Below are positions 1 through 64,000 of a stretch of DNA of 64,000 nucleotides, one piece after another. A program made the translations under genes and the position numbers. The stretch is from positions 19,862 to 83,861 of the forward strand of contig DAOUFJ010000018.1 of the NCBI GenBank assembly GCA_034429935.1, given 5' to 3'. Below the pieces are notes generated by a model. The model saw only the letters and a list, made by a program, of their open reading frames with translations, searched no databases and had not been told where the DNA came from. Each line of letters begins with the position of its first letter. Positions within the stretch are counted from its first letter, which is position 1. This DNA comes from Dehalococcoidales bacterium (GTDB taxonomy: Bacteria > Chloroflexota > Dehalococcoidia > Dehalococcoidales > UBA5627).

Positions 1-683
1 GCCACTGTTCCTATAAAAGCCAGTGGAGTTCTCCAGTCTACTATACGCAGTATTATCAACAGGATGCCTCCTGCCAGCAGCAACAGGGCGGATGTTTCTC
101 CCAGCGAACCGCTGGTATTGCCTATCAACATGTTCCAGTACAGTTCCAGATTGCTGCCTATTTGCGTAAAGGCGTCGCTCAAGGGGCTGGCTGATGTGAC
201 GGCATCCGGTTCAAAACCGGAGGGGGCAATCCATGTAGACATCTCTCCCGTAAAACTGAGCTGCATAAAGGCGCGTCCGGCAAGAGCGGGATTGAAGATA
301 TTATGCCCCAATCCTCCGAAGGCTTCCTTTACGATGGCAATGGCGAAGATGCTGCCCAGAGCTGCCATCCATAACGGAATCGTCGGCGGCAGAGTGAGCG
401 CCAGCAGCAGTCCGGTGATGACTGCGCTGCCGTCCATGACGAATTTCTTCTTTCTCAAGAGCTTTATCAGATATTCGGTGGCGACGGCGGCAAGCACGCT
501 GGTCAGAATGACTAAAAGCGCATTAAACCCAAAGAAGTAAATACTGGCTCCGCTAGGCAGCATGAGGGCAAGAATAACCAGGTACATCGTCCGTTTTACG
601 GACGCTTTCCGGTGGATATGCGGAGCGGGAGAGGTTAATAAATCCCCTTTTAATGTGCCGTATTTGTTATTATCTGTCATCAT
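1..683 (-). CDS. rnfD: Rnf electron-transport complex subunit D (partial; C-terminus runs off the window start)
   Basis: Not in the ORF track because no stop lies in the window. My minus-strand translation from the ATG at 683-681 reads MMTDNNKYGTLKGDLLTSPAPHIHRKASVKRTMYLVILALMLPSG...GLLLALTLPPTIPLWMAALGSIFAIAIVKEAFGGLGHNIFNPALAGRAF...PDAVTSASPLS. This is an NqrB/RnfD-type polytopic membrane protein. It starts 7 nt after the rnfC stop. Confidence 0.85.
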   Translation of the reverse strand, partial: MMTDNNKYGTLKGDLLTSPAPHIHRKASVKRTMYLVILALMLPSGASIYFFGFNALLVILTSVLAAVATEYLIKLLRKKKFVMDGSAVITGLLLALTLPPTIPLWMAALGSIFAIAIVKEAFGGLGHNIFNPALAGRAFMQLSFTGEMSTWIAPSGFEPDAVTSASPLSDAFTQIGSNLELYWNMLIGNTSGSLGETSALLLLAGGILLIILRIVDWRTPLAFIGTV

Positions 684-689
684 CGTCGA

Positions 690-2018
690 TTATTCAATAA
701 AGGAGAGTTGTTGTTTTGCGGTTTTAATATACTGTGTTATCGGTATGTCAGCCGGGCAAACGTAAGTGCAAACACCGCACTCGATGCATGCATCGATATA
801 AGCCTCTCCGCAATCCTCGTATCTGCCGGCTTTCGAATATCTGGCCAGCAGCGACGGATTGAGCCGCATGGAACAGGCGGTGAGGCATTGTCCGCAGCTG
901 ATGCAGTCGTGTTCGACCCTTTCCGGTGTGTTATTGAGTAACAGGCATCTTATTCCTCTGGTAACCGGCGTGTCCAGGTCGGTTACGGATGTGCCCATCA
1001 TAGGCCCGCCGAGTATGATATCATTGACCTTGCCGGTTATACCGCCGCAGTATTCGATAAGATTTTTAATCGGCGTCCCCACTCGTATCAACAGGTTTTG
1101 AGGGTTTTTTAATCCTCCGGTAACGGTTATAACTTCTTCAATGAAAGGTTTGCCATCGATAACAGCGTCGTGTATGGCCTTGGCGGTACTGACATTGTGA
1201 ACGACCACGCCGATGTCGCGGCACCTGCCGTTGAAGGGAACTTCCTTGTCGATTATCGCCTTAACGAGCAACTCGCGGGCGCCGATGGGATATCTTAATT
1301 GTATCGGAACCATCTTTACTTGCTCGTCAAGCCCTGATTTCTCTAAGATTTCTGTCAGATGCTCTATTGCATCCGGTTTATTGTCTTCAATTGCAATGAA
1401 TATATCGTCAGGAGAGATGAGCTTCATCATTATTTTCAGCCCGGAGATAACTTTCTCCCCGTATTCGAGCATCACCCTGTGGTCTGCTGTCAGGTAGGGC
1501 TCGCATTCGCATCCGTTGAGAATGAGTGTTCCCAGCTTACCTGTTTTCGGCGGCGTTAACTTGAGGTGGGCGGGGTATATGGCTCCTCCCATGCCGACTA
1601 CACCGGCTTCCCTTATCCTGGAGATTATATCGTCGTTCGATAACGATTCAATATCATCTGTTGCTTTCAGGTTTACCCATTTATCCGTTCCGTCCGAATC
1701 GATGACAATAGCTTGCTGTTCTTTATTATGTACTGTATCCGTAAAGGCAATGATATCGGTTACTTTCCCTGATAACGTGGCGTGTACGGGCACTGATCTG
1801 AATTCATCGCTGTCACCGATTTTCTGCCCTGTTAAAACCGTGTCTCCGGTTTTAACGAGCGGATGCGAAGGGGGGCCTATTTGTTGATGCAGGGGAATGA
1901 CAACCCTGTCAGGTAGAGGCAGTGTTTGAATGGCATTTGCCGCAGTCAGTTTATTCTCCGGCATTTTAAACCACTGCGGAATCCCTTTGTACTTAGGCTT
2001 TATCACATTGCTGTTCAT
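690..2018 (-). CDS. rnfC: Rnf electron-transport complex subunit C
   Basis: 442 aa. N-terminal barrel (PLPDRVVIPLHQQIGPPSHPLVKTGDTVLTGQKIG), NuoF-like core (GVVGMGGAIYPAHLKL, LNGCECEPYLTADHR), and two ferredoxin motifs (CISCGQCLTAC and CIECGVCTYVCP). Immediately upstream of rnfD. Confidence 0.9.
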   Translation of the reverse strand: MNSNVIKPKYKGIPQWFKMPENKLTAANAIQTLPLPDRVVIPLHQQIGPPSHPLVKTGDTVLTGQKIGDSDEFRSVPVHATLSGKVTDIIAFTDTVHNKEQQAIVIDSDGTDKWVNLKATDDIESLSNDDIISRIREAGVVGMGGAIYPAHLKLTPPKTGKLGTLILNGCECEPYLTADHRVMLEYGEKVISGLKIMMKLISPDDIFIAIEDNKPDAIEHLTEILEKSGLDEQVKMVPIQLRYPIGARELLVKAIIDKEVPFNGRCRDIGVVVHNVSTAKAIHDAVIDGKPFIEEVITVTGGLKNPQNLLIRVGTPIKNLIEYCGGITGKVNDIILGGPMMGTSVTDLDTPVTRGIRCLLLNNTPERVEHDCISCGQCLTACSMRLNPSLLARYSKAGRYEDCGEAYIDACIECGVCTYVCPADIPITQYIKTAKQQLSFIE

Positions 2019-2167
2019 TCAATATATAGTTAAAGGAATTTCGTATAGCTTATCACAACTTTTGCTTTTAGACAATTATAATGGTCGCTGAAAGAACGGT
2101 GAAGGCAGGTTATCCTTGTCTGTCAGTCCAGGTAAAGGGCTGGAGGCGATATTTCCTCAGGTATATA

Positions 2168-2575
2168 TTACAGGGTATTTTTCCCGGTGGACAGAACCAT
2201 ATCGATGTTGTTTTTCAGTTTTTGGGTGTCTATCGGTTTAGGAACGCAAAAAATCTTATTTCTTTTTATAAAAATTTCCGTATCCTTTCCTGCAGCGTCA
2301 CCGGTAATGAAGATGATCCTGTCTGCGAGTTCCGGTTTTATTTCTTTTATGCGGGTGTATAATTCCAGTCCGTTCATACCGGGCATCCTGACGTCCAGCA
2401 ATATGAAGTCATAGTTTTTATTTTGAATAATTTTTATGACGTCATGCGGGTTGTTTGCGGTATCCGTATTGAATTGCCATTTGTTTAACAGACGGCTCAG
2501 AAAAACGAGGATGATATTTTCATCATCAACAACCAATCCGGTTTTCTTTGGCGGTTCAGGATTTATCTTATTCAT
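2168..2575 (-). CDS. Stand-alone CheY-like response-regulator receiver
   Basis: 135 aa. Acidic pocket VVDDENI, phospho-Asp context ILLDVRMPGMNG, conserved Lys in VPKP, no output domain. Lies 5 nt downstream of the kinase at 2581-4497. Confidence 0.9.
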   Translation of the reverse strand: MNKINPEPPKKTGLVVDDENIILVFLSRLLNKWQFNTDTANNPHDVIKIIQNKNYDFILLDVRMPGMNGLELYTRIKEIKPELADRIIFITGDAAGKDTEIFIKRNKIFCVPKPIDTQKLKNNIDMVLSTGKNTL

Positions 2576-2580
2576 TTTAT

Positions 2581-4497
2581 CTACCTCTCCGATGTTGTAA
2601 TTGCATCAGTAACAGGTAGTTCGATTATGAATTTAGTCCCGTGTCCTAATTCGCTCTCAGCAAAGATTTTGCCGTGATGCTGGGTGATTATATTGTGTGT
2701 CATGCTCAATCCCAATCCCATTCCATCACAGTCGTTTTTAATACTGAAGAACGGAGTGAATATTCTTTCCAGGTTATCCTTGCTTATGCCTGGCCCGTCA
2801 TCGATAAATGATATACGGATGGTATTGTTAATATACTCGGTTTTAACAGTGAAAACACCTTTCTTTTTAGAATTCTTGATAGCCTGCTCGGCATTGAGAA
2901 TTATATTCAAGAATGCCTGTTGCAACTGCACTTCGTCGACAGTAGCTTTTGGCAGATTATCGGCCAGATCGGTGACAATGTCGATGCCGTTCATTTCCAT
3001 CTCGTATGAACGCAGGTCGATAGTGTCCAGTATTATCCTGTTGATATCGGATACGGTTAACCCCGGCTCATCCTGATGTGCGAATGTCAAAAGGCCGGAT
3101 ACTATTTTAGCTGCGCGCTGGGCTTCGTAATTAATCACCTCTATATCTTCCTTGATGTCTTCCGGGAGGTCTTTGTCGATAAGTAATTGTGAAAATCCGA
3201 TGACTCCTGTCAGGGGGTTGTTTATTTCGTGAACCAGTCCTGAAGTTACTTCTCCGATGGATGCCAGACGGCTGGCAGTGTTGAGTTCCTGCTGAATCCG
3301 TTTTTCTCTCTCTTCCGCTTCTTTGATATCCGAAATATCCTGTATGGAGCCGAATTCCTTGGTTACCTTTCCCGAATTATTAAAAACCGAGCATGCTTTG
3401 GAATTGCCGTACCAGGCATCTCCGTTTTTACGGTACAGGCGGATGATGATATTACTGGATTCTTCGTGAAATTCTCCGCTTTCATGCGCATATATTGTGC
3501 TGTGTGCCAGCGACAGGTCTTCGGGGTGAACATGGTTCATAAACAGTTCTTTTGTAGGTGTTACTTCTCCGGGCTGGTATCCGAATAACCGGTACATCTC
3601 GTCACTCCAGATGAGCTCATCATTTTCTATATCGAGATACCAGCTGCCTAATTTGGCTATTCTCTGCGCTTCGGCCAGGCTGGCTTCGCTCTTGCGCAGT
3701 TTCTCTTCCATTTTCTTGCGTTCTGTAATGTCCGAAACTATTGCCAGATTGGCAATATGTTTATTGCTTTCGTCTTTGATTTTCTGTACGAAGGCTTCAA
3801 TCCATATTTGCTCTCTGCCTGTTTGAATGCGATGTTCCCAGAGGGCTTCTCCCCGACTGTCAAAATCCTCAAATTGCTTTCTTATATTGGAGGCTGTGGG
3901 TTCTATTATTTTAAGGGCATCGAGTATTTTTTTACCGATGGCTTCGGATGAGCTGATTTTGAATATATTTTCAGCGGTGCTGTTGAACTGGATTATCTTC
4001 ATACTGGTGTCGGTAATGACCATGCCCTTGCGAATAGCCCGGAAGGCGTAGGTAGAGAATTTACCCTGTTCCTGAATTAATTTGATTTCGGATTTGTCGG
4101 TGATATTGACGATAAAGCCGATAGCGTTTCCTGTTCCCTTCTCTTCTATTGGAATTATGGTTAACTCTACCCATTTGTGTTTGCCCTTTTTCCCCACGAG
4201 GTCAAATTCGTAAAGGAAAGGCTGGTCGTTCGGTTTGTTTGACAAATAGTCGATAGCAATATTACGTACGTCATCGGACGTGTAGAATGATAATTCGGTT
4301 ATTTTTTTACCGGCGATTTCATTTTGTGTATAGCCTGTAATTCTCTCGAAAGCTTTGTTGATATATACGATTACAGCGCCAGAATCGATAAGGCAGAATC
4401 CTGAAACCGATTTATTGAGGTATGTATCAAATATTCTGGTGAAATTACTTATTTCTTCATTATTATTTTGGTGCGAATTGTTTTTATTACTTTCCAC
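2581..4497 (-). CDS. Cytoplasmic multi-PAS sensor histidine kinase
   Basis: 638 aa. PAS/PAC units (ITGYTQNEIAGKK, WSDEMYRLFGYQPGE), H-box VHEINNPLTGVIGFSQLL, ATPase boxes NIILNAEQA, DDGPGI, GMGLGLS. No obvious TM helix. Confidence 0.9.
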   Translation of the reverse strand: MESNKNNSHQNNNEEISNFTRIFDTYLNKSVSGFCLIDSGAVIVYINKAFERITGYTQNEIAGKKITELSFYTSDDVRNIAIDYLSNKPNDQPFLYEFDLVGKKGKHKWVELTIIPIEEKGTGNAIGFIVNITDKSEIKLIQEQGKFSTYAFRAIRKGMVITDTSMKIIQFNSTAENIFKISSSEAIGKKILDALKIIEPTASNIRKQFEDFDSRGEALWEHRIQTGREQIWIEAFVQKIKDESNKHIANLAIVSDITERKKMEEKLRKSEASLAEAQRIAKLGSWYLDIENDELIWSDEMYRLFGYQPGEVTPTKELFMNHVHPEDLSLAHSTIYAHESGEFHEESSNIIIRLYRKNGDAWYGNSKACSVFNNSGKVTKEFGSIQDISDIKEAEEREKRIQQELNTASRLASIGEVTSGLVHEINNPLTGVIGFSQLLIDKDLPEDIKEDIEVINYEAQRAAKIVSGLLTFAHQDEPGLTVSDINRIILDTIDLRSYEMEMNGIDIVTDLADNLPKATVDEVQLQQAFLNIILNAEQAIKNSKKKGVFTVKTEYINNTIRISFIDDGPGISKDNLERIFTPFFSIKNDCDGMGLGLSMTHNIITQHHGKIFAESELGHGTKFIIELPVTDAITTSER

Positions 4498-4795
4498 AGT
4501 ATTATCTCTTAATACTTTTTATTTACAATTGCAATTATACTTATACCTCTTAGTCAGTAATGTTTAAAGGTATTTTTGGCTCATTTTTTTAATTATTCCA
4601 ATTATTATCTATACACGCCGTGACTTTTGTTACATCTATAAAACTTTGATGGAATTTCGGAATAACTATTCGTATAGATTTGAATGTGCGTAAAAACTTT
4701 AACAGTTATGCAGGGTATACAAACAAGATACCTATTAAATATCCAAGCTCTCCTGTAAATAGTTTTATACTCTGATTAATTTAGAATTGAGAGTT

Positions 4796-4969
4796 TTATT
4801 TTTGTGGCAGTAAATTGGGTATGGTATCGATGATAGGATAGGTAGTATTACAGTTCCGGCAGAACAGGGAACCGTCTGTAATTTCACTGTCGTTTTTTTT
4901 GCCCGCCTCGAGCTTTAGCTCTTTTTTACACAATGGGCACACAAGTATTTCTAATAAATCAGGCTTCAT
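4796..4969 (-). CDS. Trm112/UPF0434-family small zinc-ribbon protein (57 aa)
   Basis: Below the ORF-track size cutoff. My translation is MKPDLLEILVCPLCKKELKLEAGKKNDSEITDGSLFCRNCNTTYPIIDTIPNLLPQK. It shows the classic Trm112 pattern LLxILxCPxCK...CxxCxxxYPIxDxIPxLL, and the frame was checked codon by codon (174 nt). Confidence 0.8.
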   Translation of the reverse strand: MKPDLLEILVCPLCKKELKLEAGKKNDSEITDGSLFCRNCNTTYPIIDTIPNLLPQK

Positions 4970-5324
4970 GATTAAATTATATATGCTAGGATGTCGCCTA
5001 ACAAGGGGTATAGGGGCATAAATTTTTCATTTATTGGTTAAAATGTTTATAAATGTCCATTAAAGTCTATATTGTTAAAAAAATATATAAAATTTGGAAG
5101 AAAATTCTTTGATTTTTTCTCTTTGTCAAAAGATGTCATGGTTTGTTAAATATTTTGACTTAAAAGCACAGAGGGGGTATTTATGAGAAGATTTTAATCG
5201 TATCTTTTGAGTTGCTAGCAGTTTTTGTATCATAATCCCATCGGTCAATACATGTCGCAGAAAAGTGAGAATAGTTCCTTCATCAACTGTTTCCGTAAAC
5301 CTTACATTTCCCATTGCATGTAAA

Positions 5325-8036
5325 TCATTGCTTTTCCCGCTTTGCATTTCCTTTGCTAGCGACGGTTTTCTTTTTAACCGGAAGTTCTATGATTATCGAT
5401 GCGCCATGCCCGCTTTTACTTCTGGCGTAAATCTTGCCGCCGTGCTGGCTTATAATCCCATGACATATGCTTAAACCGAGACCTGTTCCCATTCCCACTT
5501 CTTTGGTTGTAAAGAACGGTTCGAATATTTTACCCAGGTTTTCCTTGCTGATGCCTGGTCCGTTGTCGGTAAAAGATATTTTGATAATTCCGTCGATATG
5601 TTCTGTTTTCACAAGAAATGTTCTGTTTTTTACCTGCTCCAGGGCATATTCGGCATTTAAAATTATGTTCATAAATACCTGCTGCATTTGCCCCCTGTCA
5701 CCGACGGTATTTGGCAGCGATGGCGATAGTTCGGTTTTAACTTTGATATTATTCATTTTCATCGTATACAAACGCAATTCCAATGTATCCGAAATAATCT
5801 CGTTAATATCGATAATAGACCACCCTTGCTTCTGCTGGCGGGCAAATGTAAGCAGTCCGGAGACTATTTTGGCAACACGTTGTGCTTCCTGATTGATAGT
5901 TTTCAGGTCTTTTTTTATCGAATCATGTGTGACTTTTATTTTATCTTCGGGGAGTTTTATTGTTTCAGGAGGTATTGTATTCATAAGTAGTTGAGAAAAG
6001 CCGATAATGCTGGTAAGCGGGTTATTGATTTCGTGAGCTATCCCTGAAGCCATCTCTCCGATGGATGCCAGACGGCTGGTGATATCGATCTCCTGCTGCA
6101 TCTGTTTTTCTTTTTCCTCGGCATTTTTCTGTTCTGTGATATCCTGTATTGAACCGAACAGCTCAATAGGCTTGCCGGTTTCACCTAATATTGCCCTGGA
6201 TTTAGAGTTGGCAAACCAGATTTCCCCGTCTTTGCGGTAAAAACGGGAAACTATATCAAAGGGCGTACCTTTATCAATGTTTGCATTCATTGCTTTATTT
6301 AATAATTCTCTGTCATCTGCATGAGCCAGGCTCAAATATAGTTCTTTTGATGGGGGTACCTCACCGGGTTGATATCCAAAAAGACGATACATTTCATTAC
6401 TCCAGAACAGCTCCCCGGTTTTAATATCACGATGCCAGTTCCCCAATTTGGCAATTTCCTGGGCTTCAGCTAAACGGGTTTCGCTCTCGCGTAACTTCCT
6501 TTCAGCTTGTTTACTATCGGTAATATCCTGCCAAACACATTGATAAACTTTCCCACTTGCGGTATTTACCAACTGTGCGATTACATGTATATTGCGAATT
6601 TTTCCGTGTTTAGTGCGATGTAGTGTTTCAAAATCTGCGCTGCCCTCTTTCTGAACCTTTAAAATAGAAGCCTTGGTTTCAGCAGCGGTTTCCTTGGCCT
6701 CAATATCCATTATAGTTAGAGTTGCGAATTCTTCACGGGAATAACCAAGCTGCCGGCAGGCAATTTCATTAAATTCCATTATATGTGCTGTTGTTGGGTC
6801 AATAATTACGATACCAACAGGAGTCTGCTCAAACAGTGTGTTCCGTCTGAATATTTCTTCAGCTAATGCTTCTTCCATTTTCTTGCGTTCATCGATGTTT
6901 GTAACGATCGACAATATCGCTATGTTTTCCTCATTTTCGTTTTTTATAGTTTGAGACGCGGCATCAATCCATAATTTTCTATTCCTGGTTTTTATCAGGT
7001 GTTCGGAATGTATATAACCAATAGTCTTTAGTTTCTTGAAATTTTTTTTGATTTCCGCTTGTGAAGGTTTTATTATATCCATTATATCGAATATCTTCTC
7101 GCCTATAGCTTCGGATGCGTTGACGCCGTAAATCATCTCGCTTGCTTCGTTCCAGTATGTTATATTGAATTCCGTATCGGTGATAATGACGCCCTCTTTG
7201 ATAGCTTTGAAAGCAGCATCCGAAAAGTGTAAAGCTTCTTCTATTTTTTTGCGTTTAGTAATGTCTGTAACAATTGCCAGAATGGCTACTTCATTGCCAT
7301 TGTCATCTTTTACTTTTTGTAAAACCACATCAGTCCACAGTTGAGTTGCTGGAGTCTTTACGAGATGTTCAAAATGGGCATATCCTTCTATCTCAAAATT
7401 TTGAAATTGTAGCTTGACCTCAGGTTCCAGCGGTTCTATTATCTTGATAACGTCAAATAAATTTTTACCGATCACTTCCGGGGCATTTACTCCGAAAATA
7501 CGTTCGACGGCATCGTTCAATTGTATTATTTCCCTGCTATTATTCAGAATAAGAGTTCCTTCTTGAATTGATTTAAAAGCGATGTCGGAAAGTTTCTGTT
7601 CTTCTTGAGTTTTCTTGAATTCGGAGCGATCGAAAACAAAAATAATATTACCGATAAGTGTGTGTGTGCCCTTTTGTTCGATCGGGATAATGGTTATAGA
7701 TATATATCCGTTTGACCCGTCTTTTTTTATCAGCTCGACATCACACATTAAAGTGGCTTCGCTGGATGCGCTTTTTTTATGAGGGAAATCGGTGAGTTTC
7801 TTCCTTTCTTCGGCAGGGATGAACTCCAGTTCGGATATATGTTTGCCAATAATTTCATTCTCTTTGTAGCCGGTAATTTCTTCTATTCTATTGTTGAGAT
7901 AAACAGTTACCCCGTTAAAATCTACAAAACAAAACCCGTATGTCGACTCACCCAGGTAGGTTTTCATGATATCGATAAAACTGCCGATTTCCTTGTATTT
8001 ATCTTTTGACGATAATGTTTCAATAAAACTTTTCAT
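5325..8036 (-). CDS. Cytoplasmic multi-PAS sensor histidine kinase (paralogue of 2581-4497)
   Basis: 903 aa. At least five PAS/PAC units, several ending in ...DIT(K/E)RKK(I/M)EE... H-box AHEINNPLTSIIGFSQLL, ATPase boxes DNGPGI and GTGLGLS. The N-terminus is collinear with that of the 638-aa kinase. Confidence 0.9.
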   Translation of the reverse strand: MKSFIETLSSKDKYKEIGSFIDIMKTYLGESTYGFCFVDFNGVTVYLNNRIEEITGYKENEIIGKHISELEFIPAEERKKLTDFPHKKSASSEATLMCDVELIKKDGSNGYISITIIPIEQKGTHTLIGNIIFVFDRSEFKKTQEEQKLSDIAFKSIQEGTLILNNSREIIQLNDAVERIFGVNAPEVIGKNLFDVIKIIEPLEPEVKLQFQNFEIEGYAHFEHLVKTPATQLWTDVVLQKVKDDNGNEVAILAIVTDITKRKKIEEALHFSDAAFKAIKEGVIITDTEFNITYWNEASEMIYGVNASEAIGEKIFDIMDIIKPSQAEIKKNFKKLKTIGYIHSEHLIKTRNRKLWIDAASQTIKNENEENIAILSIVTNIDERKKMEEALAEEIFRRNTLFEQTPVGIVIIDPTTAHIMEFNEIACRQLGYSREEFATLTIMDIEAKETAAETKASILKVQKEGSADFETLHRTKHGKIRNIHVIAQLVNTASGKVYQCVWQDITDSKQAERKLRESETRLAEAQEIAKLGNWHRDIKTGELFWSNEMYRLFGYQPGEVPPSKELYLSLAHADDRELLNKAMNANIDKGTPFDIVSRFYRKDGEIWFANSKSRAILGETGKPIELFGSIQDITEQKNAEEKEKQMQQEIDITSRLASIGEMASGIAHEINNPLTSIIGFSQLLMNTIPPETIKLPEDKIKVTHDSIKKDLKTINQEAQRVAKIVSGLLTFARQQKQGWSIIDINEIISDTLELRLYTMKMNNIKVKTELSPSLPNTVGDRGQMQQVFMNIILNAEYALEQVKNRTFLVKTEHIDGIIKISFTDNGPGISKENLGKIFEPFFTTKEVGMGTGLGLSICHGIISQHGGKIYARSKSGHGASIIIELPVKKKTVASKGNAKREKQ

Positions 8037-8281
8037 TGTTTTCTTCTTTTTACTGTTCAGTTTTTCAATTGTATTATATAGATTGTAAAATGCTATAAGT
8101 CAAGGGTTTTTTATCAATATATGAGAATTAATATTAAAATAGTCCGCAGGATTCTTATGCGGTCTGAATAATAAGGCTGGAATCGGTAAATTGTGTATTT
8201 GTGATATTGCCCGGGGAGATGCCTGTTTTTAGAAACTCGGTTGCCAGATAAGTACGTTACATTGAATACATAATTACGGCG

Positions 8282-8986
8282 TTATTTATCATGCTTATCG
8301 CATGATTTTTTCCACTCGTTTCCGATATCGAACCAAAGGTCATTGAAGATATAAGCCTGAACGGAATCCACATCGACCAGGTAACTTATAAAATTACCGA
8401 GATTATCTCTTTTGACCTGTTTGCAATATTCGTTGAGCAGGGGGATTATGCGTGACGGGAAGATGTAACAGGCGGTCGATACGAGGCTGGACTGGGGATT
8501 ACGTGGTTTTTCTGTCAGTTCGACAACCCTTGTATTATCCATCCTGACGACTCCGAACTGGCGCGCTTCGTTCCTGTCTCCGATGTCATATACAGCTATC
8601 AGTGTATTGAGTTTGTCAAAGGCGGACAGGAAGTCGGCAAGATTCATTTCGAAATAGTTATCGCCGGCAATAACCAGCAGGTCATCATCGATGTTGTTGC
8701 CTTTGACCCAGTAATCCAGCGAGCCGACGGCTCCCAGCATTTGCTCCTCGTTATCCACCGGTTCCACCCATATTTCGGCATGTCTGCCGAGCCTTTTTTG
8801 CCAATCATGATATTGCGAGGCAAATTTACGATTGGTGGTGACAAAAATATCGATACCATCCGGTATTTTTTCAACGATGTAGCTGACGACCGGTTTACCC
8901 TTATAAGGAAGTAACCCCTTGGCGGTCTTTTGCGTTACGGGATACAACCTGGTGCCGAACCCGCTGGCCAGAATTAAACACTTCAT
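8282..8986 (-). CDS. Sugar-1-phosphate nucleotidylyltransferase (NTP_transferase family)
   Basis: 234 aa. N-terminal signature LILASGFGTRLYPVTQKTAKGLLP (GxGTRL) and a Rossmann-like fold pattern. Substrate cannot be assigned. Confidence 0.8.
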   Translation of the reverse strand: MKCLILASGFGTRLYPVTQKTAKGLLPYKGKPVVSYIVEKIPDGIDIFVTTNRKFASQYHDWQKRLGRHAEIWVEPVDNEEQMLGAVGSLDYWVKGNNIDDDLLVIAGDNYFEMNLADFLSAFDKLNTLIAVYDIGDRNEARQFGVVRMDNTRVVELTEKPRNPQSSLVSTACYIFPSRIIPLLNEYCKQVKRDNLGNFISYLVDVDSVQAYIFNDLWFDIGNEWKKSCDKHDK

Positions 8987-9160
8987 ATTTCTGATATTCG
9001 ATGGTTCCTGTACTGGTTTAATGTAGCATAGTATATTTGCGGCTGCAAATATTGCATTAATTCTTACTTAAAGCTGCTAAGATGTTGAATTTACGGGTTG
9101 TTTTGAATAATATAAATGTCTGCCGGAAAAATGGGTGACAGACATGAAGGTTGTTTTTTA

Positions 9161-10516
9161 TTAGGAAGTAAGCACATTGGGTTCGGGGGTGAATATCTTC
9201 TCTTCTTGCGGTTTCCTTGCTACAAAAATCAATATGAATACTATTATCATCAGCAAGTTGCGGCGTGCCATTATAAAGACCGGGAAATTCTCGAAATACT
9301 CGAATTCAATATAGTTGAACGGGTATATATATATTGTAAAAGCTCCGGCTATGAGCAGAAGCACGCTGACAAGATTTTTATAGCGGATGTTAAGTATCGG
9401 TATCAGGGGGCAAATCCAGACCATATACTGGGCCGAAAATACCTTGTTAAAGAGCAGGAAGGCCAGTACGGCAATGGCAACATAACGTATGAGCAGCGTT
9501 TCCGTCTCTACCTGTAAAGGGGCTGCCCCGATAGCCTTTTTCCCGTTTCTGTGCAGCTGATAGGCGAACAGCCCGTATGTCGCCAGCAATACGGCAGCCA
9601 TAATATAGAAAGAGATGTTCGCAAGGTTATCTGCCAGGGCGGAAGTAATATTAAAGGAGCCGTAGTTAAAATCGTAATCCACCTGCGTCCATCCGAAAAG
9701 CTGCCCCATTATGACAAATGAGCCGTAGGTGCTTTCGGCATGGAGCCCCCTTTCCAGATGGTAGGAAAACATCGACCATAATGACTGTGGTTCTATAATC
9801 AGCCATGGGATAATCGTGGCGAGAATCACGCCTCCGAAAACAGCGACGCCTTTTGCCAGTTGGGAATACTGTTTTTTGATTAGCAGCCAGATTGCAAAGA
9901 GCGGGGCTATAACAATCGGGAAAATCTTTGCCATTACTCCGAGGGCAAGAACCCCCCAGGCCGTCTTGTTTTTACCGCCGATGAAGGCGGCTACGGCTGC
10001 CAGCGCCATTACTGCAGGCGCCAGGTCGTAACGCTGGGTTACAATAGGGCCGGCGGTTATTGCTATAAGCAGAGTATAGATGGCAAGTGCCTTGACCTTT
10101 GATATGTTGATGCGCTTGGATATATAGGCAATAAGAAATATCGCCAGTATATCGAAAAGCAGCATTTCTACGGTGAAGGCGATGTAGTAGGGCGGGAGTG
10201 TCCGGAACAGCAATCCCGGTATGAGGAAAAGGAGCAACGCTACAGGCGGATATTCGCAATCGAAATCGACATAGGGTATTTGCCCGCTTAGAATATTCTG
10301 GGCGATGATATTTTCTATAGCTCCCGGGGTGGGGGCATAATAATCGTAGAATCCATAAGTCCAGCCCAGGAAAACCCCCAGAAAGAGTATGGCGTGTATA
10401 ATAATCCAGAAAGGCATTTTTTGAGACAGCCTTTCCAGTCCGCTGCATGCTTTTCCGTATATGTTGCAGGAGCTTTTCAGTATCAGGGTACCTGTTTCCT
10501 TTCTCGTGCTGCTCAT
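9161..10516 (-). CDS. Polytopic membrane glycosyltransferase, DUF2029/GT87-like
   Basis: 451 aa, about 11 hydrophobic helices. The first-loop motif IPYVDFDCEYPPVA resembles DUF2029-type polyprenyl-phosphate-sugar-dependent transferases (from memory, not searched). Sits next to the nucleotidyltransferase. Confidence 0.55.
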   Translation of the reverse strand: MSSTRKETGTLILKSSCNIYGKACSGLERLSQKMPFWIIIHAILFLGVFLGWTYGFYDYYAPTPGAIENIIAQNILSGQIPYVDFDCEYPPVALLLFLIPGLLFRTLPPYYIAFTVEMLLFDILAIFLIAYISKRINISKVKALAIYTLLIAITAGPIVTQRYDLAPAVMALAAVAAFIGGKNKTAWGVLALGVMAKIFPIVIAPLFAIWLLIKKQYSQLAKGVAVFGGVILATIIPWLIIEPQSLWSMFSYHLERGLHAESTYGSFVIMGQLFGWTQVDYDFNYGSFNITSALADNLANISFYIMAAVLLATYGLFAYQLHRNGKKAIGAAPLQVETETLLIRYVAIAVLAFLLFNKVFSAQYMVWICPLIPILNIRYKNLVSVLLLIAGAFTIYIYPFNYIEFEYFENFPVFIMARRNLLMIIVFILIFVARKPQEEKIFTPEPNVLTS

Positions 10517-10844
10517 TTTCTTTTTAATATCATATCACATATGACAGGGTGTTCTAATATAGAAACGAAAAAGTAATCATTTGGTTAGGTTAAAAATCGA
10601 ATTATTTTTAACACTCCTTTTTACCGCGTTCGCATCTTGAACTTGAGGGACAGATATCTGCCCTTTGAAGATATTTAATTTTAAGAACCTGTTTTTATGA
10701 ATACCCCCTTTATAGTATAACGCAGATTCGGTTATTTGGTTGCATCCTTTATGTCGCAGTGCATGGCGGATGTAATTATTTACCGGGATGCTGCGCGAGT
10801 AAAATTCGCGGTTGAATATTGCTGCGTGATAACGACGCGGAATT

Positions 10845-11327
10845 TTATACCAGTTTTTTCTGGTAAAGAATTTTCCCGTCTCCGGGGGCATAGAAATCGG
10901 GGATATTGCAGATTTCCACGTAATTATTGGCGATATAAAAACGGCGAGTCTTATCATACTGTTCTTTTCCCGAGGTTTCGATAAACGCCATCTTGCCGCC
11001 GGCTTTAGCTATCTGCTCTTCGGCGGCCTTTAATAGAGTACCGCCTATCCCTTTTCCCTGTAGCCTGTGGTCGACTGCCAGCCAGTAAAGATCCCATGAA
11101 CTCTGTGTCAGGGGAATTTGCCCGTAACTGATAAAGCCGATAAGTTCTCCTGTTTCGGATTCCGCTGCCATGGAGAAATATCCGGAGGCTTGCGGATTAT
11201 CCAGCGAGCCGTCGACAACCTCTTCGGCGATGACGACTTCCTCCGGTGTAAACTCAGGTGTGTTTTTGAGGATTATCATCAATGAAGGCTTATCCTCTTT
11301 TTTCAGAGGGCGTATTTTAACAGCCAT
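10845..11327 (-). CDS. GNAT-family N-acetyltransferase (last gene of the kamA operon)
   Basis: 160 aa. Acetyl-CoA motif A in HRLQGKGIGGTLLKAAEEQIAKAGG. Overlaps the upstream ATP-grasp gene by 11 nt. Confidence 0.85.
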   Translation of the reverse strand: MAVKIRPLKKEDKPSLMIILKNTPEFTPEEVVIAEEVVDGSLDNPQASGYFSMAAESETGELIGFISYGQIPLTQSSWDLYWLAVDHRLQGKGIGGTLLKAAEEQIAKAGGKMAFIETSGKEQYDKTRRFYIANNYVEICNIPDFYAPGDGKILYQKKLV

Positions 11328-12324
11328 ATTTTCTCTCCCATCCCAGTTGCACTATTTTTTCTATAAAATCATTATATGTCATTCCGTAGGCTTTTGCCTG
11401 GCGGCTGGCACCTGCATCGGGGGAAATATCCGGATTGGGATTGACTTCTATAACATATACATGTCCGCCTTCATCCATCCTCATATCCACTCTGGCATAA
11501 CCGCTGCACCCTGTGATTGCATACGCTTGCAGTGCTGCCTCGGTTATATCCCTCTTCGTAACCAGATCTAAATCAGCCGGGCATTGCGGCTGCGTTCCCC
11601 TGTAATAGATGCTGCCGGTTTCCCATTTGGCTTCATAATTCAATATTTTGGGCATACCTGCAGGCAAGGAAAAACATATCTCCGAAACCGGCAGGGGAGT
11701 CAAAATGTTATTACCCATTATCGTCATATTGAACTCACGCCCGTCGATATATTCTTCTACCAGCGCTTTTTCTTTGTAAATCCGGTTGATGCCGGAAACC
11801 ATTTCTTTCAGCGAATCATAATCATTGACGACGCTTTTTGTTGTCAGACTGTGGCTGGCATCTTCCGCATTCGGTTTGACGATGCAGGGGAACTCGAGGT
11901 TGAAATCGGGCAGTGTGGCTTCGTCCAGCAATTGAAAAGGCGGGGTACTGATGCCTTCTTTTTGTAAAACGGTTTTGGTGGCGGCTTTATCCAGCGCCAG
12001 CCTCAATGCCGGTGCCGGAGAGCCGGTATAGCGTAATTTCAGAGATTCCAGTTTATCTGCCATCTCGGCTTCCGTTTCGGAGAAGCCGCTGAACCCCTCG
12101 AACAGGTTAAACACGAGGTCATCTTTTATATTGGATAAACTGTTGAAGGCCTGTTCTTTCGGCAGCGCAAGCGGGATTTTAGATGTCAGGTACCCCAGCG
12201 ACTGCAATGCCTTTTCCACTGCGGCTACCTCTACCAGAACGCCCTCTTCGGCAGCCTGTTCGTTCCTGGCGGAATACAAACTCCCATCAGGCTGATTATA
12301 TATTATTGCAATACTGACAGGCAT
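11317..12324 (-). CDS. ATP-grasp ligase, D-Ala-D-Ala-ligase-like (copy 2)
   Basis: 335 aa. Ddl-family layout: pre-ATP-grasp domain, FPCIVKPNAEDASHSL, EEYIDGREF, ARVDMRMDEGGHVYVIEVNPNPD. Overlaps the upstream gene by 22 nt. Confidence 0.8.
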   Translation of the reverse strand: MPVSIAIIYNQPDGSLYSARNEQAAEEGVLVEVAAVEKALQSLGYLTSKIPLALPKEQAFNSLSNIKDDLVFNLFEGFSGFSETEAEMADKLESLKLRYTGSPAPALRLALDKAATKTVLQKEGISTPPFQLLDEATLPDFNLEFPCIVKPNAEDASHSLTTKSVVNDYDSLKEMVSGINRIYKEKALVEEYIDGREFNMTIMGNNILTPLPVSEICFSLPAGMPKILNYEAKWETGSIYYRGTQPQCPADLDLVTKRDITEAALQAYAITGCSGYARVDMRMDEGGHVYVIEVNPNPDISPDAGASRQAKAYGMTYNDFIEKIVQLGWERKYGC

Positions 12325-13313
12325 GGCGAATACCTTTTTACCGCTGTGTCAAGTATCCTTTTTATCAGTTCTTTGTGGGGAATTCCGATCATTCCGGCCA
12401 TAATTACCAGGTCGCTGTGGTTCCCCAGTCCCGGCAGCGGATTTATCTCCAGAAAGTAAGGAGTTCCATTGCTATCAATTCTGAAATCGATGCGGGCAAA
12501 ATCGCGGCAGCCCAGTATTCCGAATATTTTGAGGCTGGCATCTTTCAGCCTTTTTATAACCGATACATCCAGTTTCGGGGGGCATTCGTAATCCACCAGC
12601 TTTAAATAATCCCTTTTTACCTCGATGGAATACACGAAGTGTTCCGTCTTTTTCCGGGGGAGGATGCGCATCATTGCCAATACCTGTGCCGGTTCATTTC
12701 CTGTAATGCCTATGGTAACCTCGTCCCCGCTGATAAATTCCTCTACCATGACTTCCTGATGATAACCCTCGAATTGCCTTTTAGCTTCGGTTTCCAGTTC
12801 CTTCATGTTCATCACCACTGATGACAGCCTGACCCCCTTGCTGGAACCTTCGTGCGCCGGTTTTATCATCAACGGAAATTTGAAAACGTTCCAGTCTATC
12901 GATTGCAGTTCTTTGAAATCCGTTAACATCTGCCATCTGGGAGTAATCACTCCCTCCATGGCAACTATCTTTTTGGTCAGTTCCTTATCCAGGCATATTC
13001 CAAGGCAAAGCGGGTCTGACCCCGAGTAGGGTATATCCAGCATCTCCAGGATGGAGGGAACCTGCGATTCACGGCTGCGGTAGTTGCCCTGTCCCTCGGC
13101 GATATTGAATACGAAATCCACTTTCTCCCTGCGTATATTGTCGAGGAAAGCTCTCCCTCCGCCGAATAACGTTACCTGATGCCCGTTGGCTTCGATGGAG
13201 GATTTTATCAGTTCAACGGTCTCCATGGAGTCGTATTCCTCCATGGAGTCGTCTATATATTCATTTACCGGAGGTTTATCCGGTTTGAGGTCAAACGATA
13301 ACCCTATCCGCAT
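12303..13313 (-). CDS. ATP-grasp ligase, D-Ala-D-Ala-ligase-like (copy 1)
   Basis: 336 aa. FPLMIKPAHEGSSKGV, EEFISGDEVT, ARIDFRIDSNGTPYFLEINPLPGL. Overlaps kamA by 23 nt. Confidence 0.8.
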   Translation of the reverse strand: MRIGLSFDLKPDKPPVNEYIDDSMEEYDSMETVELIKSSIEANGHQVTLFGGGRAFLDNIRREKVDFVFNIAEGQGNYRSRESQVPSILEMLDIPYSGSDPLCLGICLDKELTKKIVAMEGVITPRWQMLTDFKELQSIDWNVFKFPLMIKPAHEGSSKGVRLSSVVMNMKELETEAKRQFEGYHQEVMVEEFISGDEVTIGITGNEPAQVLAMMRILPRKKTEHFVYSIEVKRDYLKLVDYECPPKLDVSVIKRLKDASLKIFGILGCRDFARIDFRIDSNGTPYFLEINPLPGLGNHSDLVIMAGMIGIPHKELIKRILDTAVKRYSPCLSVLQ

Positions 13314-14625
13314 CCCTTACCTCTGAAAGATTAAAATCGAGATTCTTCACTGTTATTTCAGGTTCCGGGCGCGGTTTGACCTGTTTTTCTGCCGTCGGGT
13401 TGTGACAGGTGATGACACGGCCCTGATAGTTACTGAACAGAACTTCTTTTTCCGTCTTGGCTAACAGGTAGTTGGGTTGCAGAGTGACTTTACCTCCGCC
13501 CTGAGGCAGGTCTACCACGAAGTTGGGTATTGCCAGCCCTGAAGTAAAGCCGCGCATCCCTTCGATAATTTTAACCCCGACATCTATATTGGTACGCAAG
13601 TGGTCGGTTCCCTGTACCTCGTCGCACTGGAAGAGGTAATAGGGGCGGACTTTTATCTTTAACAATCCCTGGCATAACCTGGTCTGTTTTTCGACGGTAT
13701 CGTTAATACCGCGCATCAGGACGCTCTGGTTATTTACAGGGACACCGGCGCGGACAATGCGGTCGATAGCCGCTGCCGAATCCGGGGTTATCTCGTTAAC
13801 AGTGTTAAAATGGGTATTCATCCATATCGGCCCGTACTCCGATAACATATCACAGAATTCGCTGTCGATACGCTGCGGCAGAACTACCGGGAAACGGGTG
13901 CCGATACGTATAATCTCGACATGATTTATCTGCCTCAGCCTCGAGATGACGCTTTCAAGATGTTTGGTCGAGAGCGTCAGGCAGTCTCCGCCGGAGATAA
14001 TAACGTCTCTGACGTTTTTGTTATGGCGTATGTAGTTCAACATCGCCTCTATTTCTTCGGGGGTGCGTACCCAGTCACCGTTTTTCCACTCACGTTTGCG
14101 TGTACAGTGACGGCACAGCATCGGACAGATATCTGTGAGCACCATGAGCACCCTGTCCGGATATCTGTGTACCAGCCCGGGAACGACCGAATCCCTTTCC
14201 TCTTCAAGCGGGTCCTCGACGCCGGAAGTTCTGACGGTTATTTCCTCGATGGAAGGAATAGCCTGCCTGGCAACCGGGTCTTTGGGATTGTTTAAGTCCA
14301 TAAGTGAAAGATAATAAGGAGTAATTGCTAACGGATAAGTTTGGGTTACCGCGCTTATTTCAGCATATCTTTTGATAGATAAAGGGGCATACTTTGCCAG
14401 TTGCTCAACTGAGGTTATGCGGTTGCGGAACTGCCATTTCCAATCGTTCCAATCCGTGTCGGAGACTGCTCCGAAGAGTCTGAATCTATTAGATGCGGGG
14501 GTGCGTTGGGGGGGCTCTGATTCACTACAGCTACTGGGGGGTTCGTCATCACCTTCGCTGCTGTAGCTGTCTAAGAGGGTGTCCATGGAATTACTACTGC
14601 ACCTTGTTTTTAATTTTGTCTTCAC
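13291..14625 (-). CDS. kamA: Lysine 2,3-aminomutase (KamA-family radical-SAM/PLP enzyme)
   Basis: 444 aa. Collinear by eye with Clostridium subterminale LAM (sequence recalled from memory): DWNDWKWQFRNRI, AITPYYLSL, HRYPDRVL, radical-SAM CPMLCRHCTRKR, NQSVLMRGIND, RPYYLFQCDEVQG, NFVVDLPQGGGK. GTG start at 14625, with an alternative ATG at 14586. Carries a roughly 50-aa Ser/Asp/Glu/Pro-rich N-terminal extension. Confidence 0.88.
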   Translation of the reverse strand: MKTKLKTRCSSNSMDTLLDSYSSEGDDEPPSSCSESEPPQRTPASNRFRLFGAVSDTDWNDWKWQFRNRITSVEQLAKYAPLSIKRYAEISAVTQTYPLAITPYYLSLMDLNNPKDPVARQAIPSIEEITVRTSGVEDPLEEERDSVVPGLVHRYPDRVLMVLTDICPMLCRHCTRKREWKNGDWVRTPEEIEAMLNYIRHNKNVRDVIISGGDCLTLSTKHLESVISRLRQINHVEIIRIGTRFPVVLPQRIDSEFCDMLSEYGPIWMNTHFNTVNEITPDSAAAIDRIVRAGVPVNNQSVLMRGINDTVEKQTRLCQGLLKIKVRPYYLFQCDEVQGTDHLRTNIDVGVKIIEGMRGFTSGLAIPNFVVDLPQGGGKVTLQPNYLLAKTEKEVLFSNYQGRVITCHNPTAEKQVKPRPEPEITVKNLDFNLSEVRDADRVIV

Positions 14626-14886
14626 CTGTTTAATTATTTCTCCTTTATTATCCTGAAAGTATCTTCGACTTATTTTATATTTTCTGTTTGTACTTAGTTC
14701 TTTTAATACTCTATATATTCTATTATAAATATTTTTTTGTAAATGTAAATATACCTGTCCGCAAGCAGCATATGATTTAAATGGATGATATTCTAATCTT
14801 TCGGTAATAAGATTGCAAGTGGTATTTGTATTTGAGACTGTTATAGAATATAAAAATATTTTTAAAGGGATTTAGGAGGTGCGAAG

Positions 14887-15996
14887 ATGAAAGACATTCG
14901 AGTAGAAAAACTGGCTGACCTTCTGGTCAGGTATTCCGTATCCGTACAGAAAGGCGATAAGGTCAAGATACGGGGGGATTATGCCGCCGCTCCCATGGTA
15001 AAAGCTGTTTATGCCGAGGTATTGAAAGCGGGGGGGCATCCCATCGTATTCATGGAACCGGAAGGCCTGACCGAAGTATTCTATAAATACGCATCCGAAG
15101 AACAGCTTAAATTCATCCATCCGCCCGAGAAGCTAATGATGGATACATATGATGTTACGATAAGCCTGGGCGGTGAAAGTAATACCAAGGCATTGAGCAA
15201 AATCGATCCTTTACGCATGGTCACACGCCATCAGGCAAGGACTGAACTGATGAATACCCAGATGCGGCGTTCCGCCGATGGGGAATTCCGCTGGACTTAC
15301 GCCATCTTCCCGACCAATGCCTATGCGCAGGATGCCGAGATGAGCCTTTCGGAATACGAGGATTTTGTTTACAGTGCCTGTCTGCCGGATATGGACGACC
15401 CTGTGGGTTACTGGCAGCGTTTTTCAAAACGGCAGGAGAATATCATCCAGTGGCTGGAGGGAAAGAAAACGGTCTATATAAGAGGAGAGGAGACTGAAAT
15501 TACTCTCAGCATCGAAGGCCGCCCCTTTATAAACTGCGACGGGCGTTACAACATGCCTGACGGAGAGGTATTTACCAGCCCGGTTGAGAATAGTGTTAAC
15601 GGTCACGTTTATTTCTCCTATCCGGCTATCGAGGATGGCAAAGAGGTGACCGGTATCAGGTTGTGGTTCGAAAACGGCAAAGTGGTGAAAGCCAGCGCCG
15701 AGAAGAACGAGGATTTTCTGCTTAAAATGCTGGATACGGATGCCGGTTCACGCACGCTCGGCGAATTCGCCATCGGCACCAGCCCCAATATTAACAAGTT
15801 TACCCGTGAAATACTCTTCGACGAGAAAATCAACGGCAGTTTTCACATGGCGCTGGGGGCCGGTTACCCGGAAAGCGGCAGCAAGAACGAATCGGCGATT
15901 CATTGGGATATGATATGCGACCTGAGAAACGGCGGAGAAATCCGCGTCGACGGGGACGTGCTGCACAAGAACGGCAGGTTCGTTATCGATTTTTAG
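14887..15996 (+). CDS. Family M29 aminopeptidase (AmpS/PepS/aminopeptidase T type)
   Basis: 369 aa. EKLADLLVRYSVSVQKGDKV at the start and EFAIGTSPNI...FDEKINGSFHMALG...AIHWDMI at the end, typical of thermophilic-metalloprotease M29. SD GGAGGTG lies upstream of the ATG. Transcribed divergently from kamA. Confidence 0.85.
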   Translation: MKDIRVEKLADLLVRYSVSVQKGDKVKIRGDYAAAPMVKAVYAEVLKAGGHPIVFMEPEGLTEVFYKYASEEQLKFIHPPEKLMMDTYDVTISLGGESNTKALSKIDPLRMVTRHQARTELMNTQMRRSADGEFRWTYAIFPTNAYAQDAEMSLSEYEDFVYSACLPDMDDPVGYWQRFSKRQENIIQWLEGKKTVYIRGEETEITLSIEGRPFINCDGRYNMPDGEVFTSPVENSVNGHVYFSYPAIEDGKEVTGIRLWFENGKVVKASAEKNEDFLLKMLDTDAGSRTLGEFAIGTSPNINKFTREILFDEKINGSFHMALGAGYPESGSKNESAIHWDMICDLRNGGEIRVDGDVLHKNGRFVIDF

Positions 15997-16022
15997 CTGA
16001 ATAGTAATATAAATCCATCTGG

Positions 16023-16174
16023 TTTCCCCCCCCTGATCCTTCGTCCACCCGTTGTGGTCTCAGGATGACAGGCGTTGGGAATTGTCATGCTGAATTCGTG
16101 AGGGACGAATGAAGCATCCTGGGCAGAGTGGAAAAACGGCTTCCCTTGGGGGGAAAGTCCCGACTAGTCGTGAC
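16023..16174. repeat. Intergenic array of modular palindromic repeats (array R1)
   Basis: Three modules. (1) 16035-16071 GATCCTTCG...CTCAGGATGACAG. (2) 16084-16123 GTCATGCTGAATTCGTGAGGGACGAATGAAGCATCCTGGG, a hairpin that recurs at 25811, 32258(-), 48570, and in partial form (lacking the GTCATGCTGA head) at 49971 and 50513. (3) 16157-16174 GTCCCGACTAGTCGTGAC, compare 25597. Confidence 0.8.
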
Positions 16175-16356
16175 TGGGCATCTTATGTATGGCTTGTTAA
16201 TACGTTTTTGTTAAAAATCAGAATTGATTAAAACGGATGCATGAAATAATGCGCCTGTTAAAAATTGACTGCGGCTAAAAACTCTGTGCTAAAAAGGCGA
16301 AATTATTGCTTCATCAATGATATAATTATTCATCATAAATTTTAGAGGGTATAGAA

Positions 16357-16944
16357 ATGTATAACGGTCTCGAGGTTAAATTACTGGCGATTACTCCCGA
16401 CAGCGAGAATCTGGTGGAGAAAGCCGGCAGGCTGTGCTATTCCAGCGGCGATAAACAGGGAACCAACGAGAACTGGATATCGGCACGCATAAAACAGGGA
16501 CATGAAAGCCTGGTGGAGCACGCTTCGGCGACGTTTTATATAAAGGCTTCCCGCGCCCTGACGCATGAACTGGTAAGGCACCGTATCGCCAGCTATTCAC
16601 AGCGCAGCCAGCGATATGTCCGAGAGCTTCAGGCCGATTATATAACGCCTCCCGAATTCGAAGATAAGGATTCGGAGATAGCAAAAGTATTCCACGAGGC
16701 GATGAAGGCGGCATGGGACAGCTATAAGAAGCTGCTGGATGCCGGCATGAAACCGGAAATTGCCCGTTACGTTCTGCCGAATGCCTGCATGACGGAAATC
16801 ATCTGCACATGGAATTTCCGTGAAATCCGCCATATTTTAAAGCTGCGCACCAGCCCGGCGGCTCTGCCGGAAATCCGCGAGGTCGCCCAAAAAATTGCCG
16901 ATATAATGAAAGTTCAGGCTCCGAAGGTCTTCGGGGATTTGTAG
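16357..16944 (+). CDS. thyX: FAD-dependent thymidylate synthase
   Basis: 195 aa. The ThyX signature RHRxxSxxxxSxR is present as RHRIASYSQRSQR. Typical size and SLVEHAS motif. Confidence 0.93.
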   Translation: MYNGLEVKLLAITPDSENLVEKAGRLCYSSGDKQGTNENWISARIKQGHESLVEHASATFYIKASRALTHELVRHRIASYSQRSQRYVRELQADYITPPEFEDKDSEIAKVFHEAMKAAWDSYKKLLDAGMKPEIARYVLPNACMTEIICTWNFREIRHILKLRTSPAALPEIREVAQKIADIMKVQAPKVFGDL

Positions 16945-17294
16945 ATATAGAACTCATACTTTTGTAAAAATCTGTTGAAAGCACCTTTGCTGAAAACCTT
17001 GGCAGTAGATTCGAAAATGAATGCTTGAACACTAACTGGTTTAATAATCTGGGATGTGCTCGTGATTTAATTAGAGAATGGCTAAGGAATTATCATGGGG
17101 TGCTGTGTAACGCATTGAAAGGGATGCCCTTTAAGGATATACTGAAATGAAAGGTAGATCCTAAGCAGTGGTTGCATCGATTCCGGGATAAACCTACATT
17201 TATCTCGTATGTATTCTTGTGAAAAGCTCCCAATCTGGAATGATAGAATGAACAGTATTGAAATTATAAAAATAGGTGCTTATTTTTAAGAAAG

Positions 17295-18893
17295 ATGAGG
17301 TTTTCTTTCTACAATATGACCAACTCAAATACCAAAGGGAATGGTTATCTAATTAAAGATAAATGGTATAAGACTATTGTTCAAACTGCCACGGAAGGCT
17401 TTTCCTTGCTGGATAATATCGGGAAAATTGTAGACGTCAATGATTCCTATTGTAATATGATTGGCTACCATCGAGACGAGCTTCTCTCAATGAGTATACA
17501 GGAAATTGATATTAGATTCCTTGATCAAATCGAGGTATTTGAGGAAGAAATCCGGAAAGTCAAAAAACTCGGCGGTATTGCGAGTGAAGTACAACATAAG
17601 ACCAAGAATGGTCAAATTGTTGATCTTTGGGTTAGTCTTAGATATCTGAATACAAATCCTGGCTTTCTATTCTGCTTTCATAGAGATATTACAGAAAAGA
17701 AGAGATTGCAGCAACAAATTATTGAATCCGAAGAAAGATATCGTGCTCTGATAGAAGTAGGCGACAGAATCGGAGAAGCTATTGTCATGTTGCAGAATAT
17801 TAAAAACATGGAGGGAATGCAGACTTTTGTTAGTGATGAATGGTGTTGTATTACTGGTTATACAAGGGAAGAATTGTTAAAGATGTCTTTTTTTGAAATT
17901 CTGCACCCCAGCTACTGTAAAGATACTCTGGATTGTCACCTTGGTAAAATAAATGGAGAAGATATTCCACGAAAAATCGAAGCGTCTATTATTAGGAAAG
18001 ATGGAAAAGAAATTCCCATAGAATTTACCAGTGCCTTTACCAGTTTTCATGGAAAGAGAGCTATTGTTGCCTATATCAGGGAAATCACTGAACGTAAGAA
18101 GATGGAAACTGAGCTTAAGAAATATCAAGAGAACCTTGAATATCTTGTAAAAGAGCGCACCAACAAGCTGGAAGGGATTATCAAGCAGCGGGTTGAATTT
18201 AATAGAGCTCTGGTACATGAGTTAAAAACGCCTCTCACAGCCATTATAAATTCCAGCGAATTATTGACTCAGCAACGCCGGGAGGAAACGACTCAAAGAT
18301 TAGCCCAAAATATATTTAAGGGGGGCATTTTTCTTAATAATAGAATCGATGAACTTCTCGATGTGATAAGAAGTGAGGTCGGGTCACTATGTGTTAATTG
18401 TAAATCTATTGACCCGATTAAACAAATTCGCGAGGCAGTCGAGGAAATGTCTTCATTAGCCGCGAGAAAAGGGCAATCCATTATTTTGAACATTCCAGAT
18501 GAACTGCCCGAAATCTGGGCTGATAAACAGAGGATGCAGCAGGTTCTATTGAATCTGATTTCCAACGCTATAAAATTTAATTCCGATGAAGGCAGGGTAA
18601 TTATAAGAGCAAGAGAAAAAGATAATTATGTGATTTTCGAGATTGTGGATGAGGGTAAAGGAATAAGTAGCGCAGAAGCGCTGAGGTTGTTTGAACCTTA
18701 TTACCGGAAAGAGAGTGACCGTGATCATCTCAGTGGTTTAGGTCTAGGCTTGTCCCTGTCCAAGAAATTGGTAGAACTCCATAATGGAAAAATATGGTAT
18801 AAAAAACGAGATGGAATTAATGGAAGTATATTTGGTTTTTCGATACCTGTATCAAGTACGGTGGGAGTACAAACGGAGGCAGAAAATGAATGA
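17295..18893 (+). CDS. PAS-domain sensor histidine kinase
   Basis: 532 aa. Two PAS units, H-box VHELKTPLTAIINSSELL, ATPase boxes LISNAIKFN, DEGKGI, GLGLGLS. Visibly more AT-rich than the flanking genes (by eye). Confidence 0.9.
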   Translation: MRFSFYNMTNSNTKGNGYLIKDKWYKTIVQTATEGFSLLDNIGKIVDVNDSYCNMIGYHRDELLSMSIQEIDIRFLDQIEVFEEEIRKVKKLGGIASEVQHKTKNGQIVDLWVSLRYLNTNPGFLFCFHRDITEKKRLQQQIIESEERYRALIEVGDRIGEAIVMLQNIKNMEGMQTFVSDEWCCITGYTREELLKMSFFEILHPSYCKDTLDCHLGKINGEDIPRKIEASIIRKDGKEIPIEFTSAFTSFHGKRAIVAYIREITERKKMETELKKYQENLEYLVKERTNKLEGIIKQRVEFNRALVHELKTPLTAIINSSELLTQQRREETTQRLAQNIFKGGIFLNNRIDELLDVIRSEVGSLCVNCKSIDPIKQIREAVEEMSSLAARKGQSIILNIPDELPEIWADKQRMQQVLLNLISNAIKFNSDEGRVIIRAREKDNYVIFEIVDEGKGISSAEALRLFEPYYRKESDRDHLSGLGLGLSLSKKLVELHNGKIWYKKRDGINGSIFGFSIPVSSTVGVQTEAENE

Positions 18894-19581
18894 TTTGAGC
18901 AAAGTCATCATTATCGAAGATAGCGATGAAATTGTTGAGACCACCTCGCTTACTCTGCAAATACGCTGGCCGAATGTTGAGATCCATACTTCCGATAGCG
19001 GGAAGAAAGGATTGACCATGATAGAGAAACATCATCCATCTATTGTTATCCTTGATTTGGGGCTACCTGATATGAGCGGGTTTGATGTTTTAAAGGATAT
19101 TCGTAGCTTCTCTGATATTCCGGTTTTAATACTGACGGTAAGAGGGGACGAAGCGGACGTAGTGAAGGGGCTGGAGCTGGGTGCCGATGGATATGTTATT
19201 AAGCCCTTCCGGCAGATGGAACTGCTGTCAAGAATAAGAGCTATTCTGCGCAGGCAGGGTGCTATTTATGAGGATAATATAATTGCCGTTGACAACTTTA
19301 GGTTCAATCCCTCCGAGCAGATGGTAACAATTGATGGGAGGCAAATAACACTTACCCGCAGCGAAAATCTTATTCTTTTTAAATTGATTAAAAATCCCAA
19401 TATGGTGATGAGCTACTCACGATTAGCGGAAGCTGTATGGGGTAGCGATTATCCGTGTGCATCTGCCAGTTTAAAAGTACATATACGTCGTCTGCGTCAA
19501 AAAATTGAACGGAATCCGGCTCATCCAACATTCATCCTGACTAAAAGAGGGCTGGGTTACCTGTTTTCTAAAACGAGCTAG
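18886..19581 (+). CDS. OmpR/PhoB-family response regulator (receiver + winged-helix DNA-binding domain)
   Basis: The track ORF starts at 18784. I place the start at ATG 18886 (MNDLSKVIIIEDSDE), which overlaps the kinase stop by 8 nt. Receiver (ILDLGLPDMSG, VIKPF) plus Trans_reg_C (LTRSENLILFKL...VHIRRLRQKIE...LTKRGLGY). Confidence 0.88.
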   Translation: MNDLSKVIIIEDSDEIVETTSLTLQIRWPNVEIHTSDSGKKGLTMIEKHHPSIVILDLGLPDMSGFDVLKDIRSFSDIPVLILTVRGDEADVVKGLELGADGYVIKPFRQMELLSRIRAILRRQGAIYEDNIIAVDNFRFNPSEQMVTIDGRQITLTRSENLILFKLIKNPNMVMSYSRLAEAVWGSDYPCASASLKVHIRRLRQKIERNPAHPTFILTKRGLGYLFSKTS

Positions 19582-19695
19582 CTTCAATATTGATTCACTA
19601 TACACTGCTGCGGCTGTAAATAGTTTGAGCAGTCGTTTCTATTCTCCACTGAAAAATATCCCTGTATTTTTAACCTCCGTTCGGCGTTTTGTTAT

Positions 19696-19717
19696 CAAAC
19701 TGTAACCAAACTGTAAT
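19696..19717 (+). promoter_or_regulatory. Candidate OmpR-type regulator binding site (tandem 11-bp direct repeat)
   Basis: CAAACTGTAAC followed directly by CAAACTGTAAT (10/11 identical, one helical turn apart). Lies about 150 bp upstream of the receiver gene and molybdoenzyme operon, and just downstream of the OmpR-family regulator gene. Confidence 0.35.
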
Positions 19718-19865
19718 CAACAATTTACTCTATCACGTTCAAAATTAACCGACTCGTAACTATAGCATTATATTATTGTCCCCGACATCAGATGATATGG
19801 GCTCTGTAGTTAGAACCATCACAATTAAGTATACCCTCAAGAGAGCTACTGGTGGCAAAAATCAG

Positions 19866-20267
19866 ATGAAGATATTTATTGCCGATTCCAATAATGAAGC
19901 TATGGAAGGTATGGTATCGATTTTAAACCGACGCCAACCCGATTGGACGGTGGTTATCATGAATTCCGGCAAGCAATGTCTCGATACATTAAGAAACGGC
20001 AGTTGCCCGGATGCATTTATTTTGGGCATACAACTTACCGATATGTCCGGTTTAGAACTGGTCATTAAGATTCGCGATGATTCCGATATGCCTATCATCG
20101 TCTTATCCAGTGATGAAGATATTCATACGCTGGTAGAAACCTTTGATGCGGGGGCCAATGATTATATAGTCAAACCTTTCAATGAGGTTATATTCGTTGC
20201 CCGTTTAAAGGCACTGGTCAGGCGAAGAATATGGAATAGTCAGGCAATTTATAATCAATTGAAGTAA
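19866..20267 (+). CDS. Stand-alone response-regulator receiver
   Basis: The track ORF starts at a TTG at 19776. The likely start is ATG 19866 (MKIFIADSNNEAMEG...). Receiver motifs ILGIQLTDMSGLE and IVKPF, no output domain. Confidence 0.8.
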   Translation: MKIFIADSNNEAMEGMVSILNRRQPDWTVVIMNSGKQCLDTLRNGSCPDAFILGIQLTDMSGLELVIKIRDDSDMPIIVLSSDEDIHTLVETFDAGANDYIVKPFNEVIFVARLKALVRRRIWNSQAIYNQLK

Positions 20268-20381
20268 GTGTATCCCTGATATAGCCAGTATTAACGGCAG
20301 GAACTATGGGTTTAAAAAGTGGAGGTGATGCCTATTCAACAATTTATTATTAGTATCTATAACCAATGAAAGGAGAAAGAA

Positions 20382-23345
20382 TTGAAAGAAGAAAAAAGAA
20401 AACACACAGAGAATGAAGGGAAAAAGCAATCTAATGAAGTTTCGAGAAGAGACTTTCTGGTTGGTGCCAGCACTGTAGTCGTTGGTGGCGCTATCGGCGC
20501 TGGAATGTTTTCAAGCTGCGATGGAGAAACTGTTACCAAGACGATTGAGACCACTAAGACAGTTGAAAAGACAACGACGTTGGTTGGTAGTGGGGCGGTT
20601 ACCGTAACTGAGACCAAACAGGTGGGAGCTGATGAGACGATAACTTCAACAGTTACTTCCACTAAAATAGAAGGTGGCGTTGAGCCGGCATTTGAGGAAG
20701 AGACAACTGTAATAAAACAAATTAGTCCCGGTGGTATAACCGGAGAGCCTTGCTGCGTTGATGTCAAGAACGGCAAAATAGTCAGGATCAGACCGTTGCA
20801 TTATGACTGGAAGTATACTAAAGATGAACTTGCTGATGCCCTGTGGGCTTATGAGGCCAAAGGCAAGACTTTTGAAGCAGGCATAAAATCACTACCCAGT
20901 TACTTTGCCTTAGCCTATAAAAAGAGGATTTATTCCCCTATTAGAACCAAATATCCGCTACAGAGAGTCGATTGGGAGCCCGGTGGCGGCGACAATGTGA
21001 ATCCGCAGAATCGTGGTAAAAGCAAGTTCAAGAGAATTACTTGGGATGAGGCTACCAGTATAGTCGCCAGCGAAATAAAGAGGGTAAGAGAGACATATGG
21101 TAATTATGCCATATTATGTATAGGAGCAGACGGGCATCACGAGACCAAGAATGTTCATTCCGGCCAGGGTGCTCATATGATGCTTATGAATTTGTGTGGA
21201 GGTTATACCCTCGAGTTCAGGAATGCCGACAGCTGGGAAGGATGGTACTGGGGGGCGATGCATGTATGGGGAACCGGAGAAAACGGGCTTGCGGCTGGGA
21301 ATGCATCAGCAACCGTTACCGGAGACACCATAGAGGTAAACTCTATGCAGACTTCACTTTTCGATACTTCAGAGAACACTGAGATGATTGTGTATACGGG
21401 CTGTGATTATGAGACTACACCCCAGGGATTTGCCGGCCAGTATATGAGCAGAGTGGCGTCTTGGCTGGGAGAATTGGGAATAAAACAGGTATATGTATCG
21501 CCCGAACTGAATTATCAGGGCGCCGCACATCCGGACAAATGGATACCGGTACTGCCCAACACGGATATGTGCTGGCAAATGGCTGTGATATATATCTGGA
21601 TAGTGGAGGATACCTACGACAAAGATTTTGTTGAGACTCATACAATAGGTTTTGATAAGATAAGGGCCTATATCTTGGGAGAAGATGATGGTATTCCCAA
21701 GACGCCAGCGTGGGCGGCACCGAGGTGTGGCATGAAAGAGTGGACGATTAAGGCTCTGGCTAGGCAATGGGCGGCCAAAAAAACGTCAACAGGCCATTAC
21801 TTTGGAAGTCCTATGGCCAGGGGCCCGTATTCGACTGAACCGGCCAGGTGGGAAGCAGTACAGCTAGGAATGCAGGGGATAGGTAAACCGGGTGTCATGC
21901 AACTCTACGGCTCGACGCTGGCTGCACCTCCCCATGTCGGGCCGGCGGTCGGGATGACAATGGCGTTAGGCAGGTATCTGCCATTCTCGGCTACGCCACA
22001 GGTTATCGCCAGGACTCTGGTTCACCGGGCTATTATAGACGGACATTCCGAGCAATGGGGTCTTACCGGATTCATGCCGGTTGACGACCAGTTTATTAAA
22101 TATATCTACCCAATAGCCTCCGATGAGGGAGGTACCGAGATCCATATGGCATGGAGTGAAAAGCCCTGTAATACTGCTTGTTGGAACCATAGTAACAAGT
22201 TCATAGATGCCTTCAGAACCTCTAAGATAGAATGCTATGTCGTTAATCATCAATGGCTTCAGAACGATGCTATATTTGCCGATATAGTATTTCCTGTTAG
22301 CTGCCAGTGTGAGGAAGACGATATATATTCTATCTCGACCCCTTGCTCTGTAGAACTGGCGGGCGTTTGCGTATCGAAAAAGGCTGTAAAACCCATAGGG
22401 GAGTCTAAGAGCGACTACGAGATAGCTGCTGCGGTGTCCAAAAAGTTGGAGGAGTATGGTGGCCAGTATGAAGGTCTGTACGACGCATATACCGAAGACA
22501 TGACTATTGAAGAGAGGATAGAATCGGGCTTTGCGCAGTTTGAACTGGATGACATAATCAGTTGGGAGGATATGCAGGAAAAGCAGTACTGTTTAACTCC
22601 GCTGGTGCCCGGTTGGGAACAAATAAAGCCTACTATGAAATCGTTTTATGACGACCCCGAGTCAAACCCGCTGGATCTGCCATCAGGCAAAATGGAGTTT
22701 TATTCTGATAGATTGGCTACAAGCTTCCCTGATGACAAAGAAAGAGGGCCAATGCCTAAATATGTAATAGGCGGCCCTGAATCTGAAGGTTGGATACATG
22801 ATGAAAGTCTATATGGTGAGAGGGTAAAAAAGTATCCTCTGCTTCTGGAAGCGAACCATCCAAGGTGGAGACATCATCCGCAATGTGATGATATAGCCTG
22901 GTTCAGGGAAATCCCGACTATGAAGATCAAAGGTTACGATGGCTATATGTACGAGCCGGTCTGGATACATCCCACAACTGCTGCAGAGAGGGGCATAGAG
23001 CATGGTGATATCGTTAAAGTATATAACGATAGAGGAATCGAGCTCGGTGGAGCCTATGTAACTGAAAGGATGATCCCCGGAGCAGCACATATGGATCACG
23101 GCGCTGCAGTTGACATGATAACGGATAGAATTAATAGAGGAGGAACTGTCAATCCAATAACACCTGAGATGGGAAGTTCTAAATATTGTTGGGGAATGGC
23201 TGTATCCGGTTTTCTGGTTCAAGTTGAAAAGCTTGATCCGGCGCAGATGGAGGAATGGCGAAAGACTTATCCTGAAGCATTTGCCAGAGATTATGATCCG
23301 GCCTATGGAATTAAATATGATGGTTGGGTTGAAAAGGAGGTATAG
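20382..23345 (+). CDS. Exported molybdopterin (DMSO-reductase-superfamily) oxidoreductase catalytic subunit; TAT signal + lipobox + Thr-rich stalk; pyrogallol-transhydroxylase-like (no FS0 Cys motif)
   Basis: 987 aa. Twin-arginine SRRDFLVG (RR at 20445-20450), hydrophobic region, then MFSSC (Cys46 at 20517-20519). About 65 aa of T/V/E/K-rich linker follows. The molybdopterin fold then starts at CCVDVKNGKIVRIRP without a CxxCxxxC...C cluster motif. C-terminal MopB_CT-like barrel (GDIVKVYNDRGIELGGAYVTERMIPGAAHMDHG). Confidence 0.8.
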   Translation: MKEEKRKHTENEGKKQSNEVSRRDFLVGASTVVVGGAIGAGMFSSCDGETVTKTIETTKTVEKTTTLVGSGAVTVTETKQVGADETITSTVTSTKIEGGVEPAFEEETTVIKQISPGGITGEPCCVDVKNGKIVRIRPLHYDWKYTKDELADALWAYEAKGKTFEAGIKSLPSYFALAYKKRIYSPIRTKYPLQRVDWEPGGGDNVNPQNRGKSKFKRITWDEATSIVASEIKRVRETYGNYAILCIGADGHHETKNVHSGQGAHMMLMNLCGGYTLEFRNADSWEGWYWGAMHVWGTGENGLAAGNASATVTGDTIEVNSMQTSLFDTSENTEMIVYTGCDYETTPQGFAGQYMSRVASWLGELGIKQVYVSPELNYQGAAHPDKWIPVLPNTDMCWQMAVIYIWIVEDTYDKDFVETHTIGFDKIRAYILGEDDGIPKTPAWAAPRCGMKEWTIKALARQWAAKKTSTGHYFGSPMARGPYSTEPARWEAVQLGMQGIGKPGVMQLYGSTLAAPPHVGPAVGMTMALGRYLPFSATPQVIARTLVHRAIIDGHSEQWGLTGFMPVDDQFIKYIYPIASDEGGTEIHMAWSEKPCNTACWNHSNKFIDAFRTSKIECYVVNHQWLQNDAIFADIVFPVSCQCEEDDIYSISTPCSVELAGVCVSKKAVKPIGESKSDYEIAAAVSKKLEEYGGQYEGLYDAYTEDMTIEERIESGFAQFELDDIISWEDMQEKQYCLTPLVPGWEQIKPTMKSFYDDPESNPLDLPSGKMEFYSDRLATSFPDDKERGPMPKYVIGGPESEGWIHDESLYGERVKKYPLLLEANHPRWRHHPQCDDIAWFREIPTMKIKGYDGYMYEPVWIHPTTAAERGIEHGDIVKVYNDRGIELGGAYVTERMIPGAAHMDHGAAVDMITDRINRGGTVNPITPEMGSSKYCWGMAVSGFLVQVEKLDPAQMEEWRKTYPEAFARDYDPAYGIKYDGWVEKEV

Positions 23346-23350
23346 ATTAA

Positions 23351-24163
23351 ATGAAGGCTTTTGTCATAAATGTCAATAAGTGTACAGGGTGTTATTGCTG
23401 CCAGATTGGATGTAAGGATGAGCATTGTGGTAACGATTGGACGCCTTATGCTAAGCCTCAACCGGAGTGGGGGCAGTTCTGGATCAAGTTAAATGAGATT
23501 GAGAGAGGACAAATACCGCAAGTCAAGGTAAGCTATATCCCAATCCTTTGTCAGCACTGTGTAGACGCGCCGTGTATTCAGGCATGTCCTATAGAAGGGG
23601 CTTTGTACACTAGGGATGATGGACTGGTTATTATCGATCCCAAGAAATGCACCGGGTGCCGGAACTGTATTGATGTTTGTCCTTACGATGCTATCTTCTA
23701 TAATGATGCTCTTGCTCTTGCGCAGAAGTGCACTGGCTGTGCGCATATTCTGGACAGGGGATGGCCAATTACGGAACCCAGATGTGTTGATAATTGCCCG
23801 CATGGAGCCATTGTTATAGGTGAAGAGTCTGCTCTGTCCAATTCAATGGTCGGGTCGGAAACACTGCATTCTGAATACGATCTTACCACCAAGGTCCATT
23901 ATATAGGGCTGCCCAAGAGGTTTGTTGCCGGTACTGTTTATGATTCGACTAACAATGAAGTAGTTATCGGTGCTACCTGTACCCTGACTGGAATTGCAGG
24001 ATCTGCGGAAACTACAACAGATGTTTTTGGTGATTTTTGGATTGAAGATTTGAAAGAGGGTGACTTTACGTTAACGATAGCCAGTGGGAGTACGAGTAAA
24101 ACGATAACCGGGAGCACTGTTGATGGAGATATAGGCTTGGGTGATGTAGATATCAACGGGTAG
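23351..24163 (+). CDS. Fe-S electron-transfer (beta) subunit with C-terminal Ig-like/carboxypeptidase-regulatory-like domain
   Basis: 270 aa. Four Cys groups: CTGCYCCQIGC, CQHCVDAPCIQACP, CTGCRNCIDVCP, CTGCAH...CVDNCP. The C-terminal ~80 aa (VAGTVYDSTNNEVVIGATCTLTG...TDVFGDFWIEDLKEGDFTLTI) looks like a CarboxypepD_reg beta-sandwich. Starts 5 nt after the alpha-subunit stop. Confidence 0.85.
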   Translation: MKAFVINVNKCTGCYCCQIGCKDEHCGNDWTPYAKPQPEWGQFWIKLNEIERGQIPQVKVSYIPILCQHCVDAPCIQACPIEGALYTRDDGLVIIDPKKCTGCRNCIDVCPYDAIFYNDALALAQKCTGCAHILDRGWPITEPRCVDNCPHGAIVIGEESALSNSMVGSETLHSEYDLTTKVHYIGLPKRFVAGTVYDSTNNEVVIGATCTLTGIAGSAETTTDVFGDFWIEDLKEGDFTLTIASGSTSKTITGSTVDGDIGLGDVDING

Positions 24164-24171
24164 TTAAGTTA

Positions 24172-24212
24172 TATAAAGGGGGGGAGCGTTTAGGCCCTTC
24201 CCCCCCTTTATA
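24172..24212. other. Intercistronic perfect 14-bp-stem hairpin flanked by 8-bp direct repeats
   Basis: TATAAAGGGGGGGA (24172-24185), a 13-nt loop, then TCCCCCCCTTTATA (24199-24212). TAGTTAAG occurs at 24161-24168 and again at 24211-24218. Confidence 0.7.
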
Positions 24213-24243
24213 GTTAAGAAAATAAGAAAGGATTAAGGTAGCT

Positions 24244-24798
24244 ATGAGCAGTTTTAGAGAATGGATATTTCGAGGCTTGGTTATAATAGCTATTGGTTTA
24301 CTGTTTTTATCGTGGTTTACACCGTGGTGGAATGCTGATGTCCTGTCGATAGGTGGCTCTATTACAATACATCCATGGGGGCTCGAAAGTAACTTGGGGT
24401 ACTTCGCCACGTATATGACCGGTGCCGATATGCCGGTCTGGTTTGCTCCAATGATGTGGATTTATCTGGGATTATGTGTCGCCATGTTATTAGCCAGCTT
24501 CTTTGTAAAAGAAAGAGTGTTTAGCCTTGGCAGGTTCAAGCTTCCATGGAATCGATTACTTATTGGAGTTGCCGGTTTTTCATATATAATCGTTGTTGTT
24601 ACGGCTTTTATTTATGCCTCGATAAGCACTGGTAAGTATGGTATTCAGTTCGTAGGACGCTCGTTTGTCAAGGTCGGGCCAGAGGGGACATATGTGGAGT
24701 CGGGTCTGTTGTGGGGATATTGGCTGGCTTGTGCAGTGGGGCTTTTTCTTGTCCTTCTCGCTTTGGCACGTAACAAGATAGTGGGTAAGCCCAAATAG
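24244..24798 (+). CDS. Uncharacterised 4-5-TM membrane protein (putative anchor subunit of the molybdoenzyme)
   Basis: 184 aa, hydrophobic helices, no family recognised (not NrfD/DmsC-like by eye). Assignment is by operon position only. Confidence 0.5.
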   Translation: MSSFREWIFRGLVIIAIGLLFLSWFTPWWNADVLSIGGSITIHPWGLESNLGYFATYMTGADMPVWFAPMMWIYLGLCVAMLLASFFVKERVFSLGRFKLPWNRLLIGVAGFSYIIVVVTAFIYASISTGKYGIQFVGRSFVKVGPEGTYVESGLLWGYWLACAVGLFLVLLALARNKIVGKPK

Positions 24799-24912
24799 AC
24801 TGATTTGTGAAAATATTCTAGCCAGTAAAAGTCACGAAAATAAGCAGGAGGTTTTTCCAATCCAGTGAATGAAGTGTATTGTATAGTCACACATGTTTAA
24901 GAGGAAGATTAA

Positions 24913-25455
24913 GTGATGGTTGCCCTGTTGAGAAAATTTCACGCGGTGTTTTTCATCACTATACTTATTTTTATAACAGCCTTCCTGCTTGTTATTACGG
25001 ATGATGTTACAAGGGAAAAGTTGAAAGCCAAGCAGGATAAACAAATAGTGGAGATGCTCGAGGGAATATTCCCAGAAGCTAGTTTTTATACAGTTGAGAA
25101 TGATATATATACAATATACAACGACGGTAGGAATGAGATAGGCTATGCCTTTTATGCAGCAGGGAAGGGATGTGGTGGGGAGATTGTTGTTTTTGTCGGT
25201 CTCAAGAACATGGAGACGATACAGGGGATAGTTGTTATCTCACACAAAGAGAGACGATTAAGCGGTTTGGAATCTACTGTAGGACTGGATTTCACTCCGC
25301 TTGTCGCTCAATTTGTTGGTTTAAGAATTGATGATTGTTATCTGGTAAAAAAAGGGGGGCAGGTGGATGGAGTAAGCGGAGCGACTATAAGCTCTACAGC
25401 TCTGGTTGATATTGTTCGTAATGCAGCACTGGAAAAGGTCGCATTGATAGGTTAG
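24913..25455 (+). CDS. Membrane-anchored FMN_bind-domain protein (covalent-flavinylation motif)
   Basis: 180 aa. One N-terminal TM helix, then an RnfG/NosR-type FMN-binding domain ending in DGVSGATISS. The predicted flavinylated Thr158 is encoded at 25384-25386. Confidence 0.8.
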   Translation: MMVALLRKFHAVFFITILIFITAFLLVITDDVTREKLKAKQDKQIVEMLEGIFPEASFYTVENDIYTIYNDGRNEIGYAFYAAGKGCGGEIVVFVGLKNMETIQGIVVISHKERRLSGLESTVGLDFTPLVAQFVGLRIDDCYLVKKGGQVDGVSGATISSTALVDIVRNAALEKVALIG

Positions 25456-25472
25456 ATTGTAAAACTGTGCAA

Positions 25473-25536
25473 GGTCGCCCAGAAAATCTGGGATATAATG
25501 AAAGAACAGGCTCCCAAGGTTTTCGGGGATTTGTAA
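25473..25536 (+). pseudogene. thyX: Orphan 3'-terminal fragment of a thyX gene (last 20 codons + stop)
   Basis: 64 nt align without gaps to thyX 16881-16944, with 54/64 identical by my count. The fragment encodes VAQKIWDIMKEQAPKVFGDL*; thyX encodes VAQKIADIMKVQAPKVFGDL*. Homology stops at a TAG at 25454-25456 upstream, and no upstream thyX body is present. Confidence 0.8.
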
Positions 25537-25564
25537 ATTTGAAAGGCAGTATTAAATAACATTC

Positions 25565-25923
25565 ATCATCCTTCATCCAATTGCAACTGGATGACATCCC
25601 GACTAGTCGAGACTTATGATAAAGCTTCCTTCGGGGGAGGCCTTTAAACGTTGTAATTGCGAGATGTTATAATTTCCGTTCGTCCTGAGTCCCGATTCAT
25701 CGGGAAAGGATTTTAGCTGAAATCTGCCCAACGTTACCGCCGCTATGGTTCGACAGGCTCACCACGAACGGCTCTCGTTGTGTCATTTCCGTAAAGAAAA
25801 AAATGTCATTGTCATGCTGAGTTCGTGAGGGACGAACTCAACATCTGGGGTGGGGGATATTTATAATAATACTTTTTCCACCCCCAAGATTCTTCGGTCG
25901 TTACACTCCCTCCAGAATGACAG
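25565..25923. repeat. Intergenic array of modular palindromic repeats (array R2)
   Basis: Contains ...GGATGACA, TCCCGACTAGTCGAGAC (25597-25613), GTCCTGAGTCCCGATTCATCGGGAAAGG, CGCCGCTATGGTTCGACAGGCTCACCACGAACGG, GTCATGCTGAGTTCGTGAGGGACGAACTCAACATCTGGGGTGGGGGA (25811-25857) and GATTCTTCGGTCGTTACACTCCCTCCAGAATGACAG (25888-25923). Confidence 0.8.
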
Positions 25924-25958
25924 TAAGTTTGGATTTTTTTAAAAACAGTATAAATCCC

Positions 25959-27116
25959 TTACTCGTACCCCGTCATCTCTAAATATCCTGTGCCGATAAC
26001 TTCATCGGGATTTTGTTCATCGTAGATATTCACCGCACCCTCCCAGTAGCGCGTGCTCAGGTCTAATTCCTGTCCGTTGAAAGCGGCTTCGATTATGAAT
26101 GTCTTTCCGAGGGGCATCACCTGCGCCTGCCATTTTACCGAATAAACTACTCCCGTGGTGCTCTTCCACGTTTCTAGAACCGTCAGTACAATGTCTCCGG
26201 TTTCCAGTTTTTCGGTAGTGCCGTCGCCGTTGACTATCAGGCCTTCGTTATAAGGGTAAACGCTGCCGTCCTTGTATCTCAACTGGAAGTAGACGATTTC
26301 GGTATTATCGTTCAACTGCATTGAGAACCAGTCCCAGCCGCCCTGGTCTTCACTGAGGGTGCTGGTGCTCCATTCACGGTCGAGCCAGCTGTTGCCGCTG
26401 ACTTCATATCTCGTGCCATCTATCTCGATATAACCGTCGGTCGCCAGCCTGGTAATCGAGTAGTAGTATGAGGCGCTGGCTTTATCGACGCTCTTGTAGC
26501 TGAGGCCGTTATCCCCCTCGAAGACGATATTCTTCAAGGGCGTTACGTCTAATGACAGCGTTACGCCGTCTTTCGAGGCGTAAAGCTGCCAGGGGAAGTC
26601 TCCGTCACCCGTGCCCAGTATATACCAGTCCTCCACATTGATTTTGAATGGTTCTTCCTGATAACCGGCAAGCCCCAGCGCATCGCGGTTGAACTTTTCG
26701 AAACAGTAGAATTCCTCATTCTCTATGTCCGATATCGTGAAGTGAGCCATGTAGATCTGGCTGGTTCCCCAGTCAGAAACCCTGGTTATGTCCATCGGGC
26801 TTAAAGAAATTCGGAAGAAGGTCAACTGGTAACCGAAACGGTTGCCTTCCTCATCGTAAAGATTCCCTGTAAAATACCACCACTCATTGCGGAAATCCTC
26901 GTGGGGCGCGTGATCGGCAGGAAAGCTGAAGTCTATTACCTTATCTGCGATGCTGTATCCCTCCGTATCGCTGTTGCTCAACGCTTCGATGATATTGATT
27001 TTTGCTCCGCCTGTGCTGGCTTTTTCGCAGCTACAGCCGCTGAAAGTAGCGGATGCCGTTATCAGGATTAAAACCAGCAGGGGGCAGATTAATTTCAGGC
27101 TCGAACTTTTCAGCAT
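25959..27116 (-). CDS. AttH/CrtC-like lipocalin-domain lipoprotein
   Basis: 385 aa. Signal peptide with lipobox (ATFSGC). HAPHEDFRNEWWYFTGNLYDEEGNRFGYQLTFFR is typical of the AttH/hydroxyneurosporene-synthase-like family. Lies 1 nt downstream of the FtsX permease. Confidence 0.75.
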   Translation of the reverse strand: MLKSSSLKLICPLLVLILITASATFSGCSCEKASTGGAKINIIEALSNSDTEGYSIADKVIDFSFPADHAPHEDFRNEWWYFTGNLYDEEGNRFGYQLTFFRISLSPMDITRVSDWGTSQIYMAHFTISDIENEEFYCFEKFNRDALGLAGYQEEPFKINVEDWYILGTGDGDFPWQLYASKDGVTLSLDVTPLKNIVFEGDNGLSYKSVDKASASYYYSITRLATDGYIEIDGTRYEVSGNSWLDREWSTSTLSEDQGGWDWFSMQLNDNTEIVYFQLRYKDGSVYPYNEGLIVNGDGTTEKLETGDIVLTVLETWKSTTGVVYSVKWQAQVMPLGKTFIIEAAFNGQELDLSTRYWEGAVNIYDEQNPDEVIGTGYLEMTGYE

Positions 27117-27117
27117 T

Positions 27118-29652
27118 CTATTCCTCCCTCAGGGCTTCGGCAGGTGAGGTTTTCGACATTTTCCATGCCGGGTAAACGCTGGCGAGCAAAGACGCTCCTA
27201 TAGCAATTGCCAGTGCTTCCAGTATTGTTCCGGCCCCGATGGTCATCTGGATGCTCCACCCGAAAGAGCGGATATTGATTGTCTGGATAAGAATGACAGA
27301 CATGGCTATTCCCAGCGGAATCGCCAGCAACCCGGAAATCGTTCCCATTGTTCCTGTTTGCAGGCTGGTCATGCCCCATATCTGCCTGGGGGTAACCCCG
27401 GCAGCCCGCAGGATGCCGATTTCCTTGATTTTTTCGAGCTGGTAAGCCATCAGTGCGCTCAGTATGCCGATGAAGGCTACGATAATCGCCAGAAACTCCA
27501 GCACCCTGGTAATCAGGAAGGTGCGGTCGAAAAGGTCTAACACGTCAGCCCTGATGGTATAGCTGTCGGTTACCGTAATCCCGGTTTTTCCCGAGACGAT
27601 GGCTTTTACTTCGGTCATAATAGCGTCTTTGTCGCCTATATTTTCGAGATATAACCCGAGAGAAGCGATAGTGTCATCGTGCCAGTAAGCCGTATATATT
27701 TTTTGCGCCATGATAATCTTGCCGGAATCCGTGCTGTAGTCATAATAGATGCCGCTGATTTCGTACTCACGTTGCCCTTCACCGGTAGTAAAAACGACGG
27801 TATCCCCGACGGCCAGGTCGTGCTTGTAGGCATAGGGTTCCGATATATAGATAGCTTCTCCGTCAGTTAAACTCTCCCAGGCTGCCAGGTCGTTCCCCGA
27901 TTTCAACTGGTATTCGGTGCGGCACTGTTCAACAGGTGTAATGATATCTACTTCCGCCCGTCCGTAATCGGTTTCCAGGAATACCGTTTTCAGTCCCTTG
28001 GTAGCCTCGATGCCGTCCAGCGCCGTTATCTGTGCCACAACATCTTCGGGTAAGGGCGTTTCGGCAGTGCTGGAGACGTTTTCCATAGTGTTGACATAAA
28101 TATCTCCCTGTATCGCCTGCTGCATCCAGAGCTCCACCGTCGTGCGGAAGCTCTCTATCATGATTCCCATGCCGATAACCACCGAAATTGCCACCACCAT
28201 GGCGGCTATGGCCGTTCCGGTGCGGCTGATGGAACCGGCGATGCCGGTAACCGCCATCTTGTAGAGAACACTGGTTTTACTGCCCACCCTGTTCATAAAA
28301 ATACCGAGATATTTAGATATAAATTCGGCGATGACAGGCACGCACAATGCAAATCCGATTACCAGCAGGAATAACGAGGCGAATCCGGCAATCAGGCTGC
28401 TCTCCGACAGATACAGGATAATCACCGATAAGGCTATCATACCCAATCCTGTGAGTGTAATTTTAGGTAAAAGCTTCTGTGCAAGGCTTTCGATTACCGA
28501 GCGGAACCTGACGATTTGCGGTCTGGATGCGGCGGCTTCAAAAGCCGGGATAAAAGCGGCAACCAGGGAAGTGATGATACCGAGCAGCACTCCCTTTACG
28601 AATATCCCCGAGGAGAGTTCGAAAGTGGTTACCGTCAGCGTAAAATAGAGGCTGTCTATGGTGCCGGCGACCAGTTTTACCATTCCCTGTCCGAGTGCGA
28701 TTCCCAGAAGCACGCCGATTCCGGTGCCGATTATCGATATGACGGCTGCCTCGATTAAAACCTCGGTAAATATTTCCCTGCGGGTGGCGCCCAGCACGCG
28801 CAACGAACCCAGCAGCCCCCGGCGCTGCAGTACCGAGAATGTCATGGTGTTGTATATCAGGAACATGCCGACAAGTAATGCCAGCATGCTCATGGCCGTC
28901 AGATTTGTCCTGAAGGCATCTGTCATATTGAGAGTGGACTCGTTGCTGGCGGTTGTGGAAGAAAGCGTCATTCCTTCCGGCAGCCACGCTTCGATTTCTG
29001 CAATTGTGTCCTTATCGTCTTCGGGAATTACCAGGCTGATGTTGTCGATAGAGCCGGTTTTCCCTAAAAGTTCCTGCCCTGTCGAGATATCGGCAACAAG
29101 TATTCCGTCGAGTTTTGAATCTTCTTCGGTTCCCGCATAGCCGATGACTTTTATCTCAGTTTCTACTCCGCCGACCGAAATGGTTACCGTATCGCCGGTA
29201 GCGATATTCATCCTTTGCGCCATGACGTATGGAATGAGAACGGTGTCCGGTTCTACAAGTAAAGCGAGTGCCGATGTATCGAATGTGCCGCTCATTTCAT
29301 CGGTCATGTATGAACTGGAGAAGATATCCAGCCCCATAAGTTGAACAGCTTCTCCCTTTAGTTTTACATACCCTTCGACGACCGGGGAGGCTTCTATCCG
29401 GGGGAATTCCATTGTCAGTTCCACATAGAAATTTTCATCCATCCCCAGCGGACCGCCGGTGATCTGGTGAGTGGCCGTCCCGGTAACGTTCTCAACCGAG
29501 AGTTCGAAGGCTTTTTGTGCACTGGTATTGGCGATATCTATGGATACGACGACGGCGACGCCGATGGAGACGCCGATAATGGAAAGCAGAATCACCCAGG
29601 GGTGCTTGAAAAAATACTTCCAGATGGAACGTGAAAGTATCGGGGTTACCAT
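27118..29652 (-). CDS. ABC transporter permease with two FtsX/MacB-type domains
   Basis: 844 aa. Two repeats of (TM, large extracytoplasmic loop, 3 TM) with FtsX-type motifs (RRGLLGSLRVLGATRREI; EIGILRAAGVTPRQI). Overlaps the ATPase gene by 7 nt. Confidence 0.85.
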   Translation of the reverse strand: MVTPILSRSIWKYFFKHPWVILLSIIGVSIGVAVVVSIDIANTSAQKAFELSVENVTGTATHQITGGPLGMDENFYVELTMEFPRIEASPVVEGYVKLKGEAVQLMGLDIFSSSYMTDEMSGTFDTSALALLVEPDTVLIPYVMAQRMNIATGDTVTISVGGVETEIKVIGYAGTEEDSKLDGILVADISTGQELLGKTGSIDNISLVIPEDDKDTIAEIEAWLPEGMTLSSTTASNESTLNMTDAFRTNLTAMSMLALLVGMFLIYNTMTFSVLQRRGLLGSLRVLGATRREIFTEVLIEAAVISIIGTGIGVLLGIALGQGMVKLVAGTIDSLYFTLTVTTFELSSGIFVKGVLLGIITSLVAAFIPAFEAAASRPQIVRFRSVIESLAQKLLPKITLTGLGMIALSVIILYLSESSLIAGFASLFLLVIGFALCVPVIAEFISKYLGIFMNRVGSKTSVLYKMAVTGIAGSISRTGTAIAAMVVAISVVIGMGIMIESFRTTVELWMQQAIQGDIYVNTMENVSSTAETPLPEDVVAQITALDGIEATKGLKTVFLETDYGRAEVDIITPVEQCRTEYQLKSGNDLAAWESLTDGEAIYISEPYAYKHDLAVGDTVVFTTGEGQREYEISGIYYDYSTDSGKIIMAQKIYTAYWHDDTIASLGLYLENIGDKDAIMTEVKAIVSGKTGITVTDSYTIRADVLDLFDRTFLITRVLEFLAIIVAFIGILSALMAYQLEKIKEIGILRAAGVTPRQIWGMTSLQTGTMGTISGLLAIPLGIAMSVILIQTINIRSFGWSIQMTIGAGTILEALAIAIGASLLASVYPAWKMSKTSPAEALREE

Positions 29653-30350
29653 GCGATTTCCTTGCTGTGCTTTTTGAGCGTGCCTTCCTCCAGCAGCAAC
29701 AGCCTGTCGGCGAATTTGGCTACCTCCTTACTGTGGGTAACCATTATCAGGTTTTTATTCCTCTGCCGTATCAATCTGTCCATTATATTCAGAATGTTAT
29801 GCCCCGTATCTTTATCGACGTTCCCGGTAGGTTCGTCCGCCAGAATGATGAGCGGGTCGTGTACCAGAGCACGGATGATGGCGATGCGCTGCTGTTCGCC
29901 GCCGGAGAGTTTATCCGGATAATCGTTCTTCCGGTCGAAAAGGCCGACCTCGTTCAGCAATTCCATCGCGGATTCTTTATTATTCAAACCGTTGAGTTCG
30001 AGGGGCAGCAGGATGTTCTCCATCACCGTCAGCGTCGGAATCAGGTTGAAAAACTGGAAGACGAAACCGATATTCTTGCGGCGGAACAGGGTTCTTTTCT
30101 GCTCGCTGAGGTTGGTGATATCCACCCCGTTGATGATTATCTGCCCGCTATCGAGCTTGTCGATTCCGCTGATGACATTCAGCATGGTCGATTTTCCCGA
30201 ACCGCTGCGTCCCAGCAGGGCAACGCATTCGCCCCTTGCAAAATCGGCATCTATATCTTTGAGTACCGTATGTATTACACTGCCTTCGACATAGCTTTTA
30301 GTAGCTTTTTGCAGGGAAATCAGGGGCGAGTTTTCATTTTCTTTATTCAT
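29646..30350 (-). CDS. ABC transporter ATP-binding protein (MacB/LolD-like)
   Basis: Walker A GRSGSGKST, signature LSGGEQQRIAIIRAL, Walker B LIILADEPTGNVD. The track ORF extends to 30458; I prefer ATG 30350 (MNKENENSPLISLQK). Confidence 0.9.
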   Translation of the reverse strand: MNKENENSPLISLQKATKSYVEGSVIHTVLKDIDADFARGECVALLGRSGSGKSTMLNVISGIDKLDSGQIIINGVDITNLSEQKRTLFRRKNIGFVFQFFNLIPTLTVMENILLPLELNGLNNKESAMELLNEVGLFDRKNDYPDKLSGGEQQRIAIIRALVHDPLIILADEPTGNVDKDTGHNILNIMDRLIRQRNKNLIMVTHSKEVAKFADRLLLLEEGTLKKHSKEIAW

Positions 30351-30496
30351 ATTCTTTTCCTGTGTTGTCTGTTTGGAAGCAGGTATCGATATGACTATTG
30401 TAATTTGTATAGGTTTTTCTTTCAACAATGAAGACAGATAATGTATAATCAAAGCCAACGATATATCTCATCGGCATTTCTTGTGGAGAGTGAATT

Positions 30497-32254
30497 TTGC
30501 TGCTAGAGTTGAGAGTAAAAGATTTCGGTATCATCGAAGATATAAACTGGAATCTGAGTGAAGGGCTTAACGTCATCACCGGCGAAACCGGCGCCGGTAA
30601 ATCGCTGGTTATCGATGCGGTGGAGGTCTTGCTCTCCGGGAAAATCGAAGAGGAGAATATCCGCTATGGCTCCGATGGCACTTATATCGAGGGTTTATTC
30701 GCTCTTCCCGATAGGAAAAGTTCTCTGGACGGGCTTAAGTCGTTGATGGACGAAAACGGCTTATCAGCCGATGACGGAACGCTGGTGATAAGCTGTGAAC
30801 TAAAGAGGCAGGGGCGCAGCGTGATTCGCATCAACCGGCGGGCGGTTCCCCGCAGTCTTCTGTCGCAGGTCGGGGCATATCTAATCGATATTCATGGGCA
30901 GAGCGACCATTTGTCTTTGCTCAATACGGATTATCATATAGATTTCCTCGATTCCTATGCGCATACGCTCGATTTACGTCAGAAGTTCGCTTCACTTTAC
31001 TCGGAGCTTTCGAAGGCGGAGTCCGAGCTGGAATCACTGGCTAAAGCAGATAAAGATACATCCGCACAGGAAGAGTTGCTGCGTTTTCAGGCAGATGAGA
31101 TAAAAAAGGCAAAGCTGGTGGATGGCGAAGATACTGAACTGGAGCGGGAACTCAAGATAATATCGTCCAGCGAGCAGTTGAAGTCATCTTCATTCGAAGT
31201 TTACAGCATGTTAAACGGAGAAGATTCATCCTCGTCCTCGATATCTGCCCTGGAGGCACTGAACCGCGCAGTCCGCATTATTGCAAGATTGTCCGAACTT
31301 GACCCTGCTTTGAAGCCGGAACTGGCGATGCTGGAAGGGGTTGTTCCCGATGTCGAAGAAACAGCGCGCAGTATCCGCAACTATTCGGAGAACATGGAAT
31401 TCGATGCGGGGCGTCTGGCGGAAATCGAAGACCGCCTCGAGCTTATCAGGAATCTCAAGAGAAAATACGGGCAGTCCATTCCGGATATCATCTCTTATCT
31501 GGAAGGAATTGAAAGCAAGCTGGGTAAATTCTCCAATTCCGTTGAACGCATCGAAGAACTCAAGAAACAGTCGGCTTTACTCAGACAGGAACTGGGGAAA
31601 CTGGCCTGCGAACTGTCATCTTTACGCAATCAGGCGGCCAAAAAACTGATATCGCAAGTGAACAGCGAGCTTGCCGATTTGAAGATGGAGCAGGTGAAGT
31701 TCGGTGTCTCTATGGTCCAAAAAAAATCCGTTAGCGGGATACCCTCTCCAGATGGTGAGAATTACGAGTTTGCGAAGCGGGGTATAGATACCGTGGAGTT
31801 CATGGCTTCCACCAATCCCGGGGAACCCTTCAAGCCGCTGGCAAAAATAGCCTCGACCGGCGAAATCTCACGCTTCATGCTGGCTCTCAAGGGAGCATTT
31901 TCGAAGACGGATAACATTCCCATACTGGTTTTCGATGAAATCGATATCGGGGTGGGGGGCAGGTGTGGGGAGGTTATCGGTGAAAAGCTGTGGGCGCTGG
32001 CAAAAGACAGGCAGGTTTTGTGTATAACGCACCTGCCGCAAATAGCTGTTTTTGCCGATGCGCACCACGCCATTCGCAAGAATACGGACGGTTCGCGAGC
32101 CTCGACCACTCTTGAAAGTCTCAAGGGAGAGGCTTTAATCGAGGAACTTACCATGATGCTGGTAGGTTCGCAGTGTACGGAAGCCTCCGTTAAAAGCGTC
32201 AAGGAACTGATGCAGAAGGCACAGGACTGGAAGAAGGGGAATAAGACGAATTAA
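30497..32254 (+). CDS. recN: DNA repair protein RecN
   Basis: 585 aa. N-terminal MLLELRVKDFGIIEDINWNLSEGLNVITGETGAGKS, long coiled coil, C-terminal ...ISRFMLALK...PILVFDEIDIGVGG...CITHLPQIA. TTG start. Confidence 0.93.
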   Translation: MLLELRVKDFGIIEDINWNLSEGLNVITGETGAGKSLVIDAVEVLLSGKIEEENIRYGSDGTYIEGLFALPDRKSSLDGLKSLMDENGLSADDGTLVISCELKRQGRSVIRINRRAVPRSLLSQVGAYLIDIHGQSDHLSLLNTDYHIDFLDSYAHTLDLRQKFASLYSELSKAESELESLAKADKDTSAQEELLRFQADEIKKAKLVDGEDTELERELKIISSSEQLKSSSFEVYSMLNGEDSSSSSISALEALNRAVRIIARLSELDPALKPELAMLEGVVPDVEETARSIRNYSENMEFDAGRLAEIEDRLELIRNLKRKYGQSIPDIISYLEGIESKLGKFSNSVERIEELKKQSALLRQELGKLACELSSLRNQAAKKLISQVNSELADLKMEQVKFGVSMVQKKSVSGIPSPDGENYEFAKRGIDTVEFMASTNPGEPFKPLAKIASTGEISRFMLALKGAFSKTDNIPILVFDEIDIGVGGRCGEVIGEKLWALAKDRQVLCITHLPQIAVFADAHHAIRKNTDGSRASTTLESLKGEALIEELTMMLVGSQCTEASVKSVKELMQKAQDWKKGNKTN

Positions 32255-32257
32255 TAA

Positions 32258-32446
32258 CCCCTCCCCGGATGCTTTGTTCGACCACCACGAACTCAGCATG
32301 ACAGTTATTTTTACCCTCTTTTCCAGTGGAAGGATACCTCCCTTTTAAAAGGGTACCCTGTCGCTCTGAGCGAAGCGAAGAGCCTGGATGCCATTCGACA
32401 ACTGTATAATTCTTCGGTCTGATTTATCAGGCCTCAAGGATGGCAG
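32258..32446. repeat. Intergenic array of modular palindromic repeats (array R3)
   Basis: 32258-32302 is the reverse complement of the GTCATGCTGAGTTCGTG...GCATCCGGGGAGGGG module. 32340-32353 is the perfect palindrome CCCTTTTAAAAGGG. 32358-32446 is CTGTCGCTCTGAGCGAAGCGAAGAGCC...ATTCTTCGGTC...CAAGGATGGCAG, an imperfect long inverted repeat. Confidence 0.8.
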
Positions 32447-32719
32447 AAATATTACTTATGTCTTTTATCGGGGCGGGTATCTAAATTACACAAAATATGC
32501 AACGAAAAAGTGTTGCTGCAATACACTTTTTACGACGAAAAAATGTATTGAAATCGCCCTTTTTGCAATGAACTTTGCTTAATTAGCCATAAAAAATTTT
32601 GCATGAGGTGGCTTTGAAAAACACTGGAAACTATAAAATTATTCCGGCAGGAATTGTTTTGCTTCTCCTTTGGTAAAGCTCAGAATACCGGGATTTCCCT
32701 TCTGTTGAAAATTACTCAT

Positions 32720-32750
32720 AAAGAAAAACCCCCTCGTTATTTCGAGGGGG
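32720..32750 (-). terminator. Rho-independent terminator of the ect operon
   Basis: Stem CCCCCTCG (32729-32736), loop TTATTT, stem CGAGGGGG (32743-32750). On the minus strand it is followed by a TTTTTCTTT run (plus-strand A-run 32720-32728). Lies 19 nt downstream of the ectC stop. Confidence 0.75.
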
Positions 32751-32768
32751 TTGCAGTCAGTTCGTTAT

Positions 32769-33164
32769 CTATTTATCGTCTGCCGGGTACGAGCCGTCTT
32801 CGTCGTGCACTTCATCGCCTCTCAAGGCCGGATAGAAAGTACATACCATGTGCATATCCTCGGTTCCTCCGCGCAGGATATGCCTGTCATGGTTGTTGAG
32901 AGCATACAAAGTCCCGGCAGTAATGCTATGGGTAATCCCGGTAGCCAGGTCCTCGATACTGCCGTTGCCGGATACGCAGTACACTGCCTCGAGGTGGTTT
33001 TTATACCATATCTTCGATTCGGTGCCGGCTTTTATGATGGTATCGTTTACCGAAAAACCCATGCCGTCTTTTTTGTTTATCAGCCTGCGGCTTTTCCAGT
33101 TGCCGTGCGGGTCTGCGACATCGTTGTCCGTATTTATAATCTCGTCAAGCTTGCGAATTATCAA
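32769..33164 (-). CDS. ectC: L-ectoine synthase
   Basis: 131 aa cupin. MIIRKLDEI...NWKSRRL...GMGFSVNDTIIKAGTE...WYKNHLEAVYCVSG is typical EctC. Last gene of the ectABC order. Confidence 0.92.
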   Translation of the reverse strand: MIIRKLDEIINTDNDVADPHGNWKSRRLINKKDGMGFSVNDTIIKAGTESKIWYKNHLEAVYCVSGNGSIEDLATGITHSITAGTLYALNNHDRHILRGGTEDMHMVCTFYPALRGDEVHDEDGSYPADDK

Positions 33165-34440
33165 TTATTCCCAGTCCTCCGTCATCGTTATTTTTAGCTT
33201 CCATCAAAGCAACTATGGATTCCTCTATAATATCCAGTCCTTTTACGAGTAGATTCTCTTCGATTATCAGCGGCGGCAGGAATTTCAGTACGCTGTGTTC
33301 GGCTCCGGCCAGCTCTATCATAAGTCCCCTGCAGAAACTTTCCCTGGATACCTGGCGCGCCATTCCCTTGGGCGCTATATCAAGACCGTATATCATGCCG
33401 CGTCCGCGCACCTTGCAATTGAGTTCGGGATATTTATCGGCGATAATTTTCAACCTGTCCCGCATAATCTTTTCCTTGGTTTTTATCAGTTCGGCGAGTT
33501 CGTCGGTCTTCCAGTATTCGAAGAGCTTTGTGGCGGCTATAAAAGCAAGGTTGTTGCCGCGGAAGGTGCCGGTATGCTCGCCCGGCTTCCACTGGTCGAG
33601 TTCGGGGCGTACCAGTACCAGGGCGAGGGGCAGCCCGCCGCCGATTGATTTAGACATGGTGATGATATCAGGTGATATACCTGCTTCTTCGAAGCTGAAA
33701 AAGGTTCCGGTGCGCCCGTTTCCTACCTGTATATCGTCGACGATAAGCAGAATATCGAATTCGCGGCAGATATGTTCTATTTCAACCAGCCATTCCTTGC
33801 TGGCTACGTTGACTCCGCCTTCGGCCTGTACCGTTTCCAGGATAATGGCGGCCGGCAGGTCGATGCCGCTGCTTCCGTCTTCTAAGAACCGGCGCAGGTA
33901 TTGAGCGGTGTCGACTCCTTCGCCGAAATAGCCGTCGAACGGCATGAATGAAACGTTGGAGCGGTTGATGAACGATTCGTCGCGGTAGAAGGCGTTGCCG
34001 GTTACCGCCATCGACCCCATGGTCAGCCCGTGAAAACCGTTGGTGAAAGAGATAACATTGGAACGGCCTTTTACCATGCGCGCCAGTTTGAGCGCCGTTT
34101 CAACCGCATTGGTTCCCGTCGGTCCTGTAAACTGCACTTTGTAATCCATGTGCCTCGGCTGCAGAATATCGTAGTAAAATCTTTCCAGGAAGTGTTTCTT
34201 GGCAGTGGTAGCCTGGTCTAAACTGTGTACTATTCCGTCCTGTTGCAGGTATTCTATGAGTGCCTGGTTTACGGTCGGGTTGTTATGCCCGTAGTTAAGC
34301 ACGCCTGCCCCGGCGAAGAAATCGATGTATTCTTTTTCCTGTTCGTCGTAGAGCAGGGCACCTTTCGCTCTGGTAAAAATGGTCGGGAACGACCTGACAT
34401 AGCTTCTGACCTGTGATTCCACCTGATCGAAAATTCTCAT
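33145..34440 (-). CDS. ectB: Diaminobutyrate--2-oxoglutarate transaminase
   Basis: 431 aa class-III aminotransferase. MRIFDQVESQVRSYVRSFP..., DDIQVGNGRTGTFFSFE, and the PLP-Lys context MSKSIGGGLP. Sits between ectA and ectC. Confidence 0.92.
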   Translation of the reverse strand: MRIFDQVESQVRSYVRSFPTIFTRAKGALLYDEQEKEYIDFFAGAGVLNYGHNNPTVNQALIEYLQQDGIVHSLDQATTAKKHFLERFYYDILQPRHMDYKVQFTGPTGTNAVETALKLARMVKGRSNVISFTNGFHGLTMGSMAVTGNAFYRDESFINRSNVSFMPFDGYFGEGVDTAQYLRRFLEDGSSGIDLPAAIILETVQAEGGVNVASKEWLVEIEHICREFDILLIVDDIQVGNGRTGTFFSFEEAGISPDIITMSKSIGGGLPLALVLVRPELDQWKPGEHTGTFRGNNLAFIAATKLFEYWKTDELAELIKTKEKIMRDRLKIIADKYPELNCKVRGRGMIYGLDIAPKGMARQVSRESFCRGLMIELAGAEHSVLKFLPPLIIEENLLVKGLDIIEESIVALMEAKNNDDGGLGIIDNSQA

Positions 34441-34442
34441 TT

Positions 34443-34955
34443 TTATTTATCTCCTTTTAATTTGAATGGTCCGATTCTGAGCAACCTCTCTTCTTCATGC
34501 CCATTTCCTAAAAGGTCACTTGAGAAGCATTCGCTCTCTTTACAGTCGGCTTCGTTTTTTTCAATTATCCTTTGAAATAATGCGCGTGACTCCTTGTTTG
34601 AGGGGGTAATTGTCGTTTCCAGATAACTGAAGCCGTTTTCAGCAGCCAGCAGTATAAGACTATCGAGTAAGCCGGTACCAACCCCGAGTTTGTGAAAATC
34701 TGGGTCAACACCTATCTGCCATATAAAGAGGGTATCGGTGAAATGTGGGTGAGGATATGCCGATACAAAACCGATTGTTTTCTTGTCGGCCTCTGCTACC
34801 AGGCAATATTTATTAAAATGTGAACAAAGTAGCAGGTAGCAATAGCGGGAGTTGAGGTCTAGCGGGGGACAGCTTTTAGCAATTTCGTATACTGCCGGGC
34901 CGTCTGTTTTTACAGCGTTTCGTATGCTGAAATTTATTTTCTTTTTATTATTCAT
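34443..34955 (-). CDS. ectA: L-2,4-diaminobutyrate N-gamma-acetyltransferase
   Basis: 170 aa GNAT (VDPDFHKLGVGTGLL). First gene of an ectA-ectB-ectC arrangement. Confidence 0.85.
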   Translation of the reverse strand: MNNKKKINFSIRNAVKTDGPAVYEIAKSCPPLDLNSRYCYLLLCSHFNKYCLVAEADKKTIGFVSAYPHPHFTDTLFIWQIGVDPDFHKLGVGTGLLDSLILLAAENGFSYLETTITPSNKESRALFQRIIEKNEADCKESECFSSDLLGNGHEEERLLRIGPFKLKGDK

Positions 34956-35523
34956 AATATGGCAATAAAGGACTTATTTTATATTAAATCTGCATACTCG
35001 AATTTAAACCGGCATCCGTTTAATGAAACGGGGCAGGGTTATTAATCTTTTACTCTCCGGGCATAATATCTTTTACGATATGATTTAACGGTATATGCCT
35101 GGAAATGAGTAAAAGATTCAGCGGTAAGGGATTTACGGGTTGGAGAGTTATGCAGGGAAGGTCAACACATGATATTACTTATCTTGGAATTTCAACAGGA
35201 GTCAGATTTATTTCCCCCGGATTATTTTGGGGCTATAGGGTTATCACACATTGATTTTAATATTAAATTTTAAGTCTTTTATCGAACTTATATTAACTCC
35301 TTATAATATGGAAAAACCTTGCTTTTCGGGAGCGCCGTACAAATCTGTTTTATTTAGCTTTAATTGATGGTTTTCCGCTTCTTTTACGGGGGCATTGTAG
35401 CATGTATCCCCTGAAAAACACAAATATTCAATGTATTTTTACTGCCTGATAATGATATATCGGGTGGAATCAAGTATAATGGACTTGTACAGGAGTTAAT
35501 ACTTTACAGGGTTAACAACAGAA

Positions 35524-36123
35524 ATGTCAGGTATATTATGTATCGGCGGCAGTCCCAGGGCAGGCGGCAATTCGGATATTTTGATGGAGCAGTTCATCAA
35601 GGGAGTAACGTGCCGGGATTTTGCCGCAGAAGCCATTCAGCTTCGAGACTATCGGTTCCAATCGTGCAAGGGTTGTGAGAAATGCCGCAAAGACGGGAGT
35701 TGCACCGGAATTCAGGATGACATGCAGCTTGTTTATCCTAAAATCATTGCAAGCAGTGGTTTGATACTGGTTTCCCCGGTGCATAACTATAATATTACGG
35801 CTATTATGAAATCATTTATAGACAGGCTGTATTGCTTCTATAATTTCGATGGTGAACGTCCCGGCGAATGGTCCAGCCGCCTGGCGAATCAGGGTAGGAA
35901 AGCGGTAATCGCTGCAATCGGGGAGCAGGTCAGTTATGAAGATAGCGGGGTATTGCTGGCATTACAGGCGATGAGGCTTCCGCTGGAAGCCCTGGGTTAT
36001 CAGGTCATCGGGGAATTGCCGGTTACCGGTGTTTTTCATAAGGGAAAGATATTGCAGTATCCGGAAATACTTAATCAAGCAGAGCGTATGGGGAGGCAAT
36101 TAAAGGATGATATGACCGGCTGA
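35524..36123 (+). CDS. Iron-sulfur flavoprotein (Isf-like NADPH-dependent FMN reductase family)
   Basis: 199 aa flavodoxin-like protein (ILCIGGSPRAGGNSD) with the compact Isf-type Cys motif CKGCEKCRKDGSC. Confidence 0.75.
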   Translation: MSGILCIGGSPRAGGNSDILMEQFIKGVTCRDFAAEAIQLRDYRFQSCKGCEKCRKDGSCTGIQDDMQLVYPKIIASSGLILVSPVHNYNITAIMKSFIDRLYCFYNFDGERPGEWSSRLANQGRKAVIAAIGEQVSYEDSGVLLALQAMRLPLEALGYQVIGELPVTGVFHKGKILQYPEILNQAERMGRQLKDDMTG

Positions 36124-36480
36124 TATATCTCTAATCACTGTCAATTTATAATTGATAGGACGCTTGTAATTGTTCACAATATATACACTATTTATCTTCT
36201 TTTATATAAAAAAACAGGTTATTAATATTGACTGGTCCTATAGAACTATGTTAAGGTAGGTTAAGATGATTAACACAAATCAATATAAATTCCAATATTA
36301 TTTCCCGTAACCGGAAATAATAACTGAATAATAAAACCTCTGATTATTTCAATTATCCATTTCATAATTTACTAATACATTAATCTCTTTTTCAATGCCC
36401 TTATTATTATTCTATCCCGATTAGTTTTTACCTGTTGTCATATTATGCCTATTCTATTTCTCACTATTTTTATAAAAATT

Positions 36481-37686
36481 ATGAATATTAAAATTAAAGC
36501 AGAAAATCTTGTAAAAATTTATGGCGATAAAACCGATAAAGCTCTTGAGCTTTTTAATCAGGGGCTTTCGCGGGCTGAAATCCAAAAAGAAACAGGCCTT
36601 ACAGTAGGTGTAGCCGGAGTCAATTTCGAGATTACCGAAGGGGAAATCTTCGTCGTTATCGGTCTTTCCGGCAGTGGTAAGTCTACCCTGTTACGCTGTA
36701 TCAACGGGCTGCTTATGCCCACCAGCGGTTCACTTTTAGTGGATGGTAAGGCTGTAGAAAAGTTAAATGATAAGGAATTACGCAAACTCCGCGGTGAAAA
36801 GATCAGTATGGTATTTCAGCATTTTGCTTTGCTGCCTAACCGTTCTATTGTCGATAATGTCGCTTTCGGGCTTGAACTGAGAGGTGCTCCGCTGGAAGAA
36901 AGGAGAGAAAAAGCACGGGAAGCGCTGATTAAAGTAGGGCTGGAGGAATGGAACGACAAATTTCCCAATGAACTCAGCGGCGGGATGAAACAGAGGGTGG
37001 GGTTGGCACGTGCCCTGGTTATGGATTCGGATATTATGCTGATGGATGAACCCTTCAGCGCGCTCGATGCACTGATACGCGCGGAAATGCAGGAGGAGTT
37101 GATAACCCTGCAGCGTGAAATTAAAAAGACGGTGGTTTTTGTGACCCATGACCTCGATGAAGCGCTGCGTCTCGGCGATAGGATTGCTATCATGCGTGAC
37201 GGCGCTATCGAACAAATCGGCACTGCCGATGAAATCCTTTCGAATCCGGCAAACGAATATGTCGAGAAATTCCTGCAGGGCATCGATGTGTCCAAGATAC
37301 TGGATGCCAACAGTATTTCAAAGTGGCCGAGGGAAGTCATCCGGGAAACGGAGGGAGTATCCGTTGCATTGCATCGTATGAAAAAGGTGGATACGGATTA
37401 TCTTTTTGTGTTGGGTGCCAGGAATAAACTGGTTGGAATGATACTGCAAGAAGACGTTTTAAGACTGGCTAAGGATAAACAGACAAGTATCAAAGATATT
37501 ATAAAAGAAACGAGTACCGTCCAGTCCGGCACAATTATGAGAGACGTATATCCCGAACTGCGTAATGCCGAGAAAGACCTGGCGGTTGTCGATGATAGCG
37601 GACGTTTCCTGGGAGTGATAACCCACAGTATCCTGCTGATGACACTGGATGAGAGGAAAGGAGGTGACGGGGTTGCCAAATCTTGA
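36481..37686 (+). CDS. opuAA: Glycine betaine/proline betaine ABC transporter ATPase with tandem CBS domains
   Basis: Walker A GLSGSGKST, signature LSGGMKQRVGLARAL, Walker B IMLMDEPFSALD, C-terminal CBS pair. The track ORF starts at 36445; I prefer ATG 36481 (MNIKIKAENLVKIYG). Confidence 0.9.
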   Translation: MNIKIKAENLVKIYGDKTDKALELFNQGLSRAEIQKETGLTVGVAGVNFEITEGEIFVVIGLSGSGKSTLLRCINGLLMPTSGSLLVDGKAVEKLNDKELRKLRGEKISMVFQHFALLPNRSIVDNVAFGLELRGAPLEERREKAREALIKVGLEEWNDKFPNELSGGMKQRVGLARALVMDSDIMLMDEPFSALDALIRAEMQEELITLQREIKKTVVFVTHDLDEALRLGDRIAIMRDGAIEQIGTADEILSNPANEYVEKFLQGIDVSKILDANSISKWPREVIRETEGVSVALHRMKKVDTDYLFVLGARNKLVGMILQEDVLRLAKDKQTSIKDIIKETSTVQSGTIMRDVYPELRNAEKDLAVVDDSGRFLGVITHSILLMTLDERKGGDGVAKS

Positions 37687-38584
37687 AATACCCAAACTGC
37701 CTATAGGCGATGCCATCGAATGGTTTGTCAGGTGGTTGATTGATAATCTTTCGGTGATATTCGATTTCATCAGCGATGTTCTGAAGGCGGTAACAGGGGC
37801 ATTCGGCGATGCATTGTTGGCGATTCCCATTTTAATTTTCATAGTTATCACCGGTTTATTGATATGGTTAGTGACAAGTAAAACCACGGCTGTTTTAAGC
37901 GCTATCGGATTAGCTCTGATATGGAATATCGGTTTATGGCCAGAACTTATAGATACATTCGTTCTTGTCGTTATAGCTGTTGCGATTGCCATTGTAATCG
38001 GTATTCCTACCGGTATCTTGATGACCCGCAGTAAAAAATTCGAAGCAATAATGAGGCCGATTCTGGACTTTATGCAGACAATGCCTCCTTTTGTTTATCT
38101 TATTCCGGCAATACTGCTCTTCGGCACAGGGGTTGTGCCGGCGCTTTTCGCTACTATTATCTTTGCTGCTCCTCCTCCTATACGTCTTACATATCTTGGT
38201 ATTACCCAGGTTCCGTTTGAAATGAAGGAGATGGCTGTAGCTTTCGGAGCGAATGACCGGCAAGTTCTCACCAAAGTCGAGTTGCCGCTTTCTCTTCCCA
38301 GTATAATGGCGGGAGTGAATCAGTGCATTATGCTTGGTATATCGATGGTGGTTATTGCCTCGATGATTGGGTTTGGCGGTCTTGGTTCTGTAGTAGTACG
38401 GGCGCTTAATATGGTTAACTTGTCTCTCGGTTTTGAAAGCGGTTTGGCTATAGTTATACTGGCAATGATTTTGGATAGGGTTAGCCGGAATATCGGTTCC
38501 GGTAAGGAAATTCCTGCCGGCAGAATAACCAGGTATTTAAGAGTGCGACATGAAAAAAGGTCGCTTGATAAACAAAAAACATGA
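37673..38584 (+). CDS. opuAB: Glycine betaine ABC transporter permease
   Basis: BPD_transp_1 permease of ProW/OpuAB type (PIGDAIEWFVRWL..., EMKEMAVAFGANDRQVLTKVELP). The start is uncertain: TTG 37673, 7 nt after GGAGG, is preferred over the track start at 37649. Confidence 0.85.
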   Translation: MPNLEIPKLPIGDAIEWFVRWLIDNLSVIFDFISDVLKAVTGAFGDALLAIPILIFIVITGLLIWLVTSKTTAVLSAIGLALIWNIGLWPELIDTFVLVVIAVAIAIVIGIPTGILMTRSKKFEAIMRPILDFMQTMPPFVYLIPAILLFGTGVVPALFATIIFAAPPPIRLTYLGITQVPFEMKEMAVAFGANDRQVLTKVELPLSLPSIMAGVNQCIMLGISMVVIASMIGFGGLGSVVVRALNMVNLSLGFESGLAIVILAMILDRVSRNIGSGKEIPAGRITRYLRVRHEKRSLDKQKT

Positions 38585-38654
38585 GAAAGGGGGTGGTGCT
38601 TAATAGCACAATTGCCATACAGGCAACAAATACTATTAAACATGGAGGATATAA

Positions 38655-39521
38655 ATGTTAAAGAAAATTCATTATTTTATTTTAGCAATGATAATGATGG
38701 TTGTCATGCTTGCCGGTTCGGCAAGCGGTTGTGCCACGGAAGATAAAACTATTAAGCTTGTCTATGTTCAGTGGTCTTGTGCCGAAGCCGAGACGCATCT
38801 GGCTGAAGTTATACTGAAAGATATGGGCTACGAAGTGGAGAAAAGCATGGTCGGGGCAGGTGTTATGTGGGCTGCTGTAGCCGATGGTGATGAGGATGCT
38901 TTTACTACTGCATGGTTGCCATATACCCATCAATCTTATTGGGAAGAGTATGGCGACGATGTCGTTAAGCTTGGCACTCTTTACGAAGGAGCCAAGATAG
39001 GGCTTGTTGTCCCCAGTTATGTGACCATCAATTCCATAGCTGAAATGAAAGATTATGAAGAAGAATTCGATGGCCGTATTGTAGGTATCGATTCAGGTGC
39101 AGGTATTATGCAAGCTACACTTGAACAAGCTATGCCTGACTATGGTTTGGAAGATTGGGATCTTGTCGAATCCAGTGAAGCTGCAATGATGGCAGAACTT
39201 GAAAGAGCTATCCATGCAGGTGAATGGATTGCTATAACCGGATGGGCTCCGCATTGGATGTTCTTCAATTATGATCTTAAATTCCTTGAAGATCCCGAAG
39301 AAAGTTATGGCGGGAGTGAACAGATCGTTATTATAGGCAGAGAGGGTTTCGAGGAGGATTTTCCCGATGCGGCGGAATTCTTCGCAAACTTCAAGCTTAC
39401 CAGTGCTCAGCTCGGCGAAGTAATGTACATGATAAATGTCGATAAAATGGACCCGTCCGAAGCGGCTCAGAAGTGGATAGATGATAATCCGGATGTCGTT
39501 GCTACCTGGAGAACCGTATAA
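38655..39521 (+). CDS. opuAC: Glycine betaine-binding lipoprotein
   Basis: 288 aa. Signal peptide with lipobox LAGSASGC. OpuAC/ProX-type fold motifs (WSCAEAETH..., TTAWLPYTH). Confidence 0.85.
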   Translation: MLKKIHYFILAMIMMVVMLAGSASGCATEDKTIKLVYVQWSCAEAETHLAEVILKDMGYEVEKSMVGAGVMWAAVADGDEDAFTTAWLPYTHQSYWEEYGDDVVKLGTLYEGAKIGLVVPSYVTINSIAEMKDYEEEFDGRIVGIDSGAGIMQATLEQAMPDYGLEDWDLVESSEAAMMAELERAIHAGEWIAITGWAPHWMFFNYDLKFLEDPEESYGGSEQIVIIGREGFEEDFPDAAEFFANFKLTSAQLGEVMYMINVDKMDPSEAAQKWIDDNPDVVATWRTV

Positions 39522-39548
39522 CCATATAGCTTACAACGAATAATTTGA

Positions 39549-39589
39549 AAGAGGGGGGCACATCACTTCGGGTTGCCCCCTCTTTTTGT
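39549..39589 (+). terminator. Rho-independent terminator after opuAC (possibly bidirectional)
   Basis: Stem AGAGGGGGGCA, a 13-nt loop, stem TGCCCCCTCT (about 39550-39582), followed by TTTTTG. Sits between the convergent opuAC and the small-subunit gene. Confidence 0.7.
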
Positions 39590-39597
39590 TGCCGTTA

Positions 39598-40125
39598 TTA
39601 TCTGGTTTTATGTTGCCTGATATTTGTCATCAATGCCAGTAATCCCTTCATGATTTCCAGCGGGGTGGGGGGATTGCCGGGGATTTTAATATCCACCGGC
39701 AGTATCTTATCTGCGCCGCCGAGCACGGCATAACTGTCTCTCAGGATTCCGCCGTTGCAGGCATCATCGCCGACGGCAATCACGAAGCCGGGCTGCGGCA
39801 TCGCCTCGAAGGTCTTTTTAACAGCCAGAGCCATGTTATGAGTCACGGCTCCGGTAATCACGATAATATCGGCGTGTCTCGGCGACGCTACGAAGGATAT
39901 CCCGTAGCGTTCGATATCATAATACGGGGTGGATAAATTATTCAGTTCTATTTCGGCGGCGTTATCGCTACCCGAATCCAGCTCGCGTATGGCCAGGCTC
40001 CTGCCGAAAACGGAATCGATATTTTGCTTAAGCTCCATCCCCAGCTTCTGGAACTCTGTCTGCTCGGGTTTGAGGTCAGAAGCCAGTTTGTGTCCGAAGA
40101 AATTATGCAGCATTTCAGTTATCAT
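39598..40125 (-). CDS. NuoB/HycG-like 'small subunit' lacking three of the four [4Fe-4S] Cys ligands
   Basis: Start moved to ATG 40125, with GAGGA 6 nt upstream (the track ORF extends to 40245 inside the upstream gene). Conserved SPRHADIIVITGAVT. GSCNGCE is replaced by GSDNAAE (39955-39975) and PGCPP by PGNPP. Only GDDACNGG keeps a Cys. Confidence 0.8.
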   Translation of the reverse strand: MITEMLHNFFGHKLASDLKPEQTEFQKLGMELKQNIDSVFGRSLAIRELDSGSDNAAEIELNNLSTPYYDIERYGISFVASPRHADIIVITGAVTHNMALAVKKTFEAMPQPGFVIAVGDDACNGGILRDSYAVLGGADKILPVDIKIPGNPPTPLEIMKGLLALMTNIRQHKTR

Positions 40126-40139
40126 ATAATCCTCATAAG

Positions 40140-41699
40140 CTATAAGTCGTTCCCGGCATAGGACAGATTCATGCTCTTGTTGATGACAGGGAAATCGGGG
40201 ACAATATTTCCCGGTACGGCATGTTCGATTGCCCACCAGTTGCAAAAGGAAGCCGTGCGAATCTTGTAGCGCTCGATAACTCCGTTTTTCACATATACCC
40301 AGTGCAGGTTTTGTCCCCTGGGTGCTTCCAGCATTGCCAGTGCATAGCCGTCCTTATTCGGACAGTCAGTGCATACTATACCTTCCTGCATCCTGTCTAT
40401 CACGGCTCCGATTATTTCGAGCGAACCGTATATTTCTTCAGTCTTGATGCGGAAACGCGCCAGAACGTCGCCCTCGTGTTTTACGGGTACTGAGAACTTC
40501 AATTTACTGTATATCCCATAGGGATGGTCATGACGCGTATCTATATTCGCTCCCGATGCGCGGGCGATCGGCCCCGTCAGATTCAGCGGTGCGATAAGTT
40601 CGTTTTTTACAATTCCCGTAGTCTCGAAACGGTCTATGACCCAGGAAGAGTTATCGGCTATTTTTACTGCTTCGGCAAGCCTCTTTTTGAAATCGTTCAT
40701 ATATTCTTTCAGTGCTTTCAGTTTGCCGGTCGAAATATCCTGTTTCAAGCCACCCGGTACGATAATCCCTTTTAAAAAGCGTGAGCCTGTAAGCGTGGCG
40801 TTGTAACGCAGTATTTCCTCCCTGAGGATGAATAGGGGACTGGCACCCATGGGGAAAGCGACGTCTACCTGCATTCCCGCCAGGTCTCCCAGGTGAGAAT
40901 AGATGCGCTCCATTTCTAAAAGAACCGTGCGTATCTGCCATGCCCGTTTGGGGATAATGCATTCACTTATCTGTTCGATAGCCATGGCATAGGCGGTGGC
41001 GTTGGCAGCGCTTTCGTCTCCGCTGATGCTTTCAGCTATGGCCACACAATCTGCGGTTTTTTTATTCTCGGCCAGTTTTTCCAGTCCGCGGTGCTTGTAG
41101 AAGTGGCGGATTTCCAGGTTGAAAATGGTTTCCCCCATCACTCCGAAGCGGAAGTGTCCCGGCTCGATAATTCCGGCATGCACCGGCCCGACCGGTATCT
41201 GGTAAACACCTTCTCCATCCACTGCTTTAAATATATATTCCGTACCTTTTTGTTTTTCCGGCCTCAGGTCGAGATGCCTGTTCTTGAACGATTTCAGAAG
41301 TGGGTGAAAGTCATCGGGATAGGCTTCATGCAGTAACAACCGGCGCCTGTCGAAAGCTCCTGCGAACTCGATGCCGAAACCGTCCCTTATCTCGCGTTCG
41401 AAGTAACAGGCGATTGGGAAGATACGGGCAACCGAAACGGCCTGCCTGTCTTTTAACGACAGGTTGAAAGCCAGCAGCTTTGCCGAGTGTTTTTTCTCGA
41501 AGATGTACATCAGGCTGAACCCGCGTTTCCCGAAATCCTCGGCAGCGAACAGGCTTATAAGAATCAGTCCCTTGTTCTTCAAAAAATCGATAATTTCCAT
41601 AAACGAATCGGCACAATCATCTACATAAAAGACGTTTTCTGAATCTTTTAATCTTTTTATATTGAAATGTTTTTCTAAATCTTTTACTAAAGTTTCCAT
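40140..41699 (-). CDS. Fused NuoC-NuoD/HycE-like 'large subunit' lacking all four NiFe-binding Cys
   Basis: 519 aa. NuoC-like N-terminus and NuoD/HycE-like body (GPVHAGIIEPGHFRF, ELERIxSHL-like LEMERIYSHLGDL). The L1 motif position reads ESISGDESAAN (41001-41033). The C-terminal L2 position reads NLSYAGNDL* (40143-40169). Confidence 0.85.
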   Translation of the reverse strand: METLVKDLEKHFNIKRLKDSENVFYVDDCADSFMEIIDFLKNKGLILISLFAAEDFGKRGFSLMYIFEKKHSAKLLAFNLSLKDRQAVSVARIFPIACYFEREIRDGFGIEFAGAFDRRRLLLHEAYPDDFHPLLKSFKNRHLDLRPEKQKGTEYIFKAVDGEGVYQIPVGPVHAGIIEPGHFRFGVMGETIFNLEIRHFYKHRGLEKLAENKKTADCVAIAESISGDESAANATAYAMAIEQISECIIPKRAWQIRTVLLEMERIYSHLGDLAGMQVDVAFPMGASPLFILREEILRYNATLTGSRFLKGIIVPGGLKQDISTGKLKALKEYMNDFKKRLAEAVKIADNSSWVIDRFETTGIVKNELIAPLNLTGPIARASGANIDTRHDHPYGIYSKLKFSVPVKHEGDVLARFRIKTEEIYGSLEIIGAVIDRMQEGIVCTDCPNKDGYALAMLEAPRGQNLHWVYVKNGVIERYKIRTASFCNWWAIEHAVPGNIVPDFPVINKSMNLSYAGNDL

Positions 41700-41713
41700 A
41701 GTATTATCTTAAA

Positions 41714-43189
41714 TCATAATCCGAGATTGACGACTATTTCCCCGAGTGTGCTGTCCAGCCAGGAAGGCATGTATACTCCCAGTACGATTATAACTCCCAG
41801 TGCCAGCAGGATGGACACTTTCATATTTACGGGGGTAACAAAAGGCTGTATCTCCTCATCAGTTTTCTGGCTGAACGTTTTTACCAGAAAAACGGCAAAT
41901 CCGGTTGCTACGAGTAAAATGCAGACCAGCAGTATGATAAATGCCGGAATCGATTCTGAAACGAGAACGCTGAGTACGTTCCACTTGGCTAAAAAGACGG
42001 GGAATAACGGAACACCTATAGCGGCGGCGCTTCCCAGTATAAAACCCCAGCTGGCCAGCGGTTGCAGATTGAAGGCATTTTTAACCGTAAAGTATTTATT
42101 GCTGTGATACTGGCGGTGGAAAATACCGGCACAGAAAAACAGCAGGGATTTTATGAACGAATATGCCATCTGGTGGAAAAGCCCCCAGAACAGGGCAACC
42201 GGAGACCCCAATCCTATCGCTAAAATCAAGAATCCCATGTTTTCGACGCCTGAAAACGCCAGCAGCTTCTTCGTATTCGTTCTGGAAAGGATGCTGAAGG
42301 CGGCGATTATGATGCTGAGCAGCCCGAAAACCAGAAGAAATGTTTGCAGAAAATCCCCGGCACCTGTTTTATGGCCGATGGCGTAAAGCCGGAGTATGGC
42401 ATAGATACCCATGTTCAATACCGTCCCGGAAACGACAGCCACCACCGAAGGCGCACGGACATAGGCCGTCGGTACCCACGTGTGGAAGGGGGCGATGCCG
42501 GCTTTGGCGGCAAAGCCGATGAACAAAAAGATAAAGGCAAAGTTGAACAGCGTGGGGTCTAACGAGGCGGCGGCATTCATCAGTGTCGTCCAGTTGAGGC
42601 TGCCGCCTTCTATGGTTCCCTGGCTCATCGTAAAAAGAATTATGATTCCGATAAACCCGAAAAGCATGGCCGTCGATGCGATAAAGATATACTTCAGGGC
42701 GGCAATGATATTTTCCCTGGCGTTCAGCGTTACTATGAGTACGGCCGTCAGGATGGTGCTCAGTTCGAGGAATATCCAGAGCAGGGCGATGTTGTTGGCG
42801 GACAGTCCCAGGACTATCAGCATCTCCAGCAGGCAGAAGGCCCCGTAAAAAAACTTGTGAACGGAAGTGTCCAGGTCACCGGTTTTTAAAAGGCTGGAGA
42901 CATAACCGCGCGCATATATGGAAGCGAGCAGAAATACGGCCGAAGTAATCAGTATCTCGTACATGGAAAGACGGTCGATGTAGAAGTATTCGTTTTCCAG
43001 GAAATAGACCGGCAGTTCTACCCAGCCGGCCAGCCAGATGCTTATGCCGATGTAGATAAACGCCTGTATGATAACCAGGTTGTTCAGAAAAAAGTTATCC
43101 GGACTCGCAGCGCGTTTGCCGACAATCAGCAGCAGGCAGATTATTATAAACGAAGGAATCGCATATAGAGCTAGAATGCAGTTTTCCAT
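41714..43189 (-). CDS. NuoM/N/HyfF-like antiporter-type membrane subunit
   Basis: 491 aa, about 14 TM. Proton-antiporter family motif region FIGFAAKAGIAPFHTWVPTAYVRAPSVVAVVSGTVLNMGIYA. Confidence 0.85.
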   Translation of the reverse strand: MENCILALYAIPSFIIICLLLIVGKRAASPDNFFLNNLVIIQAFIYIGISIWLAGWVELPVYFLENEYFYIDRLSMYEILITSAVFLLASIYARGYVSSLLKTGDLDTSVHKFFYGAFCLLEMLIVLGLSANNIALLWIFLELSTILTAVLIVTLNARENIIAALKYIFIASTAMLFGFIGIIILFTMSQGTIEGGSLNWTTLMNAAASLDPTLFNFAFIFLFIGFAAKAGIAPFHTWVPTAYVRAPSVVAVVSGTVLNMGIYAILRLYAIGHKTGAGDFLQTFLLVFGLLSIIIAAFSILSRTNTKKLLAFSGVENMGFLILAIGLGSPVALFWGLFHQMAYSFIKSLLFFCAGIFHRQYHSNKYFTVKNAFNLQPLASWGFILGSAAAIGVPLFPVFLAKWNVLSVLVSESIPAFIILLVCILLVATGFAVFLVKTFSQKTDEEIQPFVTPVNMKVSILLALGVIIVLGVYMPSWLDSTLGEIVVNLGL

Positions 43190-43867
43190 CTAATCCTCGA
43201 ATTTCAACCCGAATTTCACCAGCCTGCGGTGGAAGGATTCGATGCTCGAATCGATACCGAAAGCCATGACCGTAGATATAAGTATCAATATCAAGAGGTC
43301 GATAACTATCAGAACTTCTATGATAAAAGGCATCTCTGCCATAAACAGGCTGAAGAGCAATACACCGTTTTCCATGGTCAGGTATCCGATAATCTTCGTA
43401 ATAACCTTCTTGCGGCTGAATATGGCCGTCATCCCCATGAGTACCAGCGAAACCCCGATAACCCCTCCCAGCAGGAAAAGCCGGTCTTCGAAAAGAGAAC
43501 TGGCAAACCTGGTAAAGAAGAAGTAGACGATAAATATCAGTACGGCGCTGATTATAATAGAGCTGACCGGGGACAGGTAATAGAACTGGATATCCCTTTT
43601 TACCGGCATATTTTTCAATATTTTATTCAGCAGGAACGGGATAAGCACTACTTTGACGGCTATCGTTAACAGTGCTATCCACAGCAGGTTCAGTGTGCCG
43701 TGTCCGATAAAAAGGACGATAGCCATGACTGCCAGTATCAGCGATTGGACGGCATAGATATTGAAAAGGGAAACAAGCGATCGCTGGGTCATAATCAGAG
43801 CTGCCGTTCCCAGAATAAGAACGAATAATGCCTGGATGATATCGTTTAAAGCAATCATATTTATCAT
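43190..43867 (-). CDS. HyfE-like small membrane subunit
   Basis: 225 aa, about 7 TM. Position and size match HyfE/EhrC-type subunits. Overlaps the upstream gene by 4 nt. Confidence 0.65.
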   Translation of the reverse strand: MINMIALNDIIQALFVLILGTAALIMTQRSLVSLFNIYAVQSLILAVMAIVLFIGHGTLNLLWIALLTIAVKVVLIPFLLNKILKNMPVKRDIQFYYLSPVSSIIISAVLIFIVYFFFTRFASSLFEDRLFLLGGVIGVSLVLMGMTAIFSRKKVITKIIGYLTMENGVLLFSLFMAEMPFIIEVLIVIDLLILILISTVMAFGIDSSIESFHRRLVKFGLKFED

Positions 43868-44814
43868 GACAGTAACTCAAATACTATAGTAACGAAGGAT
43901 AAAAATAAGGCCATCATAAAGAAATCCGGCAGTCGGAAGAAGCGTATCTTGGCAAAGAAGGATTCGAATATGCCGACTGCTATTGCCAGTATGATGGCTT
44001 TAAGCATGAAAGAGCCTATCGATATGAGAATTCCCGTGAGCGTCATTTCGGTTGCCAGTCCCCATGGGAAAAGGATGTTGATAAGCAGCGCCATCAATAT
44101 TAACTGCTTGACGCCGTAAGATAATTCCATCAAAGCCAGCTTCGGCCCCGTTTGTTCCAGTATCATGGTTTCGTGAATCATGGTAAGCTCGAGATGGGTT
44201 TCCGGGTTGTCTACCGGAATCCTTGCAGTTTCCACGATGAGGATAATGAACAGGGAACAGGCGACCATGAAGAGCGTCGGATATTGCAGGACGGAGCCGC
44301 CGAGCACTGTCCCGAACATCTCCGGGATACTGGTGGTCTTCAAGATAAAAGCCATGGCGGCGCATGCCATCAGCGTAGTCGGTTCTATAATCGAGGCAAT
44401 CGTCATCTCACGCGAACTGCCCATGCCGCCGAAGGTGCTGCCGGCATCCAGCCCTGAAAGCGCCATAAAGAAGCGGGCGCATACCATCAGGTAAAGGAAC
44501 AGGATGATATTGCCGAAGCCGCTTTCAGGCAGCGGAATAAAAACAACCGGAACGAATATAGATGCAGCCAGCAAAAAGGAGATATTCAGATAGGGGCTGA
44601 TGCGCATTATAAAAGAGGAATTGTCGGAATATACAATCTCTTTTTTGCAGAGTTTATAAAGCTGCAGGTAGCTCTGGAATAACGGTGTTCCGATGCGTCC
44701 CTGGCACATTGCCTTCACCTTCTTTATCAGGCTGACGAGCAGCGGCGCAAATAAAAACACGAAAACCGTGTTCAGGATGGTATACAGTATTATATTCCAG
44801 TTCATAGCCACCAC
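43864..44814 (-). CDS. NuoH/HycD/HyfC-like membrane subunit
   Basis: 316 aa, about 8 TM. ETARIPVDNPETHLELTMIHE matches the NuoH/HycD conserved acidic loop. Confidence 0.8.
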   Translation of the reverse strand: MVAMNWNIILYTILNTVFVFLFAPLLVSLIKKVKAMCQGRIGTPLFQSYLQLYKLCKKEIVYSDNSSFIMRISPYLNISFLLAASIFVPVVFIPLPESGFGNIILFLYLMVCARFFMALSGLDAGSTFGGMGSSREMTIASIIEPTTLMACAAMAFILKTTSIPEMFGTVLGGSVLQYPTLFMVACSLFIILIVETARIPVDNPETHLELTMIHETMILEQTGPKLALMELSYGVKQLILMALLINILFPWGLATEMTLTGILISIGSFMLKAIILAIAVGIFESFFAKIRFFRLPDFFMMALFLSFVTIVFELLS

Positions 44815-46739
44815 CCTGCAGTTACCAGCAGAATCACGATGGTAGCGAAGGCATACAGGATAAAGGTTTCCAGGTCCTTGTTGTGCTTTTGTGAAATGAA
44901 TCCGGCGATTGCCATAAAGAAGTGAGCGATTGGCATATAGATACGTTCCTCGAAAAACCTGAAGGTGGTAATCTTGGCCTCGGTACGCATGGTGATGCTG
45001 TTTTCCTTATCGAAGTACTCTTTGCGGTTGTTTTTTTTGGTGCGGAAAATAAACGAGAATATGGTAACAATCGGTTCCGAGAAGCCGGTAGCTGTATATT
45101 CCATGTTCCCGGTTTGCCTGCCGATGCCGCAGCCCCATGTTTCACTGATTCTGACAGGCACATGGCTCAATTTCAGCAATCCGGCAAACAGCAGGATTAT
45201 AAACAGCAAAACAATGCTCAGCGGGAGCATGTTGGGTATCGGCAAATCGAACCCGATGCCTTTTATTATCTGGAATGAGAATACCCCCAGCACAACACAC
45301 AGAATAGCCAGTACCGACGGCCCTGCCAGCATTCCGAATGGTGCTTCTTTTGCCCTTTCCGCCTCTTCGGAACGCGGTCTGGCCAAAAATACGATGCCGA
45401 ATGCTTTTACAAAGCAGGCGGCAGCAAGGGCGCTCATGAAGGCGAATGCCGCCAGTCCGATAACCATTATTATTTCAATTAAAGCGTTATTCAATGCGAA
45501 CGATTGCAGGTATGCCTGGAAAATCATTATTTCGCTGGCAAAGCCGTTCAAAGGCGGCAGGGCAGAGATGGCGCAGGAGCCGATAAGAAACAGGTAAGCC
45601 GTTACGGGCATGGTTTTCACCAGACCGCCCATCTCTTCGATATTGCGTGTTCCGGTAGCCTGTACCACCGAACCGGCGGTCATAAACAGCAGGCTCTTGA
45701 AGATCGCGTGGTTCAATGTATGGAACAGGGCGCCTACCAGGCTTAAATTTGCCTGTGTTTCCAGCCCGTAATGGGCAAAGATGACGTATAGACCCAGTCC
45801 GGTAACGATAATGCCTATATTTTCTATGCTGTGATAGGCCAGCAGTTTCTTGAAATCATGCTCTTTGAGGGCGTATATTACACCCAGGACGGCCGAAACG
45901 GTTCCGAAAGCTAAGAGTACGAAACCCCACCATAATTCGGGTTCGAGCACATCGAAAGCGAAACGGCAAAGTCCATATATGGCGACTTTGAGCATTACTC
46001 CCGACATCAAAGCAGATACGTTGGACGGCGCTGCCGAGTGGGCATACGGCAGCCATTTATGAAAGGGGATGACACCCGCCTTGGTTCCGAACCCGACAAA
46101 AAATGCCAGGAAAACGAAGCTCTTGGCGACTTGCGGCAGAGTGTCCGCAGCCTGCATATCGAAAGTCCCCGTATATTTGTATATCAATAAGAAAGCGATG
46201 AAAAGGAATAAAGTGCTGAACTGCGTCATCACGAAGTAAAAGATGCCCGCTTTTTGAGTCTCCGGTTTTTCTCTTTCATACATTACCAGAAGGAATGAAG
46301 ATATCGACATTATCTCCCAGAAAAACAGGAAACAGAACATATTGGCTGAGGCGACAACCATCAGCATCGACAGGATGAAAAGAGGCAGCAAGGCAGTCGA
46401 TATCTGGCGTCTTTTCTCGCTGCCGCTGTGTTCGATATAGCTGAAGGAGTAGATGGTGCAACAGAAGCCGACAATGCCGACCAGGGCGATGAAGAAGCTG
46501 GATAACCTGTCCATGTAAATGTTGAATACGATGTCAGTGGTAAGTGAATAGATAGTCTGGCTGTAGTCTGCGCCGGTGAAAAAACAGATGAGCGCGGCTG
46601 TGGTTATGCAGGCTAATCCCGATAGCAGTATTAATAAAGCGGTACGGCGGCTGGTTTTGCCGGGCTTAACTATGGTAACCAGCGGCATGATAAAAGCCAG
46701 CAGCAGGAGCATAGCTCCCGCTTCAAAAAGTGTTTCCAT
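44802..46739 (-). CDS. NuoL/HyfB-like antiporter-type membrane subunit
   Basis: 645 aa. FGTKAGVIPFHKWLPYAHSAAPSNVSALMSGVMLKVAIYG is a typical NuoL/M/N motif. First gene of the operon. Confidence 0.85.
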   Translation of the reverse strand: METLFEAGAMLLLLAFIMPLVTIVKPGKTSRRTALLILLSGLACITTAALICFFTGADYSQTIYSLTTDIVFNIYMDRLSSFFIALVGIVGFCCTIYSFSYIEHSGSEKRRQISTALLPLFILSMLMVVASANMFCFLFFWEIMSISSFLLVMYEREKPETQKAGIFYFVMTQFSTLFLFIAFLLIYKYTGTFDMQAADTLPQVAKSFVFLAFFVGFGTKAGVIPFHKWLPYAHSAAPSNVSALMSGVMLKVAIYGLCRFAFDVLEPELWWGFVLLAFGTVSAVLGVIYALKEHDFKKLLAYHSIENIGIIVTGLGLYVIFAHYGLETQANLSLVGALFHTLNHAIFKSLLFMTAGSVVQATGTRNIEEMGGLVKTMPVTAYLFLIGSCAISALPPLNGFASEIMIFQAYLQSFALNNALIEIIMVIGLAAFAFMSALAAACFVKAFGIVFLARPRSEEAERAKEAPFGMLAGPSVLAILCVVLGVFSFQIIKGIGFDLPIPNMLPLSIVLLFIILLFAGLLKLSHVPVRISETWGCGIGRQTGNMEYTATGFSEPIVTIFSFIFRTKKNNRKEYFDKENSITMRTEAKITTFRFFEERIYMPIAHFFMAIAGFISQKHNKDLETFILYAFATIVILLVTAGWWL

Positions 46740-47024
46740 ATCAGGATTGGTATATCTTTAAGCCTTAGAAGGGAAAAAAATAAGGAAACCCCTTCTTAAG
46801 GTCTCCTTCTAAATTAATATATAAATGTTTTATTTAAACGACTGGGATTAATTCTATTCCAAGTTTGTTTTGTTGTCAAACAGGCTATATATGATTTCTT
46901 TAAAAGAGTGTTAAAACCTCTTTACAGAGACTTAACATGCCATCTGTTATATTAGGATATATTGAACGGATTATTCTCGAGAATAAGTCAATAATTAATA
47001 TTTCGGGTTACCGGTGTATATCAA

Positions 47025-47819
47025 ATGACTAAAATAAGAAGTAATAGAAATATCGTTGTCCATCAAATAGATAACAGCAGGGTGGAAGAGACAAGGCGTA
47101 TAGAACGCAAGTTCTTCATATCTCCCGATAAAATCGATTATGCCCTGGCTATATTGAAGCAAACCTGTCTCCCCGACAGTGAAAATTCCGATGAATGGAT
47201 AAACAGCCTCTATTTCGATAGCGATGACCTGGAACAGCATGAAAAGTCTTCTTCCGGGGACAGCCGTAAGGATAAGGTGCGCATCCGCTGGTATTATAAA
47301 CTTGGCGATTACCAGTATTCCGTTCCCGTATATATCGAGCACAAAACGCGTGAAGGATTCGTCGGAACCAAGCAGCGCAAAAAGGTAGTTGCTCCGCTTG
47401 AAAATCTGGAAATGCAGAATCTCGTGAAAGGTATCGTTCCTGAGTCCCAGCTTATAGATACACTATCCGCTTTTGGTTATTTCCCTTCAAGACGCATCAG
47501 TCCGGTTATCGTCATATCGTATTACCGCCATCATTTTACGGATTTAATGAGCGGCATGCGGGTCAGCCTGGATTACAATATCGCCTCCACCATGATCGAC
47601 CGGTCATTCGGCTACGGCGATAAGGATTTGAAGCTGCCGGGCGGCATTATCGAAATCAAGGGAACAAAAATGGAACTGCCGGAGACGCTGTGCCGGTTGA
47701 AACAGCTGGATATAGACTGGACGCGTTTTTCCAAGTATTCGTCATGCCTGGAGGCTCACATGGCGGAACCTCATTCGCTTTTGAGGCTCTGGCCCTCGGG
47801 AAGAAATCCATTAAGTTAA
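47025..47819 (+). CDS. VTC-domain protein (CYTH-like, polyphosphate-polymerase-type tunnel domain)
   Basis: 264 aa. Starts its fold with RIERKFFIS and continues INSLYFDSDDL...KVRIRWY...VYIEHKTRE...GIIEIKG, as in bacterial VTC (PF09359-type) proteins. Recognition is from memory, not searched. Confidence 0.7.
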   Translation: MTKIRSNRNIVVHQIDNSRVEETRRIERKFFISPDKIDYALAILKQTCLPDSENSDEWINSLYFDSDDLEQHEKSSSGDSRKDKVRIRWYYKLGDYQYSVPVYIEHKTREGFVGTKQRKKVVAPLENLEMQNLVKGIVPESQLIDTLSAFGYFPSRRISPVIVISYYRHHFTDLMSGMRVSLDYNIASTMIDRSFGYGDKDLKLPGGIIEIKGTKMELPETLCRLKQLDIDWTRFSKYSSCLEAHMAEPHSLLRLWPSGRNPLS

Positions 47820-47846
47820 TATTTTAAAAGGAAAGGGATTAATATT

Positions 47847-48500
47847 ATGTTCGACTGGTTATTTTCATCTTCGATAGATATAACCGAAGCGCTTATTTCT
47901 ATCGGTTTTTCGCTGGCCGCTTCAATTGTTGCCTATCTCATGTATCAGTTATTTTACGGTTCGAAGAACATCGGGGCGGGGGTGCACCGCACTTTCCTTA
48001 TCGGCGGACCGGCCATCACCACCCTGTTCCTGGGGATTCAGACTTCGATTCCGCTGTCTCTGGGTTTGCTAGGTGCGCTCTCTTTCGTGCGTTTCAGGAC
48101 GCCCGTCAAGGACCCGGCCGAAATAGGCTTTCTGCTGCTGCTTATCGCATCCTCAATCGGTGCGGCAACCAGCAACTACCTGATTACCATTCTGCTTTTT
48201 GTCGTTGTCTTCATCGCTCTGGGTGCGCAGATGCTGCTGCGCAAAAAGTTCTCCGGGTTCGGCAGGGGGCAGTTGATGATATCCCTCGATAAGGCTGCTT
48301 ATCCCTCCCTGGATAAGAATTTGAATGAGTTTTTAAGCAAGAAGCTGGGGGGCGTCAAGCTGGAGAACATGTCTGCAATAGAAGGTAGGGTCAACCTGCA
48401 CTATATATACAGGAAGCAGGACGATTATAACTGGGGGGCTTTTACCGGCGAGCTCGACCGTCTGGCCGGTTCCGCAAAGCTGGAGCTATATATCAACTAG
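47847..48500 (+). CDS. DUF4956-family membrane protein (usual partner of bacterial VTC proteins)
   Basis: 217 aa, 4 TM. LSFVRFRTPVKDPAEIGFLLLLIASSIGAA matches my memory of the DUF4956 core motif. Confidence 0.65.
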   Translation: MFDWLFSSSIDITEALISIGFSLAASIVAYLMYQLFYGSKNIGAGVHRTFLIGGPAITTLFLGIQTSIPLSLGLLGALSFVRFRTPVKDPAEIGFLLLLIASSIGAATSNYLITILLFVVVFIALGAQMLLRKKFSGFGRGQLMISLDKAAYPSLDKNLNEFLSKKLGGVKLENMSAIEGRVNLHYIYRKQDDYNWGAFTGELDRLAGSAKLELYIN

Positions 48501-48550
48501 AACTTGTTATTTCTTATCCCTCTATTGGGAAGGGGAGAGTGCTGGAAACA

Positions 48551-48632
48551 CCCTCCCCTTCGTTATTTTGTCATGCTGGAGTCCCGACTTGTTGGGACTC
48601 CAGCATCTGGGGAGGGGATTAATCATTCCCCC
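48551..48632. repeat. Palindromic repeat array R4
   Basis: CCCTCCCC..., then GTCATGCTGGAGTCCCGACTTGTTGGGACTCCAGCATCTGGGGAGGGGA (48570-48618; an 11-bp perfect stem GCTGGAGTCCC/GGGACTCCAGC), then a GGGGAGGGGATTAATCATTCCCCC hairpin. Confidence 0.8.
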
Positions 48633-48637
48633 GGTCA

Positions 48638-48925
48638 TTATTTTATTATTTTTGTAATTATGACTGTCCCTATTATTATGAAAATGCCTATCGAAATGGC
48701 TATGAGCCATGCCATGCAGATGTCTGTAATACTAAAAAAAAGACTATCCAATGCTAAAAGTGCTATAACTAGACTAAGTATACTTGTTACTCTACTTGAT
48801 ATTATATTTCTTTTATTTGTGCTGTTTTTTAGTGCTACATCAAATCCTTTAGATGTAATTAAAATTAATTGATTATTGTCATACTCTATTAGTTTTTGTT
48901 CTTCCAAAAAAGAGGTTATTACCAT
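48638..48925 (-). CDS. Hypothetical small membrane protein (soluble ~45-aa N-domain + 2 TM)
   Basis: 95 aa in a very AT-rich region. The N-terminus FLEEQKLIEYDNNQLILITSKGFDVAL resembles the wing of a winged-helix domain. No family recognised. Confidence 0.5.
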   Translation of the reverse strand: MVITSFLEEQKLIEYDNNQLILITSKGFDVALKNSTNKRNIISSRVTSILSLVIALLALDSLFFSITDICMAWLIAISIGIFIIIGTVIITKIIK

Positions 48926-49033
48926 GAGTTTATTCCCACTTATTTTAAGCTTTTGGGCTAAAGGATTAGAATTATTGTTATCCTTATTATATTTATGAGG
49001 GGCATGTTACCAAATCTCATCTAAAACATTAAT

Positions 49034-49675
49034 TCAATTCTTTTTTGAAGAATTATTCCTGTCTAATCCATTTACCATGTTTTTCCCCTGAATTTCCTTT
49101 TTCTTCCTAGTTTTATTAAACACATAAATAGTCGCTATAAGTGTAATTATACCCAGTACTGCATACTGTATTACTTGTAATATATGTCCATTTTTAAAAT
49201 AAAAATATATCGCAATTCCTTCAAATAACAGTGTTAAACAAAACAATAAAGTAGCAATATTGTTTGATATTTTTCCTTCTTTAATCGTATTTGATATTAT
49301 ACTAAATTCAGCAGCCCCTATTAATAGTAAATAAATAATACTAATAATAACTAATTCTATATGTTGCTCTTTATACAAAAATGCAATATTAATTGCTATC
49401 TGTGCTATTGAGAATAGATAAAGTGTTCCTAATATATTCGACACAAGCTTTTTTATAAATTTTTTGTAAATATTGTTAGATTTGAAAGCTGCTATTGTAA
49501 TAATAAAGCCAAGAAATATGAATAAATAACCTAATAAATTAAATATATATTTCGTAAACCCTACATCTATGTTATAAGCTTGTAAATTGAATACTGTAAA
49601 TATAAAAAATAACCCAGAAATGAAACTTAATACACCTTGATTCAAGATATTTAATGCTTCACTATCTTTACTCAT
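49034..49675 (-). CDS. Hypothetical 6-TM membrane protein
   Basis: 213 aa, Ile/Phe/Leu/Asn/Lys-rich (AT-rich codons), basic C-terminal tail. No family recognised. Confidence 0.55.
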   Translation of the reverse strand: MSKDSEALNILNQGVLSFISGLFFIFTVFNLQAYNIDVGFTKYIFNLLGYLFIFLGFIITIAAFKSNNIYKKFIKKLVSNILGTLYLFSIAQIAINIAFLYKEQHIELVIISIIYLLLIGAAEFSIISNTIKEGKISNNIATLLFCLTLLFEGIAIYFYFKNGHILQVIQYAVLGIITLIATIYVFNKTRKKKEIQGKNMVNGLDRNNSSKKN

Positions 49676-49802
49676 CTATTTCTTACTCCCTTTCCCTTTT
49701 GGCTTATTCCAAACGGGAATTTATATTACAGCTACCATTTTATTCCTGTAAGATATATACAAACAAGGCTTTTTACATATATTTTTCTTTTGGATTATAA
49801 CC

Positions 49803-50108
49803 GTAGGGACGGGCATTGCCCGTCCGCAATGTGCGTATAAAGGGCGGACGACCACTGGTCGTCCCTACGAGATAATGAATGTTATCGATTGCTGCGTCGG
49901 GAAAGCATTACAGTCCTATCATGTCGTTACAAGGACGATTCAGGAAGACGAAGTCTCGATTAATCGGTATTTCGTTCCGGCAAGCCGGAATTCAACATCC
50001 GGGGTGGGGGGCTCTGTCACTCTGAGTGTAACGAAGAGTCTAGATACCATTCGATAAGCCTTATCCCGATACATCGGGATTCGGTCACTTTGCTCCATCA
50101 GAATGACA
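49803..50108. repeat. Palindromic repeat array R5
   Basis: 49803-49869 is a double hairpin, GTAGGGACGGGCATTGCCCGTCC...GGGCGGACGACCACTGGTCGTCCCTAC. 49971-50011 is TTCGTTCCGGCAAGCCGGAATTCAACATCCGGGGTGGGGGG. 50015-50108 is CTGTCACTCTGAGTGTAACGAAGAGTC...ATCCCGATACATCGGGAT...CATCAGAATGACAT. Confidence 0.8.
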
Positions 50109-50242
50109 TTTATTTGTTATCCCCTTCTTTGTTTATAGAGAAGGAGGATGAGGCTTACCCCGTCCTTTATATCTGGGAAATCCTGTTATAGTCTGTAAAT
50201 AATAAGCGCAATCCTTGTCCACAGTCAAAAAGATAGTGCCTA

Positions 50243-50305
50243 TTGCTGCCGTTATGGATTCGACAGGCTTCCTTCGAGAGACTCAGGACAGGCTCTACGA
50301 ATGGC
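50243..50305. repeat. Palindromic repeat module R6
   Basis: TTGCTGCCGTTATGGATTCGACAGGCTTCCTTCGAGAGACTCAGGACAGGCTCTACGAATGGC is related to 25738-25775 and 50476-50495 (the CGCCGCTATGGnTTCGACAGGCTC type). Confidence 0.7.
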
Positions 50306-50475
50306 ATATTATTAAAAACAAAAGAGGAGGCGATGAACCCCCTCTCTTGTTACGCTAGCTTTCAGCTCTGGTGTTATATAGTGTATGTTGTAAATGGTAA
50401 TTTTTTAATAATCCGTGGCAACGATAAAATCTTATAATAACGGGAATATTTTAATATGAGTTCTCCTGGTTTCTA

Positions 50476-50601
50476 ATCGCCGCCGCTATGGATTTGATCC
50501 CGACAAGTCGGGATTTCGTTCCGAACTGCGGAACTCAACATCCTTTGGAACGGCTCTGTTAATATCCGTGCATCCTGAGTTTATCGAAGGACACGAGCGG
50601 C
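50476..50601. repeat. Palindromic repeat array R7
   Basis: ATCGCCGCCGCTATGGATTTGATCCCGACAAGTCGGGATTTCGTTCCGAACTGCGGAACTCAACATCCTTTGG...GCATCCTGAGTTTATCGAAGGACACGAGCGGC. The same modules occur in R2 and R5. Confidence 0.8.
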
Positions 50602-50672
50602 TTTTCATAAAACGGTTTTATCAATTGCTTCGGATTAGCATCACCTCCTCTTTTTAAAATTTCAGAATATGT

Positions 50673-51584
50673 TTAAGCAGCTGCCATTTCTGCAATCAAT
50701 TCTTCGATAACGGTCATTGCATCGTTGATGTTTATAGCGTAACCCATTCCCTCCACGCCGACATCGGATACCTTGGCGTTGGTGATTCCGATGACTTCCC
50801 CGTTCATGTTTATCAGTATGCCGCCGCTATTGCCGGCGTTTATAGCGGCGCTGGTTTCGATTAACCCGCTCAGCGTTTGATTTTCGACATCTATAGAAAC
50901 GTTCATCTGGCTGATAATCCCTTCCTTGGCGCTTACTCCCATGTCCAGTGAGTTACCCAGGGTTACCACCCAGTCGCCGATTCGCAACTGGGTGGAATCG
51001 CCGGTTGCCGCCGCTTGCAGGTTATCGGCATCGATTTTAAAAATGGCTAGATCGGCTTCTTCATCATAATATACAGTGCTGGTATCGACGTCGCAGACCC
51101 TGCCGTCGTCTAGCGTGACGCTGATACTGTCGGCACCGTCGACGACATGATAGTTGGTAACGATGATTCCGCTGTCGTCGATAATCCACCCGGAACCGGC
51201 GCCTTCTTCCGTATAGTAATATCTGCCCCATAGAGTATATGTATAGGTCGTGTTTATGGCGACTACGGATGATTTGACTTCGGCTACAACATCGGCAATA
51301 TTTACAGATTCGGTTACGGTCGAAGTCTGCCCACCTAAATTCTGTACGGTAGCTTCCAGAGAAGCCACACTGTTTGCCAGTGAATTAACTTCCGATATCT
51401 CGTTTTGCAGAGAAGAAATCTGTTCCACGGCTGTCGATAGTTGAGCTTCGAGAGAACTTATCTGTGCATCGGCTTCTTCGAGCTGTTCGCTTTGCGTCGA
51501 GAGCATTGATACCCCGATAAGTGTGATAACTATCAGGATGATAGTGACCGGTAAAAATACCCATTTGGCAATAGAATTATTCAT
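50673..51584 (-). CDS. Membrane-anchored trypsin-like serine protease (HtrA/DegP S1C family) without PDZ domain
   Basis: 303 aa. N-terminal TM, a coiled-coil-like heptad region (QLEEADAQISSLEAQLSTAVEQISSLQNEISE), then the protease core with His (VTNYHVV), Asp (DLAIFKI) and Ser (GNSGGILIN). The ORF ends about 60 aa after the Ser, so there is no room for a PDZ domain. Confidence 0.85.
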   Translation of the reverse strand: MNNSIAKWVFLPVTIILIVITLIGVSMLSTQSEQLEEADAQISSLEAQLSTAVEQISSLQNEISEVNSLANSVASLEATVQNLGGQTSTVTESVNIADVVAEVKSSVVAINTTYTYTLWGRYYYTEEGAGSGWIIDDSGIIVTNYHVVDGADSISVTLDDGRVCDVDTSTVYYDEEADLAIFKIDADNLQAAATGDSTQLRIGDWVVTLGNSLDMGVSAKEGIISQMNVSIDVENQTLSGLIETSAAINAGNSGGILINMNGEVIGITNAKVSDVGVEGMGYAININDAMTVIEELIAEMAAA

Positions 51585-51705
51585 TTTTGTTAAGCCTCCT
51601 GTTTGTAGATAAGGTGTGTACAGGTTTCATTTACAATATAAACATACCATATTGATGATAAAGCCTGTGTAAAGAAATAGGTGTTACGTTATGAAAATAA
51701 ATGGT

Positions 51706-52827
51706 TTAAATTGAATTATAAAGCGGCAGATGTACTGTAAAAGTACTGCCTGCATCGGGTTTGCTTTTAACGTTTATCGTTCCTTTATGCGACTCAATTA
51801 TCTCTTTGACGATGGCCAGCCCCAGTCCTGTTCCCCCCTGTGCGCGCGACCTGGATTTATCAACGCGGAAGAAGCGGTCGAAGATATGTTTCTGGTCTTC
51901 TTCGGAAATTCCGATGCCGTTATCCTCGACTGTAATAACGGCGTTTTGCCCGTCTTTACATGTGGATATCTTCACGCTGCCGCCCGGGCGGTTGTATTTA
52001 ATGGCGTTGTCGATAAGGTTGGTGAAAGCCTGTTTAAAGGCAAAATTATCGCCTTCGACCGGCAGTTCTTCCGCTGAGGCATCGAAAGTCAGGGTTATGT
52101 TGCTGTTTTGGGCATATGTATTTATTTCTTTCAGGATGTCATCGATGAGAGCGTTCATATCAATTACCGTGTATTCGGCAATCTGCTGCTGATTCTTGGA
52201 TAATACCAATAATTTTTCGCTTAACTGGCTCATGCGTTCGGTGTTCATTTTCAAAACCTCGACCAGTTTCCGGTAATCTTCGGCGGACGGATTTTCATCC
52301 ATCTCTATTACTTCTATGTTCGTTTTGGCGATGGCTATAGGGGTTTTCAACTCGTGCGAGGCATCCTGGACAAACTGGTTTTGTGCATTGAAAGATTCCT
52401 CCAGCCGGTTTAACATGTTGTCGAAGGTATCGGCCAGCCGTTTCATTTCGTCGTCGGGCCCCTGGTAGTTGATGCGCTCTTTTAAGTTGCTGGTGGATAT
52501 GCGTGTCGCCAGTGCTGAAACATTATCGATTGGTTTGAGCATTCTTTTGGAAAGGAAATACCCGCCCAGAGCGCAGAGTATAAGCAGTACTCCGAAGCTG
52601 ACCCACGAGTAGATTGTCAGGTAATCCCCGTATTTCTCTCCTGCCATTTGAGCTATTTCAAACGCTTCCCTAGGGTCGCCCGCAAAGCGCGGCGGAATAT
52701 CGTTTTGAGCTATTTCCATCGTCAGGTTGTAGCCGACTATCAGCAGGGCGCCGATAAGTAAGAAAAAAATAAGGTACCAGAGTGTGAGCTTGAAGCCGAT
52801 GGTTCTGGTAAAAACCGGGGCTTTCAT
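51706..52827 (-). CDS. Membrane sensor histidine kinase (2 TM + HAMP)
   Basis: 373 aa. H-box SHELKTPIAIAKTNIEVI, ATPase boxes LIDNAIKYN, DNGIGI, GTGLGLAIV. Overlaps the regulator gene by 4 nt. Confidence 0.9.
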   Translation of the reverse strand: MKAPVFTRTIGFKLTLWYLIFFLLIGALLIVGYNLTMEIAQNDIPPRFAGDPREAFEIAQMAGEKYGDYLTIYSWVSFGVLLILCALGGYFLSKRMLKPIDNVSALATRISTSNLKERINYQGPDDEMKRLADTFDNMLNRLEESFNAQNQFVQDASHELKTPIAIAKTNIEVIEMDENPSAEDYRKLVEVLKMNTERMSQLSEKLLVLSKNQQQIAEYTVIDMNALIDDILKEINTYAQNSNITLTFDASAEELPVEGDNFAFKQAFTNLIDNAIKYNRPGGSVKISTCKDGQNAVITVEDNGIGISEEDQKHIFDRFFRVDKSRSRAQGGTGLGLAIVKEIIESHKGTINVKSKPDAGSTFTVHLPLYNSI

Positions 52828-53486
52828 ATCATGTATCCTCTTCCTTTTACGGTCTTAATCAAATCACCTGCTCCGATGTCGCTCATTTTCTTGCGGATAT
52901 TGCTGACGTGTACCTTGATAGCCTGTGTAAACATATTCGATTCCTCATCCCAGATATGTTCCAGCAGTTCTTCCTGGCTGACGATTCTGCCGCTGTTCTG
53001 CATCAGGTACTCCAGGATGGCAAACTCCTTGACCGTAAAAATAGTTTCCTTATCTTTATTATATCCCTTGATGGTATTCGGGTCGATTACGAAGTCCCCG
53101 TTTCTGAGTATGACATTTCGCTGTCCGCCCTTGCGCCTGAGAATGGCGCGTACTCTGGCCAGCAGTTCCGGAAAATGAAATGGTTTTACCAGGTAGTCAT
53201 CGGCTCCTGTTTCCAGTCCCCTGGTGCGGTCTTCTACTCCCGAACGTGCGGTCAGCATCAGTATGCCGACGGGGGAATCGGCGGCTCTCAGTCTTTTGCA
53301 GACTTCCATCCCGTCCACTTTAGGAAGCATGATGTCCAGAATTATCAGGTCGTAGCTGTTCAGCTCCGCTTTGTAGAGGGCTTCCTCCCCGTCGTAAGCG
53401 GTGTCGCTGGCATAACCCTGCTTGTTTAAACCCCTGGCTATGGCATCGGCCAGTTCTTTTTCGTCTTCGACTACCAGTATTCTCAT
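52824..53486 (-). CDS. OmpR/PhoB-family response regulator
   Basis: Receiver (MRILVVEDE, ILDIMLPKVDG, LVKPF) plus winged helix (FTVKEFAILEYL, VHVSNIRKK, TVKGRGY). The start is set at ATG 53486; the track uses GTG 53501. Confidence 0.88.
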   Translation of the reverse strand: MRILVVEDEKELADAIARGLNKQGYASDTAYDGEEALYKAELNSYDLIILDIMLPKVDGMEVCKRLRAADSPVGILMLTARSGVEDRTRGLETGADDYLVKPFHFPELLARVRAILRRKGGQRNVILRNGDFVIDPNTIKGYNKDKETIFTVKEFAILEYLMQNSGRIVSQEELLEHIWDEESNMFTQAIKVHVSNIRKKMSDIGAGDLIKTVKGRGYMI

Positions 53487-53630
53487 AACAGTGAATTTCA
53501 CTCCATCTTTACTTGGTATTTATATCAATTATATAACTTGTTCAGTAAAGGATGAGTAAAGAATGGGGGGGTAACTTTCAATTCTTTTTATTCGGTAGTT
53601 GTCTCCCGAATTGAAAATCAGGGTATGCCG

Positions 53631-54683
53631 TTAGATTACCAGTAAAAGGCCGACCAGGGATAAAACCGCAATGGGAGGCAGCGCAGGCATCGGTTTGCCT
53701 TTCAGTATGTATGATTGAATCAGATATGCGCAAATAAGTCCGGCAAGGGAGAATATGGCAACCAGCACGGCGGAGTTCAATCCCAGTGCAAAATAAACCG
53801 CCGAGGTCAGAAGCAGAGGGAATCCGATGTCGCCGCCGCCCAGAATCGAGTGGCTGAAACGTTCGGATTTCTTTCCTGTTTCTGCGGGGGTTGTATTTTG
53901 GGTGGCAGGGCTTTTCAGGCTGCCTGTCCATTCATTGATGCTGGATGGGATTACGAAGGCCGGCAGGCTGTCCGATGATTCCATTTTCTTTGCCATCCAT
54001 GTCATGAACCCGAAGCGCACGGCAAGGAAGTCGTAAACCGCAATTACCAGCAGTAGTATCATGGCCGTCCACGGTGACACCAGTCGTCCGAAGACCGCAC
54101 CCAGGCTGACCATGGTCAGTATCATGATGATGTTATGCAGCCATATCCTGGGCATGAAGAACCACAGTATGCCCGTAGCCAGCGCAATAACGATGGATGG
54201 AATGAACGGCATCCAGAAAACGAGAACGATAAATATTCCCCATGAAAACAGGAAAGCGAACAATGCCCGGAATAACAGTTTCAATGCCGATAGAGGTATG
54301 GCAAACAGCACTATTCCCAGCACAATTACGACACCGAAAAAGTAGAGCAGGATGGCTCCCAGCGATGAGAATATCGGCGTTTTCGAGATCAGTTCGGTTA
54401 CCACTTCCGTAACCTGGGTTTGCGTTTCAGTCGTGGTGATGACCAAGTTGGAGACGGTGGTGGTTCTAATCTCCGTGGTCGTGTTGGTTGTCGTTCCGGT
54501 AGTTGTTGCCGTGGTGGTTGTCGGCCACAATATCACTTCTTCCGGCTGGGTGGGAATAACTATCTCATGTTCCTCAAAATAAGCATCTTCACGTATAATG
54601 ACGCCGAATGTGATTGCCTGAGCAACGATAAATATCAAAATGCCCCAGTATAAGGGCTTGATTTTGAAGTTCTTCCAGTTCAT
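53631..54683 (-). CDS. Presenilin/signal-peptide-peptidase-type (A22 family) intramembrane aspartyl protease homologue
   Basis: 350 aa polytopic protein. Catalytic signatures in the canonical order: YD (IAVYDFLAV, D218 at 54030-54032), GxGD (ILGGGDIGFP, D285 at 53829-53831) and PAL (PMPALPP, 53679-53687). A Thr-rich extracytoplasmic insert follows TM1. Confidence 0.75.
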   Translation of the reverse strand: MNWKNFKIKPLYWGILIFIVAQAITFGVIIREDAYFEEHEIVIPTQPEEVILWPTTTTATTTGTTTNTTTEIRTTTVSNLVITTTETQTQVTEVVTELISKTPIFSSLGAILLYFFGVVIVLGIVLFAIPLSALKLLFRALFAFLFSWGIFIVLVFWMPFIPSIVIALATGILWFFMPRIWLHNIIMILTMVSLGAVFGRLVSPWTAMILLLVIAVYDFLAVRFGFMTWMAKKMESSDSLPAFVIPSSINEWTGSLKSPATQNTTPAETGKKSERFSHSILGGGDIGFPLLLTSAVYFALGLNSAVLVAIFSLAGLICAYLIQSYILKGKPMPALPPIAVLSLVGLLLVI

Positions 54684-54800
54684 TGTCCGTCCATTCTAAA
54701 CTACAGATATTTAAATGTCTAATTTTGCTTTTGTTTTTTCTGTATTGTATAGTCCCTTTATGCCGATATTTATGTGGCAGGGTAATTAAAGTGAATCAAG

Positions 54801-54873
54801 TCTGTCATTCTGGAATCCCGACCTGCCGTGATGAAGAATACGGGGAGTGGTAATAATATTTCTTCTCTCCCCC
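54801..54873. repeat. Palindromic repeat module R8
   Basis: TCTGTCATTCTGGAATCCCGACCTGCCGTGATGAAGAATACGGGGAGTGGTAATAATATTTCTTCTCTCCCCC. It combines the GTCATTCTG...GAAGAAT type with a GGGGAG...CTCCCC hairpin. Confidence 0.7.
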
Positions 54874-55021
54874 AAAAATACTAATGATAAAAATAGCCAT
54901 AATTAATACCTTTGAACTATAAAACCATTGTGTTTTGTAGAAGAACCGCTATAATAAAAACGCACGGTTTGTGAAAAGGATACTTGATATTTGATAAAAT
55001 TAAGGTAAAATGTGGTGAATT

Positions 55022-55810
55022 ATGATAGAAGTACTGCGCAATAAAAATCAAACCACGAAGTTCCAGATTCTTGTCGAAATCGCCGATAAAGGCCCCGATA
55101 TACAGCAGCGCGAAATTGCCAGGGAGCTGGATATCACCCCGCAGGCGGTATCCGATTATATCGCACAGCTCATCAATGAGGGCATGCTGGTTGCGCTGGG
55201 CCGTTCCAGTTACCGTGTAACCAACGAGGGCGTCAACTGGGTAATCAAGTCTCTCAGGGAATTAAACAGCTACAATAACTTTATCCAGAGGGCTGTAAAT
55301 AATATATCCGTCTGTGCGGCTTTGGCGGAAGATGATTTGAAGCAGAACCAGCCGGTGTCTCTGGTTATGAAGGACGGATTGCTTTATGCTTCTTCCAAAG
55401 TCGATAACGGGGCGACCGGTTTTACCGTCTCGAGTGCCGGAGCAGGGGATGACGTCGGCATCTCGGGAGTCAAAGGCATAGTCGCTCTGAGGACAGGCAA
55501 CGTCACGATATTGAAAATTCCCGATATTTCGAGGGGCGGTTCCCGCAGGGTCAATTATAATGCGCTTAAAAAATATGCGGCTGCCGGCGATATAATAGTG
55601 GGTTTGGGGCTGGAAGCCTATGCCGCACTGCGTAAAGCGGGTGCCGATTTTTACAGGTACGGGGCTGTCGAGGTTACGGTTGAGGCTGCCAGGACAGGGC
55701 TCAACCCGTTCGTTGTCTGTGTCGAAGGGGCGCTCAACGAATTGATTATCCGGCTGGAAAAGGAGAAAATCCACTACGAACTCGTTGCGGAGTCGAGCTT
55801 ACCGGGATGA
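55022..55810 (+). CDS. Winged-helix transcriptional regulator with uncharacterised C-terminal domain
   Basis: 262 aa. The N-terminal wHTH (QREIARELDITPQAVSDYIAQLINEGMLV...YRVTNEGVNWV) is MarR/ArsR-like. The C-terminal ~170 aa were not recognised. Confidence 0.65.
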   Translation: MIEVLRNKNQTTKFQILVEIADKGPDIQQREIARELDITPQAVSDYIAQLINEGMLVALGRSSYRVTNEGVNWVIKSLRELNSYNNFIQRAVNNISVCAALAEDDLKQNQPVSLVMKDGLLYASSKVDNGATGFTVSSAGAGDDVGISGVKGIVALRTGNVTILKIPDISRGGSRRVNYNALKKYAAAGDIIVGLGLEAYAALRKAGADFYRYGAVEVTVEAARTGLNPFVVCVEGALNELIIRLEKEKIHYELVAESSLPG

Positions 55811-55828
55811 TATTTGAAATCCGTCCAT

Positions 55829-55895
55829 GTCCGTCATTCTTGAGCCCTCAGAGTTTATAATGAGTGAATCTAATATACTTTCCATGGAATGACAT
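55829..55895. repeat. Palindromic repeat module R9
   Basis: GTCCGTCATTCTTGAGCCCTCAGAG...CCATGGAATGACAT, with GTCATTC/GAATGAC terminal inverted repeats. Confidence 0.65.
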
Positions 55896-55956
55896 TGAGT
55901 GATAGTACATTCTGCCCAGCCTCTGGAAAAAATCCATTGTTAACACTGAAAAACTA

Positions 55957-55985
55957 TTGACAATGCCTCTGTTTCTTATTATAAT
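55957..55985 (+). promoter_or_regulatory. Consensus sigma-70-type promoter of the btuF-cob operon
   Basis: TTGACA (55957-55962), a 17-nt spacer, then TATAAT (55980-55985). Both hexamers match the consensus perfectly. Lies about 50 nt upstream of the btuF-like start. Confidence 0.65.
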
Positions 55986-55993
55986 CAAGTAAA

Positions 55994-56007
55994 ATTGATA
56001 ATTATCA
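55994..56007. promoter_or_regulatory. Perfect 14-bp palindrome (candidate operator) just downstream of the -10 box
   Basis: TTGATAATTATCAA. The half-site TGATAAT resembles Fur-box half-sites. The position overlaps the predicted transcription start. Confidence 0.4.
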
Positions 56008-56035
56008 AGAAAAGTTTAGTTAGTGAGGCGTTAAT

Positions 56036-57118
56036 TTGAAGAAATTTACAAGGATTATTTCTATTATAGGTTTAATTGCAATTATGGCTCTGTCGGTTCC
56101 GTTCGTTACCGGTTGCGAACCGGAGGTGGAAACGGTAACGGCGACCACCACGAAAACGACAACATCGACATCTGCCACAACTGTAACTTCCACAGCTACC
56201 GAAACCATCAATAACACCGTTACTTCTACATCGACTACAACCGAGACTTCGGTATCCACGGTAACCGAAACCGTCCAGTTGATTTCCGTTACCGATGATG
56301 CGGGTATAACTTATACCTTCGAAGGGCCGGTCGATTCTATCGTTTCCCTGGCTCCGAGCATTACGGAAATGGTCTATTTCGTAAATGCCGGAGATAAATT
56401 AATCGGCAGAACCGATTACTGTAATTATCCGGAAGAAGTAAGCGAAGTCGCCAGTATCGGCGGTTATTACAGCCCCGATGTCGAATTAATCGTATCGCTC
56501 GACCCGGATGTGGTGCTGGCGGACAGCATCCAGGTTGACACCGGGGATGTGGAATATTTGCAGTCGCTGGGCATGACGGTTATCGTTATCGACTCCAAGA
56601 ATATCGATGATATCCTGGATAATATCCTTCTCGTCGGCGAGATAACCGGCAATCTGGATACCGCCACCGAAGGCGTTGCCGGGTTACAGGCAAGAATCGA
56701 TGCCGTTGTCGAAACGATTGCAGCAGCCAATATAAGTGATGAGGATAAACCGGGTGTTTTGCATGTTACCTGGTATGACCCACTGTGGACTATCGGTCAG
56801 GGGTCGTTCTTGAACATAGTTATCGAGATGGCGGGCGGCGTCAATATTTTTAATGATATTACAGACAGCGATTTTCAGGCTGACCTTGAGCAGGCTATCT
56901 CTCGTAATCCCGATGTGATTACGGTGGTATCCGACCATGGCTCCGAGACGTCTTATTATTATGTTCTTGACGAAGGTTCGCCGTTTATCGAGACCAATGC
57001 CTATATTAACGGCGATGTCTATATCGTAGATTCCGATATCGTTTGCCGCCCCGGACCGCGCATAGTCGATGCCCTGGAGTTGTACGCGAAATTGCTGTAT
57101 CCTGAGTTGTTCTCTTAG
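56036..57118 (+). CDS. btuF: Cobalamin/siderophore-type periplasmic-binding lipoprotein (BtuF-like) with Thr-rich stalk
   Basis: 360 aa. TTG start with a GAGG SD. Lipobox FVTGC (Cys27 at 56114-56116), about 55 aa of T/S/V-rich linker, then a Peripla_BP_2 fold (IVSLAPSITEMVYFVNAGDKLIGRTDYCNYPEE). Confidence 0.8.
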   Translation: MKKFTRIISIIGLIAIMALSVPFVTGCEPEVETVTATTTKTTTSTSATTVTSTATETINNTVTSTSTTTETSVSTVTETVQLISVTDDAGITYTFEGPVDSIVSLAPSITEMVYFVNAGDKLIGRTDYCNYPEEVSEVASIGGYYSPDVELIVSLDPDVVLADSIQVDTGDVEYLQSLGMTVIVIDSKNIDDILDNILLVGEITGNLDTATEGVAGLQARIDAVVETIAAANISDEDKPGVLHVTWYDPLWTIGQGSFLNIVIEMAGGVNIFNDITDSDFQADLEQAISRNPDVITVVSDHGSETSYYYVLDEGSPFIETNAYINGDVYIVDSDIVCRPGPRIVDALELYAKLLYPELFS

Positions 57119-57219
57119 GTAATGATGGATTAATCGAATAAGCTGTCCAGCCTGGAAAAGGCAAAATCCTTTCCGGGCTGGTGCTGTTTACCTATCTTTT
57201 TGGGAATTTAATTAGAATT

Positions 57220-58296
57220 ATGGTTGAAGAACAAAAAACAGAATATATAATGCCGGCTGCTCCCCTCAAATGGAAAAGCCGGCTGATTGCCGTTGCCTGC
57301 CTGATTATCGTTCTGCTGGCTGTTGTTGTCATAGCGGTCAGCACGGGCAGCAGCCAGGTTCCTTTCTTGACTACCATAAGCGTTATTCTTTCCAGAATTC
57401 CCTTTCTGAATATACCGGAAACGTGGCCGGGCACCGTCGAGACGATTGTCATGAACATACGCATGCCGCGGGTTATTCTGGCCGGTGTTTCCGGGGCGGC
57501 TCTGGCTGTTGCCGGAGCGACATACCAGGGGCTTTTCCGTAACCCTCTGGCAGACCCTTATCTTGTGGGTGTTTCACAGGGTGCGGCGCTGGGCGCCGTC
57601 ATCGGCTTCCTTATTCCCGTAAGCAGTGAATTCTGGAGCCTGAACATAGTATCCGTATTTGCCTTTATCGGCGGTCTGGGAGCGGTATTCGTGGTATATT
57701 CGCTGGGCAAGGTGGGGAAAAGCCTGCCGATGACCACGCTGATACTTGCCGGAGTTGCCCTGGGCGCTTTCTTATCGGCCATAACGTCTTATTTGTTGAT
57801 TACCAGCGATGAATCCCTGCACGGCATATCCTCGTGGCTGATGGGCGGATTCTCGGCTCCCGAGTGGAGCCATGTATGGGTTGCAGCCCCGATTATCACT
57901 CTGGGGACGCTTTTCATCTGTCTTTTCGGCCGTCCGCTGAATGTGATGCAGCTCGATGAAGACCAGGCGCAGCAGCTCGGCATCAACGTTGAACTGACCA
58001 AGCGTATTTTGCTGGTTGTCGCTACTTTGATTACGGCGGCGGCGGTTTGTTTCGGCGGCATCATCGGTTTTGTCGGAATCATCATTCCTCATGCCGTTCG
58101 CCTGATATGGGGGCCGGATTTCCGTTTCCTGCTGCCCCTTTCCATCGTGTGTGGCAGCATCTTTCTTATTCTGGCAGACTTATTATCCAGGACGCTGTTA
58201 TCACCCACCGAGATACCTCTGGGTATAGTTACCGCTTTCTTCGGTGCTCCGTTCTTCCTGTATCTCTTGAGGAGAAAGAAGAGAGCCGTTTTTTAA
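57220..58296 (+). CDS. btuC: FecCD-family ABC permease (BtuC-like)
   Basis: Motifs RMPRVILAGVSGAALAVAGATYQGLFRNPLADPYLVGVSQGAALGA and IPLGIVTAFFGAPFFLYLL. The start is uncertain (track GTG 57181; ATG 57220 or 57250). Confidence 0.88.
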   Translation: MVEEQKTEYIMPAAPLKWKSRLIAVACLIIVLLAVVVIAVSTGSSQVPFLTTISVILSRIPFLNIPETWPGTVETIVMNIRMPRVILAGVSGAALAVAGATYQGLFRNPLADPYLVGVSQGAALGAVIGFLIPVSSEFWSLNIVSVFAFIGGLGAVFVVYSLGKVGKSLPMTTLILAGVALGAFLSAITSYLLITSDESLHGISSWLMGGFSAPEWSHVWVAAPIITLGTLFICLFGRPLNVMQLDEDQAQQLGINVELTKRILLVVATLITAAAVCFGGIIGFVGIIIPHAVRLIWGPDFRFLLPLSIVCGSIFLILADLLSRTLLSPTEIPLGIVTAFFGAPFFLYLLRRKKRAVF

Positions 58297-58311
58297 AAGG
58301 GGGTAAAGTAC

Positions 58312-59115
58312 ATGCATCGATTATCGTTAAAAAATGTAACGCTGGGATACGACGGCAGGATGGTTTTATCGGGCGTAAGCCTTGAAGTCGTTCCGGGTGA
58401 AGTGCTTGGCATCGTTGGCCCCAATGGGTGCGGCAAGTCCACCCTGATAAAGGGCGTCACGAAGGTTATTCCGCTGGCGGACGGTGACATCCTGCTCGAT
58501 GATAAATCGCTGCTTAAGCTGCCTCAGAATGAAATCGCACGCTATATCGCTGTGGTTCCGCAATCTGCTTCGCTGCCGGAGGCATTTACGGCTTTCGAAA
58601 TAGTCCTGATGGGGCGTACTCCTCATATGGGGTTTCTTCAGTACGAGGGACAGAACGATGTCGATATTGCCGTTAAAGCAATGAAATTGACGGATACTTT
58701 TCACCTGGCGGGGCGTCGTGCCGGAGAACTATCGGGCGGCGAGAAACAGCGTTTGACGATTGCCCGCGCACTGGCGCAGCAGCCGGAAATAATCCTTCTT
58801 GACGAACCGACTTCGCATCTTGATATAAACTACCAGATAGAAACGCTGGGGCTCATTTCCGAACTCTGTAAAAGAGATGGTCTGGCGGTGCTGGCAGCCC
58901 TGCACGACCTCAATCTGGCTGCCCAGTATTGCGACCGTATCATAATGCTGGATAAAGGCTGCATCTTTGCGGAAGGCAGTCCCTGCGAGGTGGTTACGGC
59001 GTTCAACGTAAAGCAGGTTTACGGCGCCGATGTTTGCATATCTTCACATCCGGTCAACAAACTCCCGGTGACGCTGGTCACGGGCAACCGGAATCATAAC
59101 GGGGACAGCAATTAA
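58312..59115 (+). CDS. btuD: ABC transporter ATP-binding protein (BtuD/FepC-like)
   Basis: 267 aa. Walker A GPNGCGKST, signature LSGGEKQRLTIARAL, Walker B IILLDEPTSHLD. Confidence 0.9.
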   Translation: MHRLSLKNVTLGYDGRMVLSGVSLEVVPGEVLGIVGPNGCGKSTLIKGVTKVIPLADGDILLDDKSLLKLPQNEIARYIAVVPQSASLPEAFTAFEIVLMGRTPHMGFLQYEGQNDVDIAVKAMKLTDTFHLAGRRAGELSGGEKQRLTIARALAQQPEIILLDEPTSHLDINYQIETLGLISELCKRDGLAVLAALHDLNLAAQYCDRIIMLDKGCIFAEGSPCEVVTAFNVKQVYGADVCISSHPVNKLPVTLVTGNRNHNGDSN

Positions 59116-59136
59116 TTCGGACAAAGTGGAGGCAAT

Positions 59137-59685
59137 ATGCCGCAGGACGCGCAGGATTCGATAGGCATGGGATATATTCAAATCTATACCGGGAACTGCA
59201 AGGGCAAAACGACGGCTGCCCTCGGATTGGCGTTTCGCGCCATGGGGCACGGTTTTAAAACCTACATCGGGCAGTTTATTAAAAAACATCCGTACGGAGA
59301 GATTCAATCGGCACAAATGGTATCTCAATATATTACCATCGAGCAGTACGGCAGGGGCGCCTTCATCCACGTTTCGGAAACAATCTCTCAGGAAGATATC
59401 GAGTTTGCCCGAAAGGGTCTTGCGAGGGCAACCGGTGTCATGCTATCCGGGGAGTATAATATAATTGTCCTGGATGAGATTCTCACCGCCTGTCACTTCA
59501 ACCTCATATCTCAAGCAGATATTTTGAGAATAATGTCAGAGAAACCGTTCGGCGTGGAATTGGTGCTTACCGGAAGGTATGCCACTGCTGATATAATAGA
59601 AGCTGCCGACCTGGTGACCGAGATGACGGAGGTTAAGCATTATTATCAAAAAGGAGTCGCTGCCAGGCCGGGTATAGAACGCTGA
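59137..59685 (+). CDS. cobO: Cob(I)yrinic acid a,c-diamide / cob(I)alamin adenosyltransferase (CobA/CobO/BtuR type)
   Basis: 182 aa. GYIQIYTGNCKGKTTAALGLAFRAMGHG P-loop, LDEILTA, ELVLTGR, MTEVKH. Confidence 0.88.
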   Translation: MPQDAQDSIGMGYIQIYTGNCKGKTTAALGLAFRAMGHGFKTYIGQFIKKHPYGEIQSAQMVSQYITIEQYGRGAFIHVSETISQEDIEFARKGLARATGVMLSGEYNIIVLDEILTACHFNLISQADILRIMSEKPFGVELVLTGRYATADIIEAADLVTEMTEVKHYYQKGVAARPGIER

Positions 59686-59704
59686 ATAGTCGAGGGTTGG
59701 ATGT

Positions 59705-60643
59705 TTGGAGAATCTGCTTGTTTTGCCGCTGGCGCTGCTTATCGACCTTGTTATTGGTGAATATCCCGCCCGCCTGCATCCGGTGGTGTGGATGGGTGGG
59801 GTGATTTCCCTGTTTTTGAAAGTAGCTCCGAAAAGGAATAATGCAGCCGGATTTGTTTATGGCATATTGATAGTGCTGTTTACAATCGTATTATTCGGAT
59901 TGCCCGTTTATTTCCTGCTCGTTTACCTTAAAGAGGTATCGCTGATATTATACGTGCTGGCGGCAGCCGTATTGCTCAAGTCGTCCTTTTCCGCAAAGGC
60001 GCTGGATGTTGCCGTCCGCAAGGTAAGAGACTTTCTTTTTAAAGACAGAATCGAAGCGGCGAGGAAAGAAATAAGTTACCTTGTAAGCAGGAATATAAAT
60101 AGTTTGAACAAGAAGCAGATAACATCGGCGGCGGTGGAGGTTACTGCCGAGAGCGTTACCGATAGTATCGTGGCGCCGCTGTTTTACTGGCTGCTCCTGG
60201 GTGTTCCGGGGGCTGTCGCCTATCGCGTGGTGAATACCTTCGACGCCAGGATAGGGTATCACGGCGAATACGAATACCTGGGTAAGTTTGCCGCCCGCCT
60301 GGACGATGTTTTGAACTATATACCGGCGCGTCTTGCAGGTTTGTTGCTGGTCGTATCGTCTTGCCTTGCTAAAATGAATGTTCGCAAGTCGTGGTCGGTC
60401 ATGTTGCGTGACCATGCGAAAACGGAAAGCCCCAATGCCGGCTGGACGATGTCGGCTGCGGCGGGGGCGCTGGGGGTTCGACTGGAAAAGCCGGGATATT
60501 ATAAATTGGGGGATGATGTCAATCCGCTTTCTTTAACCTCGATATCCGGCGGTTTGAAGTTGATGTGGCTCTCTGTTTCTATCTGGTTCGTGCTCTGCAT
60601 GGTTGTTACGGGGGTTTGTTATGCCGTTATTGCCTGGAGATAA
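59705..60643 (+). CDS. cbiB: Adenosylcobinamide-phosphate synthase
   Basis: 312 aa membrane protein. LALLIDLVIGEYPARLHPVVWMG, ESVTDSIVAPLFYW, SPNAGWTMSAAAGALGVRL are typical CbiB/CobD. TTG start. Confidence 0.9.
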   Translation: MENLLVLPLALLIDLVIGEYPARLHPVVWMGGVISLFLKVAPKRNNAAGFVYGILIVLFTIVLFGLPVYFLLVYLKEVSLILYVLAAAVLLKSSFSAKALDVAVRKVRDFLFKDRIEAARKEISYLVSRNINSLNKKQITSAAVEVTAESVTDSIVAPLFYWLLLGVPGAVAYRVVNTFDARIGYHGEYEYLGKFAARLDDVLNYIPARLAGLLLVVSSCLAKMNVRKSWSVMLRDHAKTESPNAGWTMSAAAGALGVRLEKPGYYKLGDDVNPLSLTSISGGLKLMWLSVSIWFVLCMVVTGVCYAVIAWR

Positions 60644-61712
60644 TATTAATCGTATCGGCAGGGTCTGTCACGGAGGCTTGGACTATACGGAACTGGAGAA
60701 TCTCGGCATAGTTCCCGATGAAGTCATCGATTTCAGTTCCAATCTTAATCCCTTTATTCCTCTCATCGAAATGAGAGATATAGAAGACAGGATTGCCATA
60801 AACAGGTATCCCGACCCCGAATCCGTCGCTCTCAGGCAAATGATAGCTGCAAAATTGGGTTTATCGATAGAAAACATAATAGCCGGAAACGGTTCCACCG
60901 AGCTCATCCGGCTGGCGGCAACCGCTTATCTGGGGGCAGGTGACAGAGCGCTTATCGTCGAGCCTACCTATGGCGAATACCGTATCGCCTGCGGAATTGC
61001 CGGCGCCCGTATTGTCAGTCAAACGCTTTCGGAAACAATCGGATTCGAAATGGATGTGTATAATACTGTCAGGCTGATTAAAGGAAATAAGCCTAAAGTA
61101 ATATTTCTCTGCAATCCCAATAATCCGACCGGTTATTACCTCGACCGTGAACGGTTTAAGCAGATATTGAAGGCAGCGCCTGATTCCCTGATAGTCCTCG
61201 ACGAAGCCTATATATCGTTTGTCGATCACGCATGGTCTTCATTTGACTTTATCGGCGCAGGCAATCTGCTGGTGGTACGTTCGATGACAAAGGACTATGC
61301 GCTGGCTGGATTGCGTCTGGGATATTCCGTTGCCGGCAGCGAAATTATCGAAGTACTGAGTCGCATCTGCCCGCCCTGGAATGTAAATGCGGCGGCGCAG
61401 GCGGCAGGTATCGTGGCACTGGAAAATGAAGAGGCGCTGCAGGGAAGTCTTAAAGTCGTACTGGCAGGCAAATCTTATCTTGTAGAAGAACTGGATAAAT
61501 CGGGTTTCCGCTGTTTACCTTCCAAAACCAATTTCTTTCTTGTCAGAGTGGGGGATGCGGCGGAATTCAGGAGAAAACTGCTGAAAAAATCCATTCTTAT
61601 ACGGGATTGCACTTCTTTCGGGCTGCCTGGATATATCCGTATCGCTGCGGGGACTATGGAAAATAATCGTAAATTGGTTGCTGTATTGAAAGAAATGGCA
61701 GGGGAAAGATAA
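60621..61712 (+). CDS. cobD: Threonine-phosphate decarboxylase (class I/II aminotransferase fold)
   Basis: HGG near the N-terminus (VCHGGLDY), NPNNPTG, PLP-Lys context RSMTKDYALAGLRLGY. Context between cbiB and cobQ. The start is set at ATG 60621 (track TTG 60603). Confidence 0.8.
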   Translation: MPLLPGDNINRIGRVCHGGLDYTELENLGIVPDEVIDFSSNLNPFIPLIEMRDIEDRIAINRYPDPESVALRQMIAAKLGLSIENIIAGNGSTELIRLAATAYLGAGDRALIVEPTYGEYRIACGIAGARIVSQTLSETIGFEMDVYNTVRLIKGNKPKVIFLCNPNNPTGYYLDRERFKQILKAAPDSLIVLDEAYISFVDHAWSSFDFIGAGNLLVVRSMTKDYALAGLRLGYSVAGSEIIEVLSRICPPWNVNAAAQAAGIVALENEEALQGSLKVVLAGKSYLVEELDKSGFRCLPSKTNFFLVRVGDAAEFRRKLLKKSILIRDCTSFGLPGYIRIAAGTMENNRKLVAVLKEMAGER

Positions 61713-61716
61713 AGCT

Positions 61717-63234
61717 ATGCAGGGGAAAGTATTGATGGTTCAGGGAACGGCATCTTCGGTGGGCAAGAGCATACTGGTTACCGCTCTCTGCCGCATCCTG
61801 AAACAGGACGGTTATAAAGTAGCCCCTTTCAAGGCGCAGAATATGTCGCTTAATTCCTTCGTTACACCTGACGGCGGGGAAATCGGGAGGGCGCAGGCGG
61901 TGCAGGCGGAAGCGGCGGGCGTTGCACCCCATGTAGATATGAATCCGGTCTTATTGAAACCGGAAGCCGATAGCTGTTCGCAGGTAATAGTAATGGGAAA
62001 AGTGATGGATACTATATCCGCAGCGGATTATTACAATCATACCGGGAAATTACTGGAGGTCGTCTCGGCTTCTCTGGAGAGGCTCAGGTCTGTTTACGAT
62101 ATAGTCGTCATCGAGGGAGCCGGCAGCCCGGTCGAGGTCAACCTGAAAGACAGGGAAATTGTCAATATGCGGATTGCCAAACTGGCGAAATCGCCGGTTC
62201 TGCTTGCCGGGGATATCGACCGGGGCGGTGTTTTCGCATCTCTCGTCGGCACTCTCCATCTGCTGGAAGACGACGAAAGAGCTCTGGTAAAGGGGCTTAT
62301 TGTAAACAAGTTTCGCGGGGATATCGGTCTTTTCAAGTCCGGTATCGATTTTCTGGAAAATAAAACGGGTAAGCCGGTACTGGGCGTAATCCCGTATATG
62401 AAAGATATGAGTATTGCCCAGGAGGATTCGGTCTGTCTGGATGAAAGGTGTGATAGGGGAGTGTCAGGCGGTCTCGATGTGGTTGTAATAAGGTTGCCTC
62501 ATATTTCCAACTTCGATGACTTCGAGCCTCTGGAAAGTGACGGATGCAGCTTGCGCTATGTCGATAATCTTTTAGAATTGGGACACCCGCATCTTATTGT
62601 AATCCCGGGTAGCAAGAATACCGTAAACGACCTCGAATTTCTTAAAAATACCGGGCTGGCTTATTCTATTGTCGCTCTTGCAAACGAAGGAGTTCCGGTA
62701 TTCGCCATCTGCGGCGGCTACCAGATACTTGGACGTACGGTAGACGATACCGAGGGGGTGGAATCCGGCAATTGTGTGGCAAATGGTCTGGGATTGCTGG
62801 AAATGACAACCGTCTTCGAGCGCTGCAAGAGAACCGCTCAGGTCAGAGCCAGGGTAACGGCGGATACGGGGATACTGCACGGTTTGAAAGGATGCGAAGT
62901 TGCCGGTTATGAAATTCACATGGGGAAGAGTACGGTTATTAATAATAAATCTGCATTTCACGTCTATCAATCTTTACAGGGAGAGCAAGGGTACGATGAC
63001 GGAGCGATAAACAGGAAAGGTAATGTCGTCGGGACATATATTCACGGTATCTTCAATAACGATGATTTCAGAAACGGTTTTTTGAGGTCTTTACGCAGAT
63101 ATCACAGGTTAGCGGAGTGTAATTATGAAGGCATTATGAACAAAGAAGAGAGCTACGACAGGCTGGCGGAAACGGTGCGGCGCCATTTGGATATGAATAA
63201 AATATATGAAATAATAGAGGCGGGTATAAAATGA
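61717..63234 (+). CDS. cobQ: Cobyric acid synthase
   Basis: 505 aa. MVQGTASSVGKSILVTALCRIL..., FKAQNMSLNS, and a C-terminal GATase-3 domain (ICGGYQILG, GYEIHMG). Confidence 0.92.
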   Translation: MQGKVLMVQGTASSVGKSILVTALCRILKQDGYKVAPFKAQNMSLNSFVTPDGGEIGRAQAVQAEAAGVAPHVDMNPVLLKPEADSCSQVIVMGKVMDTISAADYYNHTGKLLEVVSASLERLRSVYDIVVIEGAGSPVEVNLKDREIVNMRIAKLAKSPVLLAGDIDRGGVFASLVGTLHLLEDDERALVKGLIVNKFRGDIGLFKSGIDFLENKTGKPVLGVIPYMKDMSIAQEDSVCLDERCDRGVSGGLDVVVIRLPHISNFDDFEPLESDGCSLRYVDNLLELGHPHLIVIPGSKNTVNDLEFLKNTGLAYSIVALANEGVPVFAICGGYQILGRTVDDTEGVESGNCVANGLGLLEMTTVFERCKRTAQVRARVTADTGILHGLKGCEVAGYEIHMGKSTVINNKSAFHVYQSLQGEQGYDDGAINRKGNVVGTYIHGIFNNDDFRNGFLRSLRRYHRLAECNYEGIMNKEESYDRLAETVRRHLDMNKIYEIIEAGIK

Positions 63235-64000
63235 GCAGTTCGCTATCGCAGATATTAAAAAGAATAGAGTCGCCGGATAAAAGCATGATGGATCTTGCTC
63301 GCAAGCGGCAGGATGCACTTACGAAGCCCAGGGGAAGCCTTGGGAAGCTGGAAGATGTATCGGTCAGGGTGGCCGGTATGCGCCGTCGTATTACCTCTGC
63401 GTTCGATGACAAAGCCATTATAGTTATGGCAGCCGACCACGGTGTGGTAGCGGAAGGGGTCAGTGCCTATCCGCAGTCAGTTACGCGGCAGATGGTGGCA
63501 CCGTTCCTGAACGGCTGTGCGGCTGTAAATGTCTTTGCACGGCATATCGGGGCGCGTGTAATCGTTGTCGATATGGGAGTTATCGGCGGATTCGACGGGA
63601 ATCCTTTGCTTGAAAATCAATCTATAGCTTTTGGCACGGATAATATGGCGAAAGGACCGGCTATGACTCGTAAGCAGGCAAGCGATGCCATCGAGTCCGG
63701 CATTGCCGTAATAGAGTCTCAGGTAGAGAAGGGTCTGGATATTGTCGGCACCGGTGAAATGGGTATAGGCAATACTACCGCTGCCAGTGCTATCTGTGCT
63801 ACGGTTAGCGGCAGGTCTGCAGCGGATGTAACCGGCAGGGGGACGGGTATCGACGATAGCCAGCTTCTTCATAAAATCGAGGTCATAAATCGTGCTCTGG
63901 AAGTCAATCGGCCTGATAATAATGACGGCATTGATATCCTTTCGAAGGTGGGCGGTTTCGAAATCGGGGGGCTGGCCGGTGTTATACTGGGAGCAGCAGC
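63231..64000 (+). CDS. cobT: Nicotinate-nucleotide--dimethylbenzimidazole phosphoribosyltransferase (partial; runs off the window end)
   Basis: Not in the track because no stop lies in the window. My translation from ATG 63231, which overlaps the cobQ stop by 4 nt: MSSSLSQILKRIESPD...LTKPRGSLGKLEDV...MAADHGV...GEMGIGNTTAASAI...GTGIDD... Confidence 0.88.
   Translation, partial: MSSSLSQILKRIESPDKSMMDLARKRQDALTKPRGSLGKLEDVSVRVAGMRRRITSAFDDKAIIVMAADHGVVAEGVSAYPQSVTRQMVAPFLNGCAAVNVFARHIGARVIVVDMGVIGGFDGNPLLENQSIAFGTDNMAKGPAMTRKQASDAIESGIAVIESQVEKGLDIVGTGEMGIGNTTAASAICATVSGRSAADVTGRGTGIDDSQLLHKIEVINRALEVNRPDNNDGIDILSKVGGFEIGGLAGVILGAA

Follow-up and report, generated by a model that had tools for sequence, protein, structure and literature searches.

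A conserved operon in Dehalococcoidia predicted to build an N-acetyl-capped beta-lysine amide or peptide

Four overlapping genes on a Dehalococcoidales contig encode a KamA-family aminomutase, two Ddl-like ATP-grasp ligases (AG1 and AG2) and a small GNAT-family acetyltransferase, and we read them as a single operon whose product would be a defined small beta-lysine amide or peptide capped by N-acetylation, a reading that comparative sequence analysis supports at a probability of about 0.55. The arrangement itself is real and no chance juxtaposition, as the same order recurs in a colinear four-gene module in 37 of 68 species-level loci. No description of the cluster was found in the literature searched.

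Organisation of the locus

The window (the whole stretch of DNA analysed, 64,000 nucleotides) carries the operon on its minus strand at 10845-14625, and ORF calls place the relevant features as follows:

13291-14625, minus strand: KamA-family radical-SAM/PLP lysine 2,3-aminomutase (predicted), 444 aa, GTG start, operon gene 1
12303-13313, minus strand: AG1, Ddl-like ATP-grasp amide ligase 1, 336 aa
11317-12324, minus strand: AG2, Ddl-like ATP-grasp amide ligase 2, 335 aa
10845-11327, minus strand: small GNAT N-acetyltransferase, 160 aa, final operon gene
14626-14886, no strand: divergent AT-rich control region separating kamA from the M29 gene, 261 bp
14887-15996, plus strand: M29 (AmpS/PepS/AmpT-type) aminopeptidase, 369 aa, divergent from the operon
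32769-34955: ectA, ectB and ectC
36445-39521: ProV/OpuA-type ABC transporter

The layout given in the preliminary description stands in every particular: the ORF coordinates reproduce exactly the overlaps that couple the four genes (23 nt for KamA/AG1, 22 nt for AG1/AG2 and 11 nt for AG2/GNAT), the divergent spacer, put there at some 260 bp and AT-rich, has a GC content of 25.7% against 48% for the operon, and ectABC and opuA, placed there about 20 kb off, lie about 18-25 kb away. On the minus strand the spacer contains a near-consensus sigma-70-like promoter (TTTACA-16-TATAAT, 14749 to 14722, 11 of 12 matches), and AAGGAG at 14645-14640 precedes the kamA GTG (14625) by 14 nt. No Rfam family was found within the window, and none of its ORFs in or adjoining the operon is a transporter gene.

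Conservation of the cluster

About 10 more of the 68 loci are interrupted merely by contig ends. The gene order is shared by at least six bacterial phyla, with the four-gene module present in Chloroflexota, Acidobacteriota, Bacteroidota, Desulfovibrionales, Desulfobacterales, Pirellulales and Woeseia. As a unit, it is kept well beyond related genomes. Its spread across phyla is patchy; within Dehalococcoidia it is near-universal over dozens of species. Fused forms also occur, namely four KamA-AG1 proteins (P0408, P0494, P0508 and P0490) and, among the top 150 representatives, 16 AG1-AG2 fusions; at locus L085 an AG1-AG2 fusion is flanked by KamA and GNAT. Reduced forms exist as well: some lineages have KamA and AG1 but nothing recognisable as AG2 or GNAT, and variants in WOR-3 and Omnitrophota are without GNAT.

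The aminomutase

KamA, composed of Radical_SAM and LAM_C domains, scores 334 bits against TIGR00238 (cut-off 199) and stays under all curated equivalog cut-offs: 453 bits against 525 for AblA, its top NCBIfam match, 437 against 650 for glutamate 2,3-aminomutase, 391 against 600 for arginine 2,3-aminomutase and 235 against 369 for EpmB. None of the substrate, PLP and Fe-S residues of the Clostridium enzyme (PDB 2A5H), with which it shares 51% identity, has been lost; in that alignment the cysteines of CPMLCRHC are C167, C171 and C174, and Clostridium R134, D293, D330 and K337 correspond to R176, D335, D372 and K379. These residues are invariant in all 51 of 51 cluster-linked KamAs. The motif and the two acidic lysine-binding residues claimed earlier are therefore present, and the choice of lysine as substrate that had been drawn from them is upheld by the D/D pair at positions 293/330, which KamA shares with LAM and AblA, compared with D/T in the arginine aminomutase BlsG. 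For glutamate 2,3-aminomutase a K/N pair is reported at those two positions. Since the aspartate pair is also found in EF-P-type aminomutases (D/D or D/E), it indicates lysine use, not pathway.

In a tree built without any glutamate 2,3-aminomutase reference sequence, the window KamA is placed outside the LAM+AblA clade, and the EF-P-linked clade is separate from it in 99 of 100 bootstraps; with 27% identity to EpmB, it does not group with that enzyme. The cluster KamAs are not monophyletic (0 of 100 bootstraps), which would mean either that the aminomutase partner was exchanged or that AblA/LAM arose inside the group. KamA is accordingly best described as a predicted lysine-type 2,3-aminomutase making beta-lysine, by virtue of its identity to the crystallised enzyme.

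The two ligases

Both ligases share fold and Pfam domain with DdlB/VanA-type enzymes (Dala_Dala_lig_C, 132 bits for AG1 and 98 for AG2), match Ddl structures in the PDB at 1e-25 to 1e-35, compared with about E = 2e-6 for the L-amino-acid ligase BL00235, and retain the DdlB residues for ATP, Mg and the transition state (K97, K144, K215, R255, D257, E270 and N272). The difference lies in the substrate site. With DdlB as reference, AG1 retains the amino-binding Glu (E15/16), S150 and S281, but has family-specific D18, E63 and D282 and is without Y216; AG2 carries the substitutions E15 to A, S150 to A, Y216 to W, G276 to D or C and L282 to G, which are kept across phyla. The two signatures thus differ from each other and span phyla, with AG2 orthologues at the matching position in Desulfovibrio, Pirellulales and Desulfobacterales. 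Identity with housekeeping Ddl was considered and rejected: against the best Ddl subfamily model AG1 reaches 190 bits and AG2 158 bits (cut-off 243), both fall under every curated Ddl or Van cut-off, and with their altered substrate-site residues the pair is not orthologous to Ddl. Both are operonic, even fused, with KamA and not with mur or fts genes; AG1 is the ligase with the tightest link to KamA.

The acetyltransferase

The GNAT protein belongs to Acetyltransf_1, and its NCBIfam matches are weak and generic. The earlier remark that it is shorter than AblB proved right (160 aa against 282-290 aa) and understated the distance, as there is neither a TIGR03827 match nor BLAST similarity to two AblB proteins; assignment as AblB was rejected. 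Its nearest structure is PDB 2R7H (E = 9e-26, residues 12-157, about 36-40% identity), a structural-genomics entry named "putative D-alanine N-acetyltransferase" from Desulfovibrio (Oleidesulfovibrio) alaskensis G20. That gene, which we take to be Dde_3044 (the order of genes with respect to Dde_3039 and Dde_3047 agrees with this), ends a kamA-AG1-AG2-GNAT cluster in its own genome and likewise in D. mangrovi. It is thus a direct homologue in the corresponding position, although in a different phylum and under sigma-54 activator control.

Neighbouring genes and alternative explanations

The aminopeptidase (Peptidase_M29, 312 bits; PDB AmpS, AmpT and PepS at about 1e-20) had been put forward as a partner of the cluster. 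This gained no support: it adjoins the cluster in only eight loci (L005-L009, L011, L013 and L047), all with KamA 79-91% identical to that of the window, while in 22 other loci its position is taken by a winged-HTH gene of about 100 aa. The adjacency may be a matter of inherited synteny and not of function, and M29 is seen here as a lineage-specific neighbour outside the conserved core, with turnover a possible role. Beyond the window's closest relatives, the cluster has regulator, transporter, HDAC-type deacetylase or other peptidase genes next to it.

The product could be an exported, bioactive cationic beta-lysine peptide (an antimicrobial, metal ligand or signal) for which the GNAT provides self-protection or a pro-form and deacetylases or peptidases activate or detoxify, in the manner of streptothricin acetyltransferases and microcin C MccE/MccF. 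Several lineages have MFS, MarC or DMT (DMT_6) transporter genes beside or within the cluster, including an MFS gene between a KamA-AG1 fusion and AG2 at L084; an S66 (MccF/LdcA family) peptidase gene follows one KamA-AG1 fusion, HDAC-type deacetylases (Hist_deacetyl) adjoin in D. mangrovi and Woeseia, and the patchy spread over phyla points the same way. However, these transporters are non-homologous and lineage-specific, the window operon has none, the core has no conserved companion gene dedicated to immunity or export, and near-universality in Dehalococcoidia, many of which have small genomes and few specialised-metabolite clusters, is not what such a peptide would predict. We regard this explanation as unlikely.

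Somewhat less probable still is a polymer or oligomer, such as a cyanophycin-like nitrogen store or poly-beta-lysine, in which backbone extension and side-chain addition fall to one ligase each and adjacent peptidases serve as depolymerases. Synthetase and hydrolase genes do lie side by side as in cphA/cphB (M29, S66, and an S58 DmpA/BapA-family peptidase coupled to related tandem-ligase genes), the compound would be rich in nitrogen, and a sigma-54/NtrC-type activator governs the Desulfovibrio clusters, where D. mangrovi kamA has a -24/-12-like promoter 96 nt upstream. Yet each Ddl-type enzyme characterised so far is known to form one defined bond, a small end-product is the better match for a capping acetyltransferase, and neither a primer nor a carrier gene is conserved.

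Attachment of beta-lysine to a macromolecule (EF-P, another protein or a cell-envelope peptide, as by EpmA/EpmB or RimK/LysX) is improbable. In EpmA/EpmB a KamA-family enzyme makes beta-lysine and an ATP-dependent enzyme joins it to an amine, KamA paralogues provide EF-P beta-lysine in other bacteria (in Rhizobium in the order efp-epmA-kamA-like), ATP-grasp enzymes can modify proteins, and RimI is the best NCBIfam match of the GNAT, though far under cut-off. A weak LysW-like zinc-ribbon ORF near one KamA-AG1 fusion could be counted alongside. But the EpmA ligase is a lysyl-tRNA-synthetase paralogue whose genes sit beside efp, and no efp was found in 83 related loci covering 0.85 Mb; the phylogenetic distance of KamA from EpmB adds to this. 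The window ligases are Ddl-type, a class known for acting on small molecules, and not RimK/LysX-type, the dedicated regulators vary by lineage (wHTH, sigma-54 EBP, HTH-cupin), and no candidate target gene is conserved nearby.

Lysine catabolism or beta-lysine detoxification is highly improbable: clostridial lysine fermentation starts with KamA, AblA is paired with an acetyltransferase in Bacillus (compare the kamA-yodP locus) and Peptoclostridium, and a kamA under sigma-54 control is known from Bacilli (PMC12316311), but a pair of amide ligases that spend ATP is anabolic, AblB/YodP and the GNAT are not related, and the neighbours annotated at the examined loci, judged by annotation, include no kamDE, kdd, kce or kal, nor an aminotransferase or CoA-transferase.

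A proposed pathway and its possible role

For the capped beta-lysine product that we favour, the closest precedent is the AblA/AblB pathway to N-epsilon-acetyl-beta-lysine in methanogens, some Bacillota and green sulfur bacteria, an operon of a long-form lysine 2,3-aminomutase, which agrees with KamA in its substrate, PLP and Fe-S residues, and an acetyltransferase, with the same logic of an acetylated beta-lysine product; the window operon departs from it in the placement of its KamA and the ancestry of its GNAT. Because two conserved ligases stand between KamA and GNAT, the end product would have to contain two more amide bonds. Biosynthesis of NAGGN (N-acetylglutaminylglutamine amide) by Ngg/AsnO, where GNAT activity and ATP-grasp ligation yield an N-acetyl-capped peptide osmolyte non-ribosomally, is a functional analogy, although it involves neither a beta-amino acid nor radical-SAM chemistry, relies on one bifunctional protein, Ngg, and needs an amidotransferase. 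BacD/YwfE, RizA/RizB, TabS and carnosine synthase are ATP-grasp enzymes that make short unusual peptides without ribosomes or NRPS, and carnosine synthase activates a beta-amino acid; none, however, is known to be coupled to an aminomutase, and the similarity of the L-amino-acid ligases to the window ligases is marginal.

In the proposed pathway, KamA would convert L-lysine to beta-lysine, and AG1, given its fusion to KamA, its donor-amine Glu and its extra conserved acidic residues, would spend ATP on the first amide bond, with the carboxylate of beta-lysine as the group most likely activated. AG2, fused to AG1 elsewhere, would form a second, different bond, and as it has lost the donor-amine Glu and Ser150, it probably takes an acyl donor with no free amine nearby. 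The GNAT would acetylate a remaining free amine, neutralising its charge and blocking aminopeptidases, such that the three reactive groups of beta-lysine would account for two ligations and one acetylation. We infer the partner substrates, the reaction order and the amine acetylated. Recycling would probably fall to non-homologous cluster-adjacent hydrolases (M29 here, HDAC-type or S66 elsewhere).

The osmolyte role suggested in the preliminary description is plausible but gained no support: among the carriers are genomes from groundwater, peat, Lake Baikal and digesters, ectABC and a ProV/OpuA-type transporter are already encoded in the window, and the three transporter families seen beside the cluster elsewhere fit export equally with retention. 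If a physiological role is to be named, the likeliest, though at low confidence, is that of a stress or compatible solute accumulated reversibly inside the cell.

Organization of the operon and its control region

The ORF listing of the window reproduces exactly the arrangement put forward in the preliminary description, namely a four-gene operon of overlapping minus-strand genes with a divergently transcribed M29 aminopeptidase gene, and the family assignments of all five genes are upheld by both Pfam and NCBIfam:

10845-11327, minus strand: GNAT-family protein (GNAT), 160 aa
11317-12324, minus strand: second Ddl-like ATP-grasp ligase (AG2), 335 aa
12303-13313, minus strand: first Ddl-like ATP-grasp ligase (AG1), 336 aa
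13291-14625, minus strand: lysine 2,3-aminomutase-type protein (KamA), 444 aa, GTG start
14887-15996, plus strand: M29 peptidase gene, divergent from kamA

The operon genes overlap by 23, 22 and 11 nt, and the nearest homologues are proteins of Dehalococcoidales MAGs that are 82-91% identical. The 261-bp spacer between kamA and the M29 gene has a GC content of 25.7% (versus 48% in the operon) and contains, for the operon, a predicted sigma-70-like promoter close to consensus (TTTACA-16-TATAAT, 14749->14722, 11 of 12 matches), and the motif AAGGAG lies 14 nt 5′ of the kamA GTG. An in-frame ATG at 14586 offers an alternative start for kamA, and residues 1-45 of KamA (14491-14625) form a Ser/Glu/Pro-rich N-terminal extension of about 45 residues that is missing in the crystallised Clostridium enzyme. 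Neither a riboswitch nor any other Rfam element was found in the window. Directly downstream of the operon lies a gene (9161-10516, minus strand) for a polytopic membrane protein of 451 aa that weakly matches GT87 glycosyltransferases, which is kept at this position in the seven closest relatives only.

The aminomutase

The only KamA model that the window protein passes is the generic TIGR00238 (334 bits, threshold 199); it falls below the more specific NCBIfam cut-offs for AblA (TIGR03820, 453 against 525.4 bits), glutamate 2,3-aminomutase (TIGR04368, 437 against 650), the arginine 2,3-aminomutase BlsG (TIGR04468, 391 against 600) and EpmB (235 against 369). KamA shares 51% identity with the Clostridium subterminale enzyme of known crystal structure (2A5H) and 27% with E. 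coli EpmB. The Fe-S cysteines C167, C171 and C174 and the PLP lysine K379 align with C125, C129, C132 and K337 of 2A5H, and the lysine-binding set is likewise kept, with R176 at the position of Arg134, which binds the carboxylate, and D335 and D372 at those of Asp293 and Asp330, which bind the epsilon-ammonium group. The CPMLCRHC motif and the two lysine-binding aspartates that had been read from the sequence are borne out by alignment, and the equivalents of all seven residues are present without exception in the 51 cluster-linked KamAs compared, which span several phyla. In Clostridium subterminale numbering, positions 293 and 330 are both Asp (D/D) in LAM, in AblA and throughout the cluster KamAs; BlsG has D/T and EpmB D/E. 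For glutamate 2,3-aminomutases, Lys and Asn are reported at these two positions. Where the Clostridium enzyme has its zinc-site Cys268, the cluster KamAs without exception carry Thr, Ser, Asp or Asn.

A neighbor-joining tree (100 bootstraps) was built with references taken from PGAP-annotated plasmid genes, comprising AblA with adjacent AblB, BlsG, and efp/epmA-linked 'AblA_like_2'. The EF-P-linked enzymes split from all other KamAs in 99 of 100 replicates, BlsG forms a clade of its own (100/100), and the cluster KamAs fall into two groups. The first, which holds the window protein and unites Dehalococcoidia with Omnitrophota (95/100), lies outside the LAM plus AblA clade; the second, with members from Desulfobacterota, Planctomycetota, Woeseia and Bacteroidota (94/100), groups with Deinococcus and LAM/AblA (88/100). 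The two groups bracket LAM/AblA, a single neo-functionalised clade of cluster KamAs can be ruled out (0/100), and together with the conserved residues these groupings make the cluster KamAs ordinary lysine-type aminomutases by sequence. KamA would convert L-lysine to beta-lysine.

The more specific identities fare poorly. An AblA equivalog is rejected on score and on the position of KamA outside the LAM plus AblA clade, and BlsG on score, on D/D versus D/T and on its separate clade. Grouping with EpmB, one of the two outcomes against which the lysine-type assignment had been set, was not seen; the other, a glutamate 2,3-aminomutase, is excluded on the HMM score and the retention of both aspartates, the references in the tree being LAM, AblA, BlsG and EF-P-linked enzymes.

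The two Ddl-like ligases

AG1 and AG2 match solely Ddl-type models and structures, including the Pfam domain Dala_Dala_lig_C (132 and 98 bits), and yet they score only 190 and 158 bits against the 243 required by NF002378, and all Ddl equivalogs are far under cut-off. In an alignment of 66 AG1 and 51 AG2 sequences against E. coli DdlB, whose numbering is used here, the equivalents of K97, K144, K215, R255, D257, E270 and N272 are invariant or nearly so in both sets. Because the residues for ATP, magnesium and catalysis are kept, both proteins should be active, catalytically competent ATP-dependent amide ligases. Neither is a housekeeping Ddl: besides the missed cut-offs, the E15-S150-Y216 triad and the S281/L282 pair are not intact in AG1 or AG2, and the earlier view of them as Ddl-like ATP-grasp enzymes distinct from the D-Ala-D-Ala ligase is accordingly upheld.

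The two sites are also unlike one another. In AG1 the amino-binding Glu for the acyl donor is retained along with S150 and S281, three acidic residues (D18, E63 and D282) are conserved, and Y216 is missing. The AG2 site carries alanine at positions 15 and 150, tryptophan at 216, aspartate or cysteine at 276 and glycine at 282. Judged from these residues, we infer that AG1 would take an amino acid carrying an additional positive charge, that is beta-lysine, and that the acyl donor of AG2 would be one without a free neighbouring amine. Both signatures, and the order AG1 then AG2, persist at 30-38% identity in Desulfovibrio, Pirellulales and Desulfobacterales.

The GNAT and its Desulfovibrio counterpart

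The GNAT matches PF00583 (Acetyltransf_1) with 41 bits and has an intact acetyl-CoA-binding motif of the R/Q-x-x-G-x-G/A type, RLQGKGIG; its NCBIfam matches are weak and generic, and AblB (TIGR03827) is absent among those at E <= 0.001. BLAST gave no meaningful alignment with either of two AblB sequences (282 and 290 aa), so that the remark that the 160-aa GNAT is shorter than AblB proves correct and an AblB identity is rejected on model, sequence and length.

The only solved structure to which it is strongly related is PDB 2R7H (E = 9e-26). By sequence search and neighbourhood analysis, the 2R7H gene is the last of a kamA-AG1-AG2-GNAT cluster in a D. alaskensis G20-type contig and in D. mangrovi, and we take the 2R7H protein to be Dde_3044. 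The D. alaskensis cluster is preceded by Dde_3039, a glycyl-radical enzyme (PMC4045070), and followed by Dde_3047, a SpoIIE phosphatase (PMC8836040). The agreement of gene order with these published tags implies that Dde_3040 is a sigma-54 activator and Dde_3041-3044 the cluster.

In two genomes an HDAC-family (Hist_deacetyl) gene adjoins the GNAT gene, at 8629-10386 of the D. mangrovi locus (L075), where it is fused to a second GNAT domain, and at 6505-8001 of the Woeseia locus (L077); neither HDAC-family protein matches an NCBIfam model. This juxtaposition suggests a paired cycle of acetylation and deacetylation.

Conservation, variants and fusions

A scan for AG1 with one genome per GTDB species gave 68 loci, of which 37 have all four genes present and colinear and about 10 more end at contig edges. 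Chloroflexota, Acidobacteriota and Bacteroidota have complete clusters, as do Desulfovibrionales, Desulfobacterales, Pirellulales and Woeseia, so the predicted unit of kamA, two ATP-grasp genes and a GNAT gene is indeed conserved across several phyla; the module as a whole is spread over Dehalococcoidia, Acidobacteriota, Bacteroidota, Planctomycetota, Desulfobacterota and Gammaproteobacteria. An exhaustive HMMER search of a library clustered at 50% identity returned 867 AG1 representatives at E <= 1e-30, and among the best 150 of these are 4 KamA/AG1 fusions, 16 AG1-AG2 fusions and 27 tandem AG1-like proteins. Between the KamA and GNAT genes of one locus lies an AG1-AG2 fusion gene. Taken together, the cross-phylum gene order, the tight or overlapping junctions and the fusions in both directions argue strongly for a single pathway, with a coupling that leads from KamA through AG1 to AG2.

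KamA and AG1 are joined in single polypeptides in either order (P0408, P0494, P0508 and P0490; L083 7001-9220 and L084 7001-9241). At L084 an MFS transporter gene separates the fusion from an AG2-like gene, and the neighbours of the L083 fusion are an S66 peptidase, a 374-aa ORF and a weakly LysW-like zinc-ribbon ORF.

Several loci depart from the full set. In WOR-3 the order is KamA, an unassigned ORF, AG1 and AG2, with GNAT absent, and in Omnitrophota a marginal ATP-grasp-like ORF comes after KamA and AG1; at one such locus (L059 8010-10496) this ORF, of 330 aa, reaches only 60% probability as an ATP-grasp match by hhalign and precedes a same-strand TreT trehalose synthase gene. Pfam and NCBIfam gave no match for the neighbour ORFs of 407 aa (L055), 327 aa (L078) and 374 aa (L083). 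Fimbriiglobus has AG1 and AG2 with no KamA nearby, and the AG1 homologue of Proteiniclasticum is likewise without one; the surroundings of these homologues are uninformative.

A separate family of about 650-720 aa, represented by P0362 and 26 similar proteins, consists of two tandem AG1-like Ddl domains. On a short contig in which KamA is absent (L082 670-3823), a ligase gene of this type and a Peptidase_S58 gene of the DmpA/BapA, D-/beta-aminopeptidase family are translationally coupled, and the pair may constitute a related ligase/peptidase system. A further pairing of aminomutase and ligase is found on symbiosis plasmids: on Rhizobium leguminosarum pRlvC (L087 4535-7143), a KamA-family gene whose product is about 46% identical to that of the window, with Cys at 330, directly follows an ATP-grasp gene annotated as biotin-carboxylase family, with an M81 metallopeptidase nearby. 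The annotated ablA of an Ilyobacter polytropus plasmid (L091 1465-3615) encodes 716 aa, about 290 aa more than other AblA proteins, and may be an AblA-AblB fusion.

Neighbours outside the core

The M29 gene was initially regarded as a possible turnover partner of the operon. Its product belongs to the AmpS/PepS/AmpT family (Peptidase_M29, 312 bits against 27; about 1e-20 to the solved members 1ZJC, 2AYI and 4ICQ) and its divergent position in the window stands, but it adjoins the cluster only in 8 close relatives, with KamAs 79-91% identical to that of the window, and is not conserved with the core. In 22 other Dehalococcoidia loci the divergent position is occupied by a winged-HTH gene of about 100 aa; neither this regulator nor MarC, which flank the cluster in other loci, has a homologue in the window. 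The remaining neighbours are also lineage-specific, and comprise regulators (sigma-54 activators, in D. mangrovi with a -24/-12-like promoter, and an HTH-cupin protein), transporters (MarC, MFS, DMT_6), hydrolases (HDAC-type deacetylases, an S66 peptidase and, beside a tandem AG1-like ligase, the S58 peptidase) and genes related to osmotic stress (TreT trehalose synthase, MscS channel). That non-homologous hydrolases recur next to the core suggests turnover of the product, to which the M29 peptidase itself is weakly linked.

Proposed pathway and role of the product

The enzyme families, their catalytic residues and the coupling and conservation of the genes permit a route to be predicted. KamA would convert lysine to beta-lysine, AG1 and AG2 would add two different amide bonds to it, and the GNAT would acetylate a remaining amine. 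Two ligations and one acetylation equal the three reactive groups of beta-lysine, which points to a small, defined and capped product rather than a polymer. We tentatively propose, with a probability of about 0.4, that this product represents a new class of non-ribosomal, ATP-grasp-built compound, an N-acetyl-capped, doubly amide-linked beta-lysine pseudo-tripeptide that is reversibly accumulated as a stress or compatible solute by anaerobes in at least six phyla, including most Dehalococcoidia, and recycled by lineage-specific deacetylases and aminopeptidases.

The intracellular stress-solute role is uncertain. In its favour are the analogy with AblAB and NAGGN, the hydrolase and deacetylase neighbours, and the many Dehalococcoidia species that carry the cluster; against it, many carriers come from non-saline habitats, transporter genes flank the cluster, and the organism already possesses a standard compatible-solute system. 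The ectABC and opuA genes reported some 20 kb away are present, the former as a complete ectoine operon whose products all score above curated NCBIfam cut-offs:

32769-33164, minus strand: ectC
33145-34440, minus strand: ectB
34443-34955, minus strand: ectA
36445-39521, plus strand: ProV/OpuA-type betaine/choline ABC transporter, near the ectoine operon

The wider window is typical of an anaerobic Dehalococcoidales genome, with a membrane-bound Ech/Mbh-like hydrogenase/antiporter module (40140-46739, minus strand), a molybdopterin oxidoreductase of 987 aa whose N-terminal domain is pyrogallol-hydroxytransferase-like (20382-23345, plus strand), an RnfC-like subunit (690-2018, minus strand) and multi-PAS histidine kinases (2581-4497, 5325-8036 and 17295-18893).

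The same flanking transporters would suit a rival reading, export of the product as a bioactive peptide. A polymer built by the two ligases is a further rival, and it is the matching of three reactions to three groups that speaks for a capped product instead. Modification of a macromolecule by beta-lysine, as in EF-P, would likewise begin with an aminomutase; a link to EF-P is rejected, as KamA lies far from the EpmB clade and none of the 83 cluster-related loci contains an efp gene. Lysine catabolism is the weakest alternative, and fermentation is rejected, as no downstream catabolic gene family occurs among the annotated neighbours at any locus. The original interpretation is thus partly supported: its pathway logic holds, and the osmolyte role and the M29 link are its unproven parts.

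Novelty and significance

No description of the cluster was found by full-text literature searches, although the 2009 amidoligase survey may contain an earlier in-silico mention; text matches to 'KamA' in two papers of the Aravind group are to the surname Kamada. All four enzymes belong to known superfamilies, and the pathway is uncharacterised and widely distributed. The nearest known pathway is AblAB, with which the cluster has two of its four activities in common. Few fates of beta-lysine are established, and the four known are acetylation to an osmolyte, attachment to EF-P, incorporation into antibiotics by NRPSs, and fermentation. The proposal is directly testable, since D. alaskensis G20 has the cluster, the structure of one of its four products has been solved by crystallography (2R7H), and an arrayed transposon library of this strain exists (PMC4045070).

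If the proposal is true, the cluster would add a fifth fate of beta-lysine, its elaboration by two dedicated Ddl-type ligases. The module occurs across phyla and is not peculiar to one genome, and its present labels, 'D-alanine--D-alanine ligase' and 'lysine 2,3-aminomutase', mislead metabolic reconstructions of uncultured anaerobes, in which they can be misread as, for example, peptidoglycan and N-epsilon-acetyl-beta-lysine.

Follow-up and report, generated by a model that had tools for sequence, protein, structure and literature searches.

Genomic islands that occupy the 3' ends of housekeeping protein genes are familiar from SCCmec in rlmH/orfX and from ICESt1 and ICESt3 in fda. The ssrA genomic islands of Dehalococcoides are low in GC and lie in the 3' end of an intact, single-copy essential gene, bounded on their far side by a conserved 20-bp direct repeat of the 3' end of the target gene (PMC3146451). 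Some of these islands have no integration module and were discussed by the authors as cis-mobilisable, and a comparison with SCC has also been drawn for them (PMC3146451). More generally, integrative elements that have decayed but retain attL and attR are known as cis-mobilisable elements, or CIMEs (PMC5704250), and integration hotspots are described as diversifying by homologous recombination in flanking core genes (PMC5635113).

The locus described here lies in a 64-kb stretch of Dehalococcoidales DNA (hereafter the window), the relevant features of which are collected in Table 1. Its defining property is an ungapped 70-nt direct repeat, 84% identical, in which the end of thyX recurs beyond the last gene of an accessory block; it is the longest direct repeat within 14-28 kb of the window. 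The core of this repeat had been picked out in an earlier, sequence-only reading, and a recount reproduces it, with 54 of 64 bases identical and no gap between 16881-16944 and 25473-25536. The breakdown given there is likewise reproduced: the two translations, VAQKIADIMKVQAPKVFGDL and VAQKIWDIMKEQAPKVFGDL, each followed by a stop, share 18 of 20 residues, and the ten differences comprise four silent changes at third positions, five changes confined to the codon pairs GCC/TGG and GTT/GAA, and a TAG/TAA stop. Uninterrupted identity between the copies extends over 14 nt at most. Comparison of copy with copy revealed no homology upstream of 16877/25469 or more than two bases past the stop codons, and tblastn with ThyX gave no further thyX-like pieces in the window. 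Chance cannot account for the repeat: in 200 shuffled windows, searched on either strand, the 64-mer had a best match of 32.6/64 on average and 36/64 at most.

Table 1. Features of the thyX-attH region, in window coordinates.
Feature	Positions	Strand	Basis or remark
Intact thyX, 195 aa, core gene; neighbours conserved in all relatives	16357..16944	+	Pfam Thy1, E=2e-63
Left repeat copy, attL-like: last 21 thyX codons plus 2 nt	16877..16946	+	repeat finder
Non-coding left edge of the foreign block, with IS3 relic and kinase promoter region	16945..17294	+	no match in relatives
IS3-family transposase relic, C-terminal ~60 residues, 5'-truncated	16968..17150	+	Pfam rve_3, E=7.9e-5
PAS-domain sensor histidine kinase	17295..18893	+	Pfam PAS, HisKA, HATPase_c; GC3 0.355
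OmpR-type response regulator	18886..19581	+	Pfam Response_reg and Trans_reg_C
Single-domain response regulator	19797..20267	+	Pfam Response_reg
Molybdopterin oxidoreductase, pyrogallol-hydroxytransferase-like large subunit	20382..23345	+	Pfam
4Fe-4S subunit with CarboxypepD_reg domain	23351..24163	+	Pfam
Hydrophobic protein, 184 aa	24244..24798	+	no Pfam hit; hydrophobic stretches
Membrane-anchored FMN-binding protein, contains SGATIS; last block gene	24916..25455	+	Pfam FMN_bind
13-nt junction from stop of last block gene to orphan thyX tail	25456..25468	+	sequence reading
Right repeat copy, attR-like: orphan thyX tail, without start codon or upstream thyX sequence	25469..25538	+	repeat finder, tblastn
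thyX-attH spacer, rich in dispersed repeats; attH-proximal part homologous to relatives' spacers	25539..25958	.	
attH/CrtC-like lipocalin gene, core; direct thyX neighbour in all relatives	25959..27116	-	

The block between intact thyX and the orphan tail, about 8.5-8.6 kb in length, is an insertion. Among informative relatives, which span at least 11 lineages, the gene immediately after thyX is always the convergent attH, and these empty-site lineages include an outgroup, L024, and a sister species with flanks that are 94.7-96.2% identical at the DNA level. The gene order anticipated from the sequence, thyX and then attH with the ABC genes, is found in all informative relatives, the sister included. 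Relatives with a full second thyX, which the sequence-only reading had named as evidence against itself, were also looked for; neither the block nor a second thyX, full or partial, occurs in relatives across ~20 related loci, to which a metagenome scan with ThyX added three loci and no more. Moreover, the DNA after intact thyX (16945-17294) matches no relative and 16944-25953 as a whole is dissimilar to the sister species, whereas parts of ~25645-25958, after the orphan tail, match the thyX-attH spacers of relatives.

The cargo of the block is foreign, both in composition and in phylogeny. Its genes had looked AT-rich by eye, and they are: the GC content of the block is 42.8% and the GC3 of its genes 0.36-0.46, with a median of 0.43 against 0.56 (p=1e-4), and in tetranucleotide correlation the block, at 0.754, ranks last among 56 sliding windows, such that it is discordant in both measures. 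Phylogeny gives the same discordance, since all seven block proteins sit alone in 90%-identity clusters, with no relatives at or above that level, and the best relative of the molybdoenzyme outside this strain is 57% identical, as against 93-95% for ThyX and its relatives. To judge from its domains, the cargo would be a self-contained regulated module, in which a sensor kinase and two response regulators attend a predicted Tat-exported, pyrogallol-hydroxytransferase-like molybdoenzyme, itself accompanied by putative Fe-S, membrane and FMN-binding partners. The N-terminal sequence of the molybdoenzyme contains the twin-arginine motif SRRDFL, and its closest solved structure is 4v4c (E=3e-93). 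The 184-aa hydrophobic protein is a probable membrane anchor, and its gene holds the same position in homologous operons; in L021 and L022 the homologous molybdoenzyme genes likewise have the single-domain response regulator gene before them. Promoter-like sites are predicted at 17258-17315, and the JGI gene call places the start of the sensor kinase at 17316.

With regard to mobility genes, the sequence-only reading had found neither an integrase nor a transposase. The former observation stands, in that a Pfam search of ORFs of at least 120 aa across the 64 kb gave no integrase, recombinase or intact transposase, but the latter does not, for the left edge of the block holds the truncated IS3 relic of Table 1. 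Its truncation point lies ~20 nt past the thyX stop and its conserved C-terminal residues (RPH, P) are altered. Three independent searches agree on the IS3 assignment: besides the Pfam hit, the relic matches NCBIfam transpos_IS3 over profile positions 316-352 of 369 (E=0.016), and by tblastn it has hits in 2243 plasmid records, the lowest E being 6e-6, where the hits that carry an annotation are IS3 transposases. Second copies of the relic are absent from the window and from every locus, and, the thyX tail apart, terminal direct or inverted repeats between the block ends do not rise above shuffles; an IS3 composite transposon or IS-driven insertion was rejected on these two grounds. The CCCGACTAGTCGnGAC modules at 16159 and 25598, noted earlier as flanking the block, are real, but they are dispersed clade-wide, occurring around thyX and elsewhere in block-less relatives, and are not block ends. 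Homologous molybdoenzyme operons in L021 and L022 adjoin tyrosine integrases, which as a hint of a matching integrase is only suggestive; looking for repeats or tRNA genes bounding these operons yielded nothing useful. A degenerate thyX-tail pattern scan gave no match in viral contigs.

The thyX-attH spacer is a hotspot of both insertion and recombination. Among relatives, what lies between these same core genes is nothing, two small genes, a PLD-like gene or the present block, and the other insertions in the spacer come without a repeat. Recombination is seen at the edges of the core genes: thyX of L004/L017 and that of L019 are identical over 1-452, have 15 differences in 453-573, and are then identical at 698/700 positions downstream, in other words a 120-nt patch separates L017 from L019, both of which are genomes without the block. 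The spacer in the window is 86% identical to that of L007 over 128 nt and only 79% identical, in part (25657-25826), to that of the sister; one simple integration after the split is therefore not a full account, and homologous recombination in the flanking genes may have brought in the variable segment in its entirety.

The two tails carry a history of their own. The nucleotide identity of thyX is 95.4% with the sister species and 82-85% with the other relatives, and the body of the gene (96.3% to the sister) is as similar as the flanking core genes. Its divergence from the sister climbs from ~position 504 on, such that 8/68 tail sites differ (11.8%) as against 19/520 in the gene body (3.65%). 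The orphan tail, for its part, has no private substitutions in 64 nt and no sign of decay, encodes the very peptide in which ThyX of L009 and L011 ends, and is identical to the sister species over its last 30 nt, with 9-10 of its first 38 positions differing. Both states are seen in functional orthologues at all ten differing sites, including the three-base GCC/TGG codon, and the copies are therefore two alleles rather than one drifted copy; both have the appearance of alleles out of the pool of functional thyX genes in the clade. The earlier suggestion of a functional, diverged thyX as the source of the fragment, rather than a fresh local copy, thus holds, whereas that of an ancient mobility is unsupported, the sister species having no block and the orphan tail being undecayed.

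Compared with the sister, moreover, the copies complement each other as a mosaic: the gene copy agrees at 541-543 and 557-558, and the orphan at 540, 567, 573 and 588. This pattern fits a single crossover in CAGGCTCC (16915-16922 / 25507-25514): under a one-crossover model the native tail mismatches the sister at 5 positions, whereas unmixed models give 8 or 10. The mosaic comprises about seven independent differences with one exception (position 540), and loss of the block in the sister by recombination between the repeats would also give rise to it. Distant relatives, in terms of identity and private sites, single out neither tail as native.

We consider it reasonably probable that a foreign block entered the 3' end of thyX and that the tails are attL- and attR-like junction repeats arising from a single crossover with a circle. 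A DNA circle bearing a single ~70-nt thyX tail, derived from a different member of the clade, would have undergone one reciprocal crossover, site-specific or by short homology, with the chromosomal thyX tail. The left end would thereby keep a complete thyX, and the right end would have an orphan tail beside the old thyX-attH spacer. This may have happened in the present lineage, or the finished structure may have been imported later via homologous recombination in thyX and attH. The 3'-end integration proposed from the sequence is borne out in its repeat, its empty site and its foreign cargo, but not in its specific mechanism, there being no recombinase, the matches to the sister being split between the tails, and recombination in the flanking genes being another possible route for the whole segment. 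The hallmarks of an island that are seen here are target 3'-end repeats with an intact gene, an empty site and foreign cargo; those missing are a tyrosine or serine recombinase of its own at the junction and repeated use of the site with an identical core. With no second thyX tail in other genomes, nothing shows repeated use of the site by such elements. The island would, from its gene content, be a decayed one, which at most could be moved in cis by a recombinase from elsewhere.

An alternative that we hold to be unlikely starts from a linear donor with a complete thyX and the block, which would have gone into the resident thyX or to its upstream side, by homology at one end and illegitimate joining at the other, and cut the resident gene to its last 21 codons. 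The change upstream of thyX, where a 1.78-kb MFS gene of the sister is replaced by 296 nt in the window, is in keeping with this, as both thyX flanks are then rearranged; so are the position of the right junction, just 13 nt past the stop codon of the last block gene, as a deletion endpoint might be, and the rising divergence of the intact gene described above. However, the body of thyX looks native in its similarity to the sister, an untouched resident tail should match the sister throughout, which the first 38 positions of the orphan do not, and two copies occur in no relative.

Less probable again is that the thyX tail acts as a portable homology handle, with recombinase-less cassettes carrying a captured ~70-nt tail and passing among related Dehalococcoidales, into and out of thyX, by single short-homology crossovers. 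If this were true, the last ~120 nt of thyX would acquire converted patches with every cycle, and the L017/L019 patch and the present mosaic would be such footprints.

A local duplication, in which the insertion doubled ~70 nt of target and one copy was later rewritten by a recombination patch from a relative's thyX, seems to us slightly more doubtful still. Such patches do exist in block-less genomes, as L004/L017 and L019 illustrate, and both window copies carry a rare A at gene position 549. Nevertheless, no insertion mechanism is known to duplicate 70 nt of target, the target duplications of the IS3 family being 3-5 bp; the differences span the whole repeat, from 16890 to 16944, and for a patch to have rewritten the gene copy, crossing over within the 14 nt that precede the stop is required, because the DNA beyond is foreign. 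Chance similarity or an assembly artefact, finally, has nothing in its favour and a negligible probability, given the score far above shuffles, the preserved frame and residues, and the agreement of separate assemblies, which makes assembly error unlikely: Logan assembly L002 (9.7 kb) covers thyX, block and fragment, the JGI contig runs on into attH, a look-up reported three more similar places beyond the matches listed, and copies that are 84% identical would not make an assembler mis-join.

The locus shows how an uncultured lineage of the order, of non-dehalogenating type, acquired a complete, regulated and, by prediction, extracytoplasmic molybdoenzyme module, a gain later than, or independent of, the split from the sister species with its ~95% identical flanks. 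The thyX-attH junction is a site of recurrent gene gain in the clade, and the orphan tail provides a simple marker for further islands, or for the donor, in new metagenomes.

Returning to the known systems, SCCmec and ICESt1/ICESt3 share with the present block an insertion in the last codons, a frame kept by element-supplied sequence and direct repeats at both ends, but they have recombinases of their own and near-identical repeats of ~15-27 bp, which is not so here. The structural definition of a CIME (PMC5704250) describes the block well, although its repeats are diverged and without a long identical core, and no cognate integrase or neighbouring intact mobilising element is known for it. 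Like the hotspots noted above (PMC5635113), the locus has variable content between the same core genes, no recognisable mobile element and recombination patches at its edges; hotspot recombination alone, however, gives no duplicated gene tail, and an additional event of single-crossover type is needed. The nearest likeness is to the ssrA islands (PMC3146451), with which the block shares its bacterial order, low GC, broken local gene order, intact single-copy essential target and far-side repeat and, in the case of some of them, the lack of an integration module. It is not itself one of them: the target is protein-coding thyX, in a window that has neither tRNA nor tmRNA genes, the repeat measures 64-70 nt with 16% divergence in place of the conserved 20 bp, the left junction has only the IS3 relic and no DsiB/DsiA serine recombinase module, there are no tandem repeat arrays, and the cargo is a molybdoenzyme where the ssrA islands carry reductive dehalogenases. 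A literature search gave no report of thyX as an integration site, the matching papers being, by title and abstract, apparently unrelated. The insertion scar is therefore of an ordinary, well-documented kind, revealing no new mechanism, in a gene that is not a reported target, and thyX becomes a protein-coding addition to the single class of 3'-end island, that of ssrA, known in the order.

In the window, which comes from an uncultured Dehalococcoidales bacterium, the 8.5-kb block that follows thyX is, to judge from gene order in related genomes, an insertion between this gene and attH. In eight species-level genomes with ThyX 92-94% identical, attH comes directly after thyX, across a gap of 174 to about 1600 nt, as it does in metagenome contigs, and in a more distant genome (ThyX 88% identical) the gap is 58 nt. 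A sister species, reached through the cluster that AttH forms at 90% identity, aligns collinearly on either side of the block with 94.7-96.2% DNA identity to the window, and there the order is thyX, 404 nt, attH, without the block and without a second thyX tail. The DNA after the intact thyX (16945-17294) has no match in any relative, and parts of ~25645-25958, after the orphan tail, match the thyX-attH spacers of relatives.

Order of features across the block and its flanks, in window coordinates
Feature	Coordinates	Position or remark
M29 peptidase gene		first in order, before thyX
thyX	16357-16944	intact
thyX tail, left copy of the repeat pair	16877-16946	3' end of thyX
IS3-family transposase relic	16968-17150	5'-truncated
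PAS sensor kinase		next after thyX
OmpR-type response regulator		after the PAS sensor kinase
Single-domain response regulator		after the OmpR-type regulator
Molybdopterin oxidoreductase, 987 aa		after the single-domain response regulator
4Fe-4S subunit with CarboxypepD_reg domain		after the oxidoreductase
Hydrophobic protein, 184 aa		after the 4Fe-4S subunit
FMN-binding protein	end at 25455	then a 13-nt junction
Orphan thyX tail, right copy of the repeat pair	25469-25538	after the 13-nt junction, then a 420-nt spacer
attH/CrtC-like gene		convergent, after the 420-nt spacer; ABC transporter genes beyond

GC3 lies at 0.36-0.46 in all seven block genes, against a median of 0.56 in the other 46 ORFs (p=1e-4), and the tetranucleotide correlation of the block with the rest of the window, 0.754, ranks last among 56 sliding windows (median 0.907). 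Moreover, at 90% identity each block protein clusters alone, except for start-site variants of the same strain (ThyX forms a cluster of 40 members and AttH one of 8), and outside the window's strain the oxidoreductase has no relative closer than 57% identity. By these measures the block is foreign. The core of the sequence-only reading, which had seen an integration or rearrangement scar here, asked whether thyX is followed directly by attH where the block is absent and proposed a compositional comparison with the flanks, is supported by the empty site, the discordant composition and the distance of the proteins. Elsewhere in the window, 48504-49675 holds two ORFs of GC 0.24-0.36 and GC3 0.19-0.29 without a Pfam match, and a palindromic repeat has weaker copies at 48583, inside the first of them, and at 50499, ~800 nt past the second; this stretch is probably another small foreign islet.

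The claimed recurrence of the thyX 3' end is confirmed. Its last 64 nt (16881-16944) match 25473-25536 ungapped at 54/64 bases, the best 64-mer match in a shuffle control of 200 windows never exceeded 36/64, and the same arrangement of thyX, block and tail is found again in independent assemblies. With a repeat finder the pair reaches 70 nt at 84% identity and is the longest direct repeat of the region; homology ends abruptly at both edges, and the window contains no further thyX-like sequence besides the gene and the orphan tail. The orphan tail translates as VAQKIWDIMKEQAPKVFGDL and a stop, the thyX tail as VAQKIADIMKVQAPKVFGDL and a stop, and the earlier tally of their ten differences (four synonymous, five within two codons, one in the stop codon) held on recount. 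Over 24913-25536 the orphan tail is in frame with the FMN-binding gene, with only a TAG stop and six codons between them; this shared frame is probably a coincidence.

At all ten differing sites both states are seen in functional thyX genes of relatives, including the three-base GCC/TGG codon, no change in the 64 nt is private to either tail copy, and the orphan peptide is identical to the real ThyX tails of two related loci, L009 and L011. The tails thus resemble two alleles drawn from the pool of the clade and not one drifted copy, in keeping with the earlier suggestion that the fragment derives from a functional, diverged thyX. No neutral decay is seen in the orphan tail, which argues against an ancient event and so disfavours the ancient mobility that had been considered.

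With moderate confidence, the block is read as a recombinase-less island with att-like repeats. In this mechanism, a DNA circle bearing one thyX tail would have undergone a single recombination with the thyX tail of the chromosome, in a crossover that would keep the essential thyX whole, that could be either site-specific or driven by short homology, and that could have taken place in the window's lineage or in an unsampled donor. Against the sister, the intact thyX has 19/520 mismatches in its body and 8/68 in its tail; the orphan has 10/68, all in the first 38 positions, the last 30 nt being identical. The sister is matched at 541-543 and 557-558 by the gene copy, and at 540, 567, 573 and 588 by the orphan. 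Such a complementary mosaic would be expected from one reciprocal crossover in CAGGCTCC (16915-16922 / 25507-25514), under which the reconstructed native tail has five mismatches to the sister, against eight or ten for unmixed models; a rough likelihood comparison puts the mosaic ahead by some 5 to 8 log units, with the choice of breakpoint not yet penalised.

The mosaic points only weakly to a crossover, because the sites are few, with one exception at position 540, because the same pattern would arise had the sister lineage lost the block, because the spacer that follows the orphan reaches only 79% identity with that of the sister, and this only in part, and because short recombination patches in the thyX tail also arise without any block. 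Indeed, between nearly identical block-free genomes (loci L004/L017 versus L019) thyX is identical over 1-452, 15 sites differ in 453-573, and 698/700 positions downstream are identical; this ~120-nt patch marks a short tract of recombination in the part of thyX where the repeat lies. Given the spacer divergence, the block-free patches and the few-site mosaic, the whole segment from ~16860 to 25954 may have come in from elsewhere, or have been exchanged in the sister, through homologous recombination within thyX and attH, a route that has been proposed for the diversification of integration hotspots (PMC5635113).

That no integrase or transposase is present, as had been stated, holds for intact ones in ORFs of at least 120 aa across the 64 kb, and fails for a remnant. 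Frame 16932 reads KSVESTFAENLGSRFENECLNTNWFNNLGCARDLIREWLRNYHGVLCNALKGMPFKDILK and a stop, an IS3 transposase relic by three agreeing searches: Pfam rve_3 (E=7.9e-5), NCBIfam transpos_IS3 (C-terminal positions 316-352 of 369) and tblastn, with 2243 plasmid records, the annotated ones among the listed matches being IS3-family transposases. The 5' part of the relic is missing, the break lying ~20 nt past the thyX stop, and neither the window nor any locus examined contains a second copy. The window contains no tRNA or tmRNA gene, and the two block ends have no terminal repeats in common besides the thyX tail. The repeat modules noted upstream of thyX and downstream of the fragment do exist (CCCGACTAGTCGnGAC at 16159 and 25598; GTCATGCTGArTTCGTGAGGGACGAA at 16084 and 25811) and are rejected as block ends: they are clade-wide dispersed repeats, with related copies at other places in the window and, in block-free relatives, around thyX. 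A dispersed family of ~45 nt (GTCATGCTGA.TTCGTGAGGGACGAA...), found in the window at 16081-16123, 25808-25850 and 32258-32306 and at many intergenic sites in related loci L004-L019, occupies spacers across the clade, and probably caused the contig break of the Logan assembly between the fragment and attH.

With its gene content, a twin-arginine motif in the oxidoreductase and a membrane anchor in the FMN-binding protein, the cargo has the appearance of a redox module that is regulated and extracytoplasmic. The nearest solved structure to the oxidoreductase is the pyrogallol hydroxytransferase large subunit (E=3e-93). Homologous operons elsewhere (response regulator, molybdoenzyme, Fe-S subunit, membrane protein, FMN-binding protein) have the core gene order in common, and two of them adjoin tyrosine integrase genes (L021:8276-9175, L022:1-254), and that of L021 has a type I-C CRISPR-Cas locus beside it as well; operons of this family may frequently be carried by islands. 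In L022 two adjacent operons close to the molybdoenzyme homologue are preceded by an 82-nt direct repeat, 84% identical (3473-3554 and 9386-9467), perhaps a regulatory region that they have in common. The closest relative of the block molybdoenzyme, P0122 of locus L020, is 57% identical and comes from the same sample; the two apparently lie on one NCBI contig of 92,265 nt (~92 kb), so that the genome probably has a second, old paralogous molybdoenzyme operon.

The thyX-attH spacer is a hotspot. It is empty in most relatives; in two other species it holds two small genes of 100 aa and 166 aa (L011:10736-11731, L012:538-1539), and in one sister-species strain a PLD-like (PLDc_2) gene 11 nt past the thyX stop (L029:4209-5003), no thyX-tail repeat being found at any of these insertions. 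Upstream, most relatives have an MFS transporter gene that separates thyX from the M29 peptidase gene (7168-8944 in sister locus L026, window orientation), in place of which the window has a repeat-rich spacer of 296 nt (15996-16291). Both flanks of thyX are therefore variable.

The block has the structural features of 3'-end integrative islands, among them the empty site in related genomes; two other island features, a recombinase and repeated use of the same site, were not found at it. A literature search found no paper linking thyX with use as an integration site. The thyX-end island belongs to an already known kind of system, and SCCmec in rlmH and ICESt in fda are also close to it. The nearest described systems include cis-mobilisable elements (PMC5704250) and the ssrA islands of Dehalococcoides, where 20 bp of the gene 3' end are repeated and a serine recombinase module stands beside the left junction, some of these islands being without that module (PMC3146451).

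Follow-up and report, generated by a model that had tools for sequence, protein, structure and literature searches.

The closest solved relative of the enzyme described here is the pyrogallol-phloroglucinol transhydroxylase AthL/BthL of Pelobacter acidigallici (PDB 4V4C), a cytoplasmic pair in which AthL has its own type of N-terminal domain, no FS0 cluster and a serine molybdenum ligand, and BthL, of approximately 270 aa, has three clusters and an Ig-like third domain; neither a membrane protein nor a flavoprotein accompanies them. As the sequence-only reading had stated, resorcinol hydroxylase (RhLS) of Azoarcus anaerobius shares this family through the Ser-ligated RhL/PgtL lineage; it is listed as cytoplasmic (PMC10100899), catalyses a net redox reaction of a phenol and has no described flavoprotein or claudin-like partner. 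Next in fold and sequence are the type III enzymes DorA, TorA, MtsZ and BisC, which likewise lack FS0 and are Ser-ligated. DorA and TorA are exported by the Tat pathway, but the type III DMSO/TMAO reductases are monomeric, fed by multihaem cytochromes and devoid of an Fe-S beta subunit.

Exported reductases are also served by electron-delivery proteins. NosR, RdhC (PceC) and NapH provide an exoplasmic, flavinylated FMN_bind module with an SGAT site, the clients of NosR and RdhC being NosZ or a corrinoid dehalogenase. In flavinylation-dependent systems (Light 2019; Meheust 2021, PMC8238504; Little 2023 preprint), carriers flavinylated in the ApbE manner feed secreted, substrate-specific reductases that form multi-paralogue arsenals. 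The described clients are flavin reductases, and the survey of flavinylation (PMC8238504) has no word beginning with 'molyb' in its main text and does not describe the four-TM scaffold reported below.

Here we analyzed a window (the whole 64-kb stretch of DNA) from an uncultured bacterium, probably of the Dehalococcoidia type, in which an AthL/BthL-like pair is followed by genes for a membrane protein and an FMN_bind flavoprotein; all features given below lie on the forward (+) strand. The four open reading frames exist as first reported, and because they are long and have strong domain matches, chance is not an issue. The arrangement follows the logic of the flavinylation-dependent modules to which it had been likened, with a molybdoenzyme as the client. 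We found no prior description of an exported AthL-like operon in the literature.

Catalytic and iron-sulfur subunits

The alpha subunit (20382–23345, 987 aa) is an AthL-like bis-MGD molybdoenzyme whose TTG start codon is preceded by a GGAG ribosome-binding site. It matched the Pfam domains AhtL-like_1st (PF21423; 28.6 bits, cutoff 27), Molybdopterin (PF00384) and Molydop_binding (PF01568). Its N-terminal region (20382–20519) carries a twin-arginine signal (SRRDFLVG, residues 21–28, with SRRDFL at 21–26), a hydrophobic region (residues 25–43) and a lipobox, MFSSC, that ends at Cys46; the Tat model TIGR01409 scored 19.2 against a cutoff of 16.7. A Thr/Val/Glu/Lys-rich, flexible stalk (residues 47–100, 20520–20681) would join the lipid anchor to the catalytic body. 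Residues 47–118 (n = 72) include 19 Thr, 10 Glu, 9 Val and 6 Lys, and since the conserved body begins at residue 101 (EPAFEEE), the stalk measures approximately 55–70 aa, in agreement with the earlier estimate of about 65. The AlphaFold model has a mean pLDDT of 82.7, with values below 50 across residues 1–101. Cys124, Cys125 and Cys246 are the sole further cysteines among the first 260 residues, so that the FS0 motif CxxCxxxC...C is absent, as had been claimed.

These features recur among the 120 nearest alpha homologues: [ST]RRxF[LI] is present in 48, the lipobox Cys occupies the same spot in 41 of those 48, and the 7 variants that lack it retain the stalk. Stalks of the same kind occur in alpha homologues and in a Peripla_BP_2 lipoprotein of the window, where a lipobox with a Thr-rich stalk is the norm among exported proteins, including the solute-binding proteins. 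Together with the Tat-model score, these observations support the prediction that alpha is exported and tethered outside the membrane. The lipobox of alpha has Phe at –3, the family consensus being L-S-[SG]-C. No TorD/DmsD-type chaperone gene was found near the operon.

A sequence search against the PDB returned AthL and BthL as the nearest solved relatives of alpha (E = 3.4e-93) and beta (E = 7.6e-43), respectively. A fold search with the alpha model likewise gave 4v4c_A as the best match (E = 2.4e-65, TM 0.83), followed by DorA, TorA and MtsZ (E of approximately 1e-52 to 1e-54, TM 0.83–0.88). Alpha is only about 35% identical to AthL, which in a tree of the 120 homologues is an outgroup to all of them; alpha thus groups with no characterised clade. 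The Tat-bearing alphas were not monophyletic in a neighbour-joining tree (0/50 bootstraps), and the nearest catalytic domains include those of signal-less proteins (P0004, 64% identity).

In the active site, Ser284 (codon 21231–21233, in NADSWEGW) is the predicted Mo ligand and aligns with AthL Ser175, while AthL Asp174 and His144 have their counterparts in Asp283 and His252; column conservation showed the His, Asp and Ser to be kept in 119–120 of the 120 homologues. The loop that carries AthL Tyr560, reportedly a contact of the co-substrate, is deleted in all 120.

The beta subunit (23351–24163, 270 aa) is of the ferredoxin type and has the four Cys groups and C-terminal Ig-like domain assigned to it earlier. 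Its 16 cysteines form four complete groups (C11/14/17/21, C67/70/75/79, C100/103/106/110 and C127/130/145/149), predicted to hold four [4Fe-4S] clusters, and a CarboxypepD_reg domain spans residues 192–258. In BthL, by contrast, group II is short of its fourth Cys and group III of its first three; by NarH/DmsB numbering, we take these to be the ligands of the distal FS4 cluster. The retention of FS4 points to net electron exchange rather than redox-neutral transhydroxylation. Most signal-less pairs (45/57) have a four-cluster beta as well, and FS4 is therefore no mark of exported forms in particular. Because beta has no signal peptide of its own, it would be co-exported with alpha. Taken together, the evidence from sequence shows that the alpha-beta pair is a member of the AthL/BthL lineage.

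Membrane protein, flavoprotein and gene neighborhood

The next gene (24244–24798) encodes a protein of 184 aa that the sequence-only reading had called unrecognised, with 4–5 TM segments. It is indeed without a Pfam or NCBIfam match, but the TM count is four. Its family comprises 207 clusters among 1.84 billion representatives. The AlphaFold model (pLDDT 95.2) shows four TM helices and an extracellular beta-sheet, and Foldseek returned TARP, claudin, Cav-gamma and DUOXA1 as weak matches (TM 0.35–0.54, 8–20% identity). Proteins of this fold likewise combine four TM helices with a beta-sheet that loops 1 and 3 build outside the membrane, and the members known so far act as scaffolds or auxiliary subunits without catalytic activity; the window protein is bacterial, however, and the likeness is weak and at the level of fold, homology not being established. 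A conservation analysis revealed no conserved His/Cys redox ligands in the family. At locus L096, a 50%-identical copy lies between a Tat-FAD_binding_2 flavoprotein gene (5') and a NapH-like gene (3'), and at L100 and L102 the gene has no adjoining reductase. We infer from these findings that the protein is probably a claudin-like scaffold, which is not specific to the AthL-like enzyme and may also partner an exported flavoprotein.

The last gene (24916–25455; ATG at 24916 the likelier start, 179 aa) encodes an FMN_bind protein (PF04205; 50.2 bits, cutoff 22) with a single, N-terminal TM helix. Its flavinylation motif, DGVSGATIS, has Thr158 encoded by ACT at 25384–25386, exactly where it had been placed. 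Although RnfG models scored below their cutoffs, the protein is 40–41% identical to true RnfG from two rnf operons (L092 and L093), and RnfG shares its length, its single-TM and FMN_bind architecture and a TGAT/SGAT site. Unlike RnfG, this paralogue lies outside rnf operons and serves alpha-beta-membrane operons exclusively, each of which has a single copy; it represents only the FMN_bind half of the NosR/RdhC/NapH arrangement. In related genomes, the true rnf operons adjoin apbE. An RnfC gene lies within the window, where Rnf and an energy-converting hydrogenase are near the operon.

We found the membrane gene 3' of every Tat-bearing alpha examined, directly after the alpha-beta pair at 12 independent loci (the window, L081/L090, L082, L083, L088, L089, L091, L094, L095, L098, L099 and L101; the L089 alpha call is N-terminally incomplete). 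An FMN_bind gene was present at 8 of these 12 loci, and in most of those that extend far enough. At L103, an unannotated 186-aa protein occupies the position of the membrane gene. Both genes were absent from all 80 loci with signal-less alpha-beta pairs. In the loci compared, the membrane and FMN_bind genes are thus co-conserved with Tat-bearing alphas only, as the proposed functional link would predict.

No apbE, NapH-like or NrfCD gene was found in the 64-kb window, and none of the products of the operon could move electrons through the membrane. Sister operons contain genes for electron-input modules: a NapH-like gene at L089, NapH-like and FMN_bind genes side by side at L101, equivalent to the NosR/RdhC domains split over two genes, and FMN_bind with Tat-NrfC and NrfD at L094. 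Sister operons repeatedly include genes of the U32 family and B12 radical-SAM genes, and the window also contains ectoine and betaine genes. Because L090 lies on the same 258,866-bp contig as the window's proteins, and L082 and L103 on one 1.5-Mb contig, the window genome and one related genome each have at least two or three such operons.

Upstream of alpha, Pfam and NCBIfam domains bear out the three regulators noted earlier. A cytoplasmic sensor histidine kinase (17316–18893, a gene call taken from locus L085; the ORF itself opens at 17295) has two PAS domains, HisKA and HATPase_c, with no hydrophobic segment and hence no TM helix. It is overlapped by 8 nt at its stop by an OmpR-type response regulator (18886–19581, also called in L085) with receiver and Trans_reg_C domains. 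A single-domain receiver (19866–20267; Response_reg, 1.1e-19), whose ORF opens at 19776 and whose start is most likely 19866, lies directly 5' of alpha, and a homologous receiver precedes alpha in L081, L082, L083, L090, L091, L094 and L103.

Proposed reaction and alternatives

On this evidence, we consider it probable (roughly 0.6) that the product of the operon is a terminal reductase, inducible and tethered on the outside. Once folded and loaded with its cofactors, the alpha-beta dimer would be exported via Tat, and alpha, lipidated at Cys46, would be held on the outer face of the cytoplasmic membrane, with the dimer docked on the extracellular beta-sheet of the four-TM scaffold. ApbE would attach FMN covalently to Thr158 of the RnfG paralogue, and this FMN would exchange electrons with FS4, the distal cluster of beta, from which they would pass through three further clusters to the Mo-bis-MGD site, where Ser284 would be the ligand and Asp283 and His252 the acid-base residues. 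The FMN may be charged by a membrane module encoded elsewhere in the genome, similar to the NapH-like protein (with FMN_bind, a split NosR/RdhC arrangement) or the NrfCD pair of sister operons. The enzyme would then reduce an external substrate; because the AthL active site is conserved, a hydroxylated aromatic compound is the favoured candidate, although this is the weakest part of the proposal. Expression would depend on a signal through the PAS kinase, the OmpR regulator and the single receiver.

The same architecture might run in the opposite direction, as an extracytoplasmic hydroxylase or dehydrogenase like RhLS that oxidises an external phenol with water as the oxygen donor and passes electrons via beta and the flavoprotein to the membrane pool. 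The retained His, Asp and Ser would suit this reaction, a four-cluster wire works either way and NrfD-type modules are reversible in some complexes. Besides the transhydroxylase, the AthL/RhL lineage has one characterised member, resorcinol hydroxylase, and this enzyme is net oxidising (PMC10100899). However, NapH-like or NrfCD partners and a scaffold-sharing Tat-FAD_binding_2 protein are typical of delivery to extracytoplasmic reductases. The context is that of a strict anaerobe: Rnf and an energy-converting hydrogenase are close by, and the window showed no high-potential acceptor system. Passing electrons from phenol hydroxylation to low-potential flavins would also probably be thermodynamically unattractive. 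We therefore regard the oxidative direction as unlikely, if still a serious alternative.

We regard as improbable an S- or N-oxide reductase (acting on DMSO, TMAO or methionine sulfoxide) with an unusual Fe-S beta subunit and anchor, even though many alpha homologues are named TMAO reductase or S/N-oxide reductase-like by JGI, the fold similarity to DorA, TorA and MtsZ nearly equals that to AthL, the ectoine and betaine genes point to marine or saline surroundings, in which DMSO and TMAO are present, and DMSO reduction was earlier proposed in marine Dehalococcoidia (PMC4959651). The top NCBIfam models of alpha, bisC_fam, dmsA and TorA, scored far below their cutoffs (285 vs 1017, 258 vs 778 and 231 vs 1465), whereas the AthL-specific domain 1 exceeded its Pfam cutoff; AthL outscores DorA by sequence (316 vs 215 bits), Asp250 and His252 stand in place of DorA Tyr114 and Trp116, a BthL-like beta is missing from DorA and TorA, and the recurring U32-family and radical-SAM genes hint at organic-substrate chemistry. 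A redox-neutral pyrogallol-phloroglucinol transhydroxylase moved outside the cell, with the FMN_bind and membrane genes as unrelated neighbors, would fit the AthL/BthL relationship and the catalytic residues; it is very improbable given the low identity to AthL, the retention of FS4, the deletion of the Tyr560 loop in all 120 homologues and the strict co-conservation of the membrane protein and electron-transfer modules with exported forms only.

The terminal reductase that we propose would belong to a multi-operon pattern that resembles the arsenals formed by reductive dehalogenases and by the reductases of gut bacteria. With its export design, Fe-S wire, RnfG-type flavoprotein and claudin-shaped protein, it looks like an unstudied respiratory enzyme.

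An AthL-like molybdoenzyme with a predicted export signal

Four open reading frames occupy positions 20382-25455, as the sequence-only reading had claimed; they are co-directional, with intervening gaps of 5, 80 and ~115 nt, and Pfam and NCBIfam searches recovered the soluble PAS-PAS histidine kinase, the OmpR-type regulator and the lone receiver that it had placed upstream. Two starts needed small corrections, to ~19866 for the receiver and to ATG 24916 for the FMN_bind gene. The alpha subunit (20382-23345; 987 aa) begins with TTG behind a GGAG ribosome-binding site, and is followed by the beta subunit (23351-24163; 270 aa), a 184-aa membrane protein (24244-24798) and the FMN_bind protein (24916-25455). 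On the minus strand at 2581-8036, <15 kb from the PAS kinase of the operon, lie genes for another two large histidine kinases (638 and 903 aa) with multiple PAS domains. Scans of the window for promoter-like sites (24 compared with 21.4 expected) and terminator-like sites (10 compared with 6.6 expected) were uninformative, Rfam and tRNA searches across the window gave no matches, and the intergenic region 25456-25958 contained two short inverted repeats and nothing more.

We compared the alpha subunit with proteins of known structure. The best sequence match in the PDB was AthL (E = 3.4e-93, 316 bits), followed by DMSO/TMAO reductases at 160-215 bits, and Pfam assigned three domains, PF00384, PF01568 and PF21423 (AthL-type domain 1; 28.6 bits against a cutoff of 27). 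Foldseek, queried with the alpha model, likewise ranked 4v4c_A first (E = 2.4e-65, TM 0.83), with MtsZ, DorA and TorA at ~1e-50 to 1e-54. The Cys motif of the N-terminal Fe-S site FS0 was absent from this bis-MGD fold, and besides Cys46 the first 260 residues contained Cys at 124, 125 and 246 only. Sequence and fold thus agree with the earlier proposal of an FS0-less alpha subunit closest to AthL/BthL.

In an alignment of 122 sequences, alpha and AthL were 34.7% identical, and AthL branched outside all 120 nearest alpha homologues, which are 48-64% identical to alpha. The alpha family comprises at least 3,391 clusters at E < 1e-20, and its MAG labels include Dehalococcoidia, Desulfobacterales, Actinomycetota and others. 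The AthL residues His144, Asp174, Ser175, Trp176 and Glu177 were retained in 119-120 of the 120 homologues and align with His252, Asp283, Ser284, Trp285 and Glu286 of the window alpha. We take Ser175 of AthL to be the Mo ligand, and the Tyr560 loop with Arg153 to be the co-substrate site; these roles were reportedly assigned by Messerschmidt et al. in 2004. In 117 of the 120 homologues the alignment has a gap where AthL has the Tyr560 loop; the window alpha has not kept this loop, and Gly261 occupies the position of Arg153. In four alphas without an export signal (P0033, P0051, P0060 and P0065), an N-terminal extension fused to the molybdoenzyme contains a pair of C2H2-like zinc-finger motifs, F.CP....EF..FA.LQ.H....H and CPYD.L.FDTL.AL..HV.

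The beta subunit matched BthL best in the PDB (E = 7.6e-43 over residues 4-264, including the Ig-like domain), and the four ferredoxin-type Cys groups and Ig-like C-terminus first read from the sequence were found complete, with all 16 Cys and a CarboxypepD_reg domain by Pfam. Four of these Cys are missing from BthL, one in group II (the fourth) and three in group III (the first to third), whereas the window beta has all 16; in NarH/DmsB-type proteins those Cys form FS4, the distal cluster that contacts the membrane partner. Sixteen Cys were also present in 8 of 10 betas from loci with a Tat-bearing alpha, the other two lacking only the second Cys of group III. Among the signal-less loci, 45 of 57 betas had 16 Cys and only 6 had the BthL pattern. 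The AthL/BthL pair is cytoplasmic and has three [4Fe-4S] clusters without FS4, whereas the window alpha bears a Tat signal, a lipobox and a stalk; the Ig-like domain is common to BthL and the window beta. Judged from these alignments, the catalytic core is AthL-like, with the transhydroxylation co-substrate apparatus missing and an electron entry/exit cluster present.

The alpha N-terminus, MKEEKRKHTENEGKKQSNEVSRRDFLVGASTVVVGGAIGAGMFSSC, contains the twin-arginine motif SRRDFLVG (SRRDFL at residues 21-26) and a hydrophobic stretch at residues 25-43, and scored 19.2 with the Tat-signal model TIGR01409 of NCBIfam (curated cutoff 16.7). Cys46 lies in the context M-F-S-S-C46, which we take to match the PROSITE-type lipobox pattern. 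Residues 47-100 are rich in Thr, Val, Glu and Lys, and the conserved body begins with EPAFEEE at residue 101. In the AlphaFold model (mean pLDDT 82.7, pTM 0.83), pLDDT was <50 over residues 1-101 and confident thereafter. The export signal, lipobox and stalk predicted by the sequence-only reading are therefore supported, with TIGR01409 above its cutoff, the Cys46 lipobox and a Thr-rich segment at 47-100. The pattern [ST]RRxF[LI] was present in 48 of the 120 nearest homologues, the other 72 having no signal, and L-[SAT]-[SG]-C occurred at the matching distance in 41 of these 48. In the remaining 7 of 48 the lipobox is replaced by an uncleaved-looking hydrophobic segment (AITYPLVAGK), and the Thr/Val-rich stalk is kept. 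A single origin of the exported alphas was not supported: none of 50 bootstraps of a neighbour-joining, and hence distance-based only, tree recovered the Tat-bearing sequences as one clade.

Other proteins of the window have a similar N-terminal design. A Peripla_BP_2 (B12/iron-type) solute-binding protein at 56036-57118 has the lipobox VTGC followed by a ~55-aa Thr/Ser-rich stalk, and its gene is the first in a series for a B12-type ABC importer and for cobalamin salvage (BtuR, CbiB, aminotransferase, CobQ) that extends to 63234. Lipoboxes are also found on the OpuAC and CrtC-like proteins of the window. The lipid anchor and Thr-rich tether therefore appear to be a routine design for exported proteins of this organism.

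Co-conserved membrane and FMN_bind genes

If the membrane and FMN_bind genes belong with the alpha-beta pair, they should recur beside it, as the first reading had supposed. We observed the order receiver, alpha, beta, optional extra lipoprotein, 4-TM protein, optional accessory genes and FMN_bind in the Tat-bearing loci L081/L090, L082, L083, L091, L094 and L103. Searching from the 4-TM protein added L088, L089, L095, L098, L099 and L101, in which a Tat-bearing alpha-beta pair lies directly upstream of the 4-TM gene wherever the alpha N-terminus is complete; the metagenome scan used the 4-TM alignment A1, a broader alignment (A2) being too diverse. The scan of genome contigs yielded signal-less alphas only and served as a negative control: no homologue of the 4-TM or FMN_bind protein was found by family HMM and iterated search in 80 genome loci with signal-less alpha-beta pairs. 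The accessory genes are real partners of the exported alpha-beta pair.

In two cases, paralogous operons share a contig. The operon of L090 is on the same 258,866-bp contig as the proteins of the window, and a contig of 1.5 Mb bears both L082 and L103, with 45 kb between them. Every one of these operons comes with a receiver, a membrane protein and an FMN_bind gene of its own, and the adjoining sensor kinases differ. Further genes accompany some operons. An extra Sec-type lipoprotein gene, absent from the window, is located between beta and the 4-TM gene (L082:10791-11357 and L083:10904-11479); its product has a lipobox, a ~80-aa Thr-rich stalk and a ~90-aa beta-rich domain. A ~315-377-aa protein recurs at L082:12735-14932, L083:14233-15189, L088:4762-5709, L091:8000-8992, L094:6937-7893 and L099:6204-7286; it contains a beta-sandwich-like unit (IKNIS...A.F.AVFYD.EGNILDTV) in triplicate, lacks a signal peptide, matches DUF3124/DUF3426 weakly and has no homologue in the window. 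L103 also encodes a CxxCxxCC protein.

The sequence-only reading had described the 184-aa product as an unrecognised protein with 4-5 TM helices; no Pfam or NCBIfam family matched it, and the count was settled at four by an AlphaFold model (pLDDT 95.2, pTM 0.88). A profile search of 1.84 billion representatives returned only 207 clusters, all of ~185-200 aa. Among 77 members, Pro64 was the sole invariant residue, Trp28, Trp29, Gly111 and Gly138 were conserved in >90%, and there was no conserved His or Cys. In the model, loops 1 and 3 form a five-stranded sheet, which would lie outside the cell because the opposite side carries the Lys/Arg-rich loop 2 and the termini. Foldseek gave weak PDB matches to TARP, claudin, Cav-gamma, GARLH and DUOXA1 (E ~2e-4 to 3e-3, TM 0.35-0.54), tetraspans that are all non-catalytic scaffolds or auxiliary subunits. 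A role as a haem or quinol electron conduit was judged unlikely, given the lack of conserved His or Cys and the fold of scaffold proteins; from the model, we read the 4-TM protein as a probable docking scaffold. In L096, a copy 50% identical to that of the window has a Tat-signal FAD_binding_2 flavoprotein upstream of it and a NapH-like protein downstream, so the 4-TM protein would serve exported redox enzymes of different classes. In L100 and L102 the 4-TM gene stands alone.

The FMN_bind protein scored 50.2 with PF04205 (cutoff 22) and has one N-terminal TM helix preceded by Arg and Lys, with the domain and its [ST]GA[TS] motif predicted outside the membrane. The flavinylation motif DGVSGATIS, with SGAT at residues 155-158 and the Thr codon at 25384-25386, is exactly where it had been located at the outset. 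The protein has the same length and architecture as RnfG and is 40-41% identical to RnfG encoded in apbE-rnfCDGEAB operons (L092, L093). It fell below the cutoffs of the RnfG models (NF041840, 74 compared with 230; TIGR01947, 60.5 compared with 102), and whereas rnfG sits in rnfCDGEAB, the window gene follows the molybdoenzyme operon, outside any rnf operon. These comparisons indicate an RnfG paralogue. The [ST]GAT site was kept in 5 of 6 operon-linked copies; the copy at L091:9001-9528 has TRAT instead, and may lack flavinylation or reflect a sequence error.

No apbE gene was found in the 64-kb window. In related genomes apbE adjoins rnf (L092, L093), and an RnfC gene lies at the left edge of the window (690-2018, minus strand), the remaining rnf operon probably running off the end; ApbE and a true RnfG are therefore expected in the genome. 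The operon of the window encodes no transmembrane electron carrier. Elsewhere, NapH-like and FMN_bind genes are side by side (L101), a NapH-like protein has CX3CP motifs and C-terminal ferredoxin motifs (L089), and FMN_bind is followed by a Tat-signal NrfC-like protein and NrfD (L094). NosR and RdhC/PceC have the same domain content as the NapH-like and FMN_bind proteins combined, which in L101 is split between two genes. We infer that the input module is encoded elsewhere in the genome of the window and is possibly shared, much as the many RdhAB of Dehalococcoides share one complex.

Proposed mechanism, direction and substrate

The architecture of the operon is very probably as described here. 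In the mechanism that we propose, the alpha-beta dimer would be co-exported by Tat, with beta as hitch-hiker as in DmsAB, alpha would be lipidated at Cys46, and the dimer would dock on the 4-TM scaffold. Electrons would pass from the membrane module to covalent FMN, then through FS4 to FS1 to Mo, where an external substrate would be reduced. To this full mechanism, including the reductase direction, we assign a probability of roughly 0.6. The opposite, oxidative direction, as in a resorcinol hydroxylase-like reaction, is possible. Reduction is favoured because the partners are NapH and NrfCD proteins and the scaffold is shared with a secreted FAD_binding_2 protein, and because the context is anaerobic: Rnf and an Ech/Hyf-type hydrogenase are encoded, and L090 has an uptake hydrogenase next to it.

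The hydrogenases and other neighbours were as follows. At L090:9756-18540, hypABCDEF, hycI and a [NiFe] uptake hydrogenase with a cytochrome-b subunit adjoin the paralogous operon of the same source genome, and could constitute a quinone-linked electron-donor system. A six-gene energy-converting [NiFe] hydrogenase/complex-I-like module of the Ech/Hyf/Mbh type lies at 39598-46739 on the minus strand, comprising Oxidored_q6, a fused 30K/49K subunit, two Proton_antipo_M subunits and NADHdh. An ectoine synthesis set and then a glycine-betaine OpuA-type ABC transporter (32751-39521) suggest a saline or marine habitat; the ectoine acetyltransferase and aminotransferase were identified by Pfam, and ectoine synthase from the gene table covering the window genes (L085). 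Genes for B12-binding radical-SAM or Peptidase_U32 proteins lie in or beside the sister operons at L081:4806-6494, L090:7323-9011, L082:15951-16877, L103:12459-15298, L091:5611-7916 and L083:16724-16997.

Automatic annotations and the saline habitat speak for an S- or N-oxide, which we regard as a minority option. Assignment to the S/N-oxide reductases (DorA/TorA/BisC) is not supported by NCBIfam, whose models for them all scored far below their cutoffs (TIGR00509, 285 compared with 1017; TIGR02164, 231 compared with 1465; NF011682, 243 compared with 909). A DorA/TorA-type active site is likewise not supported, as Tyr114 and Trp116 of DorA are not conserved and align with Asp250 and His252 of alpha. 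Catechol dehydroxylases of the Eggerthella and Gordonibacter type cluster near acetylene hydratase, apart from AthL (PMC7028382), and acetylene hydratase was only weakly matched by alpha (E 5e-7), so this candidate was dropped. Transhydroxylase family membership in the functional sense was also set aside, since three defining features are lacking: a location in the cytoplasm, a beta with three clusters and the loop for the co-substrate. By analogy with AthL, we suggest, with low confidence, a hydroxylated aromatic substrate. The AthL-type His/Asp/Ser site favours this assignment, and it is also indicated by the recurrence of U32-family and B12-binding radical-SAM genes in the sister operons, a possible sign that an aromatic substrate or a cofactor is processed. 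The O2-independent hydroxylases UbiU/UbiV belong to the U32 family.

Implications for the AthL family and for Dehalococcoidia

Dehalococcoidia that do not dehalogenate form a very abundant group in marine and aquifer sediments, and the operon bears on the question of what they respire. AthL-like genes of Chloroflexi/Dehalococcoidia have so far been read as cytoplasmic pyrogallol-catabolic (fermentation) enzymes (PMC3971608, PMC4959651), and both characterised RhL/PgtL enzymes are cytoplasmic in a review of the DMSO-reductase superfamily (PMC10100899). In its main text, the flavinylation survey uses no word that starts with 'molyb' (PMC8238504). The full-text literature searched contained no account of an AthL-like enzyme that is exported and accompanied by an FMN_bind protein or this 4-TM protein, and reports in subscription journals may exist. 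On sequence grounds, we consider the window enzyme a new form of the AthL/RhL lineage that is joined to a flavin-based module for extracytosolic electron transfer and to a hitherto undescribed scaffold. The elements new to such flavin-based transfer would be a molybdoenzyme client, an RnfG paralogue as carrier and a 4-TM claudin-like scaffold common to alpha-beta and an exported flavoprotein.

The 48 Tat-bearing members among the 120 nearest homologues are predicted to form a sizeable sub-population that is exported and wired for net electron transfer. Most signal-less relatives, too, keep the fourth Fe-S cluster that BthL lacks, so 'pyrogallol hydroxytransferase', applied as a general annotation, is probably incorrect for a large part of the family. 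Tentatively, and with considerable doubt when all its parts are taken jointly, the operons could represent a respiratory arsenal, so far unrecognised, of Dehalococcoidia living in sediment and the subsurface, comparable with the rdhA arsenals. Its AthL-type molybdoenzymes may be numerous, tethered to the cell surface, specific for different substrates and each served by a separate sensor system, and may reduce hydroxylated aromatics of natural origin, for instance products of polyphenol or humic degradation. Electrons may be supplied by a split NosR-like module of a NapH-like protein and an RnfG-derived flavoprotein, and the enzymes may be held by a bacterial claudin-fold scaffold that serves exported flavoprotein reductases too.
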